From NCBI GenBank assembly GCA_964544935.1, contig CAZJDZ010000003.1, positions 24,568 to 88,567 of the forward strand: 64,000 nucleotides of DNA, in the 5' to 3' direction. Source of the DNA: an uncultured Candidatus Saccharibacteria bacterium. GTDB lineage: Bacteria > Patescibacteriota > Minisyncoccia > Phycocordibacterales > UBA5272. Shown one piece after another: positions 1 to 64,000 of the stretch. Each line of letters starts with the position of its first letter. Positions within the stretch are counted from its first letter, which is position 1. The notes under the pieces were generated by a model that saw nothing but the letters and a program-made list of their open reading frames with translations, was not told where the DNA came from and ran no database searches. Position numbers and translations under genes: made by a program.

Positions 1-5
1 TTACA

Positions 6-260
6 GTGGTACCAGATACAACAACCGCAACAACAATTGTCGCCACCACGACCGTTTCAAAAGGAGGATGCTATGTAGGAGGGTGTTCTTCAGAAACATG
101 TTCTGATAAACAAGATATGATGTCTAATTGTATGTATCGTCCAGAATTTGCTTGCTACAAGACAGCAGTATGCGAACGTCAGGCAACAGGTAAGTGTGGA
201 TGGACAGATACCCCAGCACTTCAGGTGTGTGTGCGAGATGCAGGAGCTGTTGATAGATAA
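6..260 (+). CDS. C-terminal fragment of a Cys-rich, Thr-rich (probably secreted) protein; the 5' end lies outside the window
   Basis: The ORF runs from the window edge. It has a Thr/Ala-rich low-complexity stretch followed by about 10 Cys. No recognisable family motif. Confidence 0.3.
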   Translation: MVPDTTTATTIVATTTVSKGGCYVGGCSSETCSDKQDMMSNCMYRPEFACYKTAVCERQATGKCGWTDTPALQVCVRDAGAVDR

Positions 261-268
261 ATATACAC

Positions 269-838
269 ATGATACAAAGTATTAAAGATGCATATCTTCT
301 TGTATACAAAAAGTTTTCTGAGAAACAAAATCTCTTAGGAGTTTTTATTATTTGTTTTGGGTTGATTATAACCGGAGTAAATGGTTTTCTCTATTATTCT
401 ATGCGAACAAATAACTTCTCTAAAAATATTCCAAGCGATGATCCTCAAGTCGCTCCACAAGTTATCGATGAACGTACAGTAACAATTGCAACCACAACAA
501 AGACTGGCCATGCTATAAGTGTAACTTTTTTACCATGCGGTTTAGGTGCAGATGTTACAGATAAGATAGGGGTATGTTTTGGCTCAGGAAGAAGTAGTCC
601 ATTTACTGAGGAAGGGATAACCGTTTGGAATCTCATTTCAGAAGAGAAAAAAGTAAGCTTTGGTGTTGTGGATACGAATAATGAATATCAGCCATACAGA
701 ATTGTTGTTGATTTTGGAAGCCATACACCAACTTCGGTTGAGTTTGAATATATAAGAAAAGCGATACCAATGCTCTTTATAGACTATATAATATATGAAG
801 ATCCTTGTTGGGGAATCTTTGAAAATTGCCGAGAATAA
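269..838 (+). CDS. hypothetical membrane-anchored protein
   Basis: 189-aa ORF with an N-terminal hydrophobic helix (LLGVFIICFGLIITGV). No known motif recognised. Confidence 0.4.
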   Translation: MIQSIKDAYLLVYKKFSEKQNLLGVFIICFGLIITGVNGFLYYSMRTNNFSKNIPSDDPQVAPQVIDERTVTIATTTKTGHAISVTFLPCGLGADVTDKIGVCFGSGRSSPFTEEGITVWNLISEEKKVSFGVVDTNNEYQPYRIVVDFGSHTPTSVEFEYIRKAIPMLFIDYIIYEDPCWGIFENCRE

Positions 839-877
839 TCTCGTAAACAGAAGAGGTGTATCATTTTTCTAGAGTGG

Positions 878-1252
878 GTGTATACTCGTAATTATATGAA
901 CGAAACATCACCAACAATATCTTTAGAGACAGGAAATAATACTTTTTTTGCAAAAACAAAAGAATTGCAAGATTTATGTGGAGGGCTTACTGATCAAATG
1001 AGTCTTGATGATAAAATTTCTTTTATACGAAATGCTCAAGAGAAAGCAAGGGAGGCTAATAACTACAGAGCGGAGCAAGCCGCAGCAAAAATTCTTGCTT
1101 ACCTTGAAAAAACTGCTGAATATGAACATGAGCTAGAGACAAGAGAAGAAGAACTTGCAAGGTATCTAACTCAAGATATGCTTAACATTCTTACAGAACA
1201 TCAACCAAATAGAACAGCCGTTGATTTTGATCAAAAATATGCTGTAGTGTAA
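878..1252 (+). CDS. hypothetical protein
   Basis: 124-aa ORF with a charged coiled-coil-like C-terminal half. No family assignment. Confidence 0.35.
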   Translation: MYTRNYMNETSPTISLETGNNTFFAKTKELQDLCGGLTDQMSLDDKISFIRNAQEKAREANNYRAEQAAAKILAYLEKTAEYEHELETREEELARYLTQDMLNILTEHQPNRTAVDFDQKYAVV

Positions 1253-1261
1253 AAGTTATAT

Positions 1262-2359
1262 ATGAATACTAGTAGCTCTTTTGAAAATTTTGATTTTGAT
1301 TCGGCAACCAAATGGCATCTCGATCAGGTGCGTAAGCTTCGTGCTCCAACAGGACTTTTTACCGCGTCTGCAAGTGATGTAACTACAGGATATAACAAGG
1401 CATGGCTTCGTGATATTTATTTCATGACGCTTGGGTTTAAATATGCAGGTGAAATGGATGTGGTAAAAGACGCAGCTAAGGCACTGCTCCAAATTCTTGC
1501 TAAACATAAAGAGAAAATTATGTGGGCGGTGAACAATAGACCACAAGAGACGTGGCAGTATATTCATGCACGCTACAATCCAGAGACGTTTGAAGAATAT
1601 TGGGAAGAGTGGGGGAATAAACAAAACGACGCAGTAGGGGAAGTGCTCTACCTCATTGCAGACTGTGAAACATCAGGACACACAGTGGTGGAGACAGACG
1701 AAGAGCGTGACCTTGTACAGCTTCTTGTTAATTATCTTAATGCTATTGAGTATTGGCATGATGCGGATTCTGGTATCTGGGAAGAAAATCAAGAAGTGAG
1801 AGCATCATCTATTGGGTCTGTGGTACGAGCGCTTATGACAGCATCTCAGCTCCCGTATGTGACTATTTCAGAAGGGATGATAGAGAAGGGTCGCGAAGCA
1901 CTCCGAGCTCTTCTTCCGCGTGAGACTACTACACGTTTCTGTGATCTTGCGCTCCTTACACTTATCTTCCCATTTGAGGTAACTACTGAAGAAGAAACAA
2001 AAACTATTCTTTCAAATGTCGAGTACTTCCTTACTCGTGATATGGGTGTTATTAGATATCGTAACGATCGTTACTACAACAAGAATGAAGTAGATGGATA
2101 CAGCGAAGAAGCTGAGTGGTCTATGGGTCTTGCGTGGCTTGCAATTATTTATGCACAACGAGGAGATCTTGAAAAGGCAACACACTATTTTTGGAAAGCG
2201 GATGCGACCATTAACAAAGATGGACTCATCCCAGAACTCTGGTATTCTCACACACAAAAACCAAATGAAAATATCCCTCTTGGTTGGGCAGAGAGTATGT
2301 TTGTTGTAGCACTTATAACAGTTCGTGAGTTATTACAAAAAAACAAAAAAACTCTGTAA
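1262..2359 (+). CDS. glycoside hydrolase family 15-like (glucoamylase/trehalase-type alpha/alpha barrel) protein
   Basis: Contains the GH15-like motif YNKAWLRD (Y..W.RD) and an IWEENQE acid-residue motif resembling the catalytic LWEE of glucoamylases. At 365 aa it is the size of a catalytic domain alone. Confidence 0.5.
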   Translation: MNTSSSFENFDFDSATKWHLDQVRKLRAPTGLFTASASDVTTGYNKAWLRDIYFMTLGFKYAGEMDVVKDAAKALLQILAKHKEKIMWAVNNRPQETWQYIHARYNPETFEEYWEEWGNKQNDAVGEVLYLIADCETSGHTVVETDEERDLVQLLVNYLNAIEYWHDADSGIWEENQEVRASSIGSVVRALMTASQLPYVTISEGMIEKGREALRALLPRETTTRFCDLALLTLIFPFEVTTEEETKTILSNVEYFLTRDMGVIRYRNDRYYNKNEVDGYSEEAEWSMGLAWLAIIYAQRGDLEKATHYFWKADATINKDGLIPELWYSHTQKPNENIPLGWAESMFVVALITVRELLQKNKKTL

Positions 2360-2397
2360 GGTTTTGTTATTGGTGTGAATTTTGAGTACCTCTACAT

Positions 2398-3885
2398 ATG
2401 AAATATCACAAGACACGCCACAAGAAAATATATTGGTTACTTTTTACTGTACTTGTACTTGTCGGTGTTTGGAATGTTTGGAAACCTCTTCCTGAAGAAA
2501 TTAATAAAGCCTATAACTGGCATAATATTAGTGGGGGTTCGATAGCATTTCTCGCGGATACAACATATATTGATTCGTCTAAAATAAGAGTAAGTGATCA
2601 ACATATTTTTGATGAAGTATTTTCAATGATACAGAATGCCCAGTCATATATTTTTATTGATATGTTTTTGTGGAATGATTTTGGTGCACGTTCTGGAAAT
2701 GTTCATAGACCGCTTTCTTCCCAGCTTACACAGGCACTCATTGCAAAGAAAAAAGAAAATCCTACAATGGTAATCCAGGTAGTAAGTGATCCAATCAATA
2801 GTGTCTACGATGGACAAGGCTCACAAGTATTTTCTCAAATGAAGGACGCAGGGATACAAGTAACGATGACCAATCTACCTGCTTTGCGTGATAGTAACCC
2901 AGTGGTTTCGTCATTATGGAGAGTCTTTGTATATCCACTTGATACACTTCACAAAAAAGTATTTGGAAAACCATATACTGTACGACTGTTTCCTAATCTT
3001 GTTGATGCAGGAGGTGAAAAAGTAACATTAAGATCACATCTCACACTTCTTAACTTTAAAGCCAATCACCGTAAACTTGTTGTTGCGGATGAGATGGTGG
3101 ATGGAATTCCAACACTTACATCACTTGTAACTTCTGCCAATCCTCACGATGGATCAAGTGCTCACAGCAATGTCGCTCTTAAAGTTCGTGGTCCTTTGGC
3201 GCTTGATCTTCTTACCAGTGAAGCACGGATTATTGCTATAGCAGGAGGAGTGTTTGCATCCCCGACAGTTTTACCACCTATACAAAAAGATGGAGAAATA
3301 CATGCGAGGGTTGTAACAGATAGAGCAATACTTGATGCTGCTGTTCAAATGATACAGTCTACAGAGAAAGGTGATACTATCGACCTGCTCATGTTTTATC
3401 TTGCTGAAAGAAATATTATTAAGGAACTTGTGGATGCTTCTCTTCGTGGGGTTGCTGTACGAATTATTTTGGACCCTAACAAAGATGCATTTGGAAGAGA
3501 AAAAAATGGGATTCCAAATCGTGAAGTTGCAGATACTTTGGTAAAGAAAAGTACGGGCACTATTTCTGTTCGTTGGTGTGATACGCACGGAGAGCAGTGT
3601 CACGGTAAGACGCTTGTTGTGCATACCAAAGATGGATATCACATGATGCTCGGATCTGCGAATTTTACTAGGAGAAATATTGGTGGATATAATCTTGAAA
3701 CAAATGTGGCAGTTCGTTCCAAGGATACATATCAGTCATGGAACGATGCCTCATCATATTTTGATTCATTGTGGAATAATACACAAGGAAATTTTTCTAC
3801 AGAGTATGAAGTATATAAAGATGAAAGTACTATAAAAAAAATAACTGCGTGGATAATGGAAAATATTGGTCTTGGTACTTTTTAG
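2398..3885 (+). CDS. phospholipase D / cardiolipin synthase family protein (two HKD motifs), N-terminally membrane-anchored
   Basis: First HKD motif NHRKLVVAD. Second HKD motif HGKTLVVHT...GSANFTRRN. N-terminal TM helix (IYWLLFTVLVLVGVW). Confidence 0.7.
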   Translation: MKYHKTRHKKIYWLLFTVLVLVGVWNVWKPLPEEINKAYNWHNISGGSIAFLADTTYIDSSKIRVSDQHIFDEVFSMIQNAQSYIFIDMFLWNDFGARSGNVHRPLSSQLTQALIAKKKENPTMVIQVVSDPINSVYDGQGSQVFSQMKDAGIQVTMTNLPALRDSNPVVSSLWRVFVYPLDTLHKKVFGKPYTVRLFPNLVDAGGEKVTLRSHLTLLNFKANHRKLVVADEMVDGIPTLTSLVTSANPHDGSSAHSNVALKVRGPLALDLLTSEARIIAIAGGVFASPTVLPPIQKDGEIHARVVTDRAILDAAVQMIQSTEKGDTIDLLMFYLAERNIIKELVDASLRGVAVRIILDPNKDAFGREKNGIPNREVADTLVKKSTGTISVRWCDTHGEQCHGKTLVVHTKDGYHMMLGSANFTRRNIGGYNLETNVAVRSKDTYQSWNDASSYFDSLWNNTQGNFSTEYEVYKDESTIKKITAWIMENIGLGTF

Positions 3886-3962
3886 AAAAAGTATAAGCTA
3901 AAGTAGAGGCGTGTATTTTTTATCCAGAGAGAAAATAATAATTCCTTGATATACTAGATCAA

Positions 3963-4616
3963 ATGAGAGAAAAGGTTAAGACGGCAGTAAAAACTGTTTC
4001 AAAATTACGATACTACGCCTCACTCCTTGAGGCAATTCTCCTTTTTATTGTGAGTGTTTTTGTGACACATTTTGCTAGTAAATATGCAAACATTCGTGCA
4101 AGTAATTATGTTGAAGATATTATTTTAAGTAACACTCCTGTTTTTGATTTTGAATTCCTTTTTGTACAAGGGGCAATCATGCTTTCGCTTTTTGTTGTTG
4201 TGTTATGTTTTCGTTTTAGAAATACTGCTCCGTTTCTTGTAAAAACAGTATCATTCTTTATTATTATTCGTGCTATGTTCGTATCGCTTACGCACACTGG
4301 ACCGTATCCTTTTAAGCTTGAGCTTGAGAGTGGTCTTCTTGATTTTATTACAAGTGGAAATGATCTCTTCTTTTCTGGTCATACCGGATTACCATTTCTT
4401 ATAGCACTTATTTTTTGGGAGCACCCATATATACGAGCTATATTTCTTTTCGCCTCAGTTGTTTTTGGTATCATTGTACTGTTGTCTCATCTTCATTATT
4501 CGATCGATGTATTTGCAGCATTCTTCATCACGTATACTATCTATCATATTGCAATCAAGATGTTCCATAAGGACTATGAATTTTTTTCACTTGATGAAGT
4601 TATCAAGAAAAAGTAG
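3963..4616 (+). CDS. polytopic membrane protein, PAP2-like (phosphatidic acid phosphatase superfamily) candidate
   Basis: Several TM helices. FSGHTGLPF and SHLHYSIDV resemble the PSGH and SRxxxxxHxxxD blocks of PAP2 enzymes. Confidence 0.4.
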   Translation: MREKVKTAVKTVSKLRYYASLLEAILLFIVSVFVTHFASKYANIRASNYVEDIILSNTPVFDFEFLFVQGAIMLSLFVVVLCFRFRNTAPFLVKTVSFFIIIRAMFVSLTHTGPYPFKLELESGLLDFITSGNDLFFSGHTGLPFLIALIFWEHPYIRAIFLFASVVFGIIVLLSHLHYSIDVFAAFFITYTIYHIAIKMFHKDYEFFSLDEVIKKK

Positions 4617-4650
4617 TAGGTAGCTTTTTTCTGGTATATACTTTGAGGTA

Positions 4651-5055
4651 ATGACTAACCTTAATTTGCTCCCACGTATTCACATTGATAATCAACCGAA
4701 CCTTGTCAAAGAAGGGGTTTTTATTTTTGATGATGAAGTATGGAGTACACAGAAGAGAATTGCTCGTATTTATGGAAGAAGCATTCCAACAATTAACGAC
4801 CATCTCAAAAAAATCTACAAAGAAAAAGAATTACTTAAAGCAACATCTGAACGAGAACTTATGGTGACACAAAAAGAGGGTAAGAAAAAGGTTGCTAGAA
4901 AGATTTATGTTTATAACACTGACGTAGTTATTGCACTCGGATTTCGTGTTAAAGGGGAGTGGGGTAAGGAGTTTCGCGTCTGGGCACGACAAGTTGTTCG
5001 TGAAAGTTATGACCCAAGAGAGCAGGTGAAACATCTTGTTAAACAAGAACGTTAA
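4651..5055 (+). CDS. RhuM-family protein (virulence/DNA-binding RhuM-like domain)
   Basis: VVIALGFRVKGEWGKEFRVWARQ matches the conserved RhuM block (...GYRVNS.RGTQFR.WAT...). Confidence 0.55.
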   Translation: MTNLNLLPRIHIDNQPNLVKEGVFIFDDEVWSTQKRIARIYGRSIPTINDHLKKIYKEKELLKATSERELMVTQKEGKKKVARKIYVYNTDVVIALGFRVKGEWGKEFRVWARQVVRESYDPREQVKHLVKQER

Positions 5056-5129
5056 ATGTGTATAAGGGTACACAGTAAAAGAAGAATCTTCTTGAAACTA
5101 AGAGTGTAGAACAAGATACACAAAGAATG

Positions 5130-6728
5130 TTACTCACCCCTAGTGGCTGTTCTTTTGAGATGTTGCCGTAAGTATTCAGTAGTAGACCCAATTTTTTTAC
5201 CAGGATTAAGAATCATTAACGGATCCCACAATTCTTTTATTTTTTTAAAAAGAGTGAGCGTTGCATCACTGTAGACATATCCAATAAATGGTGCTCGAGC
5301 AAGTCCTTCGCCGCCTGTTGCACTTATCCCCCCATCATAATCTTTAATGATAGAAAAAAGTTTTTTTGCGTAGAGAAAAATATCTTCTTCATATGTTTTT
5401 GCTTGAGGGTCAAAAAGCATAGTTACCCCAACATGCCCGCTCCCAATGTTGCCAGTAAGGGTATACATCTTTCCAAGAGAATTAAGATATTTTTGTGTAT
5501 CCTGTAAGAATGTAGGAAGCTGATGTAGTGTCACAATCATCCCGTTACCTACAGAAATAGGAAGCAGTGTGTCGTGTGTATACATAGAAAACAGTGAAAG
5601 AAGAAACTCGCTATCAATAATTCTTTCAAGTGTTTTTCGAGAATCAATTGTCTGAAGAAAATGTTCATCTAGTGGAAGTGCGTTTCTAAAAGTTCGCACA
5701 GTGTGGTGAAGTTTTTCTTTGTCTTGTGCCATATGTGTTACAAGTAGTGTGTAAGGAACTTCTGGAAACAGGGGAACAACACCTTTGTAATACCGTTCAG
5801 CAAGTTCCATAAATGTTCCATCGTACATGAAGATATGCTCACTCTTGTGGTGTTTTGCAATTTCAATGTACGAAGGTAAAAGTTCTCTTCTTGTAACAGG
5901 GATACAGGTTGTAATGATGTGTGGTTTGTGAGGACTGATACGAAATGTTATTGATGTAAGTATTGCAAATGTTCCTTCAGACCCAGTGAGTTGATCAATA
6001 AGTTGTCGCGGTCCAATAGAAGTATTCCAAAGGTTGTACCCACTACCATCATCAAAAGAAATCGGTTTAGAAGCACGTAAAAGAGGGGATTCTTTTGTAA
6101 GAAGTGGAAAAACCGTTTGATAAATACCAAGGAGTCTTCCGCTCGGAGTGATACCATCTGCAATGGTATGCTCTTCTCCATTATCCACAACAACAGTTAA
6201 CCCTTCGATCCATTCACGAATAGTTCCGTGAGAAAAAGATCCAGTTGAAGAACTTTTTGTTGCAATCACCGCACCAACAGTCGCTCCTTTGTCTACACCA
6301 AGTAGTAATGGAATATCAAAATGCCAGTTGTGCAACTTTTCTAAAAGTTCACCAACTGTTGTTCCAGCATCTACAGTAACAGTATTTTCCATCATGTTGA
6401 CGTTACGGATTTTACTAAAATATCTACTCATTTCAAGAACGATACCCTCGCTCAGAGCACCTCCGTTTCTTCCAGAGCCTGATCCTCGTACAGTGATAGG
6501 CATTCTATATTCTCGAGCAAAACTAAGGACATGTTTGATGTCAGTGGCATTTTTAGGGTAAATAACTGCTTGGGGTGAAATTATATAGGGCGATCCATCA
6601 TCGCTGTACTTCGAAAGAGTCGTCGAAGAACAGTCAATTTCTCCTGCAATAATTTTTGCAAGATCGGTAAAAAGAGGGGGAACACGAGTAATAAAATCAG
6701 ATGCCATGCTCATAAAGACTTTTTCCAT
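5130..6728 (-). CDS. FAD-binding oxidoreductase (FAD-linked oxidase, GlcD/D-lactate dehydrogenase-like)
   Basis: PCMH-type FAD-binding block PITVRGSGSGRNGGALSEGIVLEM. 532 aa with a C-terminal FAD-oxidase-like domain. Confidence 0.65.
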   Translation of the reverse strand: MEKVFMSMASDFITRVPPLFTDLAKIIAGEIDCSSTTLSKYSDDGSPYIISPQAVIYPKNATDIKHVLSFAREYRMPITVRGSGSGRNGGALSEGIVLEMSRYFSKIRNVNMMENTVTVDAGTTVGELLEKLHNWHFDIPLLLGVDKGATVGAVIATKSSSTGSFSHGTIREWIEGLTVVVDNGEEHTIADGITPSGRLLGIYQTVFPLLTKESPLLRASKPISFDDGSGYNLWNTSIGPRQLIDQLTGSEGTFAILTSITFRISPHKPHIITTCIPVTRRELLPSYIEIAKHHKSEHIFMYDGTFMELAERYYKGVVPLFPEVPYTLLVTHMAQDKEKLHHTVRTFRNALPLDEHFLQTIDSRKTLERIIDSEFLLSLFSMYTHDTLLPISVGNGMIVTLHQLPTFLQDTQKYLNSLGKMYTLTGNIGSGHVGVTMLFDPQAKTYEEDIFLYAKKLFSIIKDYDGGISATGGEGLARAPFIGYVYSDATLTLFKKIKELWDPLMILNPGKKIGSTTEYLRQHLKRTATRGE

Positions 6729-7043
6729 TTTGATGAATAAGGAACATTATTATGAAAAATGCAATAAGAACAGCAATAATAAGAAGTGTATGTCTTAGGT
6801 AAGGGTATATATTTTTCTTGTGATGTGCTTGAAATGTAGAGGAATGAGAGGTGTCCCATGTGGTACCGGTGCCACTTGAAATATTTTTAGGTAACTCTTC
6901 TGCTATATGGTTTTGTTCTGGGTTCATACTGCAGATAGTATACCTTGTTTTTGTGACCCCACTTACATTTTCCTGTCCACAGATGTAGCAACCAGAATCG
7001 CGTTATACTATCTGTACATATTTATCAATAAAAATACAAAACT

Positions 7044-9095
7044 ATGAAATTATTAACTCGTTTTTTTCTTAAACTTTACCAATACACAACAATTGTCATT
7101 GCTGTCGGGGCACCGCTCTTTTTTATACCTAAAACAGGATTCAGCGGAGATATAACCTATCATATTGCGATGATGGTGCTCGTTGCTATTGCGCTCTTTT
7201 CGTACGTGTTCTTGGCACTCTCAACACGAACATGGCATAGTGTTTCTAAACTCGAATTCATAGCATATTTTGTATTTTCTCTTTCTGTTATCGGTTCAAT
7301 TATTTTTTCAAAAAATCCTCAAATTATTTTCTTTGGAGAAATGTTCAACCAAAGTTCTGGAGCAGCTCTTCTATCTCTTCCGGTTATCATGTATCTTGTG
7401 CGAGCGCTTCCTGAAACAATTCGCCATAAACTCAAGCTTGTAATGGCTGGCGTTCTTGCTGTTTCTTCATTTGTTTTTGTCACAGCACTCATGATTGGAG
7501 GGACGTTCCTTAGTTATAGTAAAACTCTCTTTTTAGGTTTTTCAAGCACTCTTTCTTTTGCTGCGTACATAGGACTCTTCTCAGTAGCTTGTTTTTTCTA
7601 TGTACGGAAAGCAAAATTAGCAAAAAAATGGAAGACATTTATCTTCATAACAGGAGTTCTTTTTATTGCGCTCCTTATTACTCTTTCTTCACAAGATAAT
7701 ATTCGTCCCAATGTTACAAGTACTCTTAGTGTTGGACAAAAAGTAATGATGCAAGAAGGTTTGTTTGGTATTGGTGCAGGTAATTTTGCACGAGCTTGGC
7801 AGCTTCATAGACCTGTTGATGTTATTGCTTCACCATATTTCGGGTATGATTTTCTACAAGGTGCAGATACAATTTCAACATTCTATGTAACAATTGGATT
7901 ATTTGGAGTTATCGGATTCCTTATGCTTGTCTTGTCTGCGCTCTATAGCACAATCGTAAGTTATCGCCAAAATAAAGAGGGACAGGAGCATTTTATTCTT
8001 GGATTTCTGGCACTCACACTTCTTTATTTTATTGTGGTATCTTGTTTCGTGCCGCTCTCATATGCAATGCTTGTTATGTGGATGGTTGTTGGAGGTCTCG
8101 GTCTTGCAAAGGCTCGTCTTACAGAGTTTCATCCAAGTAAAAAGCTTGCGTACCTCATTATACCTGTCCTCTTCTTGTTGGTAGCAAATGCCGTTATGAC
8201 AATCAATAAGACTCGAGCGTTCACTCTTTACAATGCATCTCAAACTGCAACAAGTGCTCAGGATGCGGAAGATTTTATTGTACAAGCTTCAAATATCTAT
8301 AAGTATGATGGCTTCTACCGAATGCTTATTGAGTATGCGATAACTTCCAACAGAAATATTGTTGCTACAGGAGGAGAAGATCAGGAAGCACTTAAGACTG
8401 CATATCTTACAAAAACTCAATCTGCTGTTGCGTATGGACTTGAAGCAGTAAATCTTAATCCAAATAATTATCAAAACTATGTTTCACTCGGTCGCGCTTA
8501 CGAACTAGTTATTCCTTTTGAGAAAGAAGGTGGATATGAGAATGCAAAAAAATCATATCAAGCAGCAGTATCACTATATCCGGAAAATCCATATCTATAC
8601 CTTATGCTCGCTCGACTTGATACATCTGCAGGAACAAAAGAAGGGGTTCGTGAGCACTTAACTGATGCTATTAAAAAGAAACAAAACTTTGCTGACGCTC
8701 TATACCTTATGAGTCAGCTTGAAGCTTCAGAAAGTAGAATTGATGAAGCACTTGCTTATGCAATTGAAGCGATTAAGAGTGCCCCAAATGACCCAGCAAC
8801 ATATGTACAGGCAGGACTTCTTTTCTACGGAAAGAAAGATTATCAAAACGCTGTATATGCTCTTAAGACAGGGCTCGAAAAAGATCCTAACAATGCAAAC
8901 ATTGCATACTTCTTAGCATTATCACTTCGTGATGGTGGACGTCCTGATTTTGCAAAACCTTTAGCAGATGAGCTTCTTCGTAGAAATCCTGGAAATGTTG
9001 ATCTTCAGAATTTTATAAATTCATTGGTTGAGACTAATCTTGCACCAGCAACAACAACTACAAAAACACCTGCAAAAACTCCTACAAAGAAGTAA
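7044..9095 (+). CDS. polytopic membrane protein with a C-terminal TPR-repeat domain (O-antigen ligase/Wzy-like plus TPR architecture)
   Basis: About 10 predicted TM helices in the first roughly 400 aa, then TPR-like repeats (YQNYVSLGRAYE, ATYVQAGLLFYGKKDYQNAVYALKTGLEKDPNN). Ligase assignment is by architecture only. Confidence 0.45.
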   Translation: MKLLTRFFLKLYQYTTIVIAVGAPLFFIPKTGFSGDITYHIAMMVLVAIALFSYVFLALSTRTWHSVSKLEFIAYFVFSLSVIGSIIFSKNPQIIFFGEMFNQSSGAALLSLPVIMYLVRALPETIRHKLKLVMAGVLAVSSFVFVTALMIGGTFLSYSKTLFLGFSSTLSFAAYIGLFSVACFFYVRKAKLAKKWKTFIFITGVLFIALLITLSSQDNIRPNVTSTLSVGQKVMMQEGLFGIGAGNFARAWQLHRPVDVIASPYFGYDFLQGADTISTFYVTIGLFGVIGFLMLVLSALYSTIVSYRQNKEGQEHFILGFLALTLLYFIVVSCFVPLSYAMLVMWMVVGGLGLAKARLTEFHPSKKLAYLIIPVLFLLVANAVMTINKTRAFTLYNASQTATSAQDAEDFIVQASNIYKYDGFYRMLIEYAITSNRNIVATGGEDQEALKTAYLTKTQSAVAYGLEAVNLNPNNYQNYVSLGRAYELVIPFEKEGGYENAKKSYQAAVSLYPENPYLYLMLARLDTSAGTKEGVREHLTDAIKKKQNFADALYLMSQLEASESRIDEALAYAIEAIKSAPNDPATYVQAGLLFYGKKDYQNAVYALKTGLEKDPNNANIAYFLALSLRDGGRPDFAKPLADELLRRNPGNVDLQNFINSLVETNLAPATTTTKTPAKTPTKK

Positions 9096-9144
9096 TTTGT
9101 GTGTTTCCTAAGAAAGTTTTGTAACAAAGCTTTCTTCAAATACA

Positions 9145-10161
9145 ATGACACTTTCCGAAATTGAAACTATTCTAGAAGAGCTTGCTGCACGTCATCCAAA
9201 TCTTACTGAAGCATTGCTCACTACGATGCTCACTGCTTCTGGTTGGGAAGAAAAGAATATAAAAGATGCTGTTGTGCTTTTTAAGCAAAAAGAAAGCAGT
9301 GGTGGAATGAAGAAAGTTATGTCAGTTGCTACAGATGCGACCCAAGGTTCGAACCCTGTTGTTGTACAAACTCAAGCATCTGATCTTCCTTCAGTGCCAG
9401 TTCCTCCTCCTTTAGCCCCAGCTGAGATGACCTTTTATCATCCTGATGGAACAGAAGAAGAATTGCATCCAGTTGAAGAAGTTCCTGTTATAAAAAAAGA
9501 AGAACCAAAAAAAGAAATTCTTCTTGAGAAGAAGAGTGTTGAACCTACACAGCCTCAACCAACAGAACTTCCAATAACACAAGAAACAGAAAATATTCAA
9601 GAAATAGATATTCCTCAATCTGTTGTAACAGAAGATCCTATTCTTGTACAAGAAGAAAGTAAGCAGGAGGAAGTTATTGCTCAAGTAGAAATTCCACAGG
9701 TGCCACAAAAGACTATTCTACTCGAAGCGTTGCCACAACTGACAACATCAGCATATGAGCCAGAGTCTCTCATTGTTCAAAAACCAGAAATAAAAACTCC
9801 TCCAAAACAAAATCATATCCCAGATGATTTGCCGCTTATTCCATTTGAAAGCTCTCCGCACATCTGGTCTTTTGCACGATATAAAAATGTTTTCCACGCA
9901 GATGATGCTGTTCCTGAGGAGGAAGTGAAAGCAATTGAGCAACGTAGGGTTTATATTCCGCAAGAAAAGCCAAAAGAAACAAAGGTGGAGAAACTGGTGC
10001 ATACAGAAGTTTCTGATCAGAATCAGAATGAGGAAGAAGAAATTACTGTAGAAATAACCCCAATGACACGAGAAGATGAATCTTTAGTGTTCTTGGCCGG
10101 AATCATGCTTCTTGCTATAATTTTGATACTGGGGTATATGTACAGTAACGGGCGCTTATAA
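9145..10161 (+). CDS. hypothetical Pro/Glu/Gln-rich protein with a C-terminal TM anchor
   Basis: 338-aa ORF. Low-complexity P/E/Q/V-rich middle and a C-terminal hydrophobic helix (LVFLAGIMLLAIILILGY). Confidence 0.4.
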   Translation: MTLSEIETILEELAARHPNLTEALLTTMLTASGWEEKNIKDAVVLFKQKESSGGMKKVMSVATDATQGSNPVVVQTQASDLPSVPVPPPLAPAEMTFYHPDGTEEELHPVEEVPVIKKEEPKKEILLEKKSVEPTQPQPTELPITQETENIQEIDIPQSVVTEDPILVQEESKQEEVIAQVEIPQVPQKTILLEALPQLTTSAYEPESLIVQKPEIKTPPKQNHIPDDLPLIPFESSPHIWSFARYKNVFHADDAVPEEEVKAIEQRRVYIPQEKPKETKVEKLVHTEVSDQNQNEEEEITVEITPMTREDESLVFLAGIMLLAIILILGYMYSNGRL

Positions 10162-10178
10162 ACTTAATTATATTTTTT

Positions 10179-10961
10179 ATGGAATCATCGTATAAAAAGA
10201 ATGCATGGATCGCAGCAACTGTTGCACTCGTGTGTATTTCTTTTGCAGCATTTACATTTGGCATGAGTAGTCTTGACGCAATTAAACATCCAAACGGGCA
10301 GGTTGCCACTATTTCTGTTTCTGGAGAAGGTGAGGTTATTACTATTCCAGATATTGCAACGGTAACATTTACAGTGCGTGAATCAGCTAAGACTGTTCCT
10401 GAAGCGCAGAAGCTTGCAGAGGCAAAAGTTGCAGCTGGGCTAAAAGGTCTTGAGGCACTTGATGTTGAGAAAAAAGATACAAAAACTATTTCGTATAATG
10501 TTGGACCTAAGTACGAATCACAGCAAACAGGATATTGTAATGGATATATTTGTCCTCCAATGAAGACAATAGTTACTGGGTATGAGGTTACTGAAACTAT
10601 TTCAGTAAAGGTTCGTAAAGTTGATCAAGCAGGGAATGTAATTGGTATTTTAGGAAAAGCTAATATTACCGAAATTAATGGCCCAGAGTTCACAGTTGAT
10701 GATATGGATAAGGCAAAAGAAGATGCTAAGAAGGAAGCTATTAAGAAAGCTCAAGCAAAAGCAAAGGTAGAAGCAGATGCTCTCGGAGTTTCTCTCGGTG
10801 CTATTATTTCCTTTAGTGAGGACGGGGGTTACTACCCAGCACCAATGATGTACAAAGCAGATACAATGCTTGCTTCTGGTGAAGCAACGGAAGCTGTTTC
10901 ACTTCCACAAGGTGAAAATACTATTAAGTCACGAGTAACAATTACCTACACAATTAAGTAG
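10179..10961 (+). CDS. SIMPL-domain (DUF541) secreted protein
   Basis: N-terminal signal/TM. ISVSGEGEVITIPDIATVTFTV and the C-terminal ...RVTITYTIK are characteristic of SIMPL/DUF541. Confidence 0.6.
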   Translation: MESSYKKNAWIAATVALVCISFAAFTFGMSSLDAIKHPNGQVATISVSGEGEVITIPDIATVTFTVRESAKTVPEAQKLAEAKVAAGLKGLEALDVEKKDTKTISYNVGPKYESQQTGYCNGYICPPMKTIVTGYEVTETISVKVRKVDQAGNVIGILGKANITEINGPEFTVDDMDKAKEDAKKEAIKKAQAKAKVEADALGVSLGAIISFSEDGGYYPAPMMYKADTMLASGEATEAVSLPQGENTIKSRVTITYTIK

Positions 10962-10982
10962 TTGTATCTAGATTTAAATCCT

Positions 10983-11012
10983 AAAAACACCCTCGACTGA
11001 GGGTGTTTTTAG
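10983..11012 (+). terminator. rho-independent terminator hairpin after the SIMPL gene
   Basis: AAAAACACCCTC-GACT-GAGGGTGTTTTTAG: perfect 12-bp stem plus T-run. Confidence 0.6.
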
Positions 11013-11135
11013 ATGGAACAGTGGTCCTTGCACTTTTGTATAAGATATGGTACTATTTTATGTATGAATGCCCTCGGGGGCGTTTTTTAGAATAAGCGTA
11101 CCGTTTTCAAAAAACACGTAACCAACAATATTACT

Positions 11136-11318
11136 ATGAAAATCTTACAATACCTCAAAGAAACAAAGAACGAACTCAAAGAAGTTGTTTTTCCTACTTC
11201 AGCTCAAACAATTACCTACACCATGATCGTTATTTTTATCTCTGTACTGGTAGCACTTGGTCTTGGTGGTGTTGATCTAGGACTTCGTGAGCTTTTGGCA
11301 AAAGTTATTGCTCGCTAG
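11136..11318 (+). CDS. secE: preprotein translocase subunit SecE
   Basis: 60 aa with a single C-terminal TM. Lies immediately upstream of nusG (conserved secE-nusG arrangement). Confidence 0.7.
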   Translation: MKILQYLKETKNELKEVVFPTSAQTITYTMIVIFISVLVALGLGGVDLGLRELLAKVIAR

Positions 11319-11360
11319 TTTTTATTATAGGTAACCTTTTAACTATTTCGTAATTTATTT

Positions 11361-11906
11361 ATGGCTAAACAAGAATTTACAGGAGAGCGTCACTGGTACG
11401 CAATTCATACATATAGTGGATATGAGAATGCGGTGCTTCGTAATCTCAAGCAGCGTATCGAGTCACTTGGAATGGAAGATAAGATTTTTGCCGTCGTCGT
11501 TCCTCTCGAAAAGAAGATCAAGGTAAAAGGCACTAAGCGTGTAGAGGTTGAAGAAAAGATTTATCCAGGATATGTTCTCGTTGACATGATTGTTGATGAT
11601 AATAGTTGGTACGTTGTACGTAACACACCTCGAGTAACTGGATTCGTTGGAGCAGGGACAACCCCTGTGCCACTTTCTCAGAAAGAAATTGATTTCCTCT
11701 TCAGTCGTATGAACACAGGAGAGGTTGAGCATGAAATTGCGGTTACAGAAGGAGAGCTTGTTGGAATCATCGACGGCCCATTTAAGGACTTTGAAGGTAA
11801 GGTTTCTGAGGTTGATAAAGCCCGCGGGAAATTAAAGGTGCTTGTTAATATGTTTGGACGAGAGACTCCGGTTGAGCTGGACTTCCTTCAAATCAAAAAA
11901 ATCTAA
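11361..11906 (+). CDS. nusG: transcription termination/antitermination factor NusG
   Basis: NGN domain start (RHWYAIHTYSGYE). KOW-like C-terminus (GPFKDFEGKVSEVD). secE-nusG-rplK context. Confidence 0.9.
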   Translation: MAKQEFTGERHWYAIHTYSGYENAVLRNLKQRIESLGMEDKIFAVVVPLEKKIKVKGTKRVEVEEKIYPGYVLVDMIVDDNSWYVVRNTPRVTGFVGAGTTPVPLSQKEIDFLFSRMNTGEVEHEIAVTEGELVGIIDGPFKDFEGKVSEVDKARGKLKVLVNMFGRETPVELDFLQIKKI

Positions 11907-12052
11907 AGTAAAAAGCGTAAAATCACCCCACCTTCTTTGTTGTAACTTCATTTTTATCAGTCGTCGTAGGTCTACTACGCCTTCTTTCAAAAAATCGTTA
12001 CGCCTCGAATCCGTAACGATTTTACGCTTTTTATGAACCGTGATAAAAAGGG

Positions 12053-12081
12053 TTGAAAATCTTAAAAAACCGTGATATAAT
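12053..12081 (+). promoter_or_regulatory. sigma70-like promoter upstream of rplK (TTGAAA-17 nt-TATAAT)
   Basis: TTGAAA at 12053-12058 and TATAAT at 12076-12081, exactly 17 nt apart, about 12 nt before the rplK ATG region. Confidence 0.45.
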
Positions 12082-12093
12082 ACCAAAACTTAT

Positions 12094-12507
12094 ATGGCAG
12101 CTAAAAAAATTACAAAATACGTAAAAGTTCAAATCGAAGCAGGTAAAGCTACTCCTGCTCCACCACTTGGTCCTGCCCTCGGTCAGGCCGGTGTTCAGAT
12201 TGGTGATTTCGTTAACAAGTTTAACGCAGCAACACAAGGAAAGCAGGGAAGAATGTCTGTAAAGATTTATGTGTATGAAGATCGTACATACGATTTCGTT
12301 ATCAAATCTCCTACAGCTACATCACTCGTGATGAAAGCAGCAAATGTTGCAAAAGGAAACAGTAAAGGAAAGGCTGGAACAATTTCAAAGGACAAGATTC
12401 GTGAAATTGCAGAGCTCAAGCTTGCTGACCTTACTGCACACACTGTAGAACAAGGAATGAAGATTATTGAAGGTACTGCACGTTCTGCTGGAATCGCAGT
12501 TGTCTAG
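12094..12507 (+). CDS. rplK: 50S ribosomal protein L11
   Basis: MAAKKI...VQIEAGKATPAPPLGPALGQAGVQI is the canonical L11 N-terminus. 137 aa. Confidence 0.95.
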   Translation: MAAKKITKYVKVQIEAGKATPAPPLGPALGQAGVQIGDFVNKFNAATQGKQGRMSVKIYVYEDRTYDFVIKSPTATSLVMKAANVAKGNSKGKAGTISKDKIREIAELKLADLTAHTVEQGMKIIEGTARSAGIAVV

Positions 12508-12645
12508 TTTAATCATAAAATAAGCATCTGCTTCGTTAGTTGAAATTTTACTTCCGCAATGTACTACTTGTATATTTTGGTCGCAAAAATTCCAACAGCC
12601 TTGCACCCATCTTATTTTCTGAATAAACAAAAATGCAATAAAAAC

Positions 12646-12677
12646 AAAAAACCGCACAAGTTGCGGTTTTTTGTTTT
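12646..12677 (+). terminator. rho-independent terminator after rplK
   Basis: AAAAACCGCACAAGTTGCGGTTTTTTG. Confidence 0.6.
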
Positions 12678-12745
12678 CTTATGTAGGATTATGCCAGCCC
12701 CAGAAATGGGATTCAGTTCATCAATAGTATAAAAGAGGTACTCTC

Positions 12746-13885
12746 ATGTCTCAGCACAATTGTGGAGCCTTTAGCAAGGACGACATGATTTCACTCATTT
12801 CGGCAGGTAGGATTGAAACCCTTCCAGGCTTTGATGAAAAACACATCGGTCCTGCATCGATTGATATTACCATCGCAAATGGCGAAGCTTACCGAGTGGA
12901 GCGCCTGATGCGCCCTAGTGGTAAACGTCGCGAACGGATTCGTGACATGTTGCCAGCCCTCGGGGCGCGACCCATTGAAATTGGTTCGATCCTTGTTCCG
13001 GGAGAAAAATACATTGCACCGGCAACGATTGGCGCAAACTTTTCGCCAGGTATGTATGGCTACAGCAATGCAAAGTCGACCAGTGGCCGCAACATGTGTC
13101 TGGTGAGGACTCTCGCTGATCAGGTTGAAGGGTACGATACTCTCGATAGGAGATGGGAAGGTTGGAGTGGCGAGCTTTGGCTCACTATCGAACCGCTTGT
13201 TTTTCCGATTGTCCTGACCGACAAGGAGTGCTACTCGCAAGTGCGGATGTTTGATGGAGATACCCGTTTCAGTGACAATGATTTGAAGGATGAGCTTGCG
13301 AAACAAGATTTTCTCTATCGCCAAGATGGCAGCAGATACAAGCAAGGTGAGCTCAGTCTTGCATCAGGTGACGGGACGGTCTTTACGACGTTGTACGCAA
13401 AAGCTGGGAAGCTTGTTGGTTTCCGGGCAAAGAGAACACGTAAGCCTCTTGACCTTGAAATGCGAAAACTTGATCCGAGAGAGTACTTTGAACCCGTGTA
13501 CGCTGAGGTTGACCCAAGTGATCCTGAGGGAGGACTCATCACTCTTGAGCCAGGGTGGTACTACCTCTTGTCCACCAATGAGATGCTTCATGTTCCTGAG
13601 CATCTGTGTGCAGAGCTTGTTATGCTTCATCCGCGTTTCGGGCTGTTCTTTTCTCACTTCGCTGGTTTCTTTGATCCTGGGTTTAGGGGGGTTCCGACCC
13701 TTGAAGTGACTTGCCTCATTCCGACAACAATGAGACACCGTGAAGCAGTTGGTTGTTTCCGGTACGAGAGGATGCGTTCGAAGACTGTTTCTTACGCACA
13801 ATCCGGAAATTACAGTGGTCAAGTTCGTACTACGTTGCCAAAGCAGTTTTTGATGCCGGAAGAGTGGCGTCTTGCAATGGCATGA
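12746..13885 (+). CDS. dcd: long-form 2'-deoxycytidine 5'-triphosphate deaminase (DCD)-like protein
   Basis: 379 aa. HIGPASIDITI resembles the dCTP deaminase/dUTPase-fold substrate block. Next to dut, folA and thyA. The gene is markedly GC-richer than its flanks. Confidence 0.5.
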   Translation: MSQHNCGAFSKDDMISLISAGRIETLPGFDEKHIGPASIDITIANGEAYRVERLMRPSGKRRERIRDMLPALGARPIEIGSILVPGEKYIAPATIGANFSPGMYGYSNAKSTSGRNMCLVRTLADQVEGYDTLDRRWEGWSGELWLTIEPLVFPIVLTDKECYSQVRMFDGDTRFSDNDLKDELAKQDFLYRQDGSRYKQGELSLASGDGTVFTTLYAKAGKLVGFRAKRTRKPLDLEMRKLDPREYFEPVYAEVDPSDPEGGLITLEPGWYYLLSTNEMLHVPEHLCAELVMLHPRFGLFFSHFAGFFDPGFRGVPTLEVTCLIPTTMRHREAVGCFRYERMRSKTVSYAQSGNYSGQVRTTLPKQFLMPEEWRLAMA

Positions 13886-13901
13886 GCATTTTGCTCAAAG
13901 C

Positions 13902-13930
13902 GGTCCCTCGGGACCGTTTTTCTTTTTTGA
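13902..13930 (+). terminator. terminator hairpin after dcd-like gene
   Basis: GGTCCC-TCG-GGGACC followed by a T-run. Confidence 0.5.
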
Positions 13931-13944
13931 TATACTTATACACA

Positions 13945-14364
13945 ATGAAACTTAAAATTAAAAAACTAAGAGATGACGCACGTGTCCCTACACGAGCACA
14001 CAAGGAAGATGCTGGAATTGATCTCTATGCTTGTGGCGATCACGTTGTGTTACCTCATCAGACAGTAAAGATTCCTCTTGGTGTTGCAATGGAAATAGAG
14101 GAAGGGTATGTAGGACTTATGTGGGACAAGTCGAGTATTGGGTCACAGAGTTTGAAGACGCTCGGTGGTGTAATAGATGCTGGGTATCGAGGCGAAGTAC
14201 TAGCCATGGTTCATAATCTTGGTGATGAGAGCTATACATTTCTCCATGGTCATAAAGTGGCGCAAATGGTAATACAAAAAGTTGAACTTTGGGAAGTAGA
14301 AGAAGTAGAGGAACTCACTGATTCTCTTCGAGGAGAAAAAGGGTTTGGAAGTACAGGGAAGTAA
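13945..14364 (+). CDS. dut: dUTP diphosphatase (dUTPase)
   Basis: dUTPase motifs AGIDLYA, GVIDAGYRGEV, MVIQKV and C-terminal RGEKGFGSTGK. Start chosen at MKLKIKK (ATG 13945) rather than the longer track ORF at 13753. Confidence 0.85.
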   Translation: MKLKIKKLRDDARVPTRAHKEDAGIDLYACGDHVVLPHQTVKIPLGVAMEIEEGYVGLMWDKSSIGSQSLKTLGGVIDAGYRGEVLAMVHNLGDESYTFLHGHKVAQMVIQKVELWEVEEVEELTDSLRGEKGFGSTGK

Positions 14365-14367
14365 ATA

Positions 14368-14390
14368 GTGCGCAGCCGTAGGCTGCGCAC
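14368..14390. terminator. bidirectional terminator hairpin between convergent dut and folA
   Basis: GTGCGCAGCC-GTA-GGCTGCGCAC: perfect 10-bp stem with a CGTAGG-type loop. Confidence 0.55.
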
Positions 14391-14406
14391 TTACATGCTT
14401 TTGTTC

Positions 14407-15003
14407 TTATTCCATGTGACGGAAGTAGTCAAGAAAATCAACTCGGACTTCACCATCCCACTCACTCAGAACAGCTTGCTGTGAGATGATAACAAATCCA
14501 GAAGCGACCACCATCTCGTGAAGAGGCTTCTCAAGGCAGTGAAGCCCAGTATCATCAGACTCCTTATGGACGACACTGAGGTATGCATGGGATGCGTGCT
14601 GCAGGCCAGCCTCCCAAGATACTTTTCCTCCAGCGAAAAAGACATTATGTATTTCAGGCATTCTGGCTGCATGTATGAGCCCTGCTTCTGCAGAAGGAAT
14701 CAACATGAAGTCACTTTCTTTTACATGTACCCCATTCACACTTCTGGAAATACCCATCACTACACGGTTAGGGAGTGTTCTTTTACCTGCATCTGTAAGT
14801 GCTTCAGCTGTCGCTCTGTCGACAATCACAAGGTTCTTCTTGCCTACAGGAGCTTCGCTTGTGATTGATTTGAATCGACGCATATCCTCTTTGAGCGAAC
14901 CTCTTGGCCAAGGCATACCAGACCCAAGACCGAAAGCATGATGGACAGCAGTGTGTGCACCAATCAGTGCAATTCTTGAGCTATGAACATAAGGTATCAT
15001 CAC
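14407..15003 (-). CDS. folA: dihydrofolate reductase
   Basis: IALIGA...GMPW (substrate loop), LVIVDRATAEAL and VVMGISRS blocks align with DHFR. 198 aa. Confidence 0.65.
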   Translation of the reverse strand: MMIPYVHSSRIALIGAHTAVHHAFGLGSGMPWPRGSLKEDMRRFKSITSEAPVGKKNLVIVDRATAEALTDAGKRTLPNRVVMGISRSVNGVHVKESDFMLIPSAEAGLIHAARMPEIHNVFFAGGKVSWEAGLQHASHAYLSVVHKESDDTGLHCLEKPLHEMVVASGFVIISQQAVLSEWDGEVRVDFLDYFRHME

Positions 15004-15085
15004 AATTCTCCAATCTTGAGTGAGGTTGGTCTGTACATAACTTTACATGATTTTCACAAAAAAGAAAGCTTTTTAATTTTAAAAA

Positions 15086-15110
15086 TAAAAAACCTGCCGA
15101 AGCAGGTTTT
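15086..15110 (-). terminator. terminator after thyA
   Basis: Minus strand reads AAAACCTGC-TTCG-GCAGGTTTTTTATTTTT. Confidence 0.6.
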
Positions 15111-15127
15111 GATATCAGACTCCAGTC

Positions 15128-15988
15128 TCAGATAGCAACTGGAGCTTTGATGGCTGGGTGGTGTTGGTAGTCCAGCACTTCGAAGTCTTCATAATTGTAA
15201 CCGGAGATCGAATCGGTCTTGCTCTTGATGTGAAGCACCGGGTAAGGCAGGGGTTCACGGGAGAGTTGAGTCTCTGCCTGTTCGAAGTGGTTGTTGTAGA
15301 GATGGCAGTCGCCGCCAGTCCAGATGAAGTCGCCTACATCTAGGTCACACTGCTGTGCCAGCATATGAGTCAGTAAGGCGTAGCTAGCGATATTGAAGGG
15401 CACGCCGAGGAAGATATCTGCACTGCGTTGATAGAGCTGGCAGCTGAGCTTGCCACGGCCACCCCGTTCAGTAGCTGGTGCCACGTAGAACTGGAAGAAT
15501 GCATGGCAAGGCATCAGTGCCATCTTGTCGAGATCAGCCACGTTCCAAGCGCTGACGATGATGCGACGGCTATCTGGGTTGACCTTTAGTTGCTGTACCA
15601 CCTGACTGATCTGGTCAACGTGACCACCGTCAGGTGTAGGCCAGTTGCGCCATTGCACACCATAGACCGGACCCAGCTCGCCATCTTCGCGTGCCCATTC
15701 ATTCCAGATCGTGCAGCCGTGTTCTTGCAGCCATTTCACATTACTGTCGCCACGCAAGAACCATAACAGTTCCACGATGATGGCTTTAAGGAAGACCTTC
15801 TTTGTGGTCACTAACGGAAAGCCCTCGTTCAGGTCGAAGCGCATTTGATAACCGAATACGCTGCGCGTACCAGTGCCTGTACGGTCTCCTTTAGCCACGC
15901 CATGTTCGTACACATGACGCATGAAATCTTCATACTGAGAGCGGACAGGACGAGATGTAATAACATTCTCTTGTTTGCTCATGATCAT
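15128..15988 (-). CDS. thyA: thymidylate synthase ThyA
   Basis: Canonical ThyA blocks: [56 protein letters not shown]. Confidence 0.95.
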
Positions 15989-16122
15989 TTCTCCATGGTA
16001 ATGTTCAGAATCTTACAAGATATTAGTCTCAGTAAGGCTAACTTTATAATAGTAAAAAGCATAAATCAGCACAATCTTGTCATTTGCTATAAAAATGTTC
16101 AAAAATAATGTAGTATAGAGGG

Positions 16123-17823
16123 ATGAATTCGTACGAAGCGATACAAGAAGTGCTTAAGGCAGCAACAGGAGGAGATATCACTTTCTCTCTTGATCAGCCA
16201 GAAGAAATATCTCATGGAGATTACGCCACCAATGTGGCATTTCCATATTCAAAAAAACAGGGAATGTCTCCAAAAGAATGTGCAGAAAAAATGCTTCCAG
16301 AACTGAAAGATAGCCTTTACCCTATCATACAAGATATCCAAGTTGCAGGACCAGGGTTCATTAATTTCTTTTTAAGAGATGACATTCGTACTGATGAAGC
16401 AGAAGAAATTGCTCTACATGGAGTGTTACGACCTCTCTTAGATGAACAAGCACTCGTTGAGTATACCGACCCAAATTGTTTCAAAGTTTTTCATATTGGT
16501 CATTTGATGTCGAATACTATTGGAGAATCTATTTCTCATATTTATGAAATGAAAGGATATAAGGTGACTCGTGTTTGTTACCCGTCAGATATCGGAAGAA
16601 ACGTGGCGATGGGTGTCTGGGGTGTCATGCAAAAAGAAAATGAGATGCCAGAAGCTAGTGCATCACTTAAAGATAAAGTTGCATTCTTGGGTATGTGTTA
16701 TGCATATGCGAATGAGCAGTTTGAAACAAATGAAGAAGCAAAGAAGGGTATCATTGACGTTAATAAAGCAATCTACGCAGCATCAGATGAAAAAGTGATG
16801 GAAGTGTATAGAGAAGGACGGGAACTTTCACTTGCGTATTTTGATAGTCTCTACAAAAAACTTGGCACAACGTTTGATGCTTTTATTTATGAATCCGAAG
16901 TATCAGAACCAGGGCTTGCAATTGTTCAAGAGTATTTGAAGAAAGGAATCTTTGAAGAATCAGAAGGAGCAATTGTATACAAAGGGGAACAAGACGGGCT
17001 CCATACTCGTGTGTTTGTAAACAAAGAAGGCCTTCCAACATACGAAGCAAAAGATCTTGGTAACTATGAGAAGAAGCTTGTACTTCTTCCACATGCAGCA
17101 CACTATGTGGTTATCACTGCCAAAGAACAAGACGAGTACTTCAAAGTAATCAACAAAGTTTCAGAAAAAATTCACACTGATCTTGCTTCCAAACTTACTC
17201 ATATCGGCCACGGCATGATGAGACTTCCATCAGGTAAGATGTCATCTCGTACAGGGAATGTGATCGGAGGAGAGGACATGCTTGATATGATTTCTGAAAA
17301 GATTCGCGAGAAAGTAACAGAGATGCGAGTACCTGATGGAGAGAAAGAACAGTTGGTAAATGATATTGCAGTTGGTGCTATTAAGTTTTCTATTCTTAAG
17401 ATTGCCCCAGGTAAAGATATCGCATTTGATTTTGATAAATCAATTTCTTTTGAAGGGGACTCAGGACCATACCTTCAGTACACTCATGCAAGACTCTCCG
17501 CGCTTCTCGACAAAGCAACTGAGGCTGGTATCTCATTTGAACACGGATATGTAGTTACTTCTCCTGAGAAAGAATTAGAGAAGGTTATTATGGGGTATCA
17601 AGAAGTGCTTACAAAAACATATGTTGATCTAGGACCTCATCATATTGTCCAACATCTTCTTATGCTCACAAAAGCATTCAATAACATGTATGCGCGAGTA
17701 CAGATAATTAACAGCGAAGACAAAGATACAAGTGCTTACTATCTTATACTTGTAGCAGCTACCAAAAATATTCTTGCCCACGGGCTGCACATCTTAGGAA
17801 TAGCTGCTCCAAAGCGGATGTAA
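16123..17823 (+). CDS. argS: arginine--tRNA ligase
   Basis: 566 aa. Class I HIGH-like block FHIGHLMSNTIGESI. C-terminal DALR-type anticodon-binding domain ending ...AAPKRM (terminal Met typical of ArgS). Confidence 0.8.
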   Translation: MNSYEAIQEVLKAATGGDITFSLDQPEEISHGDYATNVAFPYSKKQGMSPKECAEKMLPELKDSLYPIIQDIQVAGPGFINFFLRDDIRTDEAEEIALHGVLRPLLDEQALVEYTDPNCFKVFHIGHLMSNTIGESISHIYEMKGYKVTRVCYPSDIGRNVAMGVWGVMQKENEMPEASASLKDKVAFLGMCYAYANEQFETNEEAKKGIIDVNKAIYAASDEKVMEVYREGRELSLAYFDSLYKKLGTTFDAFIYESEVSEPGLAIVQEYLKKGIFEESEGAIVYKGEQDGLHTRVFVNKEGLPTYEAKDLGNYEKKLVLLPHAAHYVVITAKEQDEYFKVINKVSEKIHTDLASKLTHIGHGMMRLPSGKMSSRTGNVIGGEDMLDMISEKIREKVTEMRVPDGEKEQLVNDIAVGAIKFSILKIAPGKDIAFDFDKSISFEGDSGPYLQYTHARLSALLDKATEAGISFEHGYVVTSPEKELEKVIMGYQEVLTKTYVDLGPHHIVQHLLMLTKAFNNMYARVQIINSEDKDTSAYYLILVAATKNILAHGLHILGIAAPKRM

Positions 17824-17933
17824 CTGGCTATATAAAGTGGACAAAATAATTTTTTGGTATAGGATTGTGGCTAGGACTTGCGTGTGTAGTACATATGTGA
17901 GATGTTCGTAGAACTTTCGAGGAGCTGAAGATC

Positions 17934-18281
17934 ATGTCCCAAGAGTTGACTGTTGCTTTGAAGACTTTGGGTGGTCTTGCGGCTGCTATCGTCGTAATCT
18001 GGTTTCTTTTTTCCAGTACACAAGCGAAGAAGGTGCAGTTCCGTATCTTGGTCAAAGAGAAGATAAGACTGTGTCTCATGCAAAAACCAAGACTTCTTGC
18101 TGCAGAAGTCAATCAGTGTCTTTCCAGTAATCACGGTCTTCAAGACCTATCAGATGGCTTTGTTGTCAGCTGTTTGAAGGAAATGGTCAAGGAAGGAGAT
18201 GTACTTGAAGCAGAAGAGATCGTCCTCAGAGGAGATGGGGTGAGTAACCCACTCAAGTACAGACTCATCAGGAAAAACTGA
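17934..18281 (+). CDS. hypothetical small protein (GC-richer orphan)
   Basis: 115 aa with an N-terminal TM helix. SD GGAG upstream. Own terminator at 18301-18328. GC about 48-50% against about 38% flanks. Confidence 0.4.
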   Translation: MSQELTVALKTLGGLAAAIVVIWFLFSSTQAKKVQFRILVKEKIRLCLMQKPRLLAAEVNQCLSSNHGLQDLSDGFVVSCLKEMVKEGDVLEAEEIVLRGDGVSNPLKYRLIRKN

Positions 18282-18300
18282 TTTCTGTTCATGTCTTGAA

Positions 18301-18328
18301 AAACGCAAGGTTCTGCCTTGCGTTTTTT
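18301..18328 (+). terminator. terminator after 17934-18281 ORF
   Basis: AAACGCAAGG-TTCT-GCCTTGCGTTTTTT. Confidence 0.55.
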
Positions 18329-18418
18329 GCTTGTAAAATAAGGAAAAAAGAATCTATTTACAATAGTAATATTATATTGTATTATAGATAAGGACCTTGA
18401 AGTTTTGCTTTTCAAACT

Positions 18419-18790
18419 ATGGAGGATATTAACATGGGTTCCGAATTCTACACCAACATCTTGATTTCTATCACGGCGCTCTCACTTCTCTTTGGTATGC
18501 GTCGTCAGTCACCGATACCGAATACAAACATTTCAGAAGAGAATGTGCTGAAGTGTTTCGGTGCAGGGGATGAGCTGACAAAAGAAGAAGTTGTTGCTAT
18601 CTTGATGTTCTATCAAGATCTCAAGAGGCCAATTTCTGGTGCGAAGGTTCTAGAGCACCTTCATCAGCTTACGTACAGAGGTATTCTTGTAAGGGAAGGA
18701 AAACAAGAGCGGCTAGATGTGGGGATACCCCAGACTCTTTCTGGGCGTGTTTTCGAGAAAGAAAAATACAGTCTTCCTAAGAAGACGTAA
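18419..18790 (+). CDS. hypothetical small protein (GC-richer orphan)
   Basis: 123 aa with an N-terminal TM helix. Terminator at 18823-18846 (ATGGCGAC-TCCG-GTCGCCAT). Confidence 0.4.
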   Translation: MEDINMGSEFYTNILISITALSLLFGMRRQSPIPNTNISEENVLKCFGAGDELTKEEVVAILMFYQDLKRPISGAKVLEHLHQLTYRGILVREGKQERLDVGIPQTLSGRVFEKEKYSLPKKT

Positions 18791-18859
18791 AATCACATAC
18801 AAGAACTGCATGATGGCGACTCCGGTCGCCATTTGTCTTGCCTTATTCCCCATTTCTGG

Positions 18860-19095
18860 TACTATACGAAGTACATATAAGCATTGATGGAATTAATCAC
18901 TCCGGAGCTTGAGGAAGAACCCCGGCGCCAGTTTTGAATAAGAATATTTTTAGACAAAACTGAAGCTGGGAAGTAGAACCTACACAAACGAGGGAGTAGT
19001 AATACTCTAAACACAAGGTGGTACCACGACAACAAATCGTCCTTGGAAAAAATTCAGCGTATGAATTTTTTCCAAGGATGATTTTTATTTTTATT
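18860..19095 (+). promoter_or_regulatory. candidate T-box leader upstream of ileS (T-box-like sequence plus terminator hairpin)
   Basis: AAGGTGGTACCACG at 19015-19028 matches 12 of 14 positions of the T-box core AGGGTGGTACCGCG. UGGU would pair with an NCCA end with discriminator A (tRNA-Ile has A). Perfect 16-bp hairpin CCTTGGAAAAAATTCA-GCGTAT-TGAATTTTTTCCAAGG at 19041-19077, followed by a T-run, about 30 nt before the ileS ATG. Confidence 0.4.
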
Positions 19096-19108
19096 ACATT
19101 ATTCAATT

Positions 19109-22100
19109 ATGAACAACAACCAACCCCCAAAAACAATTAGTGAGAAAGAGCAGGAAGTTCTTGCTTTCTGGAATGAGCACAAGATTTTTGAAAAGTCCGT
19201 CGAGATGCCAGCTTCTGAAAAAGCAAAAGGCAACTTTTCATTCTATGACGGTCCTCCGTTTGCAACAGGGCTTCCTCACTATGGCCATATTTTAGCAGGG
19301 ACCATTAAAGATGCTATCCCTCGTTACCAGACTATGAAAGGAAATACTGTTCGTCGTGTATGGGGTTGGGATTGTCATGGGCTTCCAATTGAAAACTTGA
19401 TTGAGAAGAAACTTGGCCTTGCAAGTAAAAAAGATATTGAAGACTTTGGTATTGATAAGTTCAATCGCGATGCATACGAGAGCGTTCTTCAGTATGAAGC
19501 AGAGTGGAAGAATATTGTTCCTCGTCTAGGACGTTGGATTGATATGGACATACCGTATAAGACAATGGATGCAACATACACAGAAAGTATCTGGTGGGCA
19601 TGGAAGACTCTCTATGAGAAGAAGCTCGCTTATGAAGGTAACAAGATGATGCATATCTGTCCGAGATGTGAGACTACTCTTGCTCAGAGTGAGGTGGGTA
19701 TGGAATATCATGGTGTGACTGATCTTTCGGTGACTGCGAAGTTTGAGCTCGTCGACGAACCAGGGACATATGTGCTCGCGTGGACTACAACACCGTGGAC
19801 ACTTCCTGGTAACTCAGCACTCGCGGTGAATAGGGATATTATTTATGTGAAGGTAAAAGCAACTGCAAAAGAAGGAGATAGACAAGAGTTGTATATTCTT
19901 GCAAAAACAAAGTTTGAAGAATATAAAGCATACGCTGAAAAAGATTTTGCAGCTTTTGATATTGTTGAAGAATCTACTGGTGATAAACTTGTTGGTAAAA
20001 CATACAAGCCAGTATTTCCTTACTTTGAAAACACTGATTTAGAACACAAAGAAAATATTTTTACAATCTGGCACGCAGACTTTATCACTGATGATGCAGG
20101 TACTGGCATTGCACATGAGGCGCCAGCATTTGGTGCAGAAGATATGGAACTTGCCAAGCTTCATAACATACCAGTGATTAAACATGTGAGAATGGATGGA
20201 ACTTTCATTGATGCGGTTAGTGATTTTGCAGGCATGAAGGTGAAACAAAAAGACGACACTCAGTCAGCAGATATTGAAGTGATCAAATGGCTCGCACATA
20301 ACGGGAAGCTTTTTGAGAAACACAAAATCATACACTCGTACCCACTCTGTTGGCGATGTAAAACGCCGTTACTCAACTATGCAACAAGTAGTTGGTTCGT
20401 CGACGTTCCAGCTATTAAATCTAAACTCATTTCTGAGAATCAGTCCATCGGATGGACTCCGTCTCACACACGTGATGGACGTTTCGGTAAATGGCTAGAA
20501 GGTGCACGCGAGTGGGCGGTTTCACGATCTCGTTATTGGGGAGCACCACTTCCTGTTTGGAAGAATGAAGATGGAAGTGAGGTGAAAGTGATTGGATCAC
20601 TTAAGGAACTTGCTGAGAGCTCAACCGCAAAACCAAAGAACACATACTATGTGATGCGTCATGGCGAGTCTATTGCAAACAGAGATGGGTACATGGATGT
20701 TGGTACAGATATTCACAATCATCTTACTGAAAATGGTATGCAACAAGTACATGTTGCTATCAGTGAGCTTAAGGATAAGCAGATAGATATGATTATTTCT
20801 TCTCCTGTGCTCCGTACACAAGAGACCTCAGAGATTGTTGCAAATGCGCTCAATCTTCCAATCATCTATGATGATCGTATTAGAGAGTACAATATGGGTG
20901 TTTATAATGGGAAACCCGCAAAGGAGTATTTTGATATGTATAAACATACATATGTACAACTTGATACTCGACCAGATGATGGGGAAACACACAGAGAAAT
21001 GATGGACAGATCTATGGCATGTATCTTAGATTTAGAAAAACAGTATGCTGGTAAAACTATTCTTATAGTGACACACGGAGGGCCTGCACGTATGATGACT
21101 ATGGCTTCCGAGCTTCTTACTGAAGAAGAGGTTGTTGAAGAAGAGCGTAGCGGAAAAGTAACACTATATCCAAAAAATGCTCAGATTAAAAAATTAAATC
21201 TTTTACTTGTTCCTCGTGATGAAACAGGTGCAGTTAATCTTCATCGACCGTACATTGATGAAGTAAAACTTATCGACAGTAAAGGAAATGAAATGAAGCG
21301 CATTGGAGACGTGTTTGATTGTTGGTTCGAGTCAGGGTCTATGCCGTTTGCATCAATCCATTATCCATTTGAGAACAAAGAGCTCTTCAAAAAGAATTAT
21401 CCAGCGCAGTTTATTGCTGAAGGAATGGATCAGACGAGAGGGTGGTTCTACTCGCTGATTAACTTAGGAGTTGGGCTCTTTGATAAAGCTCCATACCAGC
21501 ACGTAATCGTGAACGGTCTCGTACTTGCTTCCTCGGGGGTAAAGCTTTCTAAGAGTGAGAAAAACTACACAGATCCTATGGAACTTGTTGAGAAATATGG
21601 GGCGGACGCTATGCGGTATGCGCTCCTTTCGTCTCCAGTTGTTAAAGGAGAAAACCTTCAGTTTGATGATGATGCTATTTCTGATGTTTACAAGAAGTGT
21701 ATTTCACGTCTTGAGAATGTTGTGGCACTGTATGAAATGAATCTTCCTCAAGGGGTTACTCCTCGCGCATCATCAAACAATATTCTTGATACTTGGATGC
21801 TAGCTAGGCTTTATGAACTTATCGCCGCCTCAACACAAGGATACGATACGTATATGTTAGATGAAGCTACTCGTGGAATAGGAGATATCATAGATGATAT
21901 ATCGGTATGGTATACGCGCCGCTCACGAGATCGTCTCAAGGGTGATGAGGGGGAGAAGGAACAGTTGGAGACATACGAAACTCTTTCGTATGTGTTGCTT
22001 ACACTTTCAAAAGTAATGGCACCTGTTATGCCTTTTATCGCAGAGCGTATCTATAAGCAAGTCGGAGGAACAAAAGAATCTGTTCATCTTGATAGTTGGC

Positions 22101-22585
22101 CAGAAGTGGTTTCTGTTAACACAGAGCTCATCAAAGCAATGAAAGAAGTTCGTAATGCGGTTTCTCTTGGGCTTATGAAGAGAACTGAAAGTAAGATTAA
22201 TGTGAAGCAGCCTCTCCTTTCTGTTACTTTTAAGCAATCAATTGATGAGAAGTTCTTTTCTCTTATTAAGGATGAGCTTAATGTGAAAGAGATTCGTATC
22301 GATGCATCTCAAGCAGAAGATGTTGCGCTTGATACAACAATTACCGAAGAACTACAAAGAGAAGGGGATGTGCGTAAACTTATGCGTGCAATACAAGACG
22401 CCCGTAAGGAAAAAGGGCTCAAACCATCAGATGAAATTGTGCTTAGCCTTTCTTCTCGTGAAAATCTTGGAGACATCTCTACACTTCTTGCAACCTGTAA
22501 GGTGAGTGAAGTTCATGAGGTTCCTTCAGTTGAAGGAACTAAAGTTGAACTATCAGATACGGCAGTGACTATTGCAATTCAATAG
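19109..22585 (+). CDS. ileS: isoleucine--tRNA ligase with an embedded histidine-phosphatase (PGAM-like) domain
   Basis: HIGH (PHYGH), WTTTPWTLPGN and KMSKS-variant KLSKS identify IleS. About 200 extra aa are inserted between the conserved ...PVWKNEDGSEVKVIGSLKEL and LHRPYID blocks. The insert contains RHGES, SSPVLRTQET and IVTHGG (histidine-phosphatase superfamily catalytic core). Confidence 0.9.
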   Translation: MNNNQPPKTISEKEQEVLAFWNEHKIFEKSVEMPASEKAKGNFSFYDGPPFATGLPHYGHILAGTIKDAIPRYQTMKGNTVRRVWGWDCHGLPIENLIEKKLGLASKKDIEDFGIDKFNRDAYESVLQYEAEWKNIVPRLGRWIDMDIPYKTMDATYTESIWWAWKTLYEKKLAYEGNKMMHICPRCETTLAQSEVGMEYHGVTDLSVTAKFELVDEPGTYVLAWTTTPWTLPGNSALAVNRDIIYVKVKATAKEGDRQELYILAKTKFEEYKAYAEKDFAAFDIVEESTGDKLVGKTYKPVFPYFENTDLEHKENIFTIWHADFITDDAGTGIAHEAPAFGAEDMELAKLHNIPVIKHVRMDGTFIDAVSDFAGMKVKQKDDTQSADIEVIKWLAHNGKLFEKHKIIHSYPLCWRCKTPLLNYATSSWFVDVPAIKSKLISENQSIGWTPSHTRDGRFGKWLEGAREWAVSRSRYWGAPLPVWKNEDGSEVKVIGSLKELAESSTAKPKNTYYVMRHGESIANRDGYMDVGTDIHNHLTENGMQQVHVAISELKDKQIDMIISSPVLRTQETSEIVANALNLPIIYDDRIREYNMGVYNGKPAKEYFDMYKHTYVQLDTRPDDGETHREMMDRSMACILDLEKQYAGKTILIVTHGGPARMMTMASELLTEEEVVEEERSGKVTLYPKNAQIKKLNLLLVPRDETGAVNLHRPYIDEVKLIDSKGNEMKRIGDVFDCWFESGSMPFASIHYPFENKELFKKNYPAQFIAEGMDQTRGWFYSLINLGVGLFDKAPYQHVIVNGLVLASSGVKLSKSEKNYTDPMELVEKYGADAMRYALLSSPVVKGENLQFDDDAISDVYKKCISRLENVVALYEMNLPQGVTPRASSNNILDTWMLARLYELIAASTQGYDTYMLDEATRGIGDIIDDISVWYTRRSRDRLKGDEGEKEQLETYETLSYVLLTLSKVMAPVMPFIAERIYKQVGGTKESVHLDSWPEVVSVNTELIKAMKEVRNAVSLGLMKRTESKINVKQPLLSVTFKQSIDEKFFSLIKDELNVKEIRIDASQAEDVALDTTITEELQREGDVRKLMRAIQDARKEKGLKPSDEIVLSLSSRENLGDISTLLATCKVSEVHEVPSVEGTKVELSDTAVTIAIQ

Positions 22586-22620
22586 TTGTAACTAACCCCT
22601 GTCACCTATTCACTACACTC

Positions 22621-23175
22621 ATGGCTATCGAAAAATACGTCACACGTGCCATCATCCTTGAATCATACGATCAAGGTGAACATGATAAGGCATATAAAGT
22701 GTTTACTCGAGAATTTGGGTTACTTATTTGTCAGGCAAAGAGTATTCGTAAGCTTGAAAGTAAATTACGAGCACATGTGCTTCCACGGTCAATCAGTCTC
22801 ATCACACTTGTGCAGGGGCGTGAAGTGTGGCGACTTGTTGGGGCGGAAAATGAAATGCAGAATTCTCCGTACATACATGAAGTAACAACTCTTCTTAAAC
22901 GTTTTGTCCGCGGAGAAGGGATACATAGAGCTCTCTACGATAGAATGGTATCTTTTCTAGAATCTTCTCCTTTGTATGATGAGCAGTCAGCACGTCTCCT
23001 TCTATACTATATTCTTCTTGTTGAACTTGGATATGCTGATGCGAAAGTAATAGGTGTTCATTCGCTTAAAGAATATATATCTTTTTCTAGTAATGATCTA
23101 TACACACATCTTTTACTTAACAAAACACAAGTGCGAAAGCATGTGCAGGAGGTTTTGAAGGAAATACAACTGTAG
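22621..23175 (+). CDS. recO: RecO-like DNA repair protein (short form)
   Basis: N-terminal OB-fold pattern (AIILESYDQGEHDKAYKVFTREFGLL...SKLRAHVLPRSISLITLVQGRE) resembles RecO. At 184 aa it is shorter than typical RecO. Confidence 0.4.
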   Translation: MAIEKYVTRAIILESYDQGEHDKAYKVFTREFGLLICQAKSIRKLESKLRAHVLPRSISLITLVQGREVWRLVGAENEMQNSPYIHEVTTLLKRFVRGEGIHRALYDRMVSFLESSPLYDEQSARLLLYYILLVELGYADAKVIGVHSLKEYISFSSNDLYTHLLLNKTQVRKHVQEVLKEIQL

Positions 23176-23343
23176 AAGGGAGAGGATAGAGTGTAGACTG
23201 CTACGCTGATAGAATATAAATACAGAGAACAGAGCTCAGAATATAGATCGCGATTACGCTAACAGACAAATACTTGGCGTGTACTACTGACCACTTACAC
23301 TTTCTCTATCTTCTATCTTCTATCTTCTGTTATACTTACCCAT

Positions 23344-25206
23344 ATGGATATCCCTAAGAGAGAAGAAAGTTCAATCGATGCAATTGAGCATCAACTGTAT
23401 GACCCAAAAGTAAGGGTTACTGATGGTGAAATTCATCACACAAGACCACATAGGGAAATGAATCTCCCTACATCATGGGGTGATGATGCTCCTATTATCA
23501 TAAAAGGGCAAGAAGAAAGAGGATTTTCTTTTGGTGTGAAGCTTCTTATGATTGCAACAGTACTTCTCTTCCTTTCACTTGCATTTTCTACATGGAGAGT
23601 TCTTTCTTTGCGTAATGTGGTTTCTGCTGAAAATATTGATATGACAGCTGATATTACCCCTTTCATTGAAGGCGGAGAAACAACCAAACTGATCCTTACT
23701 CTTCATAACAGAAATGCTTCTCCTCTTGAAAATTCAAGCGTAACACTTTTGTATAAACAAGGTAATGGTTCACAAGATGAGCAAGAGAAAATTCAAGATA
23801 AAAAAGAAGTTGGCAGTATTAAGACCAATGAGTATAAGAAACAAGATTTCCCTGTGACACTTTATGGAGCAGAAGGAGAATCTCGAGACCTTACTGTTAA
23901 GTTGGAGTATAAAGTTTCTGGTTCAAATGCTACATTTTCTAAAATAGTAACAACACAAGTTGTGCTCCGCGCACCTCCTATTGCTGTGCATATTGATGGG
24001 CCAGAAAAGTTGTCGGTAGGACAAATCGGATCATACACTATCAATATCAAAAATAACTCAGCGTCTACATCACTTCCAAGCACACTCATGCTTACGCTTC
24101 CAAATAGTTTTACTATTGTAAGCACACAACCACAACCAATTACTCGTAGTAGTTCTTGGAGTATCGATGCACTTCCGTCAGGGGCTTCAAAAACAATTAC
24201 TCTCACAGGTTCTTTTGATGGTAAGCAGGATGAAGTTGCAACTATTCAGGCAAAGATTGGTTCAAAAGGAGATAGTCAAACGGCTATCGGTATTGTGTAT
24301 TCTTCAGAAAGTAAAGATATTACATTACATGATTCACCGCTCACTCTAGTGGCAAGTCTTTTTAGTGACCATGGGGGAACTGATGTAATTCGTTACGGCG
24401 ATAGAGCAACAGTAAGTATTGGGTATAGTAATACAAGTAACCAAGCCCTTGAAGATGTTTCAATCAAACTTACTCTCTCTGGCGATGCTGCAGTATATGA
24501 GAATATTAATCCTACAAATGGTTATTATGATTCACAAGCTAAGACGATTACTTGGAATCAAGCGTCTATCCCTGATCTTGCTGTACTTGCACCAAATGCA
24601 CAAGGTACTCTTCAGATAGTTGTACCTATTGTTGCAAAAGGTAACAATTCTCCGGTACTCAAAGTGTCTCTCGTAGGAACAGCGGGTGTTAAAGAAGCGG
24701 ACATGGTGACTACTGTTATTAAAACATGGGGTGTTCAGGGAAGTGCAACACTTAATGCAAGCACTCAGTACAAAACTTCTCCATTTCCAAACACAGGCCC
24801 AATTCCACCAGAACCTAATCAAGAAACTACATATACTGCCCATCTCGCTATTTCTGCACAAAACGCCCTTTCATCTGCTAGAGTTTCATTTACCTTGCCT
24901 GCATATGTGACATGGAAGGGTATAACATCTGATCCTAAAGTTGTTTCGTATGACACAAGGACACGTACAGTTACGTGGGATACTGGCCCTCTTGCTCAAG
25001 GTGTTGTTGCAGCTCTCGATATTAGTCTCTCTGTACGTCCTTCTCAAAGTCATGTTGGGCAAACACCAGCAATTACATCTGGAATTATTTTGGATGCCGA
25101 TGAAGAAGTTTCTCGTTCCCATATACGAACCACGCTTTCCCCACTTACAACTGCTATTCGTAATGAATCTTGGCCAAGTAACCCCTCAATCGTGATATCT
25201 AAGTAA
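23344..25206 (+). CDS. hypothetical single-pass membrane protein with a large extracytoplasmic beta-rich domain
   Basis: 620 aa. TM helix near residues 60-85. S/T-rich repetitive beta-strand-like segments. Confidence 0.45.
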   Translation: MDIPKREESSIDAIEHQLYDPKVRVTDGEIHHTRPHREMNLPTSWGDDAPIIIKGQEERGFSFGVKLLMIATVLLFLSLAFSTWRVLSLRNVVSAENIDMTADITPFIEGGETTKLILTLHNRNASPLENSSVTLLYKQGNGSQDEQEKIQDKKEVGSIKTNEYKKQDFPVTLYGAEGESRDLTVKLEYKVSGSNATFSKIVTTQVVLRAPPIAVHIDGPEKLSVGQIGSYTINIKNNSASTSLPSTLMLTLPNSFTIVSTQPQPITRSSSWSIDALPSGASKTITLTGSFDGKQDEVATIQAKIGSKGDSQTAIGIVYSSESKDITLHDSPLTLVASLFSDHGGTDVIRYGDRATVSIGYSNTSNQALEDVSIKLTLSGDAAVYENINPTNGYYDSQAKTITWNQASIPDLAVLAPNAQGTLQIVVPIVAKGNNSPVLKVSLVGTAGVKEADMVTTVIKTWGVQGSATLNASTQYKTSPFPNTGPIPPEPNQETTYTAHLAISAQNALSSARVSFTLPAYVTWKGITSDPKVVSYDTRTRTVTWDTGPLAQGVVAALDISLSVRPSQSHVGQTPAITSGIILDADEEVSRSHIRTTLSPLTTAIRNESWPSNPSIVISK

Positions 25207-25333
25207 ATTAAGCAGAAACAGAAAATAGATGATAGGCACAATATAAGAATACAGATAAACTTCTTGTTCTTTAATAATAAACTAAAATTGACTTCTTCTA
25301 CACGCTACACGCTACATATGCTAGAATAGCCAC

Positions 25334-26386
25334 ATGAAAGAAACAACAACGATCTCTATCTCAACGGGAAGTATTGTTAAAATATTAGTAATAGTAACTA
25401 TATTCGCAGGTCTTGTTTTTGTTAAGGATTTTTTAATTGCGCTTCTTGTGGCAGTAGTTTTGGCATCTACTGTAGAAATGCCTGTAAAAGCGCTTGGTAA
25501 ATTGGGTGTTCCTCGAACATTTTCGGTTATCTCTATCTTTCTATCATTGCTTATTCTTCTTACAGCTACGGTGTTCGTTTTTCTTCCTCCTCTTGCAGAC
25601 GATATCGCGCTCTTTGTGAAGACACTTCCAAAGATTCTTGATTCCGTTCGTATTTTTGGTCGAGATCTTGGTTTTAAAGACCTTTCTCTTGCTCTTTCTG
25701 ATTTATCACGTGATATTTCTAAGGGGCAAATTTTAACAATACTTAAAAATGTATTTCTTGGATCTGGTGGTTTTTTTGCAACAACAACAGCTGTTGTAGG
25801 AAGTGTTATTAATTTTGTTCTCACGTTTGTGCTTGCGTTCTATTTAGCGCTTGAAGAAAATGGGGTGCAAAAGTTTCTCCAGCTCATCTTTCCTAAGCGT
25901 CAGGAGGAATATATTATTGGTCTTTGGAGTCGTGCTCAACAAAAGATCGGTCTTTGGATGCAAGGACAGCTACTTCTCTCATTGTTAGTTGCGCTTCTTG
26001 TATATATTCCAATGCTTATTCTCGATATGCCGTATGCAACACTCCTTGCTACTCTTGCATTCTTTGGTGAACTCATTCCGATGGTCGGACTTACGCTTGC
26101 AACTATTCCAGCACTTTTCCTCGCGTGGGTTCATGGTGGCACATCACTCCTTGGTGTTGTTGCTGTTATTTACTTTATTATTAGTCAGCTTGAGAATCAT
26201 GTATTGTATCCTAAAGTAATGAACAAGATGGTCGGCGTGCCATCTGTTGTTGTGATTATTGCAATTGTGATTGGTGCTAAGCTTGCAGGTATTTGGGGAG
26301 TTGTTCTTGCGGTACCCCTCGCATCTATTCTTATGGAACTTGCAGATGATGTTAATAAACGAAAAAGCAATGTTGGAGGAGAATAA
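25334..26386 (+). CDS. AI-2E family transporter (PerM/UPF0118)
   Basis: 350 aa, about 8 TM helices. Conserved C-terminal block ...LENHVLYPKVM...VGVPSVVVIIAIVIGAKLAGIWGVVLAVPLASIL. Confidence 0.7.
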   Translation: MKETTTISISTGSIVKILVIVTIFAGLVFVKDFLIALLVAVVLASTVEMPVKALGKLGVPRTFSVISIFLSLLILLTATVFVFLPPLADDIALFVKTLPKILDSVRIFGRDLGFKDLSLALSDLSRDISKGQILTILKNVFLGSGGFFATTTAVVGSVINFVLTFVLAFYLALEENGVQKFLQLIFPKRQEEYIIGLWSRAQQKIGLWMQGQLLLSLLVALLVYIPMLILDMPYATLLATLAFFGELIPMVGLTLATIPALFLAWVHGGTSLLGVVAVIYFIISQLENHVLYPKVMNKMVGVPSVVVIIAIVIGAKLAGIWGVVLAVPLASILMELADDVNKRKSNVGGE

Positions 26387-27818
26387 AAAATTCTATATCA
26401 CAACAACACTTCCATACGTGAACTCAGACCCTCACGTTGGTTTTGCAATGGAAATTATTCGTGCGGATGTTATTGCTCGCTATAAACGCTCACTAGGATT
26501 TGATGTATTTTTTAATACAGGAACTGATGAGCATGGGGCCAAGATTCATGAGAATGCAGTAAAGCAGGGGACAGATGTACAGGTATATGTTGATGGGTAT
26601 GCAGAGAAGTTTAAAGAGTTAACAAAAGTTCTTAACATAGAAGATGTGCATTTCATTCGTACAACAGATGAGAAGCATGTTGCTGCCGCAAAGGAGATGT
26701 GGAAGCGCTGCTCCGATAACGGATATATTTATAAGAAAACATACCAAGCTAAATACTGCGTTGGGTGTGAACTTAACAAGACCGATAGCGAGCTTGTTGA
26801 CGGTAAATGTCCAATACATCCTAATCGTGATATTGAACTTATTGATGAAGAAAACTACTTCTTCAAGTTTTCAGCATTTCAAAAACCTCTTCTTGATTTT
26901 TATAATGCAAATCCAGATTTTGTTATTCCTGATTTTCGTTTCAATGAAATCAGAAGCTTTGTAGAACGTGGGCTTGAAGATTTTTCTATCTCACGCCTCA
27001 AGTCTAAAATGCCGTGGGGGGTGGATGTTCCAAATGACCCTGACCATGTTATGTACGTATGGTTTGATGCGCTCACGAGCTATATCTCAACACTTGGATG
27101 GGGGACAGATGACAAGGATTTTGATTTTTGGAAAGATGGAACTCCGGTTCAGTACTGCGGCAAGGACAATCTTCGTCAACAGTCTGCAATGTGGCAGGCG
27201 ATGCTCATGGCAGCAGGACTACCAAATTCTAAACATATTATTATTGACGGATTCATTACTTCCGGTGGTCAGAAGATGAGTAAGTCTGTCGGGAATGTAA
27301 TTTCACCATTTGATGTCATCGATGCATTCAAAGATGTAACGGATTATCCAGAAGAAGTACTTCGCTTTGTTTTGCTTCATGAAATCTCCTCGTTTGAAGA
27401 TGGTGATATTACTATGGAAAGTATCAAGACTGCGTATACTGCATACCTTCAGAATGGAATCGGGAATCTTACGAATCGTATTATGAAGATGGCAATAACA
27501 GCGCAGACTACCGCAGAACAAATGCAGACCATCGCGGAAAGGGATACAAACCTTGAACAGTTTGATGTTAAAAAAAGCATAGAACATCTTATGACAAAAG
27601 TTGCAACGCTTGATAAAAAAATTCAAACAGAGGAACCTTTTAAAGTAATTAAAATTGATGAAGAAAAAGGTAAGAAAATAATCAAAGAGTTACTTGAGGA
27701 ACTATATGGGGTTGCGCTCAAGTTACAAATTTGCCTTCCTAAAACTTCTGCAAAAATCCTCGAGTGTATCCGTGAAAATAAGATGCCAGAAAAACCTCTC
27801 TTTAATCGCTTACCATAA
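26370..27818 (+). CDS. metG: methionine--tRNA ligase
   Basis: YITTTLPYVNSDPHVGFAMEIIRADVIARYKR...GTDEHGAKI (HIGH region) and GGQKMSKSVGN (KMSKS). Start set at MLEENKK (ATG 26370), overlapping the upstream gene end by 17 nt. Confidence 0.9.
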   Translation: MLEENKKFYITTTLPYVNSDPHVGFAMEIIRADVIARYKRSLGFDVFFNTGTDEHGAKIHENAVKQGTDVQVYVDGYAEKFKELTKVLNIEDVHFIRTTDEKHVAAAKEMWKRCSDNGYIYKKTYQAKYCVGCELNKTDSELVDGKCPIHPNRDIELIDEENYFFKFSAFQKPLLDFYNANPDFVIPDFRFNEIRSFVERGLEDFSISRLKSKMPWGVDVPNDPDHVMYVWFDALTSYISTLGWGTDDKDFDFWKDGTPVQYCGKDNLRQQSAMWQAMLMAAGLPNSKHIIIDGFITSGGQKMSKSVGNVISPFDVIDAFKDVTDYPEEVLRFVLLHEISSFEDGDITMESIKTAYTAYLQNGIGNLTNRIMKMAITAQTTAEQMQTIAERDTNLEQFDVKKSIEHLMTKVATLDKKIQTEEPFKVIKIDEEKGKKIIKELLEELYGVALKLQICLPKTSAKILECIRENKMPEKPLFNRLP

Positions 27819-27823
27819 ATAAT

Positions 27824-28564
27824 ATGAAAGATGAAAATCAGTTTTTTGATATCAATCAGCTCCCTCAAGAAGAAGGTTTATTATTGTTTGGTATCTCTAT
27901 GAATAGAATTGGGAATATTCAGTCACCAGAAAAATGTTTTTCATACATGGAGCATCTTGGAGGAAAGATTCCGGTAAAGACAGAAGGTGTAGGTCTTGTG
28001 ACGCTTTATTCTGACTACTTGTACCTCCTTTCTAATGAGCCGGCAAACGTGCTACGAGATAGATATAAAGAACTTATGTGGAGCCATAAAGATGGTTTTA
28101 TGAATCTGATAAAGAAGGATCCAAGATTTGTTCCAAAAGCTTTTTCATTTCTATCTTTTGGTCAAGTTATGCTTGATAACTCAGAGGTATTTCGGCCAGC
28201 TCTCGATAAGGTTGTTGCCCTCTATCGTGATGACCCTGTTTTCAAAAATCTTGTTGATAAAGATTGTAAAATAACTGATCATGGTCTTGGTGAAAATGAA
28301 AGAATGTTTATTCTTGAGGAGATAACTTTCTTCTATCTTGCAGCAAAAGGTAGATTGGTTTTTAATAATAGTTTTGTTAATAGAACAGAGCAGTGGATAC
28401 TCCCAGTATACCCAGGAAAACCCCTACAGTGTGAAGCGTACTTATACCAGAAGAATCCATTAGGGTTACATAATCCAAAGAACAAATATGAAAATAGTTG
28501 TTACGATTCACAAGATAAAAAAGTGTATGATTTGCTTAAACTAGATAGTGGCACTTTTAACTGA
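27824..28564 (+). CDS. hypothetical protein
   Basis: 246-aa ORF directly after metG. No recognised motif. Confidence 0.35.
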   Translation: MKDENQFFDINQLPQEEGLLLFGISMNRIGNIQSPEKCFSYMEHLGGKIPVKTEGVGLVTLYSDYLYLLSNEPANVLRDRYKELMWSHKDGFMNLIKKDPRFVPKAFSFLSFGQVMLDNSEVFRPALDKVVALYRDDPVFKNLVDKDCKITDHGLGENERMFILEEITFFYLAAKGRLVFNNSFVNRTEQWILPVYPGKPLQCEAYLYQKNPLGLHNPKNKYENSCYDSQDKKVYDLLKLDSGTFN

Positions 28565-29078
28565 AATGAAGATTTTTAGTTCAAGTTTAGAATTAGAACA
28601 AATGGTCGTGTACATCTTTGTAAATAAAGAAAAAGTACATGACGAAATCTTTGATCTCCTGCATGAGTATCCTCAGAATTTTTTACACGGACATTTTGAA
28701 ACATGGGCAGATGAAGATTACAAAGAATCAGAAATAATGACAGCACAATATGCAGGTAAGATTATCGGATGTTTATTTTATAATAAAATTACACACGAAT
28801 TTAATTGGCTTGCAGTTTCGTCAAAGATACCAAAAGGTAAGAGAGAGATAGCAAAAAAACTTTTTGAGCATATTTTTGAAACTCTCTCAGAAGGGACTTC
28901 ATTTTTTTGGTATGTTAATACTGAGGATTCTGTTTATGATGGTTATCCTGAGCTCGGGAAATATTTTGAGCCAGCGAGAGCATTATACAAGTCAATGGGA
29001 CTCACTTTTACTCGGGTGGAGAATAAGTTCGGGAAAGGAGCACATGCATATAGAGTTGAAGGAATTATAAAGAAATAA
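28548..29078 (+). CDS. hypothetical protein
   Basis: 176-aa ORF overlapping the upstream gene by 17 nt (operon-like). No family assignment. Confidence 0.35.
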   Translation: MALLTEMKIFSSSLELEQMVVYIFVNKEKVHDEIFDLLHEYPQNFLHGHFETWADEDYKESEIMTAQYAGKIIGCLFYNKITHEFNWLAVSSKIPKGKREIAKKLFEHIFETLSEGTSFFWYVNTEDSVYDGYPELGKYFEPARALYKSMGLTFTRVENKFGKGAHAYRVEGIIKK

Positions 29079-29091
29079 GTAAAGAATAACT

Positions 29092-29706
29092 ATGACACCA
29101 CACGCAGAAGGACTTGTAGATATCGGAAGACTTATTCTTGCCTTTGCAAAGGTAAACAGAGTGACACTTCATGAAGATGGAAAACGTCCAGAGTCAGACA
29201 CAGATCATACTGTTATGGTAAGTGTTTGTGCGTGTGCGCTTGCAGAGAGGCTCTATAAAGATCTGGATATTGGAAAGGTGTCACAGTTTGCAACGGTGCA
29301 TGACCTTGTTGAAGCGTATGCAAATGATACTGATAGTTTTGGAATCACTGATGAGCAAAGAGCAGAGAAAGAAAAGCGTGAACATGAGGCATATCTTCGG
29401 ATACGTAAAGAATTTGACAGTGTTTTCCCTTGGATAGGAGAAACAATAGAAAGCTATGAAAAGCTTGATACTAAAGAAGCTCGTTTTGTGAAGACTGTTG
29501 ATAAAGCAATGTCTAAGATTACTCATATTCTAAACGGGGGACAATATTTTAAAAATAGAGGACTAGATGAAGAAACAATGTGGCGAGATTATAAAACACT
29601 AACAGCTACAGCAGAAAAGAAATATGGTGCAGAATTTCCCGAAATAGTAGTGCTTATGGAAGAGCTTATTCTGGAAGCAAAAGATGTGACATATCACAAA
29701 AAGTAA
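29092..29706 (+). CDS. HD-domain phosphohydrolase (YfbR-like 5'-deoxynucleotidase candidate)
   Basis: H...HD signature: ESDTDHT followed by ATVHDLVEAY...D. Confidence 0.55.
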   Translation: MTPHAEGLVDIGRLILAFAKVNRVTLHEDGKRPESDTDHTVMVSVCACALAERLYKDLDIGKVSQFATVHDLVEAYANDTDSFGITDEQRAEKEKREHEAYLRIRKEFDSVFPWIGETIESYEKLDTKEARFVKTVDKAMSKITHILNGGQYFKNRGLDEETMWRDYKTLTATAEKKYGAEFPEIVVLMEELILEAKDVTYHKK

Positions 29707-29753
29707 TGAGCTTCTTTGTTATGAAAAACTTCCTGCTATACTAGAAAAAATAT

Positions 29754-30599
29754 ATGACATACGCATTTTTTGACCTCCATTCACATCTTCATGATAAGGC
29801 ATATCATCATGATGTTGAGGAAGTTATCGGAGAAATGAAATCCTACGGTGTCGGGTCAATTACTGTAGGGACTGATCTTTTGTTAAGCAAGGAGGCGATA
29901 GCACTTGCTGAGAAGCATGATAACTTGTATGCAACTATTGGTCTTCATCCAGCGGACAATGTGACTGAGGATTTTGACGAGAAAGCTTTTGAAAAACTTC
30001 TTGGTAGTAAAAAAATTGTAGGAGTAGGGGAATGTGGACTTGATTATCATTACATAGAAAATTTTTTTGAAAGAGATAAAGAGGAGAAAGGGCTTATTCA
30101 TACAAGAGATGAAGAGAAGAATCGTCAGCAAAGAATTTTTAAAGAACAGGTAGAGTTTGCATGTAAACATAATTTGCCACTCATGCTGCATGGTCGTCCA
30201 AGTAAAAAAAGTATGGATGCATATGAGGACATGCTCATAATTCTTGAAGAAGCAAAAAAAGAACATGGAACCAAGTTACGAGGTAATACACATTTTTTTG
30301 TAGGGAATATTGAAATAGCAAAACGATTTGTTGATATTGGTTTTACAATGAGCTTCTCTGGAGTGATTACATTTACAAAAGACTATGATGATGTGGTAAG
30401 ATTTCTCCCAATTACAATGATTCATGCAGAGACTGATAGTCCATACGCAACACCATCCCCATTTCGAGGCAAGCGTAATAGTCCAATGTATGTTCAGGAG
30501 GTGGTGGCTAAGATTGCGGTACTGCGTAACGAGCCTTTTGAAGAGGTGAGGACACAGCTTCTAGAAAATGCCAAGAGAATCTTTGATTTGACGTTTTAG
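29754..30599 (+). CDS. tatD: TatD-family metal-dependent hydrolase/DNase
   Basis: FDLHSHL (HxH), VGVGECGLDYH and HAETDSPYATPSPFRGKRNSPMYV match TatD blocks. Confidence 0.8.
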   Translation: MTYAFFDLHSHLHDKAYHHDVEEVIGEMKSYGVGSITVGTDLLLSKEAIALAEKHDNLYATIGLHPADNVTEDFDEKAFEKLLGSKKIVGVGECGLDYHYIENFFERDKEEKGLIHTRDEEKNRQQRIFKEQVEFACKHNLPLMLHGRPSKKSMDAYEDMLIILEEAKKEHGTKLRGNTHFFVGNIEIAKRFVDIGFTMSFSGVITFTKDYDDVVRFLPITMIHAETDSPYATPSPFRGKRNSPMYVQEVVAKIAVLRNEPFEEVRTQLLENAKRIFDLTF

Positions 30600-30675
30600 G
30601 TAGAAAGTGTAGGATATGGCGTAGGTAGCTCTATTCTTCCTTTTCTTAACTCTGGCTACGGCCAAGGAGGTAACC

Positions 30676-30945
30676 ATGAAAGCAAATGGTTCGGCCACCC
30701 TGGGCCAGAATCAGATTCAGGGAATGGTCATCAAGGTCAAGCCACAAGGTGACGGAACCCTCAGGTTTCGTGTCACATGCCATGACTCAAAGGGGCGCGT
30801 TGCACACTACAAAGATTTCTACCTTCCTCCGGAGAGCAGTTTCCGAGAGAGGGTGGTTGCAGGTCGTCGTGCACGTGTCACTTACGAACAACAACCAGGT
30901 CGCCCGCGGGCAACCCCTCTTGAGATTGAGCTTGTCAGTGAATGA
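30676..30945 (+). CDS. hypothetical small protein in a GC-rich (about 53%) islet
   Basis: 89 aa. Strong SD (CCAAGGAGGTAACC-ATG). Followed by inverted repeat AAAATGCCGT...ACGGCATTTT (30964-31007). An overlapping alternative-frame ORF exists. Confidence 0.4.
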   Translation: MKANGSATLGQNQIQGMVIKVKPQGDGTLRFRVTCHDSKGRVAHYKDFYLPPESSFRERVVAGRRARVTYEQQPGRPRATPLEIELVSE

Positions 30946-31063
30946 AGGCTCGATCGCAGAATCAAAATGCCGTTTTGCTCCCATAAAGAGCAAGACGGCA
31001 TTTTCTACTGGTCTACTTTTTGAGGCTTTGATTTATATATATAATGTGGTATAATGCGCTCCT

Positions 31064-31579
31064 ATGACTGAAATAAATGAAACCACAATAGACAGCCGTA
31101 TATACGAAATTTCTTTCATCTTTGATAACAAACTAGATGAAGAAACGGCGCTTGCAAAGAGTAACGCAATCAAGCAGTCTATTGCTACCCTAGGAGGTAG
31201 CTTCATTTCAGAAGAAGCTCCGTACATGCGTGAGCTCGCTTATGAAATGATTCGCGTTGTTAATAATGTGAATGTTCGTTTCAATGTTGGATACTTCGGA
31301 TGGATCAAATTTTCTCTCGATGCTTCAAAGGTAAAAGAACTTGAGAAGAGTATCAAGCTTGATGAAGAAGTAGTTCGCTACTTAGTTGTGTCTACTGTTG
31401 CAGAAAACACTGTATACACAAAACGTGCTCCAGTTATCAAAGCAGAAACACTCGTTGATAATGAAGACGATGTAGTGGCTCCTCTTGTAGATATTGATAC
31501 TACAGCGGATGCTGATATTGTAGATGTTCCAGTAGTAGAAACTCCTGCTGAAACTGTTACTAGCGAAGAAGTTAAATAA
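31064..31579 (+). CDS. rpsF: 30S ribosomal protein S6 (with acidic C-terminal extension)
   Basis: YEISFIF...ATLGGSFISEEAPYMRELAYEM follows the S6 pattern (YE..F.....GG...R.LAY.I). Conserved rpsF-ssb-rpsR order. Confidence 0.7.
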   Translation: MTEINETTIDSRIYEISFIFDNKLDEETALAKSNAIKQSIATLGGSFISEEAPYMRELAYEMIRVVNNVNVRFNVGYFGWIKFSLDASKVKELEKSIKLDEEVVRYLVVSTVAENTVYTKRAPVIKAETLVDNEDDVVAPLVDIDTTADADIVDVPVVETPAETVTSEEVK

Positions 31580-31684
31580 GGATTACACTTATGTACAGCC
31601 ATTAGCTAGTAGCCAGTAGGTGTTAGCTAATACAAATTACATTATTAAGCTAATAGCTCTATACCAGCAGTTGAACATAACCGT

Positions 31685-32149
31685 ATGTATTTAAACAAAG
31701 TATTTTTATTCGGAAATCTTACTCGCGACCCAGAACAGAAGTCACTTCCTAATGGAACCGCAGTAACTAACTTCTCTCTTGCAACTAATCGTACCTATAA
31801 AGATGCGAATGGTGCACGACAAGAACAGGTAGAATACCACAACATTGTTGTGTTCGGACGCCAAGCAGAAACAAGTGCACAGTACCTTAAAAAAGGGCAA
31901 GGGGTAATGATCGAAGGCCGTATCACAACACGATCATGGGATGATAAGACAACTGGTGAGAAGAAGTACCGTACAGAAATTGTTGCTGATGCAGTACAGT
32001 TCGGACCTAAGTCCTCCGGTGCTCCTGTTGCTGAAGGCTTCGCAGGAAATCCAACTCCAGTAACCCCAAAGGGTTCATCTTCAGTTCCTGATCTCGATAC
32101 TATTGATTACGGTGATTCGAACATCAATATCGACGATATCCCTTTTTAA
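31685..32149 (+). CDS. ssb: single-stranded DNA-binding protein
   Basis: OB-fold N-terminus (NKVFLFGNLTRDPE...) and the canonical acidic tail ...DDIPF. Confidence 0.9.
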   Translation: MYLNKVFLFGNLTRDPEQKSLPNGTAVTNFSLATNRTYKDANGARQEQVEYHNIVVFGRQAETSAQYLKKGQGVMIEGRITTRSWDDKTTGEKKYRTEIVADAVQFGPKSSGAPVAEGFAGNPTPVTPKGSSSVPDLDTIDYGDSNINIDDIPF

Positions 32150-32154
32150 ACGCT

Positions 32155-32330
32155 GAAGAAATGCGGAACAGACGCAGACTGACGCGGAAGGGATCCAGTT
32201 TCGGTACAAGCTCGTTACTTATATATAAAATTAGTTCGTAACAAAATACATTATTAAGTTAAAATAAATACGATCACGTTTGCTTCCGCGAAGTTCCGCG
32301 TGAAGTCCGCGCTGATCCACGACTCTATGA
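32155..32330. repeat. ssb-rpsR intergenic region carrying inverted copies of the GC-rich short repeat family (GCGGAAC.GACGC.G / TTCCGCG)
   Basis: GCGGAACAGACGCAGACTGACGCGGAAGG at about 32163-32191. Inverted partner CTTCCGCGAAGTTCCGCGTGAAGTCCGCG at about 32282-32312. An AT-rich core lies between them. Confidence 0.5.
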
Positions 32331-32530
32331 AAAAACAAGATCACTTCAATCAGAATAACATCAAGTTTATCGACTACAAGGATACAGAAATCCTCGTTAA
32401 GTTTTTGAATCCACACGCTCGTATTCTTAATCGCCGTAAGACTGGTCTTACTGCTAAGAATCAGCGTGCACTCGCAAACGCAATCAAGCGCGCTCGCTTC
32501 ATGGGACTTCTTCCTTACGTAGCACACTAA
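32300..32530 (+). CDS. rpsR: 30S ribosomal protein S18
   Basis: [51 protein letters not shown] is canonical S18. The true start may be the internal MKKQDHF (ATG 32327), because the first codons overlap the upstream repeat. Confidence 0.85.
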
Positions 32531-32631
32531 GGTAGAGTGTTTTAATAAAAAACAACTTGCTTATGTAAGTTGTTTTTTATTATGTACATAGTATCCTTAG
32601 TATATTATTCTAGATACAGTAATCATACATT

Positions 32632-33237
32632 ATGAAAACAGGAAATCGTATACTCATGCAACAGGCAAGGGAGTCATTATCAGGGAAATGGTTTCTCGCA
32701 ATACAGTTTAGCCTTATTCTTTTTGTACTTACCACTGCAAGTAATTTTGTTCCTTTCCTTTCACTCGTAATCTCAGGACCACTCTATTTTGGTATCGTAT
32801 ATGTTTTTCTTAAGTTATCAAGAAATGAAACTCCAATGCTTTCAGATAGTATGATTGGATTTAATAGTTTTGTAAGAAATTTTCTTGCATACGTTCTTGT
32901 AGTTATTTTTGTTATATTGTGGATGATACTTCTTATTGTTCCTGGAATTATTGCTGCGTACGCATATGCTTTAACTTTTTTTATTCTGGCAGATGATCCG
33001 AGTATTTCCGCACTTAATGCTATTAAGAAGAGTAAGGAAATGATGCGTGGAAATAAATGGAAGCTCTTCTGTCTTTTCTTAAGATTCATCGGGTGGATGA
33101 TTCTCGCTCTTTGTACATTTGGTGTTGGATTTTTGTGGTTGATGCCATATATGCAAATGACACTTGTTAAATTCTATGAAGATGTAAAAGCAGGGTATCA
33201 AGAAGCTCCTATTGAAATAGGGGGAGCTACACAGTAG
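32632..33237 (+). CDS. integral membrane protein (DUF975-like)
   Basis: 201 aa with 4-5 TM helices. Assignment by topology and weak similarity only. Confidence 0.35.
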   Translation: MKTGNRILMQQARESLSGKWFLAIQFSLILFVLTTASNFVPFLSLVISGPLYFGIVYVFLKLSRNETPMLSDSMIGFNSFVRNFLAYVLVVIFVILWMILLIVPGIIAAYAYALTFFILADDPSISALNAIKKSKEMMRGNKWKLFCLFLRFIGWMILALCTFGVGFLWLMPYMQMTLVKFYEDVKAGYQEAPIEIGGATQ

Positions 33238-33310
33238 ATTTTTTTAGAATACAAAAGTGCAGTCTACGGCCGCACGTTTGTATTCTTGTTTTTAGGCTTA
33301 TACTTAGTGC

Positions 33311-33667
33311 ATGCAAGAACAAGAGCCACAATCACAAGGGGGAGAAAATATGACGCCAGAAAGATTATTTGATAATTATTCTGGTGAAGCAGTTATGAGA
33401 CGTTACGCAACCCATCTTAGTGCTGAAGGAGGTTCATTAAAAGATATTTTTTACGGCACCTTATATCAAGCAAGAGAAAATGATTATGTTGCATTTGATT
33501 CCGGAAAGGAAGATATAGCACTTGCTGACTACCTTGACAGGCTCCCTACAGAGAATAGAAAAGAATTAGTTCTACTTTTGGGAGATTATCAATACTCTAA
33601 TGTATCTACTGTTGATAGAGATTCTATAGTAGACAGAATAAGAGAAATACTTGGTTCTATTCACTAA
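33311..33667 (+). CDS. hypothetical protein
   Basis: 118-aa ORF. No recognised motif. Confidence 0.3.
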   Translation: MQEQEPQSQGGENMTPERLFDNYSGEAVMRRYATHLSAEGGSLKDIFYGTLYQARENDYVAFDSGKEDIALADYLDRLPTENRKELVLLLGDYQYSNVSTVDRDSIVDRIREILGSIH

Positions 33668-33768
33668 TTTCCATATCAGTTTACCTTTGGCAAAATGACA
33701 CTTTTTTGCTAGTATAAGAATATTGTAATTATTAGTTTTTTTATCATATACATTATATAACATACCCT

Positions 33769-34392
33769 ATGTCACAACCATCGCATCCAAAAAAAGAAAG
33801 AACATTTATCATCCTTAAACCAGACGCAGTTCAGCGTGGCTTGGTAGGTGAAATCATCAAGCGTTTTGAACGTATTGGTCTTAAGATTGTTGGAATGAAG
33901 ATGCACATGGTAAAAGAAGAAACTCTCTGGGATCATTATAATAAAGATGATGCATGGTATCTTAAGAAGGGTACAAATATTACCGAGAACAAGAAGAAGT
34001 TGGGCATGGTAATTGATAAGGAACCTATTGAATACGGAAAAGATATTATTCGCGCAATGGTGCACTACATGTGTGCAGGTCCTGTTGTGTCCATCGTGAT
34101 TGAAGGTAACAATGCACAAGCAGTAGTAAAGCGTCTTGTTGGTGGTACAGAGCCAGCAACAGCAGACTCAGGGACTATCCGCGGAGATTTTGCTCTTGAT
34201 TCATACATGCTCTGTGATACTGATGGAAGTCGTGGTATGCGTAATCTTATTCACTGTACCGATCCTGCAGATGGTGAAGGGGCATACGCTCGTGAAGTTG
34301 CACTCTGGTTTACACAAGCAGAATTACATGACTATCGTTTGGTAACTGAAGCCATGCTGTACGATGTTAATCTCGATGGAATTCTAGAATAA
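33769..34392 (+). CDS. ndk: nucleoside-diphosphate kinase (long form with internal insertion)
   Basis: ERTFIILKPDAVQRGLVGEIIKRFERIGLKIVGMKM and NLIHCTDPADGEGAYAREVALWF match NDK blocks, including the catalytic His in HCTD. 207 aa against about 140-150 typical. Confidence 0.8.
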   Translation: MSQPSHPKKERTFIILKPDAVQRGLVGEIIKRFERIGLKIVGMKMHMVKEETLWDHYNKDDAWYLKKGTNITENKKKLGMVIDKEPIEYGKDIIRAMVHYMCAGPVVSIVIEGNNAQAVVKRLVGGTEPATADSGTIRGDFALDSYMLCDTDGSRGMRNLIHCTDPADGEGAYAREVALWFTQAELHDYRLVTEAMLYDVNLDGILE

Positions 34393-34690
34393 TTGTTTAA
34401 AATCTGGAAAAGAAAATAATAGAGGCAATGCAAAAAAGCATTGCTTTTATTATTCTTTTTAGAGTAATACAAGAGGTCAATAAGTTATCCACATAAGTCA
34501 CTGTTTTTTTACTTGAAATATCTTGCGGACATCTTTTCATAAGATTATACCTAAGATAGGTGCTTCAGACATCTAACTACCAATTTTGTACACGGGTTTA
34601 TGAGATATTGTGTAATGCGTGACATTTACATTTCTTTACCCACTTACGCGCAAGCGTAGGAAGATGCCGTACGAAGCACCTCCTTTATAG

Positions 34691-34730
34691 AAAAGACCCA
34701 AGCGTTATGAACTTGGGTCTTTTCTTTTCT
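34691..34730 (+). terminator. rho-independent terminator in the ndk downstream region
   Basis: AAAGACCCAAG-CGTTATGAA-CTTGGGTCTTTTCTTTTCTC. Confidence 0.55.
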
Positions 34731-34799
34731 CAAAAACATATTGATTCTGTATGTATAAAAATAATTATTGTACTTTTTTTATTTTGTGTTTATAATGAA

Positions 34800-34960
34800 A
34801 GTAGGGTGCTTAGGTATTTTTCTGGATAATACATCTTTGGGTTATGGAATATTGAGAACTGGACTGTGGTCCTATTCGTTTCCTACCCACCTGACTTAAA
34901 ACATCAGGAAGATGTCCTAACACCCTAACGAGAAAATCCACCGCAAGGTGGATTTTCTCG
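34800..34960 (+). ncRNA. candidate structured small RNA ending in a strong hairpin (identity unknown)
   Basis: Closing complementarity GTAGGGTGCTTAGG ... CCTAACACCCTAAC. Terminal perfect hairpin GAGAAAATCCACC-GCAA-GGTGGATTTTCTC at about 34928-34958. No ORF with a plausible product. Speculative. Confidence 0.2.
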
Positions 34961-34984
34961 TTCGTATAACTCTCGTTTAGAATC

Positions 34985-35407
34985 TTGCTGAAGGCTAATG
35001 GATTGTTTCTGCGTAAGTCTGCGGTAGAGCGTTGTGATATACTTTTAAGAATGAAATATATTATTAGTTCAGTTTTATATCTCGTCATACTTCTTTGCCT
35101 TTCTGTATTTGTATTTGATCCAGCTCATCTATATTATGAGATCCCTTGGCTTGATGTTCCTATGCATATCATGGGAGGGTTTGGGGTAGTTTCTCTTGTT
35201 CTTTCCATTGCTTCATACAATGGAAAAAAACTTTCACTACGAACTGCGTTAGTTGCATTCTTTATTGTTGCAATTGGTTGGGAGTTGTATGAACTTGGAC
35301 ATGATTTTGTTGACCAGAGAGAGTGGGGTGGGTGGAGCGATACATTTTCAGATATTATTAATGGCACACTTGGTGCATCTGTTGCGTACTACTTTCTTAA
35401 AAAATAA
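34985..35407 (+). CDS. hypothetical small membrane protein
   Basis: 3-4 TM helices. The likely true start is MKYIISS (about 35051). Confidence 0.35.
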   Translation: MLKANGLFLRKSAVERCDILLRMKYIISSVLYLVILLCLSVFVFDPAHLYYEIPWLDVPMHIMGGFGVVSLVLSIASYNGKKLSLRTALVAFFIVAIGWELYELGHDFVDQREWGGWSDTFSDIINGTLGASVAYYFLKK

Positions 35408-35412
35408 TTTTT

Positions 35413-36786
35413 ATGTCGACATTTACTATTACGTTTGTGGGTGGTGCACAAATGCCAACAGGGTCTAACTTCTTGGTTGAGTTTGGTGGTAAAAAAATTC
35501 TCATCGATTGTGGTCTTGTGCAAGGGGAAAAATATTCATTGCCAATTAACAGTGAGCCTTTTACCTATGATCCTGCAAGTATCGATATGCTTTTTATAAC
35601 TCATGCGCATCTTGATCATGTGGGACGTATACCAAAACTTGTTCGTGATGGTTTTAAGGGTCAGATTATTAGTACTGACCCAACACGAGAAATGGGGGAA
35701 CTCATTATGCTCGACTCCCTCGGCATTCTTGGGAAAGAAGCAGCAAATGCTGGAATACCAGCGCTCTATGAAGAAAAAGATGTATTTGAAAGTATGCATC
35801 TTTGGACAAACACACTCACCTATGAGACACCATTTACTATCAATACAAACGATGGAGATGCTGTTGTTACCCTGCATGATGCTGGACATATTTTAGGAAG
35901 TTGTATTGTTGAAATTGCCTATAAAGGTAAGAAGCTTGCTTTTACAGGTGACCTTGGTAATACACCGTCTCCTCTTATGCGAGACACGACACCACTCAAG
36001 GATATTGATTATCTTGTTATGGAGAGTGTCTACGGTGATAGAAACCATAAAGATAAAGATAAGCGCGTTGAGATATTTAAGGAAGCGGTAATTAGTACGG
36101 TTCAAAAAGGTGGGACAGTTTTGATTCCGTCATTTTCTATTGAGAGAACGCAAGAGATGCTCATGGCATTTAATGAATTGGTTGAGTCAAATCAGATTCC
36201 AGAGATTCCTGTGTACCTTAATTCGCCGCTCGGAATCAACATCACTAAGGTGTACAAAAAGTACGAGAGCTGGTTCAACGAGAATGCAGAGTCAATTATT
36301 AAAAGTGGTGATGATATTTTTAAGTTTAAAGGGCTCATCGAAACACCTACACCAGATGAGAGTAAAGCTATCAATAACGATAATCGTCCAAAGGTAATAA
36401 TTGCAGGAAGTGGTATGAGTAATGGGGGAAGAATTCTTCATCATGAAGCAAAATACTTGCCTGACCCAAACAGCACAATTATCATTGTTGGATATCAAGC
36501 AGTAAACACTGTAGGTCGACATATTGTTGATGAAGAGAAGGAGGTATATATCCACGGTAATCCAATTCCGCTTCGGGCACGTGTGGTAAACATTCATGGT
36601 TTTTCTGCTCACAAAGATTCTGATCACCTGATTGAATTTGTTGATTCAACAAAAGAGACACTTAAAAAAGTTTTCATTGTCTTAGGCGAACCGAAGAGTA
36701 CATACTTTTTAGGACAAAGAATTCACGAAGTGTATGACGTACCAGTACTTGTGCCTGAGAAAGGAGACAAGGTGGAGCTAGATTAG
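35413..36786 (+). CDS. MBL-fold beta-CASP family ribonuclease/hydrolase (RNase J / CPSF-like)
   Basis: Metallo-beta-lactamase HxHxDH motif (FITHAHLDHVGRIP) with downstream D/H residues. 457 aa, consistent with MBL plus beta-CASP architecture. Confidence 0.7.
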   Translation: MSTFTITFVGGAQMPTGSNFLVEFGGKKILIDCGLVQGEKYSLPINSEPFTYDPASIDMLFITHAHLDHVGRIPKLVRDGFKGQIISTDPTREMGELIMLDSLGILGKEAANAGIPALYEEKDVFESMHLWTNTLTYETPFTINTNDGDAVVTLHDAGHILGSCIVEIAYKGKKLAFTGDLGNTPSPLMRDTTPLKDIDYLVMESVYGDRNHKDKDKRVEIFKEAVISTVQKGGTVLIPSFSIERTQEMLMAFNELVESNQIPEIPVYLNSPLGINITKVYKKYESWFNENAESIIKSGDDIFKFKGLIETPTPDESKAINNDNRPKVIIAGSGMSNGGRILHHEAKYLPDPNSTIIIVGYQAVNTVGRHIVDEEKEVYIHGNPIPLRARVVNIHGFSAHKDSDHLIEFVDSTKETLKKVFIVLGEPKSTYFLGQRIHEVYDVPVLVPEKGDKVELD

Positions 36787-36835
36787 AATAAGATAATAAG
36801 ACTAGTACGATAGTTAAGACAGCAAGAAATAAAAA

Positions 36836-36866
36836 AAGAGTGGCGCCGTAGGTGCCACTCTTTTTA
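36836..36866 (+). terminator. terminator after the MBL/beta-CASP gene (CGTAGG-loop family)
   Basis: AAGAGTGGCGC-CGTAGG-TGCCACTCTTTTT. Confidence 0.6.
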
Positions 36867-36963
36867 ATCTTCCAAGTCTATATAGTCTTAATATCATGAG
36901 TGTTTTTATTTCGTTTTCCGCTATCAACTATTCACTATCAGCTATTAGCTATATACTATCGAG

Positions 36964-37539
36964 ATGAGAGCTCAAACGATTACGATTAGTGTTTCTGGTG
37001 CAGCTGAAATTGCACACTGTGGACCTTCAGTGATTCCTGTTGCCAAAGAACTTGGTCGTGAAATAGCTCGCCAAGGAGCTCAGATTATTACCGGAGCAAC
37101 AAGCGGTTTTCCTCTCTATGCCGCCGAAGGAGCCAAGGAAGCTGGAGGGTTTTCTTTTGGACTTTCACCAGCTGCAAGTAAAAAAGAACACCTTGAAGTT
37201 TATCGGCTTCCACTGAAAGCCATGGACACAGTTATTTACACTGGGTTCGGATTCCCGGGGCGTGATCTGATGCTTATACGTTCCTCTGACGCGGTTGTTA
37301 TTGGTTGTGGCCGTATTGGTACCATCCATGAGTTTACGGTTGCCTGGGAGGCAAATATGCCCCTTGGGATCCTAGAAGGGGAATGGGCAACCGATGAAGT
37401 AATACGAAATATTATTAAGAACAGTAATCGTGAAAACCCAAATGTTATCTTTGAAAAAGACCCAAAGATAATTGTTGAAAAATTAATCAAAATGGTTAAA
37501 GAAAAGGAAAATAGCGGCGAGAGGGAGATGAGGTTGTAG
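36964..37539 (+). CDS. LOG/SLOG-type Rossmann-fold protein (TIGR00725-like)
   Basis: Gly-rich blocks ITGATSGFPLYAAEGA and VIGCGRIGTIHEF resemble LOG-family (GGGxGxMG ... PGGxGTxEE) motifs. The gene is GC-richer than its flanks. Confidence 0.45.
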   Translation: MRAQTITISVSGAAEIAHCGPSVIPVAKELGREIARQGAQIITGATSGFPLYAAEGAKEAGGFSFGLSPAASKKEHLEVYRLPLKAMDTVIYTGFGFPGRDLMLIRSSDAVVIGCGRIGTIHEFTVAWEANMPLGILEGEWATDEVIRNIIKNSNRENPNVIFEKDPKIIVEKLIKMVKEKENSGEREMRL

Positions 37540-37569
37540 AAGATAGAGTATAGAGATACAGAGAAAAGA

Positions 37570-37600
37570 AAAGAGCGACGTCGTAGGCGTCGCTCTTTTC
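37570..37600. terminator. bidirectional terminator between the LOG-like gene and rplT (CGTAGG-loop family)
   Basis: AAAGAGCGACG-TCGTAGG-CGTCGCTCTTTTC. Confidence 0.55.
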
Positions 37601-37640
37601 TAGTATCTATATTCTGTCAGTATAGCGGTCTAGTATCTGT

Positions 37641-37988
37641 CTATCCATTCACCTGTGATACGATACGAGCAAATGTTTCTGGATTGTCTTGTGCAAGCTC
37701 AGAAAGCATCTTACGGTTGATAACCATTCCTTTCTTAGTAAGCTTATCAATGAAAACACTGTATGTTGTTCCAAGAGCGCGGAGTCCAGCATTGAGGCGA
37801 ACAGTAAAGAGGCGACGGAAGTCAGTCTTCTTATCCTTTCGGTGAGCAAAAGCATGAGCTCCAGCATGACGAAGAGCTACCTTTGCTTCAACTTCCTTCT
37901 TACTTCGTCCAAAGCGATAGCCTTTAGCTGCTTTAAGGACATTGCGACGATGCTTCATCGCTATTTTGCTTCTTTTTACTCGTGACAT
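37641..37988 (-). CDS. rplT: 50S ribosomal protein L20
   Basis: MSRVKR...KGYRFGRSK...RRLF..RLNA canonical L20. infC-rpmI-rplT order. Confidence 0.9.
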   Translation of the reverse strand: MSRVKRSKIAMKHRRNVLKAAKGYRFGRSKKEVEAKVALRHAGAHAFAHRKDKKTDFRRLFTVRLNAGLRALGTTYSVFIDKLTKKGMVINRKMLSELAQDNPETFARIVSQVNG

Positions 37989-38028
37989 AGTGTTTGATTA
38001 AATAAATAATGAGTCTCTCAAAAGGATC

Positions 38029-38217
38029 TTATAGAAGACCTGGAAGGAAACGAGACTTTTCTTTTCCTGTCATCGCAAATTCCTGTCCACGCTTACCAGC
38101 AAGCTGCTTTCGGCGAGATGCTTTTGCGTTAAAGTGGTTAAGACCTGGCTTACGACCAATGATCTTACCATTTTTTGTGACCTTAAGTCGCTTGAGGAAT
38201 GATTTGTTTGTCTTCAT
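38029..38217 (-). CDS. rpmI: 50S ribosomal protein L35
   Basis: 62 aa, highly basic, MKT.KS..KR.K.T..GK pattern of L35. Lies between infC and rplT. Confidence 0.8.
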   Translation of the reverse strand: MKTNKSFLKRLKVTKNGKIIGRKPGLNHFNAKASRRKQLAGKRGQEFAMTGKEKSRFLPGLL

Positions 38218-38229
38218 AAAAGTTTTCCA

Positions 38230-38498
38230 GATTTATTTTCTCCTTGTGGATAGTTGGGCTATTATATCACGGTTATTCAAGATTATCAAGCCATGGCAGA
38301 TTGTTTTAAATTAGTTTTGTATGGAATGAAAAAGCCCCAACCACAGGATGTGGTTGGGGCCGCCATAGAGGCTTGATTTACTGTATGTCGCTTAACGGAG
38401 ACCCTCTCCGTCGGACGTATACAGTATAGCATATTGATAAACTTTGTCAATGCCTAAAAAATAGCCTTAGTTAAGGCTATTTTTTAGGCATACATGCT
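38230..38498 (-). promoter_or_regulatory. structured infC-rpmI intergenic leader (candidate L20 autoregulatory element) containing a perfect 20-bp palindrome
   Basis: AATGCCTAAAAAATAGCCTTA-GT-TAAGGCTATTTTTTAGGCAT at 38449-38491. Second hairpin CCCCAACCACA-GGAT-TGTGGTTGGGG at 38335-38359. The intergenic region is unusually long at about 280 nt. Confidence 0.35.
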
Positions 38499-39011
38499 TT
38501 ATTTCGCCTTTTCAATCACCACCATCATCGATTTAGGGATTTTCTTGAGGGGCTCAGCGATCTTGTATTCTGCAGGGATAACTGCGAGGATTCGATCCAT
38601 TCGTTCACGGAGGAATTTCTCATCCATGTACTTGGTTCTTCCTTTTAGTTGTAAGTCGATCTTCACACGGTGGCCTTCGTTAATCCATTCTGCTGCTTTC
38701 TTGGCTTTGATCATGATGTCGTTCTCACTGATTGAAACACTGATCTGGATTGTTTTTGTTTCAGTTGTGTGAGACTTTGCTTTTACTTCTTTTAATTTCT
38801 TTGAAGTTTCGTAGGTATATTTACCATAATCAGCAATACGAGCAACAGGGGGGTCTGCTTGAGGGGATACTTCGATGAGATCAAGGTTGACTGCTTTTGC
38901 AGCTGCAAGAGCCTCTTCTTTTGTAAGTACTCCTAAATTATCTCCAGTGTGTCCAATAACACGAAGTTTCGGCGAGCGAATATTATTATTGATGTTTACT
39001 TTTTCTGCCAA
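38499..39011 (-). CDS. infC: translation initiation factor IF-3
   Basis: RVIGHTGDNLGVLTKEEALAAAKAVNLDLIEVSPQADPPVARIADYGKYTYE is canonical IF-3. 170 aa. Confidence 0.9.
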   Translation of the reverse strand: MAEKVNINNNIRSPKLRVIGHTGDNLGVLTKEEALAAAKAVNLDLIEVSPQADPPVARIADYGKYTYETSKKLKEVKAKSHTTETKTIQISVSISENDIMIKAKKAAEWINEGHRVKIDLQLKGRTKYMDEKFLRERMDRILAVIPAEYKIAEPLKKIPKSMMVVIEKAK

Positions 39012-39077
39012 GGGGTTTATTACCTATACAATACCATGAAAAAGTAAGAAAAGCAAAATAATATAAACAGCATACAC

Positions 39078-40022
39078 TTACCCTTCTTGTCGCAATGTAA
39101 GAGAAATTCTCTCTTCTGTAATATTTTGAACACCATGCACGGGGCGGATATTTTCATGATTAAATCCTGGTGCCCTCATGAAAAGAATGTCACCTGGTTT
39201 TGTGGTAACAATATTTTTATCATCACCTTCTCGGTTAGATGTTACATAGAATTCTCCTTCACCTTCTATGACACAGATAATGATTATATTTTTAAATCTA
39301 CTTTCGTCTTTGTGTGGGCTGATTCCGGTTAAATGTATTGGGTAGACTTGCGCTGAGATTTCATTAAAGGAAAGAGGGGTAGGGAATAGGTTAGGATGTG
39401 TAGAATTTGTCTTTGTCAGAAGTTGTTCTAATTCACCAGAAAGTTTCCAGAGAATTGATTCTTTTGAAAAGTCTCTAAAGTAACTGAAATTTTGCTCGAC
39501 ATCATATGGTCCTGAATATGTTTCAGCATTGTGAAAAGGAAGGTTGGTTAACTCTTCTTTAATACGAGAAAGTGTATCCTTTGAAAGAAGATGCAACTTT
39601 GCTACACCATCTTTCTTTATTGTTTCTATAAGCTGGTCACTTTCATGCTGCTGTACAGGAAGAAGAAATGCTTTTTCTTGCGATCTTCGTATAATGACCC
39701 CAGGTAAACCAATATCAAACGCATCAAGTTTCTTAATGCTCACTTCACAAGCTTGTATATCTTTATGTTTAAGAATACATGTTGAAATATCTTCCGCTAA
39801 AGATTCTACAAGGTTATGATGTTCACCTTCAATAATTTCTTGTACGGATTCTTGTATTTTTTTGTAATCAATCGTGTGAAAGAGGTTGTCACTCTTGCCT
39901 GCCTTTTGTGTTTCGGTATCCATTTTCAATTCAACCAAGAAACGTTGTGGAGTGATATGCTCTTGTTCGTAGACACCATGAACTCCAGAGTAAATGAGAT
40001 TTTCTATGATAATTGTATCCAT
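39078..40022 (-). CDS. fusion protein: dihydroneopterin aldolase (FolB)-like N-terminal domain plus cupin / 2OG-Fe(II) oxygenase-like C-terminal domain
   Basis: N-terminal 120 aa: IIIENLIYSGVHGVYEQEHITPQRFLVELKM...FHTIDYKKI...LVESLAEDI matches FolB/tunnel-fold. C-terminal about 190 aa: H-x-D (HKDESR), the beta-rich ICVIEGEGEFYV...KPGDILFM and a distal His (NHENIRPVHG), typical of cupin metal sites. Confidence 0.55.
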   Translation of the reverse strand: MDTIIIENLIYSGVHGVYEQEHITPQRFLVELKMDTETQKAGKSDNLFHTIDYKKIQESVQEIIEGEHHNLVESLAEDISTCILKHKDIQACEVSIKKLDAFDIGLPGVIIRRSQEKAFLLPVQQHESDQLIETIKKDGVAKLHLLSKDTLSRIKEELTNLPFHNAETYSGPYDVEQNFSYFRDFSKESILWKLSGELEQLLTKTNSTHPNLFPTPLSFNEISAQVYPIHLTGISPHKDESRFKNIIIICVIEGEGEFYVTSNREGDDKNIVTTKPGDILFMRAPGFNHENIRPVHGVQNITEERISLTLRQEG

Positions 40023-40161
40023 ACTAAATTAAGGCATTAGGCCAATAATGTTGTGTAAGTATAGATAGGGTTAGATCATAGGTGTATGAATATTGAATTA
40101 TATAGTTGAGTGTATAAAGAGATGAACCAGTTGTCAAAATAAAGTAGCTTGCCAATACCCA

Positions 40162-40962
40162 TTATTTCTTTGGTGGTAGTGGAATAAATGCACTTGTCTT
40201 TTGCTTGTACTCTTCCCACTCACTATTTCCTTCCCATTTTTTCTCGAGCATCGGAATTCCAGAAACATAGAGTAGTAGATAGGTAATTAGGAAAGGTGAG
40301 AGTAGTACTGCGTATGACGCACCGGATGCAAGTGCTATGAAACTAAGGCCGAACCACATAGTTGATTCGCCAAAATAATTTGGATGGCGTGTATATTTCC
40401 AAAGACCAGTCTTCATGATTGTCCCTTTGTGAGTACTTTTACTTTTGATAAATCTATCAAGCTGCTTGTCTCCTGTTGCTTCAAAGAAGAAACCAATAAA
40501 CCAAACCACTAGACCAAAAAGAAGAGTGTGTGTGCCTGCTCCTTGAGCACTTAAGCTTAGTGTAAAAGGAAGGAGTACTATACTGATAATCAATCCTTGA
40601 AGAATAAATATTTGGAGATAGGTACGAGCAAGGTAGTATTTGTAGCCTTTACGCATCCACGTATTCCTCCATGTTGCATATCTAAAATCTTCTGGCTTCC
40701 CTTTGTTTTTGTTATAAATTCTCGTTGCCAAGCGTGTTCCCCATAGTGTGATGAGGGTAAAAATAATAATTGAATACGGAGTAAGAGGGAGGGGGCTGAA
40801 TTTATTCATAAGAATAATACTTACAATAATAAATCCAAGCCCATACGCAATATCAATAATACTGTTATTCTTTTTTACTTGTGCGATAAAAAAGAGGACA
40901 GTTGTATATCCAAGAGTAATAATGAGAGAAAAGATGTAGAGAGCAATAGTGAGAACTGTCAT
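40162..40962 (-). CDS. DUF1295 / ICMT-like membrane protein (steroid-reductase/methyltransferase-like fold)
   Basis: Multi-TM. Signature GLWKYTRHPNYFGESTMWFG (the RHPNYFGE block of DUF1295/ICMT-like families). Confidence 0.55.
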   Translation of the reverse strand: MTVLTIALYIFSLIITLGYTTVLFFIAQVKKNNSIIDIAYGLGFIIVSIILMNKFSPLPLTPYSIIIFTLITLWGTRLATRIYNKNKGKPEDFRYATWRNTWMRKGYKYYLARTYLQIFILQGLIISIVLLPFTLSLSAQGAGTHTLLFGLVVWFIGFFFEATGDKQLDRFIKSKSTHKGTIMKTGLWKYTRHPNYFGESTMWFGLSFIALASGASYAVLLSPFLITYLLLYVSGIPMLEKKWEGNSEWEEYKQKTSAFIPLPPKK

Positions 40963-41260
40963 AAGAAAAAGTATACCAGAGGGGAAGAAGGGGGTGTTGA
41001 TAGGAAAAATAAAATGCCTTGAAGTTGCTTCTAAGTGAGTAACTTCACCTGATGTGTATTCTCTCTATCCAAACAATAGTAGAAAACAGGATATATAAGG
41101 CTTTAATCATGCTAAAAGGCCTTTAAAAACAAGCAAATAAAGGGGAAAATAGATTGACAAACTAGTATAAATATGCTATGATATATACATCATAAACCTC
41201 GAGCCAAACTTGATTTGGCCAGTAGGTCAATGAAGCTTGCTCTTTTACAGGAGAACAGAA

Positions 41261-41737
41261 ATGCGCGCGTCAAATTTCAAGCAGTTCAAGAAGGGTCTGC
41301 AACGCCAGATCGTCAATTTCTCGATCGAAGCCGACAGAGATGTTGGTGACGATGAGTTCGAACCCCCAATCTATCGCCATTCGGCGGCAGAAATTCTGGT
41401 CTGGATCCTCGACAAGAAGGGGGTCACACTGCGTAACCACCAACTCGTCGAAGCGTGGAGGTCCATCGTCAGCAAGTGCTGGAACCTGGTGGACTTCACA
41501 TCTTTTGGCGAGAACGATGCTTTGCGCATCCTTTCGGAAATTAACCACTGGATGAAGCGGTCACCTCGCATCACTGCACAGGTGAGGCGCACAGACCGAC
41601 GTGGTAAGCGCAATGCCAACAACCAGTTTTGGAATGGGCAATTGCTTCGCCCTGAAGCACGGGTCATGTCTGATACGAACGGGCACACTGTTGTTGTTCC
41701 TCGTGTCACCAGAATTCGCCGAGTTGCTACGGCTTGA
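41261..41737 (+). CDS. hypothetical protein, first gene of a GC-rich (about 52%) islet next to ssrA
   Basis: SD AGGAGA 8 nt upstream of the ATG at 41261 (the track ORF starts earlier at 41237). Basic Arg-rich C-terminus. No recognised motif. Confidence 0.4.
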   Translation: MRASNFKQFKKGLQRQIVNFSIEADRDVGDDEFEPPIYRHSAAEILVWILDKKGVTLRNHQLVEAWRSIVSKCWNLVDFTSFGENDALRILSEINHWMKRSPRITAQVRRTDRRGKRNANNQFWNGQLLRPEARVMSDTNGHTVVVPRVTRIRRVATA

Positions 41738-41771
41738 AGGAAGTAACACAAAACTGCTAAGGAGATCGTCA

Positions 41772-42191
41772 ATGAACATGATTCGTTCCAAGTTACAGAC
41801 AACTATTATCCCTCCCTCGGAGATCTATTTTCCAAAAGACACACTGCCACTCATGGATACATTGGGTGTAAGTGAGTATGAGGAAGTGGCTGCCAACTTC
41901 GTGGCATGCAGCCAAGATACTGGCGAGCACGGTGGTTGGATTGCTTTTGTCTATCCATGTCGCCGTGAAGATTCTTCTATCTTCATGTCGATGGTTGAGG
42001 TGGGTCTCCTCAATGAACAACAGGTTGAAGATGGTTGGCTGTACGAGCTGAGCCATGTTGCAATTGAGACAATCTATATGCGTCAGACGAAGTCTCGTAT
42101 CAGAAATCTCGAAGAGGAACTCTGTCGTATGCAAAGGATTACTTTTGGTCAGTATCTCAGCAGATGGTTCAAGGGCCTCATTCCTGCCTGA
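41772..42191 (+). CDS. hypothetical protein, second gene of the GC-rich islet next to ssrA
   Basis: SD AGGAGA before ATG 41772 (track ORF 41601-42191 in the same frame). 140 aa. No recognised motif. Confidence 0.4.
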   Translation: MNMIRSKLQTTIIPPSEIYFPKDTLPLMDTLGVSEYEEVAANFVACSQDTGEHGGWIAFVYPCRREDSSIFMSMVEVGLLNEQQVEDGWLYELSHVAIETIYMRQTKSRIRNLEEELCRMQRITFGQYLSRWFKGLIPA

Positions 42192-42448
42192 ACATCGCCC
42201 CGTCAACGGAAGCACCGTTTCGACGGGGCTTTCTTTTTGCTTATAATACAAAATAGTGTGGTCGGAACCGCGAGTACGTTCCCGATTTCTTAGATTGCTC
42301 CCGACTTTTTAAGCTGTACTCAGCTTGTTAAAGTCGCAGTCCTGGTGAGGGTAGTCAACTAAAGATTTCGCGACCCTGTATTCGAGCGCCTCACGGTGTG
42401 ATTTGCTAATCATCCGCACGAACATGACGCATGAGGTGAGCGGAATCG

Positions 42449-42514
42449 GTCACAAATCTGCCTCGCTTTGCTCGAAGCAGATTCCCGACCCGCATTCGAT
42501 TCCGCCGAAAGCCA
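42449..42514. repeat. nested inverted-repeat structure just beyond the tmRNA 3' end, including a 12-nt inverted copy of the tmRNA T-arm/acceptor sequence
   Basis: GCGGAATCG (42449-42457) pairs with CGATTCCGC (42506-42514). Inner stem AATCTGC/GCAGATT. TTCGATTCCGCC here is the inverted copy of the same 12-mer at the tmRNA 3' end (42601-42612, other strand). Confidence 0.4.
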
Positions 42515-42548
42515 AGCAGTTGGCTTTCTCCTATTCCTCACAGTCAAT

Positions 42549-42583
42549 AAAAAAAACCAAGACAAGAAGTCTTGGTTTTTTTA
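42549..42583. terminator. terminator hairpin immediately 3' of tmRNA
   Basis: AAAAAAACCAAGAC-AAGAA-GTCTTGGTTTTTTT, A/T-flanked on both sides. Confidence 0.6.
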
Positions 42584-42589
42584 TTGATG

Positions 42590-42978
42590 TGGAGGTGGGC
42601 GGAATCGAACCGCCGTGTAACAAGGTATGAGGCATGCGTCTACTGTGTGTAGTTTGCTTAAAGATGTTCACATTCATTATCAAGAGCAAACGAAAGCAAT
42701 GAATGTAGAGCATGTTTATTTCGGGTATGTTGCTATGCAACAACATACCCTACGTCTGCTGTTATATTGCCGTTACTTTTTCCGCAGATACGAAAGAGTA
42801 CGACACCAGATCGGCCTAAATTTAGGCGAATGCTGGAACTAGACCAAACGCGTATGGCGATGGAATAGCCTTGCCAGTTGTTTTTGCAACATGGTTACCT
42901 GAAAGGGCACGAGTTCTCAGGTGATCTCGACACAGCACATACAACATATTCTTATTATCGAATCCATAGAACACCCCC
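42590..42978 (-). ncRNA. ssrA: tmRNA (ssrA), one-piece
   Basis: Minus strand 5' GGGGGUGUUCUAUGGAUUCGAU... (compare GGGGCUGAUUCUGGAUUCGAC in E. coli). 3' end ...GGCGGUUCGAUUCCGCCCACCUCCA: T-arm plus acceptor complementary to the 5' GGGGGUG. Internal tag-like reading frame ...GCAAAAACAACTGGC...GCATTCGCCTAA (AKTTGKAIPSPYAFGLVPAFA*). smpB lies 90 nt upstream. Confidence 0.8.
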
Positions 42979-43067
42979 ATATGGACAGCTAGTAGTAGAT
43001 AGCTTTCAGCTTGTAGCTTTTGGGTCCGTTTGTATTTGACCCATAGCTACAATCTACAGGCTACGAG

Positions 43068-43502
43068 CTAATCGCTAGCTCGCAGTTCTCTACGAGATAT
43101 GTCTTTTTTAATGTCTTCTCGTTTGTCGCGAGTGCTTTTCTTTTTACAGAACGCAATCTCACACTTGATGAGATTATTCTTAAGATACAGTGAATGAGGT
43201 GCAAGTGTCAAGGATTTCGCTTGCTCAATAGTATAGAGATCAAAAAGCTCTTCTTTGTTAAGGAGGAGTCTGCGGGTCCTGTAGGGGTCATAGCTTTTTG
43301 GAGTATTACTTGCTTGATACGGAGGAATATATGACCCAACAAGAAATGCTTCACCTCCGCGGACGATTACTTTTGCGCCTTCAAGTGAACCAAGTTTCTT
43401 GCGAAGCGCTTTTACTTCGAAACCAAAAAGCTCAATACCTGCTTCTTTGGCATTTGTGATGACATACGTGAGATGGAGTTTTTTGCTTTCAACAAGTCGC
43501 AT
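43068..43502 (-). CDS. smpB: SsrA-binding protein SmpB
   Basis: ITNAKEAGIELFGFEVKALRKKLGSLEGAKV...YDPYRTRRLLLNKEE...LTLAPHSLYLKNN matches SmpB blocks. Confidence 0.85.
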   Translation of the reverse strand: MRLVESKKLHLTYVITNAKEAGIELFGFEVKALRKKLGSLEGAKVIVRGGEAFLVGSYIPPYQASNTPKSYDPYRTRRLLLNKEELFDLYTIEQAKSLTLAPHSLYLKNNLIKCEIAFCKKKSTRDKREDIKKDISRRELRASD

Positions 43503-43617
43503 ACAAGAGAAAATAGAAGATAGAGTAGAGAATGTAGAAAAATACTTTATATTTAAACACCTTTCTATCTTCTTTTTTCTATACTCTTCTTATTCTAGCA
43601 TATGGTAGAATGGTCAG

Positions 43618-45525
43618 ATGAAAAAGATGAAATTACCAACTATTGGAAGAAATAATAACAAGCAGTCCTCTCAAGGGAGTGATATAAAGTCTGAGAAAAA
43701 GCCAGCAAGCTTCTCACAGCAATTAACTGGAGCGCTTATCATTCTCATGTTCCTCACATGGGGTTATTCGATTGTTTCTGGGAAGAAAGAAACATCGATG
43801 GTTCCGCTTTCAGAATTTGCAGCACTCATCAATGCAGAGCAGATTGTCTCAGTTACAGTAGAAGGGGATTCTTTGACTGGAGAAAAAATCGATAAAACAA
43901 AAATAACAAGTAAGAAAGAATCTGGTGCCTCAGTGTTCTCAACACTTGCTGCATACGGAGTAAGTACAACAACACTTGCAACAACAACTATTACGATTAG
44001 TAATGATAGAGGACTTTCATTCTGGGGGTCGCTTATTCCGATTGTGCTCCCGATACTTTTCCTCGCATTCATGATTTGGTGGCTTGGTCGTGGTATCAAA
44101 GGTGCTAATGTGCAAGCACTTTCCTTTGGCCAGTCTCGAGCAAAGATTATTTACCCAGATGACACAAAAGAAAAAGTAACCTTCAAAGATGTTGCTGGAG
44201 CAAAAGAAGCAAAGGAAGAGCTTGCAGAAATTGTTGAGTTCCTCCGTGCTCCAAAGAAGTTTACTGATATCGGCGCACAGATTCCAAAAGGAGTGCTCTT
44301 GATGGGTGCACCAGGAACAGGGAAGACTATGCTTGCCAGAGCTGTAGCAGGTGAGGCAGGGGTGCCGTTCTTCCACTTGTCGGGGTCAGAGTTTGAAGAA
44401 ATGTTCGTAGGAGTTGGAGCATCTCGTGTGCGTGATCTTTTTGATATGGCAAAGAAGGCTGCACCTGCAATTATTTTCATTGATGAAATTGACGCAGTAG
44501 GAAGAACTCGCGCTACATCTATCAGTGGGCAAGGAGAAGGCCGTGAGCAGACACTCAATCAGATTCTTGTGGAGATGGATGGATTTGAGCCAACAATGAA
44601 TCTCATTGTTATGGCTGCAACCAATAGACCAGATGTACTTGATAAGGCACTTCTTCGACCTGGGAGATTCGATCGTCGTGTGACACTTGATCTTCCTGAC
44701 AGAGCTGATCGCGAAGCGATTCTCTCCGTACACGTGAAGACTAAGCCACTTGCAGAAGATGTTAATCTCCGTGTCATCGCAGAGCGTACTCCTGGGTTCT
44801 CTGGTGCTGATCTCTACTCACTCATGAATGAAAGTGCTATCTTGGCTGCTCGTGAAGAACGTAAGACTGTAGCACAGTACGACCTCATCCGCTCTATTGA
44901 AAAGGTGATGCTCGGTCCTGAACGAAAGAGTCATGTGCTTTCACCAAAAGAAAAGAAAATCACTGCTTATCACGAAGCAGGTCACGCTCTTGTTGCATCA
45001 TGTTTAGCAGACGCTGATCCGGTGCACAAGATTTCTATTATTGCTCGTGGTTCTGCAGGAGGGTACACGCTCAAACTTCCTCTTGATGAGAGACGGCTTA
45101 TGAGTCGGGCGACATTCTTGGATGACATCGCTATGTCACTTGGTGGATATGTTGCAGAAAAAGAAGTTTTTGGTGATATCACTACAGGTCCATCAAATGA
45201 TCTTGAAGTTGCGACAGGTATGGCTCGTCAGATGGTGATGCGTTACGGTATGAGTACTCTTGGTCCAGTTGCCTTCCTTCCAGAGAATGGAAATATTTCT
45301 GGAAAAGAATACAGTGAAGTCTATGGAGAAAAGATTGATGATGAAGTAAAGCGTATAATGGATGAAGCATGGAATCGTGCGCGTATCATTATCATAGAAA
45401 AACGTCAGGCGCTGATGTCAATTGCAGAAGAACTCATGCGTGTTGAAAATATCGAACGAGAGGATTTTGAAAAGCTACTTATTCTTAATGGTATAGAACC
45501 AAAAAAACGAGAGGAAATTATTTAG
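43618..45525 (+). CDS. ftsH: ATP-dependent zinc metalloprotease FtsH
   Basis: N-terminal TM pair. Walker A GAPGTGKT. Second region of homology. Zinc site HEAGHAL. 635 aa. Confidence 0.95.
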
Positions 45526-45537
45526 AAATAATTTAAT

Positions 45538-45570
45538 CAAAGAGTGGCCGTACGGCCGCTCTTTGATTTG
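45538..45570 (+). terminator. terminator after ftsH (CGTACG-loop family)
   Basis: AAAGAGTGGC-CGTACG-GCCGCTCTTTGATTT. Confidence 0.55.
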
Positions 45571-45648
45571 GTGGTATTAGTATTGCAGTAATACAAAAAG
45601 TTTACAATCAGAAGACAAAAATGATAGTGTAAGAAAGTTACTTGTTCT

Positions 45649-46260
45649 TTGTTTACAAAGGGAACAGATATGAAACCTTCTCAAGAAATCAAAGCATGTA
45701 TTTTAGTTGGTGCAGACAAAGTTGCGATTGCAAGACTTGTCCCACGCCTTGTTATGAGTGTCCCTGGTTATAAGGCGAATCAAAAGTACATTGGACGAGT
45801 CGCATCATTGTGTGATACTGCTACGCTCATCGCATACGCTCGCGCAACAGCGGCTAGGGTGAAGTTTTTTGTGATTGTGCACGAATCTTTAGCTGAAATA
45901 CAAAGGAACAAAATATCTCTTGATGCGAACGCAATGAGTAGACAGCATGAGTTTTTTCCATTGTGTACACCTGGTGCCAACTGGCAAACATTTCTATATC
46001 ACCCAGACACGTCGCAAGGGAAGATGTATGTTTGGGAAAAATATGTCCAGTCTGGGTGGACTCTCGGCGATCCTAGAAATGGAGTGGATGTAGCTTGTAA
46101 ATGGTTTTCATTTGTCACTAGTACAGAAGATACCCTACTGGTGACAGAGAGCAAAGAAGTTGTAAGTCTTCCTGACATGTATCCAGGACATATTCAGGAG
46201 CTTTCAGAAACGGTTATCAGGGCTCGACTTCAAGAGTTCTATATGGGTAAACATGCATAA
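45649..46260 (+). CDS. hypothetical protein
   Basis: 203 aa with own SD and terminator. No recognised motif. Confidence 0.4.
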   Translation: MFTKGTDMKPSQEIKACILVGADKVAIARLVPRLVMSVPGYKANQKYIGRVASLCDTATLIAYARATAARVKFFVIVHESLAEIQRNKISLDANAMSRQHEFFPLCTPGANWQTFLYHPDTSQGKMYVWEKYVQSGWTLGDPRNGVDVACKWFSFVTSTEDTLLVTESKEVVSLPDMYPGHIQELSETVIRARLQEFYMGKHA

Positions 46261-46280
46261 AAGATTGGTTTAGAAACACC

Positions 46281-46307
46281 AAAAAGCGGCCGTACGGCCG
46301 CTTTTTT
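46281..46307 (+). terminator. terminator (CGTACG-loop family)
   Basis: AAAAAGCGGC-CGTACG-GCCGCTTTTTT: perfect stem, the same loop as the ftsH terminator. Confidence 0.6.
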
Positions 46308-46408
46308 ACAATCAATTATATTTTGGTGCATTTACATGGACTAAGAATCTATTGTCCAGCCGTGCATACTGACCGTATTAAAACTGCTCTCAAAGAAAAT
46401 GTTCTAAG

Positions 46409-46481
46409 TGCGCCCACCTGGACTCGAACCAGGGACCAGTCGTGTATAAGACGACGGCTCTACCAACTGAGCTATGGGCGC
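46409..46481 (-). tRNA. tRNA-Ile with anticodon UAU
   Basis: Minus strand GCGCCCA-TA-GCTC-AGTTGGTA-GAGC-C-GTCGT-CTTATAC-ACGAC-TGGTC-CCTGG-TTCGAGT-CCAGG-TGGGCGC-A. Full cloverleaf. Anticodon loop CU-UAU-AC. 73 nt. CCA not encoded. Confidence 0.8.
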
Positions 46482-46509
46482 ACTTAATCCATTTTCTTTT
46501 CGCTTGTTT

Positions 46510-46560
46510 TAATAAGACGACACCTCTACCAACTGCGGCATATGACGCAATTGGGTGCGT
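46510..46560 (-). pseudogene. degenerate partial copy of the 5' half of the adjacent tRNA gene
   Basis: ATAAGACGACacCTCTACCAACTGcGgca.TATG....GGGTGCG compared with the tRNA's ATAAGACGACggCTCTACCAACTGaGc.TATG.GGCGCA. Same orientation, about 30 nt from the intact gene's 5' end. Confidence 0.4.
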
Positions 46561-46594
46561 AAACTATAGCAAAAATCAGGAGATTTTTCCACCT

Positions 46595-49249
46595 TTACTC
46601 CATGTGCACTTTTTCTTTTTCGAGGATCAGTTCAAGTAACTCTTGATGTCTAGAAAGCGTTGGATCAGATTCAATAAGTGAGCGTGCCTCATGACGAGCT
46701 ATTTCAACAAGTTTCGGGTTCTTAATTGCTTCCATGGCGAGGTCACTGATTCCCCACTGCTTGCCATCATATAACGTTCCAATTCCTCGTGTAAGCATAT
46801 CTTGCTCCGCAAGCTCGAAGCCGTTCTTGGCTTTTACAAGTGCAGTAAGGCGAGTGTATGAGGTTTCACCTGAACTCTCGGTGAAAAGGTAACAGTATGA
46901 TTGATGTTCTGCACGACCAACACGACCACGTAGCTGGTGCAATTGTGCAAGACCGAATCTGTCCGCATGCTCGATAATAATAACCGTTGCGTTTGGGACG
47001 TTTACCCCAACTTCAACTACAGAGGTAGCTACTAGAATATCAGATTTTTTGTTTAAGAAATCTTCCATCACTTCTTCTTTCTCATCTCTTTTCATTTTAC
47101 TATGGAGAATATCAACTATAAATTCTGGGAAAACGACGTCAGCTAAGCGAGTTGCTTCTTCTTTGACACTCTTGAGCATCCTCTTTTGCTTTTCTTCTTC
47201 ATCTTGCTCATCGATACGTGGACAGATAACATACACCTGACGACCAGCTTGTAATTCCTTGCGGACATGTTCATACATCTCTTGCCGCTTACTTGATTTT
47301 ACAATTTCAGTAATAATCTTTTTACGCTCTTTTGGCACACTATCAATTACAGTAAGTTCAAGATCTCCAAACAAGGTGAGGGCAAGTGTACGAGGGATAG
47401 GGGTGGCTGTCATCGACAGGAGATGCGGAACTGACGCGGACGTACGCGGAACTGACGCAGAAGAGTCCCGAGCTGTATCATAAATAACACGTTCTATTTC
47501 TAGCTCAGAGTGGCCAAAATTAACAAGAAGCCCAAGAAGATATTCAGATCCTTTGAGATAATTCCATAGCTGTTTTTTTTCTTGAGCACCCAAGAAAGGA
47601 AGCGCTTTTAATTCTATAATAACTTTATTTTCTATAATAAAATCAGGTTGATATACACCAACTTTTTTATTATTGTACAATACGGGGATTTGTTGTTCTT
47701 GTGAAAAATCGAGACCTACTTTTTTTAGTTCAATTGCGAGCGCTTTTTGGTAAATAATTTCTTTATGACCAGTACCAAGTTCTTGTTTTACAGCAAAGAT
47801 TGCTTCACGGATTTTGTAGGTCAGCTCTTCGTAGATAAGTTTTGAAGAAGGTGTTGTTTGTATTTCTTCCGCGTCAGTTCCGCCCCGTTCTGCGTTCCTT
47901 CCGCGTGCCAACGCTTTGCGTTGGCGGACACCGAAGCGATGCTGTTCATCGATGATGATGAGAGCAAGATTTTCAAAAAGTACAGATTTTTGAATGAGCG
48001 CATGAGTCCCAATAACAATAGAGACAGCACCTTCCTTTAGCCATTTGATAAGTTGTGCACGAGACACATCTGTGGGTTCGTTGTTTTGTTTGCTTGGGAA
48101 TTTCTTGCAACCACTTCCAGTAAGAAGTCCTATTTCAACAGAAGTACCTTTGAAGTATTCTATAAAACTTTCAAAGTGTTGCTTGGCAAGAATCTCAGTT
48201 GGTGCCATGTACGCAACTTGTAATCGTTTACCATGCTCTGTTGTTCGATTATGAAGCACAGCATATGCGATAGTTGCTGCAACGAATGTTTTACCACTTC
48301 CTACATCACCTTCAAGGAGTCTCCCCATAGGATCATTTCTCCCTATGTCTTCTAGAATTGCATTGATTGCATGTAATTGTGCATCAGTTGGTGTGAAAGG
48401 GAATGAGTTAATGAACGCATTGAGTTCTTTTTTTGGAATAGTGATAGGGTAGGAAAGTGAATGTTTTGCCTCTTCTTTTTCTCTATATTGCTTCAGTTGC
48501 ATGTAAAAAATTTCTTCAAACGCAAAACGTTTACGGGCAGCTATGGTAAGTGATTCATTTTTTGGAAAATGAATATACATGAGTGCATCTTTGAGAATAG
48601 GGAGGTGAAGTTTTTGTAGTATTGCTTCTGGTATTGGGTCTACTACATCACCAAGAACGCCGCCTGCAATGGCTTTTTTAAGAAGTGTGTAAATGTACAG
48701 AGATGAAACACCTTTTGTTTCTGGATACACCGGAGTAAGAAATGACACATCACGAATTTTTCCGCGTCCCTCCGCGTCAGTTCCGTGGTCGTCCGCACTC
48801 ACAGCAAAAAGAGAGTCCGCATGCTCTGGAAGCTCTTGTAGCTTCTCTATCATCGGATTAGAGAGAAAGAGTCCACGGGAATCTTCCTGAACTGTCCCGC
48901 TAATTTTTACCTTGGTGCCGTCAGGGTACATCTTGCCGATGTAGGCTTGGTTAAACCAGATACACCTGATTGTTCCAGTACTATCAACAACACGAGCTTC
49001 TGTCATAGGGACATGTCCTTTGAAACTTCTTCGTACGGAAACTTTTTCCATGATGCCATACATAGTCACTGACTGACCTTTTTCTATATGACTCACATGA
49101 GCCTCTTCGCGCATATCTGCATAGCGAGTAGGGAAGTGGTAGAGGAGATCACGGATGGTTATTAGATTGAGACGCGAAAGACCTGCTACGTGGTCTTTGT
49201 TGATTTGAGACAGTAATGTGATTGGGCTGTCTAAGCGTATAGTTTTCAT
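46595..49249 (-). CDS. recG: ATP-dependent DNA helicase RecG carrying an in-frame GxxExxY-module insertion
   Basis: N-terminal wedge/OB domain. Walker A GDVGSGKT. DEQHRFGV (motif II) and MTATPIPRTLA (motif III) are separated by about 160 aa instead of the usual 15-20. Helicase C-terminal domain. 884 aa. Confidence 0.9.
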   Translation of the reverse strand: MKTIRLDSPITLLSQINKDHVAGLSRLNLITIRDLLYHFPTRYADMREEAHVSHIEKGQSVTMYGIMEKVSVRRSFKGHVPMTEARVVDSTGTIRCIWFNQAYIGKMYPDGTKVKISGTVQEDSRGLFLSNPMIEKLQELPEHADSLFAVSADDHGTDAEGRGKIRDVSFLTPVYPETKGVSSLYIYTLLKKAIAGGVLGDVVDPIPEAILQKLHLPILKDALMYIHFPKNESLTIAARKRFAFEEIFYMQLKQYREKEEAKHSLSYPITIPKKELNAFINSFPFTPTDAQLHAINAILEDIGRNDPMGRLLEGDVGSGKTFVAATIAYAVLHNRTTEHGKRLQVAYMAPTEILAKQHFESFIEYFKGTSVEIGLLTGSGCKKFPSKQNNEPTDVSRAQLIKWLKEGAVSIVIGTHALIQKSVLFENLALIIIDEQHRFGVRQRKALARGRNAERGGTDAEEIQTTPSSKLIYEELTYKIREAIFAVKQELGTGHKEIIYQKALAIELKKVGLDFSQEQQIPVLYNNKKVGVYQPDFIIENKVIIELKALPFLGAQEKKQLWNYLKGSEYLLGLLVNFGHSELEIERVIYDTARDSSASVPRTSASVPHLLSMTATPIPRTLALTLFGDLELTVIDSVPKERKKIITEIVKSSKRQEMYEHVRKELQAGRQVYVICPRIDEQDEEEKQKRMLKSVKEEATRLADVVFPEFIVDILHSKMKRDEKEEVMEDFLNKKSDILVATSVVEVGVNVPNATVIIIEHADRFGLAQLHQLRGRVGRAEHQSYCYLFTESSGETSYTRLTALVKAKNGFELAEQDMLTRGIGTLYDGKQWGISDLAMEAIKNPKLVEIARHEARSLIESDPTLSRHQELLELILEKEKVHME
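47411..47460. repeat. right inverted-repeat flank of the recG insertion (two tandem copies of GCGGAACTGACGC.G)
   Basis: GGAGATGCGGAACTGACGCGGACGTACGCGGAACTGACGCAGAAGAG. Encodes ...SASVPRTSASVP... in recG. Confidence 0.55.
47435..47902 (-). mobile_element. in-frame insertion within recG encoding a GxxExxY (PD-(D/E)XK-like) module, flanked by inverted GC-rich short repeats
   Basis: The insert encodes ...LTYKIREAIFAVKQELGTGHKEIIYQKALAIELKK...PVLYNNKKVGVYQPDFIIENKVIIELKAL...LLGLLVNFG... (the GxxExxY family hallmark G-HK-E-II-Y). Flanks: CCGCGTCAGTTCCGC (47873-47887, + strand) and the inverted GCGGAACTGACGCGG / GCGGAACTGACGCAG (47422-47458). Confidence 0.45.
47865..47935. repeat. left inverted-repeat flank of the recG insertion, plus an internal perfect palindrome
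   Basis: CTTCCGCGTCAGTTCCGCCCCGTTCTGCGTTCCTTCCGCGTGCCAACGCTTTGCGTTGGCGG. Contains the 8-bp palindrome GCCAACGC-TTTG-GCGTTGGC inside coding sequence. Confidence 0.55.
48758..48792. repeat. solo copy of the CCGCGTCAGTTCCG repeat inside the 5' part of recG (encodes ...GTDAEGRG...)
   Basis: TTCCGCGTCCCTCCGCGTCAGTTCCGTGGTCG. The same 14-mer as at 47873, in frame. Confidence 0.5.
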
Positions 49250-49282
49250 AAGAGTATAGAAGATAGAGTATAGAAAGTAGAC

Positions 49283-49633
49283 TTATTCAAATTTTTTAAT
49301 AAGAGATGTTATCATTTTCATAACTTCAGTTATGTCCTCTTGAGTAGTTGAGTACTCTTCATTTGTTAGATATCCAAGTTGTTGTGCAATATATAGTTGT
49401 GTTTCCATTTCAGCACCAGAACCACTTGCTATCGTGAGAAAATGTTTAAAATCTTTTTTTGTGGTTCTCTTGCTGCCTTCTGCGATGTTTGAAGGGAGAG
49501 AAACACCAGCTCTCCTTAGTTGATTGGTTAAGCCAAATTTTTCATGCTCAGGGAATGTGTTTGTTATCTTATATATTTTTATAGATAGATCAACAGACTT
49601 TTGCCAGACGATAAGATTTTTATAATGATGCAT
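49283..49633 (-). CDS. four-helix-bundle protein (TIGR02436; former '23S rRNA intervening-sequence protein' family)
   Basis: LIVWQKSVDLSIKIYKITNTFPEHEKFGLTNQLRRAGVSLPSNIAEGSKRTTKKDFKHFLTIASGSGAEMETQLYIAQQLGYL matches the family pattern closely (W.KA..L...IY.....FP..E.FGLTSQLRRAA.SI..NIAEG...). Confidence 0.7.
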   Translation of the reverse strand: MHHYKNLIVWQKSVDLSIKIYKITNTFPEHEKFGLTNQLRRAGVSLPSNIAEGSKRTTKKDFKHFLTIASGSGAEMETQLYIAQQLGYLTNEEYSTTQEDITEVMKMITSLIKKFE

Positions 49634-49693
49634 GGTATTGTCTATTTTCTATCATCTATATTCTAATTTCTGAATAAGGAGGACTTCGTCCGA

Positions 49694-50083
49694 CTATCTA
49701 AATTGTGGTCTTGAATGGTAGATGATGAGCGCGAGGGTTACAAGGATGAGGACAAAGAGAAGCATGTTGGTACTAGTGTACGTTCCCATCGAGAAGTTGA
49801 TATAAAGTGTTGAGCAGAGAATAAGGAGTACTACGATAAGAGGGAGTATCGGACGAGGCCAGACGAGAATAAGGATTCCGAGAAAAATAAAGAACGAGTG
49901 CCACAGTGTGAAGGTGATACTTTCAGATACTTGAATTGATTGGTTGATGCATTCAAAGAGGGCCATTTTAGCCTTTTTGACACCAAGTGCAAGTGCTTGT
50001 GCATGAGGGTAAATAAAATACAGAGATACTGCCAAACGAAGGAGATAAGGCCAAATATTAAACATAATAAAAGTATACCACAA
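49694..50083 (-). CDS. hypothetical membrane protein
   Basis: 129 aa with 3-4 TM helices. Confidence 0.4.
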   Translation of the reverse strand: MWYTFIMFNIWPYLLRLAVSLYFIYPHAQALALGVKKAKMALFECINQSIQVSESITFTLWHSFFIFLGILILVWPRPILPLIVVLLILCSTLYINFSMGTYTSTNMLLFVLILVTLALIIYHSRPQFR

Positions 50084-50116
50084 AGGGTTTTATGCCTATC
50101 TGGTATATAGAACAAT

Positions 50117-50146
50117 AAAGGGCCGCCCCGTAGGGGTGGCCCTTTA
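50117..50146 (-). terminator. terminator after the large surface-protein gene (CGTAGG-loop family)
   Basis: AAAGGGCCGCC-CCGTAGGGG-TGGCCCTTTATG. Confidence 0.5.
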
Positions 50147-50173
50147 TGTATTACCTAGAAGCACATAACCAAA

Positions 50174-52861
50174 CTATTCCTCGTTACTGTTTGTGATTCT
50201 CACTCGAGTGGTTGCTGTGTTATTGTTTCCACAATCAATGGTGAAGTCTGTACTCTTGGTGACAGTGAATGTTTTCTTACCAAGCGCTTTCCAGTCTGTT
50301 TCTTCGTGTCCTGGGGCGATAGTATTTACTGCGTCTGTGATAGATCGTGGCCCACCTCCGCCATTACCTTGGTCATCCGCATCAGTATTTTCTGTATCAA
50401 TAACATTGTTTAGAACTACTGCTGCATCAAGCTGTGCTTGAGAGCAGACACCACCTGTACAGACTGGATATGCAGTTAAGGCACATGCTGCTTCTGGGTA
50501 TTGAATAACCCAGTTCACAGCACTCTTTCCTTGGAAGTCCATAGTCTTAGGAGTTGCATTGATGAAGATAAGAGATGATGGTGGTGGAGGGGTGTCGTAG
50601 CGTACGGTTGTAGGACTACTTGAAACGCTTCCGTGTTTACAGAAGACAGAGTAGTTATCACTTACGCTTACAGGGATATCTGTAGTACCTGAATATACTC
50701 CGGAAGCAATAGTTTCGTTGTCACCAGAGAGATCACGGATGAGTGAGTATGAGTCTGAGTTAGCACATACAAATTCAATACTACCAGCACCTCCATACCC
50801 ATAGGTACCATTTACAACAACAGATACAACAGTTGGATCGGCACACATACTGTTAGTTGTGTCCCATCTATCTGATCCACCGGCAGCACAAGCAACGTTC
50901 ACTGAGGTTGTATCAAGTTCAAGGGCATTGTTATAGAGACGGTAGACGATAGCTCCATCTATGTCAAAGGGAACATTTGTTATCTGGTCAGCATTATCAT
51001 TTCCGGTGTAGAGGTTACCAGGTGTTCCGTCACGGGTAACAGCAGAAGTACCGACTGGATTAGTGGTTGACCAGCTAAGATGTGTCGTACAGGTTGATGC
51101 ACCTGTAGCGATTAGACATGAGATAGGGGATGCGTTAAGTGCCCCAGTCATAATATTTCCTTGATCACAATCAGGAGGGTTGTTCGCACCATTTTGACAT
51201 AGTCCGACACATTTCCCTGTTCCAGTGTCCCATGTAGATGACGCATCACAGCTGCCACTCACTGTTTCAGTATCAAGAACCGCACCTCCAGTTAGAATGG
51301 TTAAGGTAGTGAGATTCGTTCCATACACTACTGAGCTTTTTTTACTTGACCCTGATGTTCCTGTATGAATAGTTGAGCCATCTCTTTGAATGTTAACTGT
51401 TGTTGTCGAGTTGCTTGTATTCCAACCAAAAGTGGTGGTACAGGTACTTGATCCAGAAACAATTAAACAGTCTGCAGGCACCGGACTAAATGATCCAGTT
51501 ACAGCAGGGGCAGCAACGGTTACGTTTACCCATGGTCCACAGTTGTTAGTCTCGTCTGATTCTTTGATGACTCCTGCACTCCCTGAGTTATTTTTGTCAG
51601 CACAGGCACGAATAGATTTTGTTCCTGATGTAGTAAAGGTGTAGGACTTTGACGTTGTAGCACCTGCTCCTGTTGCAAGGGTAGACATAGTCACATACCC
51701 CAAGTCTTGGATACCAGCACCACCACCATTTGAACTTGTTGCTACTTGAAAGAAGTTATTAAAAGATGCTCCTGTTGTATATTTTCCACTGTTGGTAATT
51801 CTTGCAGAGAGAGTGACTGCGACACCTTGTGTTGCGGTAATAGGAATAGCAGATCCAGCCACAAGATCAGCCCCCCAACATCTAGAGTTTGCTGAGTCCC
51901 ATGTTGTTGTACTAGAACAGGTTCCACTTACATTTTCTGTATCAAGTGTATATCCTGCAGTGTAGATGGTGAAGGTGGTGAGATTTGTTCCATAGTCAAC
52001 TGTTCCGTATTTGGTTGTTGTTGTGGATGCTCCTGTATAAATTTGTACTCCTTCTCTTCGTATTGAGACAGTTGTTGTTGAATTACTTGTTGACCATTTA
52101 AATGAAGTGGTACAGGTACTTGATCCAGAAACAATAGTACAGTCAGCAGGGATTGGGTTAAATGATCCAGTTGGTGGTTCACAGCTACTGCCGTCCCATG
52201 AGGTGCCAGCAGCACAAGAGCCGGTAACTATAACAGTGTCGAGTGTGGTGCCATTATGTTTGAGTGAAAATGTACGCGCACCGTTTCCGACATCTGCTGG
52301 TTGAGAAGTTCCACTATTTGCTGTATAGATATTTGAGGTACCATTGTAGACAACAGATGTTCCAGTTGGATTTGTCGTACTCCAGGTAAGATTTCTACTA
52401 CAAGTGGAAGCACCGGATGCAATCGTACATGTTGATGCGGAGGCAGTGATGGTACCAGATAGTGGAGCAACACAGCTGTATGATGGTGTGTCCCATGATG
52501 TACCAGATGGACAACTAACGACGAGGGTGTCATAATCAGTAGCCCCAGTTGTTGCGTTTGTACAGTAGAATCTATAGCTACCCGGTGCAGCTTCTATTGG
52601 GCCAAGTGTAATAGATCCAGACCCAATTTGACTTTTTACCCATTTAGTTATAACACCATCGGAAGCTGCCACTGGATAACTAGCGCTTGATATGGTTCCG
52701 TCACAATCAGAAGCTCCTGTAACATTCCAGTTAATAATTGCTGTATCTCCCCAATCAACGTTATATGCAGACACAGAACTGGTCATCAAAACACAAGAAA
52801 AAATAATAAAAAGAGAATTTCGAAATCGTTGTAAAAAATATATACCTGCCATATATGTCAA
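50174..52861 (-). CDS. large secreted/cell-surface protein with about four copies of a roughly 95-aa Cys-containing S/T/G-rich repeat
   Basis: N-terminal signal peptide. Recurring module C[TL]I[AV]SG[AS]STC...[LF].WST[ST]N[ST/P].GTS....G.......YTG...........L.T..[IV].G.C......WD..S.C appears at least 4 times. 895 aa. Confidence 0.55.
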   Translation of the reverse strand: MTYMAGIYFLQRFRNSLFIIFSCVLMTSSVSAYNVDWGDTAIINWNVTGASDCDGTISSASYPVAASDGVITKWVKSQIGSGSITLGPIEAAPGSYRFYCTNATTGATDYDTLVVSCPSGTSWDTPSYSCVAPLSGTITASASTCTIASGASTCSRNLTWSTTNPTGTSVVYNGTSNIYTANSGTSQPADVGNGARTFSLKHNGTTLDTVIVTGSCAAGTSWDGSSCEPPTGSFNPIPADCTIVSGSSTCTTSFKWSTSNSTTTVSIRREGVQIYTGASTTTTKYGTVDYGTNLTTFTIYTAGYTLDTENVSGTCSSTTTWDSANSRCWGADLVAGSAIPITATQGVAVTLSARITNSGKYTTGASFNNFFQVATSSNGGGAGIQDLGYVTMSTLATGAGATTSKSYTFTTSGTKSIRACADKNNSGSAGVIKESDETNNCGPWVNVTVAAPAVTGSFSPVPADCLIVSGSSTCTTTFGWNTSNSTTTVNIQRDGSTIHTGTSGSSKKSSVVYGTNLTTLTILTGGAVLDTETVSGSCDASSTWDTGTGKCVGLCQNGANNPPDCDQGNIMTGALNASPISCLIATGASTCTTHLSWSTTNPVGTSAVTRDGTPGNLYTGNDNADQITNVPFDIDGAIVYRLYNNALELDTTSVNVACAAGGSDRWDTTNSMCADPTVVSVVVNGTYGYGGAGSIEFVCANSDSYSLIRDLSGDNETIASGVYSGTTDIPVSVSDNYSVFCKHGSVSSSPTTVRYDTPPPPSSLIFINATPKTMDFQGKSAVNWVIQYPEAACALTAYPVCTGGVCSQAQLDAAVVLNNVIDTENTDADDQGNGGGGPRSITDAVNTIAPGHEETDWKALGKKTFTVTKSTDFTIDCGNNNTATTRVRITNSNEE

Positions 52862-52950
52862 GTATATGGGTTATTCCAAAATAAAAAAGGGACATGTTCA
52901 CACGTATGTGTCATGTCCCTTTGCTTACTTGCTAACGTTGACCCTTCTTG

Positions 52951-53901
52951 TTACGGATGCGAGTGGGTAACCAGTGAGCGAATGCTTCCTTCCAGCTTTG
53001 CCGAATCTTCGGAAAAGACTGTAACAGCACCGCCAACCCCGTTGTTGTCGAAGAGTAGTACCCCTGTGTCATCAAGGGTATAGTACCAACCCGCGGTAAT
53101 CTGGGTGTGGTTCCCCCAACTACCCAAAGGTGATTGGACTTCGATCCAGTTCGGATCATCTGGGATTGCGCGTGCCGGTGCCGGTCCGTTGTAGTCGTAG
53201 AGCGCGTTTCCAACCGGGTCCAAGTACAGGTTATGCCAGACGTTGGCGATATCACGGCAGTTCTGCAACTTGCGTCCATCGGTGAAGAAGTTTTCATCGA
53301 TGTGGTGCGCGCAGTGGGTCAGCGGATATGCGCCATCCGTGTGACTGGTCAAGTTCTTGGTGCGCTCGACAGCGAAGGTACCGTTCCCGTTCCGGATGAT
53401 CCGGAGCGGAAGAGCGCCAGTGCTTGCCATGACAACGTCCGAGTAGGGTGCCAGACTGTTGAAGACACAAGCTCCACCGGTAAGCGTCGCTCGTGAGTCG
53501 CAGGTGCCGGCAACTGTCAGCGTCTTCAGTGTGGTACCGTCACCGTTCTTCACTGCAATGGTGTTGTCACCGGGAGCGAACGCGATGTCGGAGATGGTGC
53601 CGGAGGCACCGCTTCCGATCTCGGTTGTGCCCAGATAGACCTTGACGGTTCCGCTCGTGTGAGCGGATGTCCAGGTCACCGAACCCTTGCCCGAGGAAGT
53701 GTCCAAGGGGATGGGAACGGACACTTGCGTGCCGGTGAGACTGGCAGTCGCAGCCGGAGGCGGAGTGGTGCCACCACCACCGCCCCCGCCGCAAGCGACG
53801 AGAAGGGAGAGGGTTGCAGCCATCAGGATGGCTGTGAGACCCGCGCCGTAGGCGCGGGAACGGGTGCCTCCGAAGGAGGCGAAACGACGCAGCATGTTCA
53901 T
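52951..53901 (-). CDS. Tat-signal lipoprotein (GC-rich, about 58%) with poly-Gly/Pro linker
   Basis: MNMLRRFASFGG (RRxF Tat-like) and the lipobox LSLLVAC followed by GGGGGGGTTPPP. Start chosen at ATG 53901 (the track ORF extends to 53991). Terminator hairpin GGGACATG...CATGTCCC at 52888-52920. Confidence 0.5.
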   Translation of the reverse strand: MNMLRRFASFGGTRSRAYGAGLTAILMAATLSLLVACGGGGGGGTTPPPAATASLTGTQVSVPIPLDTSSGKGSVTWTSAHTSGTVKVYLGTTEIGSGASGTISDIAFAPGDNTIAVKNGDGTTLKTLTVAGTCDSRATLTGGACVFNSLAPYSDVVMASTGALPLRIIRNGNGTFAVERTKNLTSHTDGAYPLTHCAHHIDENFFTDGRKLQNCRDIANVWHNLYLDPVGNALYDYNGPAPARAIPDDPNWIEVQSPLGSWGNHTQITAGWYYTLDDTGVLLFDNNGVGGAVTVFSEDSAKLEGSIRSLVTHSHP

Positions 53902-54064
53902 GCTACCAGCCTTTCTGCCCGCACGGGGCGTTGAGTGTCTAACAAAAGCTTTTACAAAATTCTTCTTTATCTTCGTATACAAAGAGCTCATTACCTAAGT
54001 AAATCACTATTTACACACTAAGACAATGAAGGTCTGCGCGTATACTACACTTATTATGTATTTT

Positions 54065-54160
54065 TGTCAAGCCCCCTGTAGACGCAGACCACGCAGACGT
54101 AGGCAGACCACGCAGACACAACAATACAGAATATTGCTAACTTTACGCGGAAGGAAGATT
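54065..54160. repeat. intergenic tandem/dispersed GC-rich short repeats (GACGCAGACCACGCAGAC x2; ACGCGGAAGG)
   Basis: GTAGACGCAGACCACGCAGACGTAGGCAGACCACGCAGACAC ... TTTACGCGGAAGGAAG. Related to the repeats at 32163 and 47422. Confidence 0.45.
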
Positions 54161-54285
54161 GAAGGTATGTGGTGCATACACTAAGATATATAAAGAATTT
54201 ACTTCACGTACTTAATGTCGTTAATAAAAATCTTCTTTGCTGTAGGCAAAGAAGATTTTTATTTTCTAATTTTTATGGAATGTTT

Positions 54286-55395
54286 TTACTTCAATGCGGC
54301 GTAGGCCTTCTCAAAGAGGAAGCCCATGTCTACGTTGTGCACAAGGTAGTTATCAGCGTAGAAATCATGAGTACCATTAACACCGAAGTTATAGACCATT
54401 GTTTCCCCGTAGATACTATCAAGTGATGTTAGCTCGGTAACACTACCGTCTTTCATAATAAGAGTGTCTCCAACAGTAAGCTGTGAGACTACTATACCTT
54501 TACTTTCTTTACGTGTTCCTTCTGGATCAAGTGATTTCCATCCGTCTGGCGTCATGAATGGGTGAGTAGGGGTTACGAAGTACTTGTCGCTACCATTGAA
54601 AGCATAGAGTAGACCCTTGTACTTGATGCGGTAGGCCTTCATGACTTCTTGTGGTCCACCTGATGTCATAATTGTGTCTTCTAGAGTAACTGCTTCAATG
54701 TTCTTATATGTTCCATCTCCCATGAGTACTTGAGTACCGGCAACGAAACATCCACCTCCATATTGATCTCCAGACTCAGCTGTAACACTTTTGGTTTTCT
54801 CTGTTCCCCAAGATGTTACTTGTCCGTTATTGTAGTTACATTTTATACCATAAACCTTTGTTCCAGCATACATGTATGGTGAGTATTTACTACCAGAGCA
54901 TGCGAGTGTTCCAGTGTTCCAGTACCCAACTGTTGATGAACAAGAAGTACAGGATCCAGTATTTGACCATCTTATAATTGTTCTACCACCATATGGAACT
55001 GTAGCATCGTCTGTTGTAAGGGTGGTTACTGGAGCTGATGGAGGATTTCCAAAATAGGTACTCAGTCCTGTAGGGCAGTTTGGTGGGTCGTTCGATTTAT
55101 TTTTACAAAGACATGAGTTCTTTGCAGAGTCGTATTGTGTAGTTGCGCCGATTCCGTTTAGGTTACAGGTATCAGGGCAGTCACCACTCGTATGACTTGT
55201 AGGAGGTACACTATCACAACTTGCAGGAACAACTGATCCGGCACTGACACCAGCAACTGAATATTCTCTGAAAGAGAGTTCATGTGAAAATACAGAAGCT
55301 TTTGTTATGTAGAGTGCTGAGGATGCAAACGTAACGATGAGCAAAGAAACAATAAGCGGCCATCTTTTATTTTTTATTTTTTTAAATATGTTCAT
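54286..55395 (-). CDS. secreted Cys-rich protein with a C-terminal Hint (Hedgehog/intein-like, BIL-type) domain
   Basis: N-terminal signal/TM. Hint block A GGGCFVAGTQVLMGDGTYKNIEAVTLEDTIMT. Hint C-terminal block MVYNFGVNGTHDFYADNYLVHN. The protein ends 14 aa after the HN. Confidence 0.55.
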   Translation of the reverse strand: MNIFKKIKNKRWPLIVSLLIVTFASSALYITKASVFSHELSFREYSVAGVSAGSVVPASCDSVPPTSHTSGDCPDTCNLNGIGATTQYDSAKNSCLCKNKSNDPPNCPTGLSTYFGNPPSAPVTTLTTDDATVPYGGRTIIRWSNTGSCTSCSSTVGYWNTGTLACSGSKYSPYMYAGTKVYGIKCNYNNGQVTSWGTEKTKSVTAESGDQYGGGCFVAGTQVLMGDGTYKNIEAVTLEDTIMTSGGPQEVMKAYRIKYKGLLYAFNGSDKYFVTPTHPFMTPDGWKSLDPEGTRKESKGIVVSQLTVGDTLIMKDGSVTELTSLDSIYGETMVYNFGVNGTHDFYADNYLVHNVDMGFLFEKAYAALK

Positions 55396-55492
55396 ATAGT
55401 GGTTTGATAGACAGAAACACCCTTCTTTAATACTCTAATAATACCGGTAATCTGCAAGAAATGAAATATTGTTGTCAACAAATGGACTACTA

Positions 55493-56275
55493 CTAGTAAA
55501 GAGGTGTACCTTTTGCCTGTAGTTTCTGTTCAACAAGTTGTAGGTTTTTGAGAAAAGAAGACCTCATACCTTCAAGCCCTTGTCCATAAATAGCAGGGTT
55601 ATTCCCCGGATATGCGAGCCCCCAGCCGTCTTCCGTAACAAGAAGAGATGCGTTATACCCTTGTACCAAAATATCATGTGCAGTAAATAAGTCTCCAGTA
55701 TTCATGAGAAGTGTCCCGTAGGTATTAAGCACCCAAGGGTTATCTGGGTTTTTTTCGTATGCGGGTTGTATCACAGCGAGAGCCTCTTTGAACTTTCCTT
55801 GTTTAAAGAGAAGCCAAGCCATGTCATTTCTGCCGGCCCACGAGTTTCCATTTTGTCGTATATATTCTCTAAATGATTCAACTGCCTCAGAGTCTCTCCC
55901 AAGATATCCAAGGGTTAATCCACGTATGTAGAAGACTTTTGAGTGATTTGGGTAGTGGAGTGCTTCTGTATCGAGCTGTTTGAGTGCTGTGTTTAAATTG
56001 CCCTGTATAAAACTAATTCGTGCCAGCTGATAATATGCATATGCGGGAGGTATGTCATTTTTTGAATCAAAGATAATTGCTTGATTAAGAAAAAATTCTG
56101 CTATATGAATGTTGTATATAACATGATATCTATCAAAAAATAAACTAGCGAGTTCTACTTTTGGTACTGTATATACATACAAAGAAAACAAGGTACACAA
56201 TACTACGCACACAATGAGAAACTTTTTTGTATATGCATGGAACATAAGAATAGGCTGTATTTTTTTATTATGCAC
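55493..56275 (-). CDS. TPR-repeat protein with N-terminal TM anchor
   Basis: TM helix (FLIVCVVLCTLFSLYVY). TPR-like repeats (AYAYYQLARISFIQGNLNTALKQL, AWLLFKQGKFKEALAVIQPAYEKNPDNPW). Confidence 0.5.
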   Translation of the reverse strand: MHNKKIQPILMFHAYTKKFLIVCVVLCTLFSLYVYTVPKVELASLFFDRYHVIYNIHIAEFFLNQAIIFDSKNDIPPAYAYYQLARISFIQGNLNTALKQLDTEALHYPNHSKVFYIRGLTLGYLGRDSEAVESFREYIRQNGNSWAGRNDMAWLLFKQGKFKEALAVIQPAYEKNPDNPWVLNTYGTLLMNTGDLFTAHDILVQGYNASLLVTEDGWGLAYPGNNPAIYGQGLEGMRSSFLKNLQLVEQKLQAKGTPLY

Positions 56276-56397
56276 ATTATTGTAGCATTAGTAGCTACCT
56301 AGGTCAGGTTTCTTCTAGTATACTAGTAACTAGGTATAGGTATAGAAATCTGGTTAGACAACTTCGTCAGATTTCGGTTACTGTTTACCCAATAACT

Positions 56398-56619
56398 TTG
56401 TATATATTTATGATTACACGAATTAAAAAATCAGCAACATTTGGATTCCTTGTTTTGTTTTCAACCATTTCTGGTTTTTTTGCAATAAAAACTGACAAAG
56501 GAGCAGGGGATTCTGGAAACACTTTTGTTGAGAAAGCGTTTGCCGATGTCGCCGGAGAGTATGATCCAGGGTGCTGTGGGTCCAGTGGCTGTTCTGGTTG
56601 TGGGTCTTCTTCAGAGTAG
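56398..56619 (+). CDS. candidate TOMM/LAP-type RiPP precursor peptide (Cys/Ser/Gly-rich C-terminal core)
   Basis: 73 aa: hydrophobic/leader-like N-terminal region, then ...AGEYDPG-CCGSSGCSGCGSSSE. Core composition resembles streptolysin-S-like SagA. Lies 4-5 kb from YcaO and SagB-type genes. Confidence 0.4.
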   Translation: MYIFMITRIKKSATFGFLVLFSTISGFFAIKTDKGAGDSGNTFVEKAFADVAGEYDPGCCGSSGCSGCGSSSE

Positions 56620-56701
56620 CTATTTTATTAAGCAGTTACAGGAGAGATATAACAAAATTCTGTAACATAACACTATCAATAACGTTCTTTATAAACACAG
56701 T

Positions 56702-58045
56702 ATGGAAGAAATCACAAAAACACCTCAAAATTTTTTTACAAGTAAACAAGCCCTCGGCCTTGCTGTTGCTGTGGTTTTTCTTGTCGCTGTGTTTTTTGTA
56801 TATCGAACTAACTCTACGTCTACTACTGAAAGTATCGTTCCTGTAGCGATTGATAAGCAGGCCGTTTTTGACAAGAAACTCATGGAGCATGTGAAAGGGC
56901 TCACTACCGAAAGTACTCCGGATACATCAGAGTTCTATAAAAAAACTTTTTCTTCTCAATATCAAGACGCATATCTCAACTATCGTAAAGGAGGTATTGC
57001 TTTTACCTATGGGAATGAAACTGATGAACAGCAGTCCTACTGGTCACAAGCTCTTACTCAATTAGCTGGTGTCTACAACAATACGAGTCTTCCTAAAGAG
57101 GAAAGAGCTTATGCACTGAACGTCATGAATGCAATCTATATCGGAACCTCATGGGATGATACGTTTATGACAAAGAGTCTCTACACTATTTCTCCATTTA
57201 AAGAAATGTATGAAAAAAATGCACAAGAGCTTAAGACTACATATCCATACTTAGAAAATGCAAAAGATGTCATCAATAGACATACTCAAACAGCTCTTAT
57301 GGGTGCTGCATCACAAATAACAATGTCACAGATCAATAAACTTTCGTATGATTTGTATTCAGTTGGATATCCTTTGATGAGAAGTAGAATGAACAAAATG
57401 ACGTCTGATGGACGTATCTATATGCTCGATCCAAAGAACAAAGATAAGGACATGCTTACTCTTCATAAGGACTATTTGGCAAAAGAATATGGTGAGCAGG
57501 GTATCCTCAGTCTCAAAAAACAGTTAGAAAATCTTGATACAAACAAAATGCTCTTTGAAGGAGTAGGTTCTTTGTCACAAGAAATATACATGATGAGAAC
57601 TGTCGTTGTTTGGGATCCACTTATTTCTTTTGCAGATTCTGAGAGTCAAAAACTTGCATACCATAAGCTTATGATGCAGGATTTTAAGAAAGCAGCATCA
57701 CTTTCTTTTAGTACACAAAGAGGTAGTGTTATTACGATGATCCACTTGTTCTATGTGGCTGCACTTGTTGATTATGGTATTACCAAACAGGATTCTCTTC
57801 TAACACAACAAGAAAAAAATCAGTATAAAGAAGATGCAATACTTATAGTGAATATGCTTATTGATTCCAAATATAAAGCACTTGATAATTATGTTACAGA
57901 AGGAGAAGGGTATAGTCATATTCCAGCAAGTTATCCAGAAGGTAAGCCATACTACGGAGGAAGCCCTTATTATCAGTTACGTGTTCTTGCGCAACATGAT
58001 GAGAAGATTAAGACATATCTTACATCACACGGATGGAAGTTCTAG
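56702..58045 (+). CDS. hypothetical membrane-anchored protein in the RiPP-like cluster
   Basis: 447 aa. N-terminal TM (LGLAVAVVFLVAVFFVY). No recognised catalytic motif. Confidence 0.4.
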   Translation: MEEITKTPQNFFTSKQALGLAVAVVFLVAVFFVYRTNSTSTTESIVPVAIDKQAVFDKKLMEHVKGLTTESTPDTSEFYKKTFSSQYQDAYLNYRKGGIAFTYGNETDEQQSYWSQALTQLAGVYNNTSLPKEERAYALNVMNAIYIGTSWDDTFMTKSLYTISPFKEMYEKNAQELKTTYPYLENAKDVINRHTQTALMGAASQITMSQINKLSYDLYSVGYPLMRSRMNKMTSDGRIYMLDPKNKDKDMLTLHKDYLAKEYGEQGILSLKKQLENLDTNKMLFEGVGSLSQEIYMMRTVVVWDPLISFADSESQKLAYHKLMMQDFKKAASLSFSTQRGSVITMIHLFYVAALVDYGITKQDSLLTQQEKNQYKEDAILIVNMLIDSKYKALDNYVTEGEGYSHIPASYPEGKPYYGGSPYYQLRVLAQHDEKIKTYLTSHGWKF

Positions 58046-58048
58046 TGT

Positions 58049-58789
58049 ATGTTTTCGTCTCTTCATGAGTACAAGAAGTTAGAGCTTATAGAGAAGGTAG
58101 AATCTTCTTCACTTGAAATAATCACAGAAGAAGTTACTCGTGCAGACTCTTTGATGAAAAAAGGACACTTCTATTTTAGAGGGACAGATAACTATGTGTA
58201 TTTACATCTTCGAGCCCCATACTCTTTTCCACAAGAAACAGACTGGAAACATTTTAATGAAGTTGTTTTACCTCATGAGCTGTATACAACTAACACGAGC
58301 TATGCAGAAAAGTTTCCAGAGCTTCTCGCTGTTCTTTCTTCTTTTGCAAAGAAGAATAATGCTTCGCTATCCCGAGTATTTCTTGCAAAAATAAAAGACG
58401 CAGCAGTCCCATACTTACATGTTGATCTAGGGTTCTTTTATATATTTCACAAACGGTATCATTTTGTTATTTCTTCACATGGTTCCGAAATGGAATCAGG
58501 AGGAGTCACAAAAATTTTTACTTCAGGAGATATTTTTTTTATCAATAATAAAATACCTCACACGGGAATGAATCATATAGCGGGGGACGAGAGGATCCAT
58601 GTATTTTTTGATGTGTTGCCTAAGAATTGGTTTACGCTCGGGTACATGTACATACAGTGGCTTTTGGTCTACAGATCCATACAAGGGTTCTATAACTATT
58701 CTCTAGGTAAAGGATTATTTGGTCTGGTGTATCTTTTCCAAGCTTGTATGTTAAGTTTTTTTGCCTATCCCAATGAGAGCAAGACTTAG
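58049..58789 (+). CDS. aspartyl/asparaginyl beta-hydroxylase-like (cupin-fold 2OG oxygenase family) protein
   Basis: C-terminal block VTKIFTSGDIFFINNKIPHTGMNHIAGDERIHVFFDV resembles the AspH-family core (G..lvFDDS..HE..N.s...R.vL.vD). An upstream His (YLHVDLGF) is a possible first metal ligand. Confidence 0.4.
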   Translation: MFSSLHEYKKLELIEKVESSSLEIITEEVTRADSLMKKGHFYFRGTDNYVYLHLRAPYSFPQETDWKHFNEVVLPHELYTTNTSYAEKFPELLAVLSSFAKKNNASLSRVFLAKIKDAAVPYLHVDLGFFYIFHKRYHFVISSHGSEMESGGVTKIFTSGDIFFINNKIPHTGMNHIAGDERIHVFFDVLPKNWFTLGYMYIQWLLVYRSIQGFYNYSLGKGLFGLVYLFQACMLSFFAYPNESKT

Positions 58790-59482
58790 TTCTGAGTAAC
58801 CATCAATCTCAAGAAGTTCATCAATACGTTCCTGATCTCCGTACCCAATCATTCTTGCTCGTACATCACATGCTTCAGCGAGCAGTTGTATGTTTTGGCT
58901 GATTTCTCCACACTCAATAAGTGCTGCGCGCACACCAAACCACCCGTACTTGTGCATATTTTTTTCTGGACAGTACGATAGTATAAAAACACCTGACGTA
59001 GTGTTGACCCACTCCTGACTGCAACCAATTGTCTCCCCAATAGACTCTATATTTATTTTTTTGATATATGAAAATTCTTTTGAAACAGGAGAGTAGTGAT
59101 AGAGGCCGACATGAAAATCGTCACCAGTATAATTGTTGAGGTAATATATCTCTACTGGGTAGAGAGCTCCACCAGAAGCATATGGTCTACTTATATATTC
59201 TTTTTTTTCAGATGTTGCGTGGTGTAGTATTGCAATGATTTCTGCTTGTGTAACACCAGGTTGCATAGAAAGTAAAGATCTTCTTGTGCTCAATAAAGTA
59301 AGAATATCTAGATTTTTAAAAATATTTTCCGGATACGGAAAAGAGTTACTTGCGATTGAAGCAAGAGGTCTTCTGTATTCTTTATGGTTGATAGTTTTCC
59401 AAGATTCTGGCCATGTTGAATCATCACCAACAAAGTTTTTTCCTTTTAGAAAGGTATCAAAAAGTTTTTTATCAATGTTCAT
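58751..59482 (-). CDS. SagB-type dehydrogenase (nitroreductase-fold, azoline oxidase family)
   Basis: Hallmark TRRS..........RPYASGGALYPVEIY (the R.S...R..PSGGA.YP.E.Y signature of the SagB/ThcOx family). Translationally coupled to the upstream YcaO gene (3-nt gap). Confidence 0.65.
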   Translation of the reverse strand: MNIDKKLFDTFLKGKNFVGDDSTWPESWKTINHKEYRRPLASIASNSFPYPENIFKNLDILTLLSTRRSLLSMQPGVTQAEIIAILHHATSEKKEYISRPYASGGALYPVEIYYLNNYTGDDFHVGLYHYSPVSKEFSYIKKINIESIGETIGCSQEWVNTTSGVFILSYCPEKNMHKYGWFGVRAALIECGEISQNIQLLAEACDVRARMIGYGDQERIDELLEIDGYSELSLALIGIGKKT

Positions 59483-59485
59483 AGA

Positions 59486-60895
59486 TTATGGGAATGGATG
59501 AGGGGTTGGATTATAATCACGAATTGTTACATCCTCTATTTTTTTACCAAGCTCTTTTGCAAGACGTTCGGAGCGTAGTGTTGCAGTTGTTTCTAATAAA
59601 TGAAGTTGTAGAAATGTTGGCACAATCACTTTAACAACATGGTACCCAATCTTTTTTAGAATAGGGGATGATACTGTGTATACATAGATATCTGGCGTTT
59701 CTGATTGTACTTTTTTAGTTAGCTCTATCAGAGTATCTTTAGGGTTATTTTTTTGTATTTCCCCACCAATATCTTGTAACGTAACATACTCTTCTGATAT
59801 CAAAAAATCAACATCGGTATTGATTGTTTCATCTGCCCACATGGTTATTCTTTGAAGTCGATTTACAGAAGGGTCTAGAAAAGGTTTGTAGGATGTTTTG
59901 TCCAGTGAAAATCTTTCTTCTGCAAATGTTTCGTTATACGTAAGAGAGCTCACAGCTTCATATAAAGAAGAAAGTACACTTTTTTCATGAGAGGAAATAT
60001 CGTTTCCGGCGGCAAGACTTACAAAGTGAGGGTGTTTTCGCTTGTCTTTAAGTATCGTAGTAAAAACAGGTACGCCATATGTATTTTCCATGACCAAAAC
60101 AATAGGTTCAAGATCTTTTGAGGCAAGTGTTGCAATAATTTTTCTAGATTCTTCATTTGTAATTGAATCAAGACGTACCCGTTTTGCAGATTTTTTTAGA
60201 AGCCAATACATAAGGAATGTATCTCTTTGTATTTCTTCTTGTAGTCCCGCGAGAACTGCCTCATCCCAAGTGAAATGTCCTGCAGCACCATTTGTTGTTT
60301 GGCTGGTCATCTGAACTGTGCCGCTTTGCTTATATCTCCAGAATATATATTGTGCAGGGATATCAATCTTTGTATCTAAAAAAAGTGACAGCACAGGAAC
60401 TGTTTCAACGTCACTAGGTATCTTTTTGTCCCAGAGTAAAGGGGAAACACGTCTCTGTTCGTCTAAGTAGTCAGGGAAATGTGCCAGGTGTGGCATGTCT
60501 TTGGTTGATTTTTTCTTGAGACTATTTTTTGAACATTCTGGTTTAGTTAGGAAGTAACGTTCTAAGCCTTCACCTATTGCTTTTGAGATGACGATGCCAA
60601 AATCTTCCGTACGTATTGTTGCTGAATGACCAGATGCTCCATTCTTAAAAAGTGTAGATAAGGTGCGCATCGGAAGAATGTCATTTGAGGTCGGAGTTAT
60701 GTTGTAGTTTTCTAAGATATTCTCTTTGAGAAGAATTTCAAAAACATCATAGTAAGAAAGTTTTTTCTTCAAGAATAAGTACTGTCTTCTTGTGTATAAA
60801 CTTGTAGAGGTAAGCACATCTCGCACCTCAAAGAAATTTTTTTGTAATTGGGTGAAATTTGCTTTCTTCTGCATGTATGTTGTGTGCCAGCGCAT
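59486..60895 (-). CDS. YcaO-domain cyclodehydratase (TOMM-type)
   Basis: ISKAIGEGLERYFL matches the conserved YcaO A...EAiER block. The C-terminus ...DYNPTPHPFP carries the PxPxP motif typical of TOMM YcaOs. 469 aa. Confidence 0.6.
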   Translation of the reverse strand: MRWHTTYMQKKANFTQLQKNFFEVRDVLTSTSLYTRRQYLFLKKKLSYYDVFEILLKENILENYNITPTSNDILPMRTLSTLFKNGASGHSATIRTEDFGIVISKAIGEGLERYFLTKPECSKNSLKKKSTKDMPHLAHFPDYLDEQRRVSPLLWDKKIPSDVETVPVLSLFLDTKIDIPAQYIFWRYKQSGTVQMTSQTTNGAAGHFTWDEAVLAGLQEEIQRDTFLMYWLLKKSAKRVRLDSITNEESRKIIATLASKDLEPIVLVMENTYGVPVFTTILKDKRKHPHFVSLAAGNDISSHEKSVLSSLYEAVSSLTYNETFAEERFSLDKTSYKPFLDPSVNRLQRITMWADETINTDVDFLISEEYVTLQDIGGEIQKNNPKDTLIELTKKVQSETPDIYVYTVSSPILKKIGYHVVKVIVPTFLQLHLLETTATLRSERLAKELGKKIEDVTIRDYNPTPHPFP

Positions 60896-60949
60896 ACAGA
60901 GTATACCCTATAAGATAGTCTTTGTTGACTCTAGTATTATGGTATTATT

Positions 60950-61621
60950 TTGGCTATGAGCCATAAGAAAGCATACCCGTGGGTTCTGTCTTCGAGAGAG
61001 CTAGAAGATATTCAGTTGCTTCTACAGAATAAGAAGCAAGTTTCTTTTTTTGGTAAAGATGAGAATTTTCCACTTCTTACAATTAAGGAGTCGTACATAC
61101 TACGGTTTAGTGAGTCTCTGCAGGTAGAAAGTGACTGTATTATTGCTCCAAATATATTAAATACATTTGATAAGAATATAAGTAAAGCATTTTTTGAAGT
61201 CGCTGCAAAAAATGCTCACCAAGGAACAATACTCTGGATTAAGTGTATTCTCTTGGAAGAAGGCGATTACGATATCGCTTATTTTATTAGTAACCTCTCA
61301 ATGGATTTTTTTGATACACATGTAACAGCTTTACTTGCGTGTGTTGCGCTTGAAAAAAGAAAGCATGCAAAGGGATTTGTTTATGTAAAGCATAATGAGG
61401 TTTCTGAAATGCTTGCTACATATATAGCTACTAATGACAAAGCTCGTCTTTGTGATGCTTTATATTTTAGAAATAGGGGCGAGTATATGTCCTTTCCTTG
61501 TGAGGATGATATTTTTTCATATGCAAAAGAATATCATTTTGAATTAGTGAGTAAGACACGTTCTTTAGAGAAGTTTTTCCCGTTTAGTGTTGCTACATTT
61601 GTATTTCGTTTAACGAAATAA
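60950..61621 (+). CDS. hypothetical protein divergent from the YcaO gene
   Basis: 223 aa. No recognised motif. A position divergent from the modification genes makes it a candidate partner, immunity or docking protein. Confidence 0.35.
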   Translation: MAMSHKKAYPWVLSSRELEDIQLLLQNKKQVSFFGKDENFPLLTIKESYILRFSESLQVESDCIIAPNILNTFDKNISKAFFEVAAKNAHQGTILWIKCILLEEGDYDIAYFISNLSMDFFDTHVTALLACVALEKRKHAKGFVYVKHNEVSEMLATYIATNDKARLCDALYFRNRGEYMSFPCEDDIFSYAKEYHFELVSKTRSLEKFFPFSVATFVFRLTK

Positions 61622-61671
61622 GAACCACGATAGGTATCTTCCTCAGATAAAAGAGTCTCTTCTTTCATTGT

Positions 61672-63021
61672 TTGAAATATGGTAGAATCACCCCATTACT
61701 ATATATGAAGCAGAAAATTAAAGCATTTTGGGTGATTGTGATTATCGCAGTTATTGGTGGGTGGCTATGGAAAGGAGATACTATTTTTAATGGGGAATTT
61801 AAAAAAGACTTTGTGCTTGGACTTGATCTCGCAGGAGGAGCATCACTTACGTATGCAGTTGATACAAAATCACTTCCAGCAGATACAAATGTAGAGGACA
61901 GTGTACGTGCACTTCGTGATGTTATTGAACGTCGAGTGAATCTTTTTGGTGTTCGTGAACCAACAGTTACTACTGCGTACAGTCGTCTTGCAAAAGAATG
62001 GAGACTGGTTGTTGAATTACCTGGTGTTGCAGATATTGATCAAGCTGCAAAGCTTATCGGTGAGACACCAGTGCTTGAATTTCGAACACAGAAAAAAGAT
62101 GCTAAGCCACTTGATGCTTCCTCTACTATAGGAGATTTGTTGGGGGCGTACGAAAGTACAGAGCTTACAGGTACATATCTTAAGAAGGCGTCTCTTATCT
62201 TTGATCAAACAACTAATCGACCAATGGTAGAACTTACTTTTGATGAGACTGGAGCAAAACTTTTTGCAAAAATTACCAAAGAAAATATCGGTAAGCAAGT
62301 TGCTATTTTTCTAGACGGAGCACCTATTTCTTCACCAACAGTTAATGAAGAAATTACTCTTGGAAAGGCCGTTATTACTGGAGCATTTTCAATTGAGGAA
62401 GCTCGTACTATGGTTGGACGCTTAAACTCAGGAGCACTTCCAGTGCCTATTTCTCTTCTTGGAAAGAACTTAGTTGAGCCATCGCTTGGAGAAAAAGCAA
62501 TTGATGCTGGTAAAAAGTCATCTTTCGCAGGCTTCTTCCTTATCGTGCTTTTCATGATTATTTGGTACAGACTTCCTGGAATTATGGCTTCTCTTGCACT
62601 TGTTTCATACAGCGTGATGATGCTTGCACTCTTTAAGCTTATCCCTGTAACACTCACTGCTTCAGGTATTGCTGGGCTTATTATTTCACTTGGTCTTGCG
62701 GTGGATGCAAACGTGCTTACCTTTGAAAGAATGAAAGAAGAGCTTCGTAACGGTAAAGGACTTAGAGATGCAGTAGAGACAGGATTTACTCGTGCGTGGA
62801 CTTCAATTCGTGATTCACATATTGCAGCAATCATTGTTTCAATTATTTTGTTCTGGTTCGGAACATCTATTGTGAAAGGTTTTGCTTTTACATTCTTCTT
62901 AGGGGCGGTCGTGTCACTATTCTCAGCACAAGTAATTACACGAGTGTTTTTGCGTGCAATTATTATGGAAAAAGCAGGGAAGGTTGGTCGCTTCCTGTTT
63001 GGTTCTGGTTTTACTAAATAG
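61672..63021 (+). CDS. secD: protein translocase subunit SecD
   Basis: VLGLDLAGGASLTYAVD...IERRVNLFGVREPTV...LPGVADIDQAAKLIGETPVLEFR is the canonical SecD periplasmic domain. 6 C-terminal TM helices. The true start may be MKQKIKA (about 61708). Confidence 0.85.
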   Translation: MKYGRITPLLYMKQKIKAFWVIVIIAVIGGWLWKGDTIFNGEFKKDFVLGLDLAGGASLTYAVDTKSLPADTNVEDSVRALRDVIERRVNLFGVREPTVTTAYSRLAKEWRLVVELPGVADIDQAAKLIGETPVLEFRTQKKDAKPLDASSTIGDLLGAYESTELTGTYLKKASLIFDQTTNRPMVELTFDETGAKLFAKITKENIGKQVAIFLDGAPISSPTVNEEITLGKAVITGAFSIEEARTMVGRLNSGALPVPISLLGKNLVEPSLGEKAIDAGKKSSFAGFFLIVLFMIIWYRLPGIMASLALVSYSVMMLALFKLIPVTLTASGIAGLIISLGLAVDANVLTFERMKEELRNGKGLRDAVETGFTRAWTSIRDSHIAAIIVSIILFWFGTSIVKGFAFTFFLGAVVSLFSAQVITRVFLRAIIMEKAGKVGRFLFGSGFTK

Positions 63022-63031
63022 CTTTATATTT

Positions 63032-63904
63032 ATGTTTATTGTTAAATACAAATCATTGTTCATCGGGATAGCGCTTGTTATGGTTGCGTTCAGTATTTTC
63101 TCAGTTGCTCATTTTGGCATTAAGAAAGGAATTGATTTTACAGGAGGAACTGTTGTTGAGATCAACTACCCAGCTAATCCACAAAAGGTTGATCATGCTG
63201 TTTTTGAAAAACAAGGGGTCAAAGCATACAGTACAGGAGAAACATCGTACAAGTTTATTTCTCAGAAGTCATATGAAGAGACGGTGGAAATAATTAGCAC
63301 AACGCTCAATAAGACTGTGCATCCATATGTTGAAACTCAAGTGAATACTGTTGGTCCAAGTATGGGAAGTGAAATGACTAAGAAAGCGATGATTGCTATC
63401 GTGATTGTTGCAATCGCAATCCTATCGTTTATTGCATTTGCATTTCGTGAAGTATCTGTTCCAGTTGAGTCATGGAAGTATGGAGTGGTGGCGATGGTTA
63501 CTATTATTCATGACATTATTATTCCAACAGGAGTATATGCAATCTTGTCATTTAAGTATGGAGCAGAAATAGATACGCTCTTTGTTGTTGCGCTTCTTAC
63601 GGTTATGGCGGTTACAATCTCTGATAAGATTGTAGTATTTGATAGAATTCGAGAAAATCTTAAAGTACATGGGCATAAGCGTCCGTTTGATGATGTTATA
63701 GGGGAAAGTCTTGTACAGACTTTTACTCGATCAATTAATACATCTGTAACTGTGATTCTTTCACTTATTACACTGTACTTCTTTGGTCCTGTATCTACAA
63801 AATTCTTTGCACTAACACTTATGGTTGGAATTATTGTAGGAACATATTCTTCAATTTTCGTAGCAAGTCCACTGCTTACAATTTGGAACGGTAAGAAGAA
63901 ATAG
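63032..63904 (+). CDS. secF: protein translocase subunit SecF
   Basis: GIDFTGGTVVEINY... and the SecF TM core. Start set at MFIVKYK (ATG 63032) just after the secD stop (TAG 63019-63021). The track ORF begins upstream at 62954. Confidence 0.85.
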   Translation: MFIVKYKSLFIGIALVMVAFSIFSVAHFGIKKGIDFTGGTVVEINYPANPQKVDHAVFEKQGVKAYSTGETSYKFISQKSYEETVEIISTTLNKTVHPYVETQVNTVGPSMGSEMTKKAMIAIVIVAIAILSFIAFAFREVSVPVESWKYGVVAMVTIIHDIIIPTGVYAILSFKYGAEIDTLFVVALLTVMAVTISDKIVVFDRIRENLKVHGHKRPFDDVIGESLVQTFTRSINTSVTVILSLITLYFFGPVSTKFFALTLMVGIIVGTYSSIFVASPLLTIWNGKKK

Positions 63905-64000
63905 TGGTACAAGACTAGAAGACTGATGACATATGCAACGAAAGTAGGGGTAACCAAAGGTTATCCCTACTTTCGCTGTAAAAGTCTTAACTGTGTTGTC

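Follow-up and report, generated by a model that had tools for sequence, protein, structure and literature searches.

How four genes of thymidylate synthesis came to lie directly past the ribosomal protein gene rplK, and whether they arrived together, is the question raised by a 64-kb window, the whole stretch of DNA analysed here. The initial annotation read dcd, dut, folA and thyA as a complete, laterally acquired dTMP module of the kind carried by phages, and allowed, as a fallback, that rplA may not be linked in this lineage, as has been reported in some CPR groups. Comparison with related loci points to a different origin. Judged from sequence, the thymidylate locus past rplK is most probably the lineage's own rather than an inserted island, and thyA alone would be borrowed.

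The four open reading frames are real and belong to the families first named for them, as confirmed by Pfam, TIGR and NF profiles. The block does follow rplK directly, as described, with argS on its other side (Table 1). The true start of thyA is likely the ATG at 15982. One terminator per strand pair had been reported; four terminator-like hairpins are found instead. The first of them separates rplK from dcd and is kept in the relatives L005, L003 and L004, while the palindrome between the convergent genes dut and folA is probably a shared terminator.

Table 1. Features of the locus between rplK and argS (positions in the window)
Feature	Positions	Strand	Characteristics
rplK (ribosomal protein L11)	12094..12507	+	Upstream anchor; TIGR01632 145.7 bits vs cutoff 141.85
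Hairpin past rplK	12640..12678	.	Bidirectional, terminator-like; 17-bp stem between A and T runs
dcd-long (two-domain, dCTP deaminase-like)	12746..13885	+	Pfam DCD_N + DCD_C + DCD
Hairpin and T-run between dcd and dut	13897..13920	+	Terminator-like
dut (dUTPase)	13945..14364	+	139 aa; TIGR00576 124.4 bits vs 102.55; NF001862 117.8 vs 103
Palindrome between dut and folA	14367..14391	.	Perfect, GC-rich: AGTGCGCAGCC-GTA-GGCTGCGCACT
folA (divergent DHFR of a rare subfamily)	14407..15003	-	PF00186 37.9 bits vs cutoff 25
thyA terminator hairpin	15089..15110	-	CCTGC-CGAA-GCAGG, then T-run
thyA (folate-dependent thymidylate synthase)	15128..15988	-	PF00303 419 bits; NF002497 480.9 vs 327
Divergent promoter region thyA/argS	15989..16122	.	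Left ~107 nt confined to foreign-thyA carriers
argS (arginyl-tRNA synthetase)	16123..17823	+	Downstream anchor; Pfam Arg_tRNA_synt_N + tRNA-synt_1d + DALR_1

Relatives were located through searches with ArgRS, L11, ThyA, Dcd and NusG. All those found in this way have, downstream of secE-nusG-rplK, the genes for Dcd, Dut and a thymidylate synthase, folA and/or tmk, and then argS; RplK of the window is 90-96% identical to that of L003, L004, L005 and L009. A census covered 44 loci of related Paceibacterota in which the sequence continues for 4 kb or more beyond rplK, with NusG identities of 70-100%; it used tblastn (E<=1e-5) with few queries, a search that divergent genes could escape. In this comparison of synteny, which the initial annotation had suggested, a thymidylate synthase lies downstream of rplK in 42 of the 44 loci (thyA in 37, thyX in 5) and argS within 10 kb of it in 35, while rplA, rplJ and rplL were detected after rplK in none, at the same threshold and with approximate E. 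coli sequences of L1, L10 and L12 as queries. The first open reading frame past rplK was non-ribosomal by Pfam in all ten loci sampled. Within the window, tblastn with approximate E. coli queries for L1, L10, L7/L12 and an RpoB fragment likewise gave no match, in line with the reported absence of the first three.

The fallback reading thus fits, as the relatives are Paceibacterota and passages of the published work describe a subset of Parcubacteria without rpL1 (Brown et al. 2015, via PMC7304191; bioRxiv 10.1101/2022.01.07.475337). The present loci resemble that subset in belonging to a CPR lineage, with relatives labelled Paceibacterota or Parcubacteria, and in having no rplA next to rplK, a likeness read here at the locus only, from 44 loci with no L1 past rplK. 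What occupies the former rplA position, namely thymidylate genes and then argS, is not mentioned in those passages of PMC7304191 and bioRxiv 10.1101/2022.01.07.475337. In NCBI taxonomy the CPR phylum Paceibacterota is named Minisyncoccota.

Within this conserved frame, dut looks like the vertically inherited core. It is taken as native because its GC3 (0.293, z -0.2) is no different from the background of 54 window genes (0.307 +/- 0.074) and because the identity of its product to the correspondingly placed Dut of L003, L004, L005 and L009 (62-96%) tracks that of ArgRS and IleRS.

The case of thyA is different, and within the block it appears to be the sole recent foreign gene. Sequence comparison clearly indicates a fairly recent acquisition from freshwater Burkholderiales of the Hydrogenophaga/Rubrivivax/Rhodoferax type, followed by partial adjustment to host composition. 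ThyA of the window is 83-92% identical to proteins named Burkholderiales, Hydrogenophaga, Rubrivivax or Rhodoferax, an assignment based on about ten named clusters and on the composition and gene content of one contig, most matches being unnamed metagenome proteins. The closest ThyA (91.7%) is encoded on a 69%-GC contig beside outer-membrane efflux, MarR, ABC-transporter and acyltransferase genes. In neighbour-joining trees of about 270 sites, the window ThyA nests inside the Burkholderiales clade with 100% bootstrap, apart from E. coli and from other CPR ThyA types. The branching inside the clade is not separated by these trees. At the nucleotide level thyA is 83% identical to the donor-type gene, and its GC3 (0.596, z 3.9) lies between that of this gene (0.887) and that of the host (0.31). 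The transfer would be recent, since GC3 has come down only from about 0.89 to 0.60, with the host at about 0.3.

Four independent assemblies (the window, L001, L005 and L009) have the foreign thyA at one and the same place and in the same orientation. Carriers include at least two related lineages besides that of the window, with CPR-type flanks in common. Directly past thyA in L009, L005 and L091 stands a homologue of its CGAA-loop hairpin with compensatory stem changes; this hairpin travels with the foreign thyA. On the other side, the right ~25 nt of the thyA/argS intergenic region (AATAATGTAGTATAGAGGG) form the argS promoter box, kept in L003, L004, L005 and L009; in L005 a second folA sits inside this region. 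Taken together, the foreign gene probably entered CPR once, would then have come under a promoter and terminator of CPR type, and may have moved between related lineages via recombination in conserved flanks.

That the lineages of the window, L005 and L009 each took up thyA separately, from Burkholderiales donors closely related to one another, is an unlikely but not trivial alternative to a single entry. Separate entries would explain why each CPR ThyA resembles the donor type more closely (88-92% aa, 81-83% nt) than it does any other CPR copy (85-88% aa, 79% nt), and why only 11% of bootstraps unite the three CPR copies in a clade, with L009 leaning towards a Hydrogenophaga cluster. Third-position GC-to-AT changes shared by the window and L005 are no more numerous than expected by chance (20 observed vs 15.9 expected, p 0.10), which fits separate entries as well, as does the fact that the carriers form no clade by NusG or Dut, L003 and L004 falling between them. 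A star-like tree would, however, also result from fast, independent, composition-driven change after one entry. Moreover, the insertion point and orientation are identical in all thyA copies, the window and L009 share 82% identity in the AT-rich region upstream of the gene, as opposed to 49-55% in the other intergenic regions of this pair, and the homologous terminator hairpin of the CPR carriers is absent downstream of the donor-type gene. A single entry followed by spread is the more probable history.

The composition of the block, on which the idea of an island was built, is uneven. As a whole it is indeed GC-richer than its surroundings (0.482 vs a mean of 0.401, sd 0.029, for same-size stretches of the window; z = 3.2) and ties for the top among 608 sliding windows of 3.2 kb, although this does not hold for dut. 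The flanking genes have a GC of 0.39-0.42, not the approximately 38% first given. Of the two compositional checks proposed, only GC singles out the block, its GC-normalised tetranucleotide distance being no outlier (z about 1.1-1.4). The excess is attributed to an incompletely adjusted foreign thyA together with an intrinsically high GC of dcd relative to its flanks (GC3 0.484, z 2.4); for folA, GC3 is 0.387 (z 1.1).

An explanation by gene-intrinsic constraint throughout (amino-acid composition, expression level), with no foreign gene in the block, is very improbable. It does draw on dcd, the GC3 of which exceeds that of flanking genes in most relatives checked (the window, L004, L005, L090 and L092) even though it is a CPR family member, and for this gene such a constraint is the favoured cause. 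In L003 and L004, too, the nucleotide-metabolism genes of the locus are slightly GC-richer than their neighbours. For thyA it is refuted by the 92% identity to a betaproteobacterial protein, as against 35% to ThyA of L004 at the same position, and by the GC3 excess of the carriers: thymidylate synthases exceed host genes by a mean of +0.04 across 43 related loci, while the window, L005 and L009 reach +0.28, +0.39 and +0.36.

The family to which dcd belongs is itself informative. Dcd matches PDB 2r9q (E 9e-27), and with this long-form enzyme of Agrobacterium tumefaciens (PRK07559) it shares the DCD_N + DCD_C architecture and, in its C-terminal half, the dCTP deaminase motif FDPGF...TLE. It differs in scoring 160 bits against NF005734, under the equivalog cutoff of 283, and in reaching only about 30% identity to non-CPR members. 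Its homologues form a graded series from 100% to 45% identity, and the named ones at or above 45% are all Patescibacteria, Paceibacterota, Parcubacteria or Gracilibacteria. By these comparisons, the window Dcd is assigned to a separate subfamily with close members in CPR-labelled or related genomes. The gene is syntenic in L004, L005, L090, L091 and L092; its product is 82% identical to that of the distant L090 (NusG 74%) and 55% identical to that of the nearer L004 (NusG 93%). Both dcd-long and the DHFR subtype of the window appear to have been shuffled among CPR-labelled or related genomes.

Joint arrival of the four genes as one module, for instance as phage cargo displacing rplA-rplJ-rplL, is in view of these data scarcely credible. 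No 3.2-kb stretch of the window is richer in GC than the block, its genes make up a complete dCTP-to-dTMP route, and phages often carry thymidylate synthases, with 4220 phage records matching the window ThyA. However, the best phage ThyA is 67% identical, compared with 92% for the Burkholderiales type, and no att-like repeats, integrase or tRNA were found at the block borders, so that the suggestion of phage cargo finds no support. The module is further contradicted by the background composition of dut, by the dozens of relatives in which this place is likewise taken by dcd, dut and a thymidylate synthase, in an order from rplK to argS that runs throughout the lineage, by close relatives of the long-form Dcd and of the DHFR subtype in CPR-labelled or related genomes only, and by four separate hairpins and different gene histories. 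Of the proposed lateral acquisition, what stands is thyA; dut, dcd and folA fall outside it. That thyA got into the CPR contig through misassembly or misbinning, as a fragment of a co-occurring betaproteobacterium, has next to no probability: although the window comes from metagenome assemblies, in which Burkholderiales with near-identical ThyA occur, four assemblies alike and a nucleotide identity of only 79-83% to the donor-type gene and to other CPR copies speak against it, and carriers also have an intermediate GC3 (0.60-0.71, donor type 0.89) and AT-rich, CPR-specific promoter and terminator flanks in common.

From the established enzymology of the gene families, the locus would provide a short pathway in which dUTP, made by Dcd through deamination of dCTP, is hydrolysed by Dut to dUMP, ThyA converts dUMP and 5,10-methylene-tetrahydrofolate into dTMP and dihydrofolate, and FolA regenerates tetrahydrofolate. 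The window FolA is of a rare type, with 10 cluster representatives among 1.84 billion at E<=1e-10, and its nearest homologues include FolA of L011 in the same slot and orientation. Residues W31, D39, F43, T47, R79 and G124 are invariant in the subfamily and G125 is nearly so; the AF2 model (pLDDT 93.4) has only DHFRs as top PDB matches (TM about 0.76). Sequence and model together predict a working DHFR of a subfamily of related CPR genomes. ThyA yields dihydrofolate and therefore requires a DHFR, while ThyX needs none ('Life without dihydrofolate reductase FolA', Myllykallio et al. 2003; PMC5954106). In agreement with this coupling, folA accompanies thyA at all 24 census loci that contain it and thyX at none. 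In contrast to it, folA is missing from 13 of the 37 loci with thyA, among them L009 and its foreign thyA, and the DHFRs of close relatives belong to two unrelated lineages (26% identity between the window and its nearest relative L005), encoded on opposite sides of thyA.

The slot between dut (or folA) and argS is filled, depending on the relative, by thyX and tmk, by thyA of another type or by this foreign thyA, and clustering at 55% identity divides 39 ThyA sequences of related loci into 10 clusters. A patchy occurrence of thyA and thyX, with displacement within or between families, has been described by Stern et al. (2010, Syst Biol, PMC2826268), who favoured viruses as vectors. The alternation of thyX with thyA and the xenologous replacement of one thyA by another are alike here. 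The present replacements differ in that all concern a single, fixed slot of the chromosome within a CPR clade, in having a donor order that can be named (Burkholderiales), in a transfer caught part-way through adjustment to host composition, and in that no phage link was found for the window thyA. In this putatively L1-lacking clade of Paceibacterota, the nusG-rplK unit would thus end at a terminator, with separately transcribed dCTP-to-dTMP genes coming next and then argS, and the position of the thymidylate synthase appears to turn over between thyX and several types of thyA.

By gene order, thymidylate genes are the normal content of the site that follows rplK in the clade of the window. 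The initial annotation had described the block dcd-dut-folA-thyA as an island replacing rplA-rplJ-rplL, and had noted that genes for L1, L10 and L7/L12 are missing. This absence is confirmed by tblastn, which gave no match to L1, L10, L7/L12 or an RpoB fragment across the 64 kb (E. coli queries). A search of species-representative genomes with ArgRS led to two relatives, one of which is labelled Candidatus Paceibacterota (Minisyncoccota in the current NCBI taxonomy). Both have dcd and dut after nusG-rplK, then a thymidylate synthase (thyX in one, and in the other a thyA 35% identical to that of the window), tmk and argS. Through a NusG-profile scan of metagenome contigs a further 80 loci were obtained (NusG 70-94% identical), and a tblastn census was made of the 44 loci, window included, that reach at least 4 kb beyond rplK; the sequence read comprised 64 kb for the window genome and no more than ±10 kb for each relative. 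A thymidylate synthase follows rplK in 42 of the 44 census loci (thyA in 37, thyX in 5) and argS lies within 10 kb in 35, while folA is present in 24, all of them thyA loci and none a thyX locus. Genes for L1, L10 or L12 follow rplK in none of the 44.

Open reading frames of 210-250 aa directly after rplK in some loci were considered as possible diverged L1: nine of the ten checked by Pfam matched non-ribosomal families (cytidylyltransferase-like, CYTH, dCMP deaminase, kinase, F420-ligase-like), and the tenth, in the related locus L064, had no match. The lack of rpL1 in a subset of Parcubacteria is stated in two earlier studies (PMC7304191; bioRxiv 10.1101/2022.01.07.475337, citing Brown et al. 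2015), and the assignment of our relatives to this part of the candidate phyla radiation (CPR) rests on source labels (Candidatus Paceibacterota; Patescibacteria/Parcubacteria). A lineage without a linked rplA, which the initial annotation had kept as a fallback, is thus the right frame, since no rplA follows rplK in the window and the 44 loci and the loss of L1 is published. The block is no island displacing ribosomal genes, and a false lead is thereby removed. Its borders carry no integrase, the nearest tRNA gene lies at 46408, the neighbours are rplK and argS, and neither att-like direct repeats nor IS ends beyond chance-length matches flank it.

Genes and other features of the window (positions in nucleotides)
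Feature	Position	Strand	Family assignment
secE	11136-11318	+	
nusG	11361-11906	+	
rplK	12094-12507	+	
dcd (two-domain, dCTP-deaminase-like)	12746-13885	+	Pfam
dut	13945-14364	+	Pfam and NCBIfam equivalog
folA	14407-15003	-	Pfam
thyA	15128-15988	-	Pfam and NCBIfam equivalog
argS	16123-17823	+	
ileS	19109-22585	+	
tmRNA gene	42589-42978	-	Rfam (90 bits)
tRNA-Ile gene, anticodon UAU	46408-46481	-	
895-aa ORF with CARDB domain	50174-52861		
346-aa ORF	52951-53991	-	no Pfam match

The four proteins of the block have intact catalytic motifs and exceed their Pfam gathering scores, and two of them, ThyA and Dut, pass NCBIfam equivalog cutoffs as well. ThyA reaches 418.9 bits with PF00303 (cutoff 24.3) and 480.9 with NF002497 (cutoff 327), over profile positions 2-264 of 264. 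Its reading frame is unbroken by frameshift or stop, and the translation retains the catalytic cysteine and dUMP-binding motifs, which match those of E. coli ThyA. Dut, tested also as a member of PF00692, scores 124.4 bits with TIGR00576 (cutoff 102.55) and 117.8 with NF001862 (cutoff 103), with motif 3 (IDxGYRGE) present as GVIDAGYRGEV and motif 5 (RGxxGFGSTG) as RGEKGFGSTGK. In the case of FolA, the score with PF00186 is 37.9 bits (cutoff 25); the NCBIfam DHFR models all score far under their own cutoffs, but they describe resistance variants. The AF2 model of FolA (pLDDT 93.4, pTM 0.89) retrieved DHFRs alone among the best 50 PDB matches listed (TM up to 0.77, probability 1.00). Across 15 members of its subfamily P30, W31, D39, F43, T47, R79 and G124 are invariant and G125 and T142 nearly so, residues that would map to E. 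coli W22, D27, F31, T35, R57, G95-G96 and T113. Dcd was tested as a long-form dCTP deaminase by NF005734 and by PF06559 with PF22569. It exceeds the Pfam cutoffs (DCD_N 73 against 21.4, DCD_C 83.6 against 22, DCD 100.3 against 27) and along residues 15-351 it matches 2r9q, a long-form deaminase of solved structure (E 9e-27). As it misses the NF005734 equivalog cutoff (160.3 bits against 283), it is filed as DCD-like and not as an equivalog; close members of its subfamily are found in CPR-labelled or related genomes. Neither tmk nor thyX is detected elsewhere in the window at E ≤ 1; tmk, which stands at the locus in several relatives, would have to be located in another part of the genome.

The GC contrast reported for the block is real (0.482 against 0.401 ± 0.029 for same-size stretches of the window; z = 3.2, which ties for the window maximum), but it is not a property of all four genes as had been proposed. 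Against 54 background genes (GC3 0.307 ± 0.074), thyA (0.596; z 3.9) and dcd (0.484; z 2.4) alone deviate, and folA (0.387; z 1.1) and dut (0.293; z -0.2) do not. GC-normalised tetranucleotide usage gives no outlier at 1-kb resolution, a result that neither supports nor contradicts transfer. Elsewhere in the window, the most GC-rich gene is the 346-aa ORF (GC 0.58, GC3 0.65), which adjoins the ORF with a CARDB domain and may be another foreign gene. Further GC-rich patches at 41237-42191 (0.47-0.52) and 30686-31054 (0.50) hold ORFs without Pfam matches. Rfam gave no match in a search of 40900-42600, and the patch at 30686-31054 was covered by a whole-window Rfam scan at gathering thresholds; Rfam applied to the block and another GC-rich region returned terminator-like noise only, all under gathering scores.

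The foreign gene is thyA. The best matches to the window ThyA are 83-92% identical, and all that are named belong to Burkholderiales bacterium, Betaproteobacteria, Rubrivivax or Hydrogenophaga, with cluster members named Hydrogenophaga, Rubrivivax and Rhodoferax. The closest, 91.7% identical, lies on 69%-GC contigs beside outer-membrane efflux, MarR, ABC-transporter and acyltransferase genes, and the GC3 of this donor-type thyA (0.887) equals that of its neighbours. In a bootstrapped neighbour-joining tree the ThyA of the window and of the related loci L005, L009 and L091 fall within a Burkholderiales clade with 100% support, outside which stand the E. coli enzyme and the remaining ThyA types of CPR. 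Among Burkholderiales-labelled sequences the type is common (at least 120 matches listed at 82-92% identity) and its GC fits theirs; in CPR it is rare and of intermediate GC3 (0.60-0.71). Composition and distribution therefore point to transfer from Burkholderiales to CPR. Thymidylate-synthase GC3 exceeds that of host genes by a mean of 0.04 in 43 related loci, against 0.28 to 0.39 in the window, L005 and L009. Four assemblies, independent of one another, carry the foreign gene (the window, L001 at 98% nucleotide identity, L005 and L009), which makes chimerism very unlikely. Carriage by phages, which had also been suggested, is contradicted by the best of 4220 phage ThyA records, 66.9% identical against 91.7% for the bacterial contig.

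Lateral acquisition, proposed for a complete dTMP module, is supported for thyA only; dcd, dut and folA show no foreign affinity. Dut is 96, 70, 66 and 62% identical to the window in L005, L004, L003 and L009, and ArgRS is 91, 67 and 72% identical in L005, L004 and L003, L009 having a different ArgRS type (36%). These identities broadly track each other and the composition of dut is that of the host, so that Dut is read as vertically inherited. Homologues of Dcd are graded from 100 to 45% identity and every named one is from Patescibacteria, Paceibacterota, Parcubacteria or Gracilibacteria; homologues outside CPR (Chloroflexota, Terriglobia) are only ~30% identical. The gene is syntenic in L004, L005, L090, L091 and L092, and its GC excess looks intrinsic, since dcd is GC-richer than its flanks in most syntenic relatives. 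Dcd identity is out of step with that of NusG (L090, NusG 74% and Dcd 82%; L004, NusG 93% and Dcd 55%), which suggests exchange of dcd among CPR lineages. For FolA, a word-index search returned the protein itself and one 51% homologue, and 10 matches at E ≤ 1e-10 came from an exhaustive HMMER comparison with 1.84 billion cluster representatives. One of these is in L011, in the same slot and orientation and adjoining a different thyA type. This weakens the idea that folA was recruited twice after the arrival of thyA, and the window-type folA may predate the foreign gene.

The explanation we favour, although we hold it loosely, is that thyA entered a single time, was then passed on by recombination in conserved flanks, and diverged independently under composition-driven change. 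All foreign copies lie on the minus strand directly before the argS promoter, and in the AT-rich region upstream of thyA the window and L009 share 82% identity, against 49-55% for their other intergenic regions. The carriers also have in common a hairpin at the thyA terminator, whose loop is CGAA and whose stem bears compensatory changes; it was not found after the donor-type thyA. Separate entries into different CPR lineages, the less favoured explanation, would account for the star-like relation of three CPR ThyA copies (85-88% identical to each other against 88-92% to the donor type; 79% against 81-83% in nucleotides), for the 11% bootstrap of CPR ThyA monophyly, and for GC-to-AT third-position changes shared by the window and L005 at a non-significant, chance level; yet position, strand, AT-rich upstream region and terminator hairpin are shared, which speaks for a common history on the CPR side. 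Overlaps of such changes with L009 are modestly significant and may reflect site heterogeneity. Synonymous-site identities of native genes (0.57-0.82) overlap that of thyA (0.55) and have little resolving power for the timing of entry.

The varied arrangements, FolA and ThyA types and two argS types mark the locus as mosaic.

Arrangements of the slot in close relatives of the window (NusG at least 85% identical; L numbers are related loci, strands in brackets)
Arrangement	Loci
folA(-) thyA(-)	window, L001, L011 (L011: different thyA type)
thyA(-) folA'(+)	L005
thyA(-) alone	L009, L018
thyX(+) tmk(+)	L003
thyA(-) tmk(+)	L004
folA(+) thyA(-) tmk(+)	L091

The FolA proteins of the window and L005 are 26% identical and belong to different DHFR lineages, with counterparts in the more distant relatives L011 (window type) and L017 (L005 type); the second folA of L005, with its own terminator, is inserted within the thyA-argS intergenic region. 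The 39 ThyA of the wider set form 10 clusters at 55% identity. Downstream of the thymidylate genes, the same site is taken by either of two ArgRS types, 36-40% identical, even where NusG is ~93% identical (L009 4099-5862, L011 from 15753, L090 10865-12538 and L091 7513-9240, compared with the window), and in some lineages a replacement of argS seems to have taken place. At the dcd position of relatives, L009 has a 234-aa ORF (7446-8150, minus strand, GC3 0.52) without Pfam match. Between dut and argS, L092 lacks a recognisable thymidylate synthase; its interval 8614-10209 holds a GC-rich 276-aa ORF without Pfam matches, then two tmk-like genes.

Terminator-like hairpins are present after rplK, dcd, dut/folA and thyA, but they number one per gene rather than one per strand pair as first described. 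Together with a -10-like box near the start of each gene of the block, they suggest that these genes are transcribed separately. Such a box is conserved (GTAGTATAGAG; TAGTATAAAAGAGG before dcd) at 16100-16122 and 12724-12745 of the window. It ends only 3-9 nt before the start codon, at the same position in L003, L004, L005 and L009, so that mRNA leaders of this lineage may be very short or lacking altogether. The final ~25 nt 5' of argS (AATAATGTAGTATAGAG) are kept in close relatives whatever lies upstream, and are therefore predicted to be the native argS promoter. Upstream of rplK, in an alignment of window 11907-12093, L005 9085-9267 and L009 8671-8854, the promoter-proximal ~45 nt look identical in L005 and L009; the window differs and resembles L003. 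Elsewhere no two loci are closer than the window and L005, and the pattern is read as further evidence of mosaic recombination. In the three carriers of the foreign thyA the 5' leader of the gene has a hairpin (CUUAC...GUAAG) in a common position (window 15995-16035 on the thyA sense strand, L009 5949-5972, L005 5947-5966), with variable loop and stem. This hairpin was rejected as a regulatory element, its folding being no better than that of shuffled sequence in two of the three.

Other features of the window concern translation. IleRS contains a complete His_Phos_1 domain (aa 514-665, E 6.8e-35, ~20648-21103) inside the catalytic tRNA-synt_1 domain, and the same insertion occurs in L001, L005, L009, L090, L091 and L092; no publication on this architecture turned up in a literature search. 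The tRNA-Ile with anticodon UAU represents a rare way of reading AUA, and the tag predicted by ARAGORN for the tmRNA (ADVGYVVA*) looks atypical.

By established enzymology, Dcd would deaminate dCTP to dUTP, which Dut would hydrolyse to dUMP, also keeping dUTP from DNA. ThyA would then convert dUMP and 5,10-methylene-tetrahydrofolate to dTMP and dihydrofolate, the latter being reduced by FolA with NADPH. The ThyA/DHFR step has been described (PMC5954106), and lateral transfer of thymidylate synthases is frequent (PMC2826268). The finding joins three known things, namely Parcubacteria without L1, transfer of thymidylate synthases and ThyA-DHFR coupling, and leaves current concepts unchanged. New in it are that the donor order can be named, that the gene is only partly adjusted, that the replacement slot is fixed and that two DHFR lineages alternate. 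In relatives the slot takes alternative states (thyX with tmk, other thyA types, thyA with either of two unrelated DHFRs), and the confinement of folA to loci with thyA makes them a natural series that illustrates the dependency of ThyA on DHFR. Gene flow at conserved loci is suggested to be common among CPR lineages.

The case is a clean and datable one, in which a core DNA-precursor enzyme passed from free-living Burkholderiales to ultra-small CPR bacteria and was caught before full compositional adjustment to the host. A wider scenario, which we consider rather unlikely, is that the rplK-argS interval of Paceibacterota without L1 is a thymidylate replacement hotspot, that a ~1-kb cassette (terminator hairpin, Burkholderiales-derived thyA, CPR-type promoter/5' leader) entered once and spread across diverged lineages by recombination in conserved flanks, each recipient then pairing it with any DHFR already present or obtainable, and that the donor clade marks physical associates. 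If this were true, donors of the Hydrogenophaga, Rubrivivax and Rhodoferax type would be a sequence-based clue to the hosts of these episymbionts; should donor identity reflect physical association, it would offer a testable hint of host range for an uncultured lineage.

What the first reader, a model, noticed from the sequence alone, without database searches (positions are those of the whole stretch)
20630..21240. Isoleucyl-tRNA synthetase with an embedded, apparently intact histidine-phosphatase (PGAM-like) domain
A roughly 200-aa insertion sits between the conserved IleS blocks ...LPVWKNEDGSEVKVIGSLKEL and LHRPYIDEV.... It carries all core elements of the histidine-phosphatase superfamily: the catalytic RHGES, the SSPVLRTQET segment, and the second catalytic His in IVTHGGPARMM. 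Completeness suggests a functional phosphatase or mutase-like active site grafted onto a tRNA synthetase. It could be a proofreading, Ap4A/nucleotide-phosphatase or regulatory activity. I do not recognise this fusion from characterised IleS enzymes.
Basis: partly seen in the sequence, partly recalled or inferred. Interest (0 to 1): 0.65.

Follow-up and report, generated by a model that had tools for sequence, protein, structure and literature searches.

The report
Phosphatase domain embedded in isoleucyl-tRNA synthetase
The gene for the enzyme that loads isoleucine onto tRNA carries, spliced into one of its surface loops, a complete and apparently active histidine-phosphatase enzyme; in related ultra-small (CPR/Patescibacteria) bacteria the same phosphatase is a separate gene glued to the front of ileS, so the two enzymes are long-standing partners whose joint purpose has never been described.

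Summary
Confirmed. The ORF at 19109-22585 (+) is a type-2 IleRS of 1158 aa. Its CP3 subdomain is interrupted at aa 504-707 (nt 20618-21229) by a complete branch-1 histidine phosphatase (PF00300, E 7e-35).

- **Active site:** all six residues (R517, H518, N524, R569, E593, H656) are kept in relatives, although the insert evolves faster than the host.
- **Not an artefact:** all 120 closest clusters carry it, as do about 80 of the 150 best 50%-identity clusters and 60 of 63 loci fetched from GTDB genomes. All named ones are Patescibacteria.
- **Separate-gene form:** six loci, including cultured Minisyncoccus archaeiphilus, have the same subfamily as a ~190-aa gene directly upstream of an insert-free ileS; four overlap its start. 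Four keep the window's argS-HP-ileS order; recO and a DUF11-type gene follow ileS in some.
- **Other hosts and sites:** three further IleRS loops, one to four copies, ValRS, the ArgRS C-terminus and TsaC.

It resembles ~200-aa small-molecule phosphatases (PspA, PhoE), not mutases. The substrate is unknown. I favour a functional tie to tRNA-charging enzymes (~0.55) over genomic hitch-hiking (~0.25). No paper describing it was found.

The parts
19109..22585 (+). ileS::HP, a type-2 isoleucyl-tRNA synthetase with an embedded histidine phosphatase (1158 aa plus stop)
   Evidence: ORF. TIGR00392 scores 820 bits against a cut-off of 621. Best solved relatives are P. megaterium IleRS2 (E 4.6e-205) and eukaryotic IleRS; type-1 S. 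aureus IleRS reaches only 1.9e-81.
19109..20617 (+). IleRS N-terminal part (aa 1-503): first half of the Rossmann fold, CP core, CP1 editing domain, CP2 and the start of CP3
   Evidence: Aligns to 8c8u residues 10-476. Domain names follow the yeast and Candida IleRS papers.
19277..19288 (+). HIGH signature (HYGH, aa 57-60)
   Evidence: Translation. H57 and G59 are invariant in 71 relatives.
19781..19807 (+). Thr-rich motif of the CP1 domain, WTTTPWTLP (aa 225-233)
   Evidence: Translation. All nine residues are invariant in 71 relatives. Its role in editing is from established knowledge of IleRS, not tested here.
20618..21229 (+). Inserted histidine-phosphatase (HP) domain with its short linkers (aa 504-707), interrupting CP3
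   Evidence: PF00300 E 6.8e-35. Boundaries. Folded alone it gives pLDDT 95.2 and pTM 0.92. Foldseek TM 0.80-0.81 to PspA 4ij5/4ij6 and 0.76 to PhoE 1h2e.
20657..20665 (+). RHG motif: R517, H518 (predicted phospho-accepting nucleophile), G519
   Evidence: R517 and H518 are present in 121 of 121 sequences. Aligned to the RH of PspA and PhoE.
20678..20680 (+). N524, phosphate-pocket Asn
   Evidence: At least 98% conserved among 121 sequences and invariant in the 71-sequence alignment A2. Varies (H, I, Q, V, L) in a minority of distant copies.
20813..20815 (+). R569, second phosphate-binding Arg (in SSPVLR)
   Evidence: At least 98% conserved, invariant in A2, and present in all aligned domain copies.
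20885..20887 (+). E593, predicted general acid/base
   Evidence: At least 98% conserved, invariant in A2. Asp replaces it in some standalone relatives, such as L054.
21074..21076 (+). H656, second catalytic His (in VTHGG)
   Evidence: Present in 121 of 121 sequences.
21230..22582 (+). IleRS C-terminal part (aa 708-1158): rest of CP3, second half of the Rossmann fold, KMSKS, anticodon-binding domain and a short C-terminal domain
   Evidence: Aligns to 8c8u residues 485-910. PF08264 covers aa 894-1037. PF19302 covers aa 1072-1125 and matches only profile positions 102-155 of 195.
21542..21556 (+). KMSKS signature (KLSKS, aa 812-816)
   Evidence: Translation. K812, S814, K815 and S816 are invariant.
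16123..17823 (+). argS (566 aa, no HP domain), upstream member of the conserved argS-[HP]-ileS cluster
   Evidence: Pfam Arg_tRNA_synt_N, tRNA-synt_1d and DALR_1. The same order occurs in L069-L072.
17824..19108 (.). argS-ileS spacer, the position where relatives carry the standalone HP gene. Here it holds two small unannotated ORFs (17934-18281 and 18419-18790) and no HP remnant.
   Evidence: No Pfam hits. No match to either HP profile in six frames with filters off.
22621..23175 (+). recO-like gene, downstream member of the conserved cluster
   Evidence: RecO_N. recO also lies downstream of ileS in L037 and L071 and, after one small gene, in L072.
23344..25206 (+). DUF11 (CLIPPER-type) surface protein, last member of the conserved cluster
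   Evidence: PF01345. A similar gene lies downstream of ileS in L054 and L069-L071.

Best explanation
**Shown.**
- The window encodes a bifunctional polypeptide. One part is a housekeeping type-2 IleRS with intact HIGH, KMSKS and CP1 motifs. Spliced into a loop of its variable CP3 subdomain is an autonomous histidine phosphatase (HP) of about 200 aa, of the PspA/PhoE/CobC structural class.
- This is the covalent form of a partnership seen elsewhere in Paceibacteria. In six loci HP is a separate gene directly upstream of an insert-free ileS. In four of them it overlaps the ileS start by 4 or 8 nt.
- Four of those loci keep the order argS-HP-ileS. recO and a DUF11-type gene follow ileS in some of them, as they do in the window.
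- In the window's lineage the HP coding sequence lies inside ileS and is absent from the argS-ileS spacer.

**Inferred from family knowledge.** HP hydrolyses a phosphomonoester through a phospho-His518 intermediate. R517, R569, N524 and H656 would hold the phosphate, and E593 would act as proton donor. This chemistry runs independently of the aminoacylation and editing sites.

**Inferred from comparative genomics.** The selected feature is fixed stoichiometry and co-localisation with the synthetase, not a precise geometry. The same subfamily is tolerated at four different IleRS loops, in one to four copies, in ValRS, at the C-terminus of ArgRS and of TsaC, and as a separate coupled gene.

**My commitment.** More likely than not (about 0.55-0.6) the substrate belongs to the chemistry shared by these hosts, which are adenylate-forming enzymes that handle tRNA. 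The best candidates are a small nucleotide-type phosphoester or phospho-anhydride by-product or inhibitor (about 0.2), or a phosphorylated tRNA 3' end that blocks charging (about 0.15). The identity of the substrate is not shown.
For: **Identity and intact active site.**

**Selection on catalysis.**
- The insert averages 52% identity to the query, against 82-83% for the host core.
- R517 and H518 are present in all 121 close relatives.
- RHNREH is kept in 61 of 73 deep site-A copies, in every site B, C and D copy, and in all but one scorable tandem copy.

**Breadth.**
- All 120 best 90%-identity clusters have the architecture.
- About 80 of the top 150 representatives at 50% identity do.
- 60 of the 63 loci fetched from GTDB species genomes do; all named ones are Patescibacteria.

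**Separate-gene form.**
- Minisyncoccus archaeiphilus L054: the HP gene overlaps ileS by ATGA. L058: an 8-nt overlap.
- L069-L072 have argS-HP-ileS. L069 carries two tandem HP genes.
- The window has the same neighbours.

**Same subfamily.** A profile of the standalone partners scores the window insert at 151 bits. Embedded domains have a median of 140 bits, against 71 for the generic histidine phosphatases sampled. Mean identities agree.

**Other hosts and sites.**
- IleRS sites near aa 433-458, 752-765 and 867-884; tandem and fourfold copies.
- ValRS P0347 scores 948 bits against a cut-off of 704, with the insert between DTWFSSG... and ...GYDILFFW.
- ArgRS::HP and TsaC::HP.
- ArgRS::HP persists where ileS has left the cluster.

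**Independent observations.** The double-insert form has 6 cluster members on contigs up to 1.06 Mb.

**Proximity to the tRNA pocket, in sequence.** In yeast IleRS the CP2-CP3 linker lines the tRNA CCA pocket. Site A lies about 27 residues downstream of that linker.
Against: - No substrate was tested or can be read from the sequence.
- The nearest solved structures all act on metabolites unrelated to translation: phosphoserine, a riboflavin intermediate, glucosyl-3-phosphoglycerate and alpha-ribazole phosphate.
- Insertion sites lie in four different IleRS subdomains, and the ArgRS fusion is at the anticodon-binding end. No common geometry towards the tRNA 3' end or the adenylate site is evident.
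- The ArgRS fusion is explained by adjacency alone: the argS-HP gap is 2 nt in L071.
- Operons in compact genomes often mix unrelated genes.
- RecG in the same window also carries an inserted enzyme domain, so this lineage may simply tolerate insertions.
- The full-length AlphaFold model is weak in the IleRS core (pLDDT 73.6, pTM 0.57), and no coordinates were available. Docking of the domain is therefore unknown.
- ValRS::HP, ArgRS::HP and TsaC::HP each rest on one 50%-identity cluster with 1-2 members.
Confidence: 0.55

Rival explanations
1. **Genomic hitch-hiking.** HP is an ordinary housekeeping small-molecule phosphatase with no functional tie to tRNA charging. It happened to sit between argS and ileS in an ancestral operon. 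In a lineage that tolerates domain insertions it was repeatedly fused or transposed into neighbouring essential genes. These events were neutral, or were selected only for guaranteed co-expression or dosage.
For: - The nearest structures are metabolite phosphatases.
- The specificity-determining cap region is poorly conserved.
- Copy number varies from one to four, which looks like dosage.
- The ArgRS fusion follows from a 2-nt intergenic gap.
- No common geometry exists among the insertion sites.
- RecG in the same window carries an inserted PD-(D/E)XK nuclease domain.
Against: - ValRS::HP sits at a locus without argS or ileS: its neighbours are iPGM, a DHH protein and TyrRS.
- TsaC::HP is a fourth tRNA-related host.
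- Every non-self host found among the 150 closest representatives is a tRNA-pathway enzyme.
- Start/stop overlap with ileS occurs in four of the six separate-gene loci.
- HP stays attached to an aaRS even where ileS has moved away.
Confidence: 0.25
2. **Built-in protein phosphatase.** HP removes inhibitory phosphorylation from the synthetase itself. HipA/HipT-type toxin kinases are known to target class-I aaRS, and SixA, Sts and PGAM5 are protein phosphatases within this superfamily.
For: - IleRS, ValRS and ArgRS are all class-I enzymes.
- There is a weak N-terminal match to SixA, 35.5 bits.
- The link to toxin kinases comes from my own knowledge, not from a tool result.
Against: - The SixA score is below its cut-off of 74.5.
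- The domain has the full cap subdomain of small-molecule phosphatases, and its best structural matches are such enzymes.
- Multiple copies per chain and the TsaC host are not explained.
Confidence: 0.07
3. **Pseudo-enzyme or structural module.** The domain serves as a spacer, a solubility aid or a dimerisation handle, for example to assemble a multi-synthetase complex. Catalysis would be irrelevant.
For: - The insert evolves faster than the host.
- The same module appears on several synthetases, as expected for an assembly handle.
- Many family members are dimers (my own knowledge).
Against: - R517 and H518 are invariant in 121 close relatives; the other four catalytic residues are invariant in alignment A2.
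- The hexad is kept in most copies at 30-45% identity and in every extra copy at sites B, C and D, while much of the rest of the domain varies freely.
Confidence: 0.06
4. **Glycolytic mutase.** The insert is the cell's cofactor-dependent phosphoglycerate mutase, housed inside IleRS.
For: - The best NCBIfam match is the archaeal dPGM model NF038349.
- One public record names a close relative of the Minisyncoccus standalone gene a 2,3-bisphosphoglycerate-dependent mutase.
Against: - NF038349 scores 94 bits against a cut-off of 225. TIGR01258 scores 24 against 81.7.
- Solved dPGMs rank below PspA, HFP, PhoE and GpgP.
- The motif after the second His is HGG, which resembles the phosphatases; dPGMs have HGN there (sequence plus my own knowledge).
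- The ValRS::HP genome has two iPGM genes next to valS.
- A curated Parcubacterium metabolic map uses a cofactor-independent PGM.
Confidence: 0.05
5. **Artefact.** The read-through is a frameshift, a chimeric assembly or a mis-called gene.
For: One related locus, L055, is split by a frameshift inside the insert.
Against: The reading frame is continuous. The same architecture is seen on hundreds of independent contigs from NCBI, JGI, ENA and Logan, including a complete chromosome, CP060229.1.
Confidence: 0.01

Closest known systems
Type-2 (eukaryote-like, mupirocin-resistant) IleRS, e.g. Priestia megaterium IleRS2 (PDB 8c8u/8c8v), yeast and Candida cytosolic IleRS, Thermus thermophilus IleRS (1ile)
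   Same: The host enzyme. E-values are 4.6e-205 to 4.5e-186. HIGH, KMSKS, CP1, CP2, CP3 and the anticodon-binding domain are all present. Foldseek ranks these structures first for the full model.
   Different: None of the solved IleRS structures has anything in the CP3 loop where the window carries 204 extra residues. The window enzyme also has only a partial C-terminal DUF5915 domain.
PspA phosphoserine phosphatase of Hydrogenobacter thermophilus (4ij5) and Geobacillus PhoE/YhfR (1h2e, 1ebb); also HFP (9mmh), GpgP Rv2419c (4pz9) and CobC (3hjg)
   Same: Same fold and size (TM 0.72-0.81, 20-28% identity) and the same catalytic residues.
   Different: Those are free-standing enzymes with known metabolite substrates. 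The window domain scores below the cut-off of every curated functional model: PspA 67 against 350, CobC 87 against 163. It is embedded in, or translationally coupled to, a tRNA synthetase.
Bifunctional RNase H / acid phosphatase (Rv2228c type, NCBIfam NF005567)
   Same: A PF00300 phosphatase covalently joined to an enzyme that acts on nucleic acid. The window insert matches its phosphatase half at 79 bits.
   Different: That is an end-to-end fusion with RNase HI, not an internal insertion in an aaRS. The score is below the cut-off of 326. To my knowledge the logic of that fusion is also unexplained.
Class-I synthetases with modules inserted in the connective polypeptides (the CP1 editing domain; Zn-binding CP3 of T. 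thermophilus IleRS; NCBIfam NF040702, 'IleRS, N-acetyltransferase domain-containing')
   Same: New modules enter the Rossmann-fold connective loops. CP3 in particular differs in topology between IleRS species. NF040702 shows that an IleRS carrying an unrelated enzyme domain is already catalogued.
   Different: Here the module is a complete phosphatase with its own active site. The window protein scores 272 bits against a cut-off of 1999 for NF040702, so it is not that family.

Membership tests
Histidine phosphatase superfamily, branch 1 (PF00300) | Profile match above the curated threshold | tested here: met
   120.9 bits against a gathering score of 21.7; E 6.8e-35; aa 514-665.
Histidine phosphatase superfamily, branch 1 (PF00300) | RHG motif with the nucleophilic His, a second Arg and a second His forming the phosphate pocket, and an acidic proton donor | tested here: met
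   R517, H518, R569, H656 and E593, plus N524, align with PspA and PhoE. R517 and H518 are in 121 of 121 relatives. All six are invariant in alignment A2.
Histidine phosphatase superfamily, branch 1 (PF00300) | Alpha/beta fold of the family, folding as an independent domain | tested here: met
   Insert alone gives pLDDT 95.2 and pTM 0.92. TM 0.76-0.81 to PspA, HFP, PhoE and GpgP.
Histidine phosphatase superfamily, branch 1 (PF00300) | Phosphatase activity through a phospho-histidine intermediate | not testable with these tools
   Needs an enzyme assay with an H518A control.
Cofactor-dependent phosphoglycerate mutase (dPGM) | Score above the NCBIfam equivalog or subfamily cut-off | tested here: not met
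   NF038349 scores 93.9 against 225. TIGR01258 scores 24.3 against 81.7. The other dPGM models score 44 bits or less against cut-offs above 300.
Alpha-ribazole phosphatase CobC | TIGR03162 equivalog cut-off | tested here: not met
   86.7 against 162.9.
PspA-type phosphoserine phosphatase | NF045917 equivalog cut-off | tested here: not met
   66.6 against 350, although PspA is the nearest solved structure.
SixA phosphohistidine phosphatase | TIGR00249 equivalog cut-off | tested here: not met
   35.5 against 74.5, and only the first ~70 residues match.
Isoleucine-tRNA ligase (IleRS) | TIGR00392 equivalog cut-off | tested here: met
   820.3 bits against 621.4, in two stretches either side of the insert.
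Isoleucine-tRNA ligase (IleRS) | Class-I signatures HIGH and KMSKS, and the Thr-rich motif of the CP1 domain | tested here: met
   HYGH at aa 57-60, KLSKS at aa 812-816 and WTTTPWTLP at aa 225-233, conserved in 71 relatives.
Isoleucine-tRNA ligase (IleRS) | Only IleRS of the genome, and active in charging tRNA-Ile | not testable with these tools
   Only 64 kb of the genome is available. No second ileS lies in the window.
Type-2 IleRS | Closer to IleRS2, eukaryotic and Thermus enzymes than to type-1 bacterial IleRS | tested here: met
   E 4.6e-205 to 4.5e-186 for type-2 and eukaryotic chains, against 1.9e-81 (S. aureus) and 1.4e-73 (P. megaterium IleRS1).
IleRS, N-acetyltransferase domain-containing (NF040702) | Curated cut-off | tested here: not met
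   271.6 against 1999.
Paceibacterial operon-partner HP subfamily (defined here) | Scores higher against a profile of the standalone genes upstream of ileS than generic histidine phosphatases do | tested here: met
   Window insert 151 bits. Embedded domains have a median of 140 bits, against 71 for the generic relatives sampled.

The most novel reading that the evidence does not exclude
HP is a third catalytic site of the synthetase system. In this reading it is a phosphatase specific to CPR bacteria that licenses or repairs substrates of tRNA charging. It might remove a 3'-phosphate or pyrophosphate from the tRNA CCA end, or destroy an inhibitory phospho-nucleotide at adenylate-forming enzymes. 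That would make it a previously unknown quality-control step. It would be hard-wired into IleRS, ValRS, ArgRS and TsaC in some lineages and supplied as a translationally coupled subunit in others.
Probability: 0.2. Interest if true: 0.9.

Novelty: new variant of a known kind. Interest (0 to 1): 0.7.

Why it matters
**A new kind of partnership.** Aminoacyl-tRNA synthetases are among the most conserved enzymes. New catalytic domains in bacterial ones are rare, and to my knowledge none is a phosphatase.

**The strength of the signal.** The pairing is preserved over a large part of the Patescibacteria in three forms:
- a separate gene directly upstream of ileS, often overlapping its start;
- an insert at four different IleRS loops, in one to four copies;
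- fusions to ValRS, ArgRS and TsaC.

This is the kind of comparative signal that usually marks a real functional partnership. Yet nothing in known tRNA-charging chemistry calls for a phosphomonoesterase.

**What solving it would give.** Either a new step in tRNA or adenylate housekeeping in organisms with minimal genomes, or a clean example of how essential genes in reduced genomes absorb neighbouring genes.

**It is testable.** Minisyncoccus archaeiphilus PMX.108, the cultured type strain of the phylum, carries the two-gene form. Both proteins can be expressed recombinantly.

**Annotation.** Some of these genes are currently named 'class I tRNA ligase family protein'. The standalone partner is variously called alpha-ribazole phosphatase, phosphoglycerate mutase or PhoE, on no evidence.

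Tried and rejected
- **Insert-only word-index search.** It returned only generic histidine phosphatases at about 30-35% identity. Their contexts show no aaRS neighbours, so they serve only as an outgroup.
- **Automated calling of insertion sites.** The result was ambiguous, because alignments ran across the insert. I used the explicit coordinates instead.
- **Neighbour-joining tree of 171 HP domains.** It was too poorly resolved at 30-40% identity to count independent insertion events. It shows only that first and second tandem copies group by position, that is, an old duplication.
- **Full-length AlphaFold model.** The insert is confident, but the IleRS core is poor (pLDDT 73.6, pTM 0.57), and the tool returns no coordinates.
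- **Search for a decayed standalone HP gene in the argS-ileS spacer.** Nothing was found.
- **dPGM reading.** Rejected.
- **Sole inorganic pyrophosphatase.** This was considered because all hosts release PPi. I found no support. One curated Parcubacterium map includes an H+-PPase, and I know of no PPase activity in branch 1 of this superfamily.
- **Resistance to microcin-C-type aaRS inhibitors.** Considered and dropped. To my knowledge those compounds target AspRS.
- **Tandem 2xHP proteins of about 420 aa (P0212 and similar).** The one context obtained is a short contig with no aaRS, so it is not informative.
- **Literature.** Five searches pairing IleRS or aaRS with histidine phosphatase, phosphoglycerate mutase, phosphatase domain, or CPR/Patescibacteria found no description of this architecture.
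Full report
**1. The observation**

The window has one uninterrupted ORF at 19109-22585 (+) encoding 1158 aa.

- *Domain content.* Pfam finds the class-I synthetase catalytic domain split in two. Between the halves lies PF00300 (His_Phos_1) at aa 514-665, E 6.8e-35. The anticodon-binding domain and part of DUF5915 follow.
- *Host identity.* NCBIfam identifies the host as IleRS: TIGR00392 scores 820 bits against a cut-off of 621.
- *Insert boundaries.* Alignment to P. megaterium IleRS2 (8c8u) matches query 10-503 to chain 10-476 and query 708-1120 to chain 485-910. About 204 residues therefore replace a loop of about eight.
- *Quoted motifs.* All are present.
- *Composition.* The insert has GC 0.38, against 0.42 for the host. 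This is not a foreign island.

**2. It is real and widespread**

- The exact protein is in NCBI on a 91.5-kb contig.
- All 120 best 90%-identity clusters (65-99% identity, 1120-1214 aa) carry PF00300 inside IleRS. They come from NCBI, JGI, ENA and Logan. Where named, they belong to Parcubacteria, Pacebacteria, Nomurabacteria or Gracilibacteria.
- An exhaustive search of 1.84 billion 50%-identity representatives with the insert alone gave 16,757 hits. Of the best 150, about 80 are flanked by IleRS sequence.
Of the 63 loci it returned, 60 carry the embedded domain, one of them frameshifted. They come from many Paceibacterota lineages and from MAGs labelled Saccharibacteria, and include the complete chromosome CP060229.1.

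**3. The phosphatase looks active**

- *Catalytic residues.* Against PspA and PhoE the insert aligns R517-H518, R569, E593 and H656, with N524 in the pocket.
- *Conservation among close relatives.* R517, H518 and H656 are present in all 121 sequences. The other three are at least 98% conserved and invariant in the 71-sequence alignment A2. The insert averages only 52% identity to the query, against 82-83% for the host core.
- *Conservation among distant copies.* In representatives at 30-45% identity the hexad RHNREH is kept in 61 of 73 site-A copies and in every copy at the other sites.
- *Fold.* Folded alone, the insert gives pLDDT 95.2 and pTM 0.92.
- *Structural neighbours.* The nearest solved structures are small-molecule phosphatases of about 200 aa: PspA (TM 0.81), the riboflavin-pathway HFP, PhoE, GpgP, TIGAR and CobC. 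True mutases rank lower.
- *Curated models.* No functional model reaches its cut-off: dPGM_arch 94 against 225, CobC 87 against 163, PspA 67 against 350, SixA 36 against 74.5.

The domain is therefore a member of the superfamily, of phosphatase type, with an unassigned substrate.

**4. Where it sits**

- Yeast IleRS has CP2 at residues 420-458 and CP3 at 459-526. The CP2-CP3 linker (ARDWNVSRNRYWG) forms part of the tRNA CCA and reveromycin pocket.
- Query residue 505 aligns with yeast residue 492. The insert therefore interrupts CP3, about 27 residues after that linker.
- CP3 differs in topology between Candida, Thermus and Staphylococcus IleRS. It is a plastic, surface-exposed element.
- The full-length AlphaFold model is confident for the insert but weak for the core (pLDDT 73.6, pTM 0.57). 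No coordinates are returned, so docking relative to the active sites is unknown.

**5. The key context: a separate-gene form**

- *Cultured representative.* In Minisyncoccus archaeiphilus PMX.108 (L054), a 195-aa His_Phos gene ends in ...ATATGA. The ATG of an insert-free 986-aa ileS overlaps its stop codon. L058 has an 8-nt overlap.
- *A large family.* Searching with the Minisyncoccus protein found at least 120 clusters of standalone ~190-aa relatives in Pacebacteria.
- *Consistent contexts.* Four contexts chosen across that range all show argS-HP-ileS. In two of them HP overlaps ileS. L069 has two tandem HP genes. recO lies downstream of ileS in L071 and L072, and a DUF11/CLIPPER-type gene in L069-L071.
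- *The window.* It has the same cluster: argS 16123-17823, ileS::HP, recO 22621-23175 and DUF11 23344-25206. There is no HP gene or remnant in the argS-ileS spacer.
- *Same subfamily.* A profile of the standalone partners scores the window insert at 151 bits. Embedded domains have a median of 140 bits, against 71 for the generic histidine phosphatases sampled. Mean identities agree: embedded-standalone 31%, embedded-generic 27%, standalone-generic 25%.

The embedded domain and the operon partner are one CPR-specific subfamily.

**6. Other sites and hosts**

Among the 150 closest representatives (query numbering for the IleRS sites):

| Host | Position of HP | Examples |
|---|---|---|
| IleRS, site A | aa 503-708 (CP3); the window's site and the dominant one | most representatives |
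| IleRS, site B | ~aa 752-765 (second Rossmann half) | P0211, P0214, P0269, P0330 |
| IleRS, site C | ~aa 867-884 (start of the anticodon-binding domain) | P0202, P0211, P0219, P0330 |
| IleRS, site D | ~aa 433-458 (CP2) | P0198 |
| IleRS, tandem pairs at site A | two copies | P0278, P0260, P0329 |
| IleRS, four stretches | one at site D, three at site A | P0198 |
| ValRS | between ...DTWFSSGLWTFSTLGWP and FHPTSVMETGYDILFFW..., homologous to IleRS site B | P0347 (948 bits against a cut-off of 704) |
| ArgRS | fused directly after the C-terminal ...APEHM | P0323 |
| TsaC (threonylcarbamoyl-AMP synthase) | C-terminal | P0296 |

The subdomain names for sites B, C and D are inferred from alignment offsets, not from a structure.

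- The double-insert (B + C) form has six cluster members on contigs up to 1.06 Mb. Its synteny is different.
- In the ArgRS::HP locus the fusion gene is followed directly by recO, with ileS absent from the cluster.
- The ValRS::HP locus has no argS or ileS nearby and carries two iPGM genes.

**7. Interpretation**

*Shown.* This is an intact phosphatase domain. It is a long-standing partner of ileS and has been made covalent several times in several ways.

*Inferred.*
- It acts through phospho-His518, independently of the two IleRS active sites.
- What is selected is co-expression and co-localisation, not a fixed geometry.
- Every host found is an adenylate-forming enzyme of the tRNA pathway. 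Start/stop overlap recurs. The link survives relocation of ileS. I therefore put about 0.55-0.6 on a real functional tie.
- The leading substrate candidates are a small nucleotide-type phospho-compound (about 0.2) or a phosphorylated tRNA 3' end (about 0.15).

*The main rival (about 0.25).* HP is an unrelated housekeeping phosphatase absorbed by its neighbours in a lineage that tolerates insertions.
- The ArgRS fusion needs only the loss of a 2-nt gap.
- Copy number looks like dosage.
- The structural neighbours are metabolite phosphatases.
- RecG in the same window carries an inserted PD-(D/E)XK nuclease domain.

*Less likely readings.* Mutase, pseudo-enzyme, protein phosphatase and artefact, for the reasons given under the rival explanations.

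**8. Novelty**

- Five literature searches found no description.
- Public annotations call the fusion 'class I tRNA ligase family protein' or 'isoleucyl-tRNA synthetase'.
- The standalone partner is called 'alpha-ribazole phosphatase', 'phosphoglycerate mutase' or 'PhoE'.
- The parts are known families. The combination, its breadth and its several forms appear undescribed, so I rate it a new variant of a known kind.
- The cultured M. archaeiphilus makes it experimentally accessible.

Noticed in passing
window 46595-49249 (-): RecG helicase (883 aa) carries an inserted PD-(D/E)XK nuclease domain (PF13366, aa 474-587, E 9e-34) between its DEAD (aa 287-445) and Helicase_C (aa 659-779) domains. 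This is a second enzyme-in-enzyme insertion in a housekeeping gene of the same genome.
   Followed up: no
window 12746-15988: A GC-rich island (0.46-0.50, against a background of about 0.38) holds a dCTP-deaminase-like gene, DHFR and thymidylate synthase. This is a dTMP-synthesis cassette directly upstream of argS, possibly acquired horizontally.
   Followed up: no
window 17934-18281 and 18419-18790 (+): Two small ORFs (115 and 123 aa) with hydrophobic N-terminal stretches and no Pfam match. They occupy the argS-ileS spacer, exactly where relatives carry the standalone phosphatase gene. No similarity to the phosphatase was detectable.
   Followed up: partly
window 52951-53991 (-): A 346-aa ORF in the most GC-rich kilobase of the window (0.58), with no Pfam match.
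   Followed up: no
window 54286-55395 (-): A 368-aa protein with a Hint (intein/hedgehog-type) domain at aa 214-287 and no recognisable host protein around it.
   Followed up: no
window 22118-22582 (IleRS aa ~1040-1158): The C-terminal tRNA-binding region is short. PF19302 (DUF5915) matches only profile positions 102-155 of 195. Some relatives, such as P0202, have the whole domain, and P. megaterium IleRS2 shows a repeated C-terminal module.
   Followed up: no
window 42587-42978 (-), 46409-46481 (-), 59486-60895 (-): tmRNA (90 bits), one tRNA gene and a YcaO-family protein. They are listed for completeness of the map. No T-box or other leader was found upstream of ileS at the Rfam gathering threshold.
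   Followed up: no
P0347 (ValRS::HP) aa ~445-545; locus L073: Besides the phosphatase insert, this ValRS has about 100 further residues of unknown nature in the region equivalent to CP3. Two cofactor-independent PGM genes lie in tandem just upstream of valS.
   Followed up: no
L069 3904-5082; L055 3536-7119: One genome has two tandem standalone phosphatase genes in front of ileS. Another has its ileS::HP split by a frameshift inside the insert, which is either a pseudogene or a sequencing error.
   Followed up: no
L054 4859-5920; L070 1-43: In M. archaeiphilus the gene upstream of the phosphatase is a response-regulator/HATPase hybrid. In L070 an EamA-transporter/flavokinase fusion lies next to argS. 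This recalls the ribF-ileS linkage of E. coli (my own knowledge) and may be coincidental.
   Followed up: no

Follow-up and report, generated by a model that had tools for sequence, protein, structure and literature searches.

Why does the RecG helicase encoded at this locus carry a long extra stretch between its helicase motifs II and III, and how did the DNA that encodes it come to be there? The window, i.e., the whole 64-kb stretch of a Candidatus Saccharibacteria contig that was analyzed, contains a recG gene (Table 1) whose 884-residue product was matched by the Pfam families RecG_wedge, DEAD, Helicase_C, and RecG_dom3_C, i.e., the wedge, two RecA-like helicase domains, and C-terminal domain 3 that define a RecG. 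Motifs II (DEQHRFG) and III (MTATPIPRTL) are both undamaged. A first-pass annotation had claimed about 160 residues between them rather than about 16, and the excess is real: the spacing from DEQHRFG to MTATPIPR is 172 residues, compared with 19 in most insert-free relatives (n = 75). The relatives compared had from 99% to 63% identity to this RecG. As the same annotation had stated, the reading frame is kept through the insert, and the linkers translate to GTDAEE and SASVPRTSASVP. The GC content is 25–34% in the central module of the insert, 53–57% in the repeat arms on either side, and about 42% in the remainder of recG.

Table 1. Coordinates of the recG cassette, of related repeat arrays, and of the upstream gene in the window
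Feature	Position	Strand	Details
recG host gene	46595..49249	(-)	one continuous 884-aa ORF spanning the whole cassette (ORF list)
GxxExxY / PDDEXK_3 nuclease module	47486..47827	(-)	aa 475-588, between DEAD and Helicase_C
Confidently modelled block around module	47477-47842	(-)	aa 470-591 (AlphaFold2)
5' arm	47864..47906	(-)	~4 units (A)CGC[GA]GA, 10-11 nt period; peptide ARGRNAERGGTDAEE
3' arm	47425..47464	(-)	inverted units TC[CT]GCG; peptide SSASVPRTSASVP
Left junction hairpin HL	47907..47925	(-)	GCCAACGC-AAA-GCGTTGGC, from RQRKALA codons; outside 5' arm
Right junction hairpin HR	47407..47419	(-)	CTGTC-GAT-GACAG, LSMT codons; outside 3' arm
Single-arm array, wedge-domain loop of recG	48761..48796	(-)	GCGGAC..CGGAAC..GCGGAG..GCGGAA; peptide SADDHGTDAEGRG
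Arm pair without cargo, same unit family	32163..32311	(.)	intergenic, just downstream of ssb; 5' arm 32163-32190, inverted arm 32283-32311, ~90 nt AT-rich spacer
Intergenic array, GCAGAC-type units	54075..54150	(+)	unit flavor of "type B" RecG inserts
Two units in MetRS ORF	27502..27517	(+)	peptide TAQTTAEQ
Four-helix-bundle gene upstream of recG	49283-49633		PF05635, 23S_rRNA_IVP family, E 7e-42

The module had been read as a complete copy of the GxxExxY family, and this was borne out by full-length matches to PDDEXK_3 (PF13366; E = 9.2e-34, 116.7 bits with a cut-off of 22, profile positions 2–117 of 117) and TIGR04256 "GxxExxY" (E = 5.9e-36, 123.4 bits, cut-off 35). The family, of which the library searched contains about 10,000 representatives at 50% identity, is annotated as "function unknown" (PMC3424549). 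AlphaFold2 modelled the module as a confident block flanked by two low-confidence linkers, i.e., the translated arms (pLDDT < 50 at residues 451–469 for the 5' arm and 592–604 for the 3' arm), which agrees with a separately folded domain. The model of the insert shows a PD-(D/E)XK fold only, and fold similarity together with a QxxxY motif following ExK places it in the RecB/Cas4-like branch. Residues G25-x-x-E28-x-x-Y31, P66-D67, and E77-x-K79 are unchanged in 22 RecG inserts, and the active-site set E, D, ExK, and QxxxY is invariant among RecG inserts. With a dN/dS ratio of about 0.13 (three pairs, dS being saturated so that the ratio alone was used), these comparisons indicate an intact active site under purifying selection. 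A component of an anti-phage defense system was rejected as an identity for the module, because no PADLOC family matched it at E ≤ 0.01. When the window was translated in six frames and searched with the profile, no copy of the module was found besides that in recG.

The module is enclosed by repeats that had been described as inverted copies of one 15-nt GC-rich sequence. They are indeed GC-rich, inverted, and present on both sides, but they are arrays of a 6–7 nt unit rather than a single 15-mer. Each arm has three to five units, (A)CGC[GA]GA, spaced 10–11 nt apart and inverted between the two sides, and the inner 19 nt of the 3' arm base-pair with the 5' arm, one of the pairs being G.U. The sequence GCGGAACTGACGC occurs at 47425 (+), 47446 (+), and 47871 (-), with one-mismatch copies at 48774 (-) and 32163 (+); 0.44 matches were expected in the window as against the five found, a number reached in none of 100 shuffles. 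Because the units are free of stop codons in all six frames, the arms always translate to hydrophilic, disordered linkers, with TQT, DAE, or RG on one side and SA or PR on the other. Arms belonging to one element are more alike than arms of different elements (27.1 versus 20.5, p = 6e-7), and lineages differ by compensatory changes (CTG/CAG, CAG/CTG, and GTG/CAC); GTG/CAC requires T→S and V→L replacements. The flavor of the unit also tracks the lineage of the module, being GCGGAA in type A, GCAGAC in type B, and ACACGGA or ACACGAAT outside CPR.

The closest relatives of the module, with 50–63% identity, sit not only in RecG but also in LepA, GatB, LeuRS, RtcB, DHFR, and GT1/GT2/GT4 glycosyltransferases, with further hosts being AsnB, transketolase, Wzy, and pilin-like proteins. 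Across CPR phyla the embedded modules are always full length, have the same kind of arms, and split a host domain, and host genes are intermingled in the module tree (this and the RecG tree below were made by neighbor joining on protein distances, and carry no support values). In a search of 185,579 species genomes, every one of the 27 hits with at least 52% identity was embedded in CPR genes with both junctions open, whereas hits in non-CPR phyla (38–50% identity) were stand-alone ORFs, which were also flanked by similar arms. The same anatomy is found in many host genes, with the frame open across both junctions. A phage carrier was sought by tblastn in 50,697 phage records without a match, and viral metagenome contigs (IMG/VR) gave just remote matches of 32–42% identity.

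We propose, with a probability of about 0.6, that the insert is a cassette belonging to a selfish, homing-type family that resides inside ORFs and is translated through rather than spliced. The cassette would consist, in order, of a hairpin, an arm of three to five units at helical-turn spacing, a RecB/Cas4-like PD-(D/E)XK nuclease of about 120 residues, inverted units, and a second hairpin. The nuclease would fold apart, hanging off a surface loop between RecG helicase motifs II and III, so that the host protein remains unbroken. Spread among orthologous sites of different lineages would occur via homologous recombination of imported DNA, probably aided by the encoded nuclease, which would break or process DNA in a homing-like manner; now and then the cassette would jump to a new gene. 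Decay would proceed through arm-only and single-arm remnants to eventual loss. A role of the nuclease in mobility is our inference, as are its substrate and the functions of the arms and hairpins. Against such a role, a 120-residue RecB-like nuclease is not a known transposase, and most RecB/Cas4-like enzymes process ends or flaps and are not site-specific.

Repeat units are not confined to the cassette. The window has 8 unit clusters, compared with 0.08 expected, and terminal inverted repeats with several copies per genome are the mark of a MITE/RPE-type element, which the cassette shares. A solo in-frame copy of the repeat had been noted near 48771 and is real; it is part of an in-frame insertion of about 14 residues found only in some relatives, with pLDDT < 50 over residues 143–171. 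The pair of units in the MetRS gene may likewise be a single-arm remnant. Arm-only or single-arm alleles also occur at the insertion sites of the cassette (L072, L066, P0085, P0038, and P0356), and a different unit type, ACACGAA, makes arm-only insertions in the same LepA loop; no units are present in empty alleles, which tells against our proposal in that a naive target would offer the nuclease none to recognize. Such copies, if mobile, were necessarily moved in trans, and along with the ACACGAA insertions they favor a different explanation, i.e., that the nuclease is cargo and the arms are functional, MITE-like ends that are moved by an enzyme encoded elsewhere, or by recombination or replication slippage at the repeats. 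Also in its favor, we know of no small RecB-like nuclease that transposes DNA. We nevertheless regard this explanation as unlikely, because the arms enclose the GxxExxY family alone, all the way from CPR to Planctomycetota and Omnitrophota, because the active site is invariant and under purifying selection, and because the flavor of the units is linked to the lineage of the module.

The distribution of the insert among RecG proteins bears on whether it was inherited or acquired. In a tree of RecG built without the insert, the 23 insert-bearing proteins are scattered, often lying nearest to insert-free proteins with 94–97.6% identity (P0015/P0108, P0004/P0045, and P0010/P0058). Inserts in the closest host pairs are just 44–50% identical; between the RecG of the window and P0002, for example, the flanks are 92.6% identical and the inserts 46.6%. 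Flank identity does not track insert identity (r = 0.11). Insert types that are unrelated to each other occupy the same site in sister hosts, where the cassette takes the place of a 12-residue host linker, and empty alleles have one common canonical linker of 16 residues. A metagenome scan for filled recG, which served as a control set, yielded 75 empty alleles and one filled, and added no sister pairs. A possible trace of co-conversion of the flanks is that identity in their first 60 nt was 80–85%, versus about 90% elsewhere, in two filled/empty pairs only. A shared site, sporadic presence in close relatives, and a phylogeny incongruent with that of the host are the behavior of homing elements, and LepA shows the same site-sharing, sporadic pattern. 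These sequence comparisons show repeated, independent gain at one recG site, and by the same evidence the insert is mobile and not ancestral. The suggestion of the first-pass annotation that a mobile cassette has been tolerated in a surface loop of RecG is supported by this patchiness in near-identical hosts, by the mixing of lineages, by the unrelated host genes, and by the AlphaFold2 model; the opposite pattern, in which all orthologs carry the insert without repeats, was looked for among the relatives and not seen. The tree and the identity statistics, together with the linker common to empty alleles, led us to reject an ancient domain fusion followed by losses.

The same annotation had offered a domesticated nuclease domain as its alternative, i.e., an accessory domain that adds an activity to RecG, such as cutting branched DNA, and is inherited vertically with losses. 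In favor of this reading, RecG works on forks and junctions, the module weakly resembles T7 endonuclease I in sequence (E = 0.12), and its active site is intact and under purifying selection. Its patchy presence in hosts that are 94–98% identical, with unrelated insert types in sister hosts, makes this improbable, and repeated loss would not restore the canonical linker. A junction nuclease would moreover be functionally senseless in LepA, GatB, LeuRS, DHFR, and glycosyltransferases, all of which harbor the module, and this too makes domestication the weaker alternative.

Just outside each arm lies a short hairpin that includes host codons (Table 1). HR is weak in the recG of the window but stronger in other lineages, and filled alleles have CTG TCG at this position where empty alleles have TTG AGT. 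The mean best junction stem was 5.9 bp in filled RecG alleles versus 3.35 in 57 empty alleles, and 61% of 28 filled loci had a perfect stem of 6 bp or more, versus 7.5% of control windows (p = 9e-8). No direct copy indicating a target-site duplication was found at the junctions, where there are inverted copies of host codons instead. In the predicted minimum-free-energy fold of the RNA, the module is enclosed by the paired arms, and both junction hairpins form (z = -3.4, with none of 100 shuffles as good). Since RtcB is encoded by CPR genomes, this fold might suggest that the intervening sequence is removed by an RNA endonuclease acting at the arm-arm stem with ligation by RtcB; protein splicing or proteolysis would be other means. 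We consider removal of any kind very improbable. Each of the 23 RecG clusters, like all 27 embedded hits (obtained by searching independently of frame), stays open across the 3' junction and on into the C-terminal half of the host, which counts against removal because an open 3' junction is needed only under read-through. That intein-like splicing was not to be expected had been stated before and is confirmed: Pfam found no Hint or intein domain in the 884-residue protein, and the junctions vary (...ARGRNAE, ...SRKPSQT, ...SASVP|HLL, and ...SANKLP|HLL), with no conserved Cys/Ser/Thr or His-Asn. Group I and group II introns were rejected because an Rfam scan of the window at gathering thresholds gave just tmRNA and one tRNA, with no intron family, and an rRNA-type intervening sequence was rejected because the cassette is inside a protein-coding ORF that is open throughout. 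An artefact of assembly or binning has a negligible probability, given a 99%-identical protein cluster in NCBI plus an independent Logan assembly, and related filled alleles in JGI, ENA, NCBI, and Logan assemblies of different samples.

Selfish elements that encode a nuclease and are known from within genes avoid killing their hosts via splicing, either of RNA (introns) or of protein (inteins). The translated-through cassette appears to represent a third route, being spliced at neither level: its repeat ends become flexible linkers because no frame encodes a stop, and the module would be a harmless extra domain. Like inteins with homing endonucleases, it is selfish, in frame in conserved regions of essential genes, nuclease encoding, and patchy at one site in close relatives, and it seems to pass through gain, decay, and loss in a cycle. 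Unlike inteins, it lacks a Hint domain and splice residues, apparently stays in the mature protein, has a PD-(D/E)XK nuclease rather than LAGLIDADG or HNH, and is bounded in its DNA by inverted repeat arrays. A homing endonuclease of the PD-(D/E)XK type, I-Ssp6803I, is encoded in a cyanobacterial tRNA group I intron; it is likewise small and mobilizes a site-specific selfish element, a role that is putative for the nuclease of the cassette, but it has a restriction-enzyme-like architecture and a self-splicing intron where the cassette has the RecB/Cas4 motif set and no intron. REP/REPIN elements with their RAYTs share with the cassette a single small gene, inverted short GC-rich repeats, and many non-autonomous, repeat-only copies. 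However, RAYTs are HUH/Y1 enzymes and REPs are extragenic, whereas the cassette is intragenic, translated, and encodes a PD-(D/E)XK nuclease.

The cassette also resembles Rickettsia palindromic elements (RPEs), which, according to the summary in PMC10969869, are about 150 bp long and encode no enzyme (Ogata et al., 2000, 2002). As described there, RPEs are also repeat-bounded selfish DNA, inserted in frame in unrelated housekeeping genes of hosts with reduced genomes, adding a peptide at places that the fold tolerates. Set against that account, the cassette differs in having a complete, conserved nuclease, arms of short units with helical spacing, and junction hairpins, and in recurring at one site in many lineages; among its forms, the arm-only derivatives are those that resemble RPEs.

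At slightly under even odds, we would extend the proposal beyond recG: a GxxExxY gene with inverted arrays of 6–8 nt units may constitute a widespread, unrecognized class of autonomous mobile elements, existing in most bacteria as an intergenic stand-alone ORF, of which a CPR/Patescibacteria branch would have specialized in conserved loops of essential genes (such as recG, lepA, gatB, leuS, rtcB, and folA) by shedding its start and stop codons, so that it is translated through. Mobility would be the task of the nuclease, with the arms and junction hairpins as its DNA substrates. No description of this element was found in the literature on GxxExxY, PDDEXK_3, and CPR in-frame insertions, subscription-only papers lying outside that search. 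If the proposal is true, the GxxExxY / PDDEXK_3 family acquires a candidate function, that of a mobility nuclease, together with a DNA context that is defined. The cassette also accounts for oversized, misnamed CPR proteins (one RecG is labelled "GxxExxY protein" at both NCBI and JGI), and through it nuclease-helicase fusions and fusions of other domains can arise naturally. The filled/empty polymorphism offers a ready-made marker of gene flow in uncultivated CPR lineages; Saccharibacteria are naturally competent (PMC10187176).

Intervening sequences in 23S and 16S rRNA, which may encode PF05635 proteins and are excised by RNase III, resemble the cassette in having an inverted-repeat stem around a small ORF at a place that tolerates extension, in being sporadic and horizontally acquired, and in being common in reduced genomes including CPR (PMC11270868). 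Their cargo is a four-helix bundle and is cut out, whereas the cassette carries a nuclease, is translated, and has a protein-coding host; PDDEXK_3 is absent from the ORF domains tabulated for CPR rRNA insertions (PMC11270868). The gene just upstream of recG belongs to that four-helix-bundle family, as had been claimed, but no hypervariable island unites it with the insert. Because it is the syntenic neighbor of recG whether a genome is filled or empty, we rejected the idea that it belongs to the cassette or to a variable island.

The recG gene of this contig is a single open reading frame encoding 884 amino acids, in which Pfam profiles detected the RecG_wedge, DEAD, Helicase_C and RecG_dom3_C domains and, between DEAD and Helicase_C, a complete PDDEXK_3 domain (amino acids 475-588, profile positions 2-117 of 117, E = 9.2e-34). 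The same module matched TIGR04256, "GxxExxY", in NCBIfam (E = 5.9e-36). A first-pass annotation, made from the sequence alone, had proposed such an in-frame insertion together with an enlarged spacing between helicase motifs II and III, and both were borne out, the gap from DEQHRFG to MTATPIPR being 172 residues compared with 19 in most of 75 insert-free relatives. The GC content was 25-34% in the module, 53-57% in the arms (the arrays of repeat units on either side of it) and about 42% in recG. No further copy of the module was found in the 64-kb window. An assembly artefact was ruled out, because a protein cluster 99% identical to the window RecG is present in NCBI and in an independent Logan assembly. 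Public pipelines have named some RecGs of 870-880 amino acids "GxxExxY protein" (clusters P0011 from JGI and P0015 from NCBI), the embedded module having taken over the annotation.

A whole-protein search yielded 120 close relatives from Nomurabacteria and Paceibacterota (CPR), with PF13366 present in 22 clusters (851-915 amino acids; "filled") and absent from 98 (678-761 amino acids; "empty"). The insertion site was identical in all insert-bearing relatives. When aligned with its orthologues, as the first-pass annotation had suggested, the insert proved to be patchy among close relatives, and a repeat-free insert common to all of them was not seen. In a tree of the flanks only (all trees were neighbour-joining, without support values) the filled RecGs were scattered, and their nearest neighbours were often empty, with flank identities of 97.6% (P0015 and empty P0108), 97.0% (P0004 and P0045), 95.9% (P0010 and P0058) and 94.2% (P0019 and P0096). 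In the five closest filled pairs the inserts were just 44-50% identical; for the window RecG and P0002 the flanks were 92.6% and the insert 46.6% identical, and flank identity was related to insert identity with r = 0.11. Inheritance with repeated loss is disfavoured, because deletions would not restore the one canonical linker (KALASKKGEVRKELPHLL) that is common to the empty alleles. Judged by these comparisons, repeated acquisition of the insert, rather than inheritance, is demonstrated. At the DNA level the cassette (module plus arms) replaces a 12-residue host linker. Synonymous codons adjacent to the junctions read CTG TCG in filled alleles and TTG AGT in their empty sisters, and the first 60 nt are 80-85% identical between them, as against about 90% elsewhere; there are thus hints, although not decisive ones, of short co-converted tracts.

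An exhaustive, profile-free search with the module alone over 1.84 billion representatives returned 9,913 relatives; among the best 150 of these, 65 were embedded in larger proteins, 50 were stand-alone and 35 were tandem pairs. The hosts identified by Pfam were RecG, LepA, GatB, LeuRS, RtcB, DHFR and GT1, GT2 and GT4 glycosyltransferases, with asparagine synthase, transketolase, Wzy and pilin-like proteins in addition, and in every case the embedded module was full length and the host domain was split. Peptides on the N side (TQTDAD, TQTNAE, RINAD...) and on the C side (RxSAS..RxSA) matched the window type. Searching GTDB, with one genome per species, gave 27 matches of at least 52% identity, all in CPR lineages (Nomura-, Zambryski-, Staskawicz-, Jorgensen- and Yanofskybacteria, Paceibacterota and others) and all embedded, with the frame open across both junctions. 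The search took no account of reading frame, so the openness of the frame reflects a genuine constraint. Matches of 38-50% identity in Planctomycetota, Omnitrophota, Verrucomicrobiota, Elusimicrobia, Calditrichota and Prevotella were stand-alone ORFs of about 125-170 codons, most of them flanked by inverted arrays of other units (ACACGGA, ACACGAAT). LepA, with four filled clusters among about 116 empty ones and a site that always lies between PVRM and LNLIDTPGH, follows the same pattern as RecG. In the module tree, modules clustered in part by host gene, consistent with spread among orthologous sites, and host genes were also mixed: a GatB module fell within a LepA clade and RecG modules were distributed over five or more clades, implying jumps between genes.

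Tandem two-module proteins (P0149, P0150, P0158 and about 32 others; 250-277 amino acids), which make up about one quarter of the best 150 relatives, are possibly covalently joined dimers of a nuclease that must otherwise dimerise. P0146, P0160, P0165 and P0175 carry the module and 3' arm at the extreme N-terminus, before a type IV pilin-like motif (GFTL.E); if these gene models are right, prepilin peptidase would remove the module from the mature pilin. LepA clusters P0279, P0281, P0284, P0285, P0287 and P0302 contain insertions of 30-40 residues in the PVRM-LNLIDTPGH loop that resemble arm-only elements, and their peptides (SKHE.LNKSQ and LEFRNSDLEF) back-translate to ACACGAA-type units, which also flank stand-alone modules outside CPR. 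At the related locus L021, a lepA that already holds an embedded module is followed directly by a stand-alone module ORF (6142-6516).

The 15-nt inverted repeat of the first-pass annotation stood in part: inverted copies are real (a 13-mer, GCGGAACTGACGC, has two copies downstream of the module and one inverted copy upstream of it), but each arm is an array of three to five copies of (A)CGC[GA]GA. With one-mismatch copies at 48774 and 32163, the 13-mer has five matches, against 0.44 expected. Across 28 related elements, unit spacings of 10 or 11 nt accounted for 51 of 72 in the 5' arms and for 47 of 68 in the 3' arms. A 10-nt period places successive units in successive reading frames, giving the peptides TQT, DAE and RG; inverted units translate to SA, PR and xRx, and the unit, as read from the sequences, is free of stop codons in all six frames. 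The inner 19 nt of the window arms pair with each other, with one G.U pair. When 5' arms were compared with reverse-complemented 3' arms, the match was closer for the partner in the same element than for 3' arms from other elements (mean match 27.1 versus 20.5, p = 6e-7). The inner unit pair differs between lineages, with both sides changing in concert: it is GCGGAACTGACGC/GCGTCAGTTCCGC in the window, ..CAG../..CTG.. in P0015 and ..GTG../..CAC.. in P0004, where it entails T-to-S and V-to-L replacements.

Features of the recG cassette and its surroundings in the window (nt)
Feature	Position	Remarks
recG ORF	46595-49249 (-)	
5' arm	47864-47906	window recG
3' arm	47425-47464	window recG
Left hairpin	47907-47925	GCCAACGC-AAA-GCGTTGGC; directly outside 5' arm; built of RQRKALA codons
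Right hairpin	47407-47419	CTGTC-GAT-GACAG; outside 3' arm; weaker than left hairpin
Single-arm array	48761-48796	recG wedge loop; 14-residue insertion in only some relatives
Cargo-free arm pair	32163-32311	intergenic, downstream of ssb; arms ~28 nt, AT-rich spacer ~90 nt, same unit family
Four GCAGAC units	54075-54150	intergenic run; flavour of "type B" RecG inserts (a module lineage)
Two-unit cluster	27502-27517	inside MetRS; peptide TAQTTAEQ
Unit array	35008-35023	start of small membrane-protein ORF
PF05635 gene	49283-49633 (-)	in related loci: L003 9617-9967; L004 4361-4711; L006 523-888; L007 2639-3004
tRNA-Ile (TAT)	46408-46481 (-)	immediately 3' of recG
tmRNA gene	42587-42978 (-)	predicted tag peptide ADVGYVVA
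369-aa ORF	54286-55395 (-)	C-terminal part resembles Hint / bacterial intein-like domain

The minimum free energy RNA fold of 47395-47945 comprised the left hairpin, an arm-arm stem around the module and the right hairpin (z = -3.4); none of 100 shuffles folded as well. Statistics solidly support the left hairpin: perfect stems of 6 bp or more occurred in 61% of 28 filled loci, as against 7.5% of control windows (p = 9e-8). The right hairpin occurred in 25% of filled loci (p = 0.04). The two halves of the RecG hairpin code for native QRxAL residues and differ from empty alleles in codon choice only; stems averaged 5.9 bp in 19 filled alleles and 3.35 bp in 57 empty alleles. The LepA hairpins are palindromes of 8-12 bp consisting of host codons and an inverted copy (e.g., GTCAGGATGGTA|TACCATCCTGAC), and the inverted copy adds residues (HPDR, QVE) that are missing from empty alleles. 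Arms and hairpins appear to evolve as if pairing or common recognition counts. Candidate roles for the hairpins are a structured DNA substrate of the nuclease, a footprint left by the insertion chemistry, or an mRNA structure.

Residues invariant in 22 RecG inserts (45-80% identity) include E28 of GxxExxY, P66-D67, E77-x-K79 and Q91-x-x-x-Y95, which is the motif set of RecB/Cas4-type PD-(D/E)XK nucleases. The dN/dS ratio was 0.13-0.14 in the module, close to the 0.05-0.13 of the host flanks (dS being saturated, the ratio alone was used), pointing clearly to selection on the nuclease, which looks functional. Structure prediction of full-length RecG, another suggestion of the first-pass annotation, modelled amino acids 470-591 with fair to high confidence, and pLDDT was below 50 in the translated arms on either side (451-469 and 592-604) and in the loop 143-171, which contains the single-arm insertion. 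The model fits a separate domain on flexible tethers. Domestication of this domain as an accessory of RecG is unlikely as its origin, given the same module in other host genes, although it may have been co-opted secondarily within RecG. Removal of the cassette at the RNA or protein level is disfavoured, since the 3' junction is open in all cases and intron features are absent, as are those of inteins, in line with the initial expectation that no intein-like splicing occurs.

Alleles with arms only were found at the same RecG site. At one locus, L072, both hairpins are present together with six 5' units and three inverted units, but no module; L066, L074 and P0085 retain the 3' arm only, and P0038 resembles a P0013-type filled allele that has lost an internal segment. 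LepA has a remnant allele as well (P0356). Eight unit clusters occur in the 64-kb window, compared with 0.08 expected; among them are both arms of the cassette, the cargo-free arm pair and the arrays at 54075-54150, 27502 and 35008. The solo repeat that the first-pass annotation placed earlier in recG is also one of these, a single-arm array, and the arm pair downstream of ssb looks like a non-autonomous derivative.

The best-supported reading is a selfish cassette, tolerated because it is translated through. It would spread between orthologous sites through recombination, occasionally reach new genes, and subsequently decay. We infer both that the nuclease drives this mobility and what its substrate would be; the main rival explanation is that the arms are the mobile unit and the nuclease is their cargo. 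Among in-frame selfish DNA, the nearest known counterpart is the Rickettsia palindromic element (PMC10969869), which has no enzyme, whereas the recG cassette has its nuclease module. In behaviour the closest precedent is the intein-borne homing endonuclease, which differs in that it splices. CPR rRNA genes contain numerous insertions encoding LAGLIDADG, GIY-YIG and PF05635 proteins (PMC11270868); that study's table of rRNA-insertion domains does not include PDDEXK_3, nor does the study discuss protein-coding hosts. A survey of PD-(D/E)XK proteins lists PDDEXK_3 as of unknown function, with "multiple transfers" (PMC3424549), and we found no description of the cassette in the open-access literature on GxxExxY or PDDEXK_3. 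We rate the cassette among in-frame or homing selfish elements; a more ambitious reading would make it a distinct class of autonomous element.

Several neighbouring genes deserve mention. The PF05635 gene (23S_rRNA_IVP / four-helix-bundle, Avd-like) is a conserved upstream neighbour of recG in this clade, with or without the cassette, and overlaps the start of recG by 4 nt in L006 and L007. The UAU anticodon of the tRNA-Ile is an uncommon bacterial means of reading AUA codons. Resemblance of the 369-aa ORF to Hint domains lies in GGCFVAGTQVLMGDG ... YLVHN, and an ORF at L003 (4093-5202) gave a weak Hom_end_hint match. As for the tmRNA gene, SmpB and FtsH are encoded close by in the syntenic loci L003 and L004.
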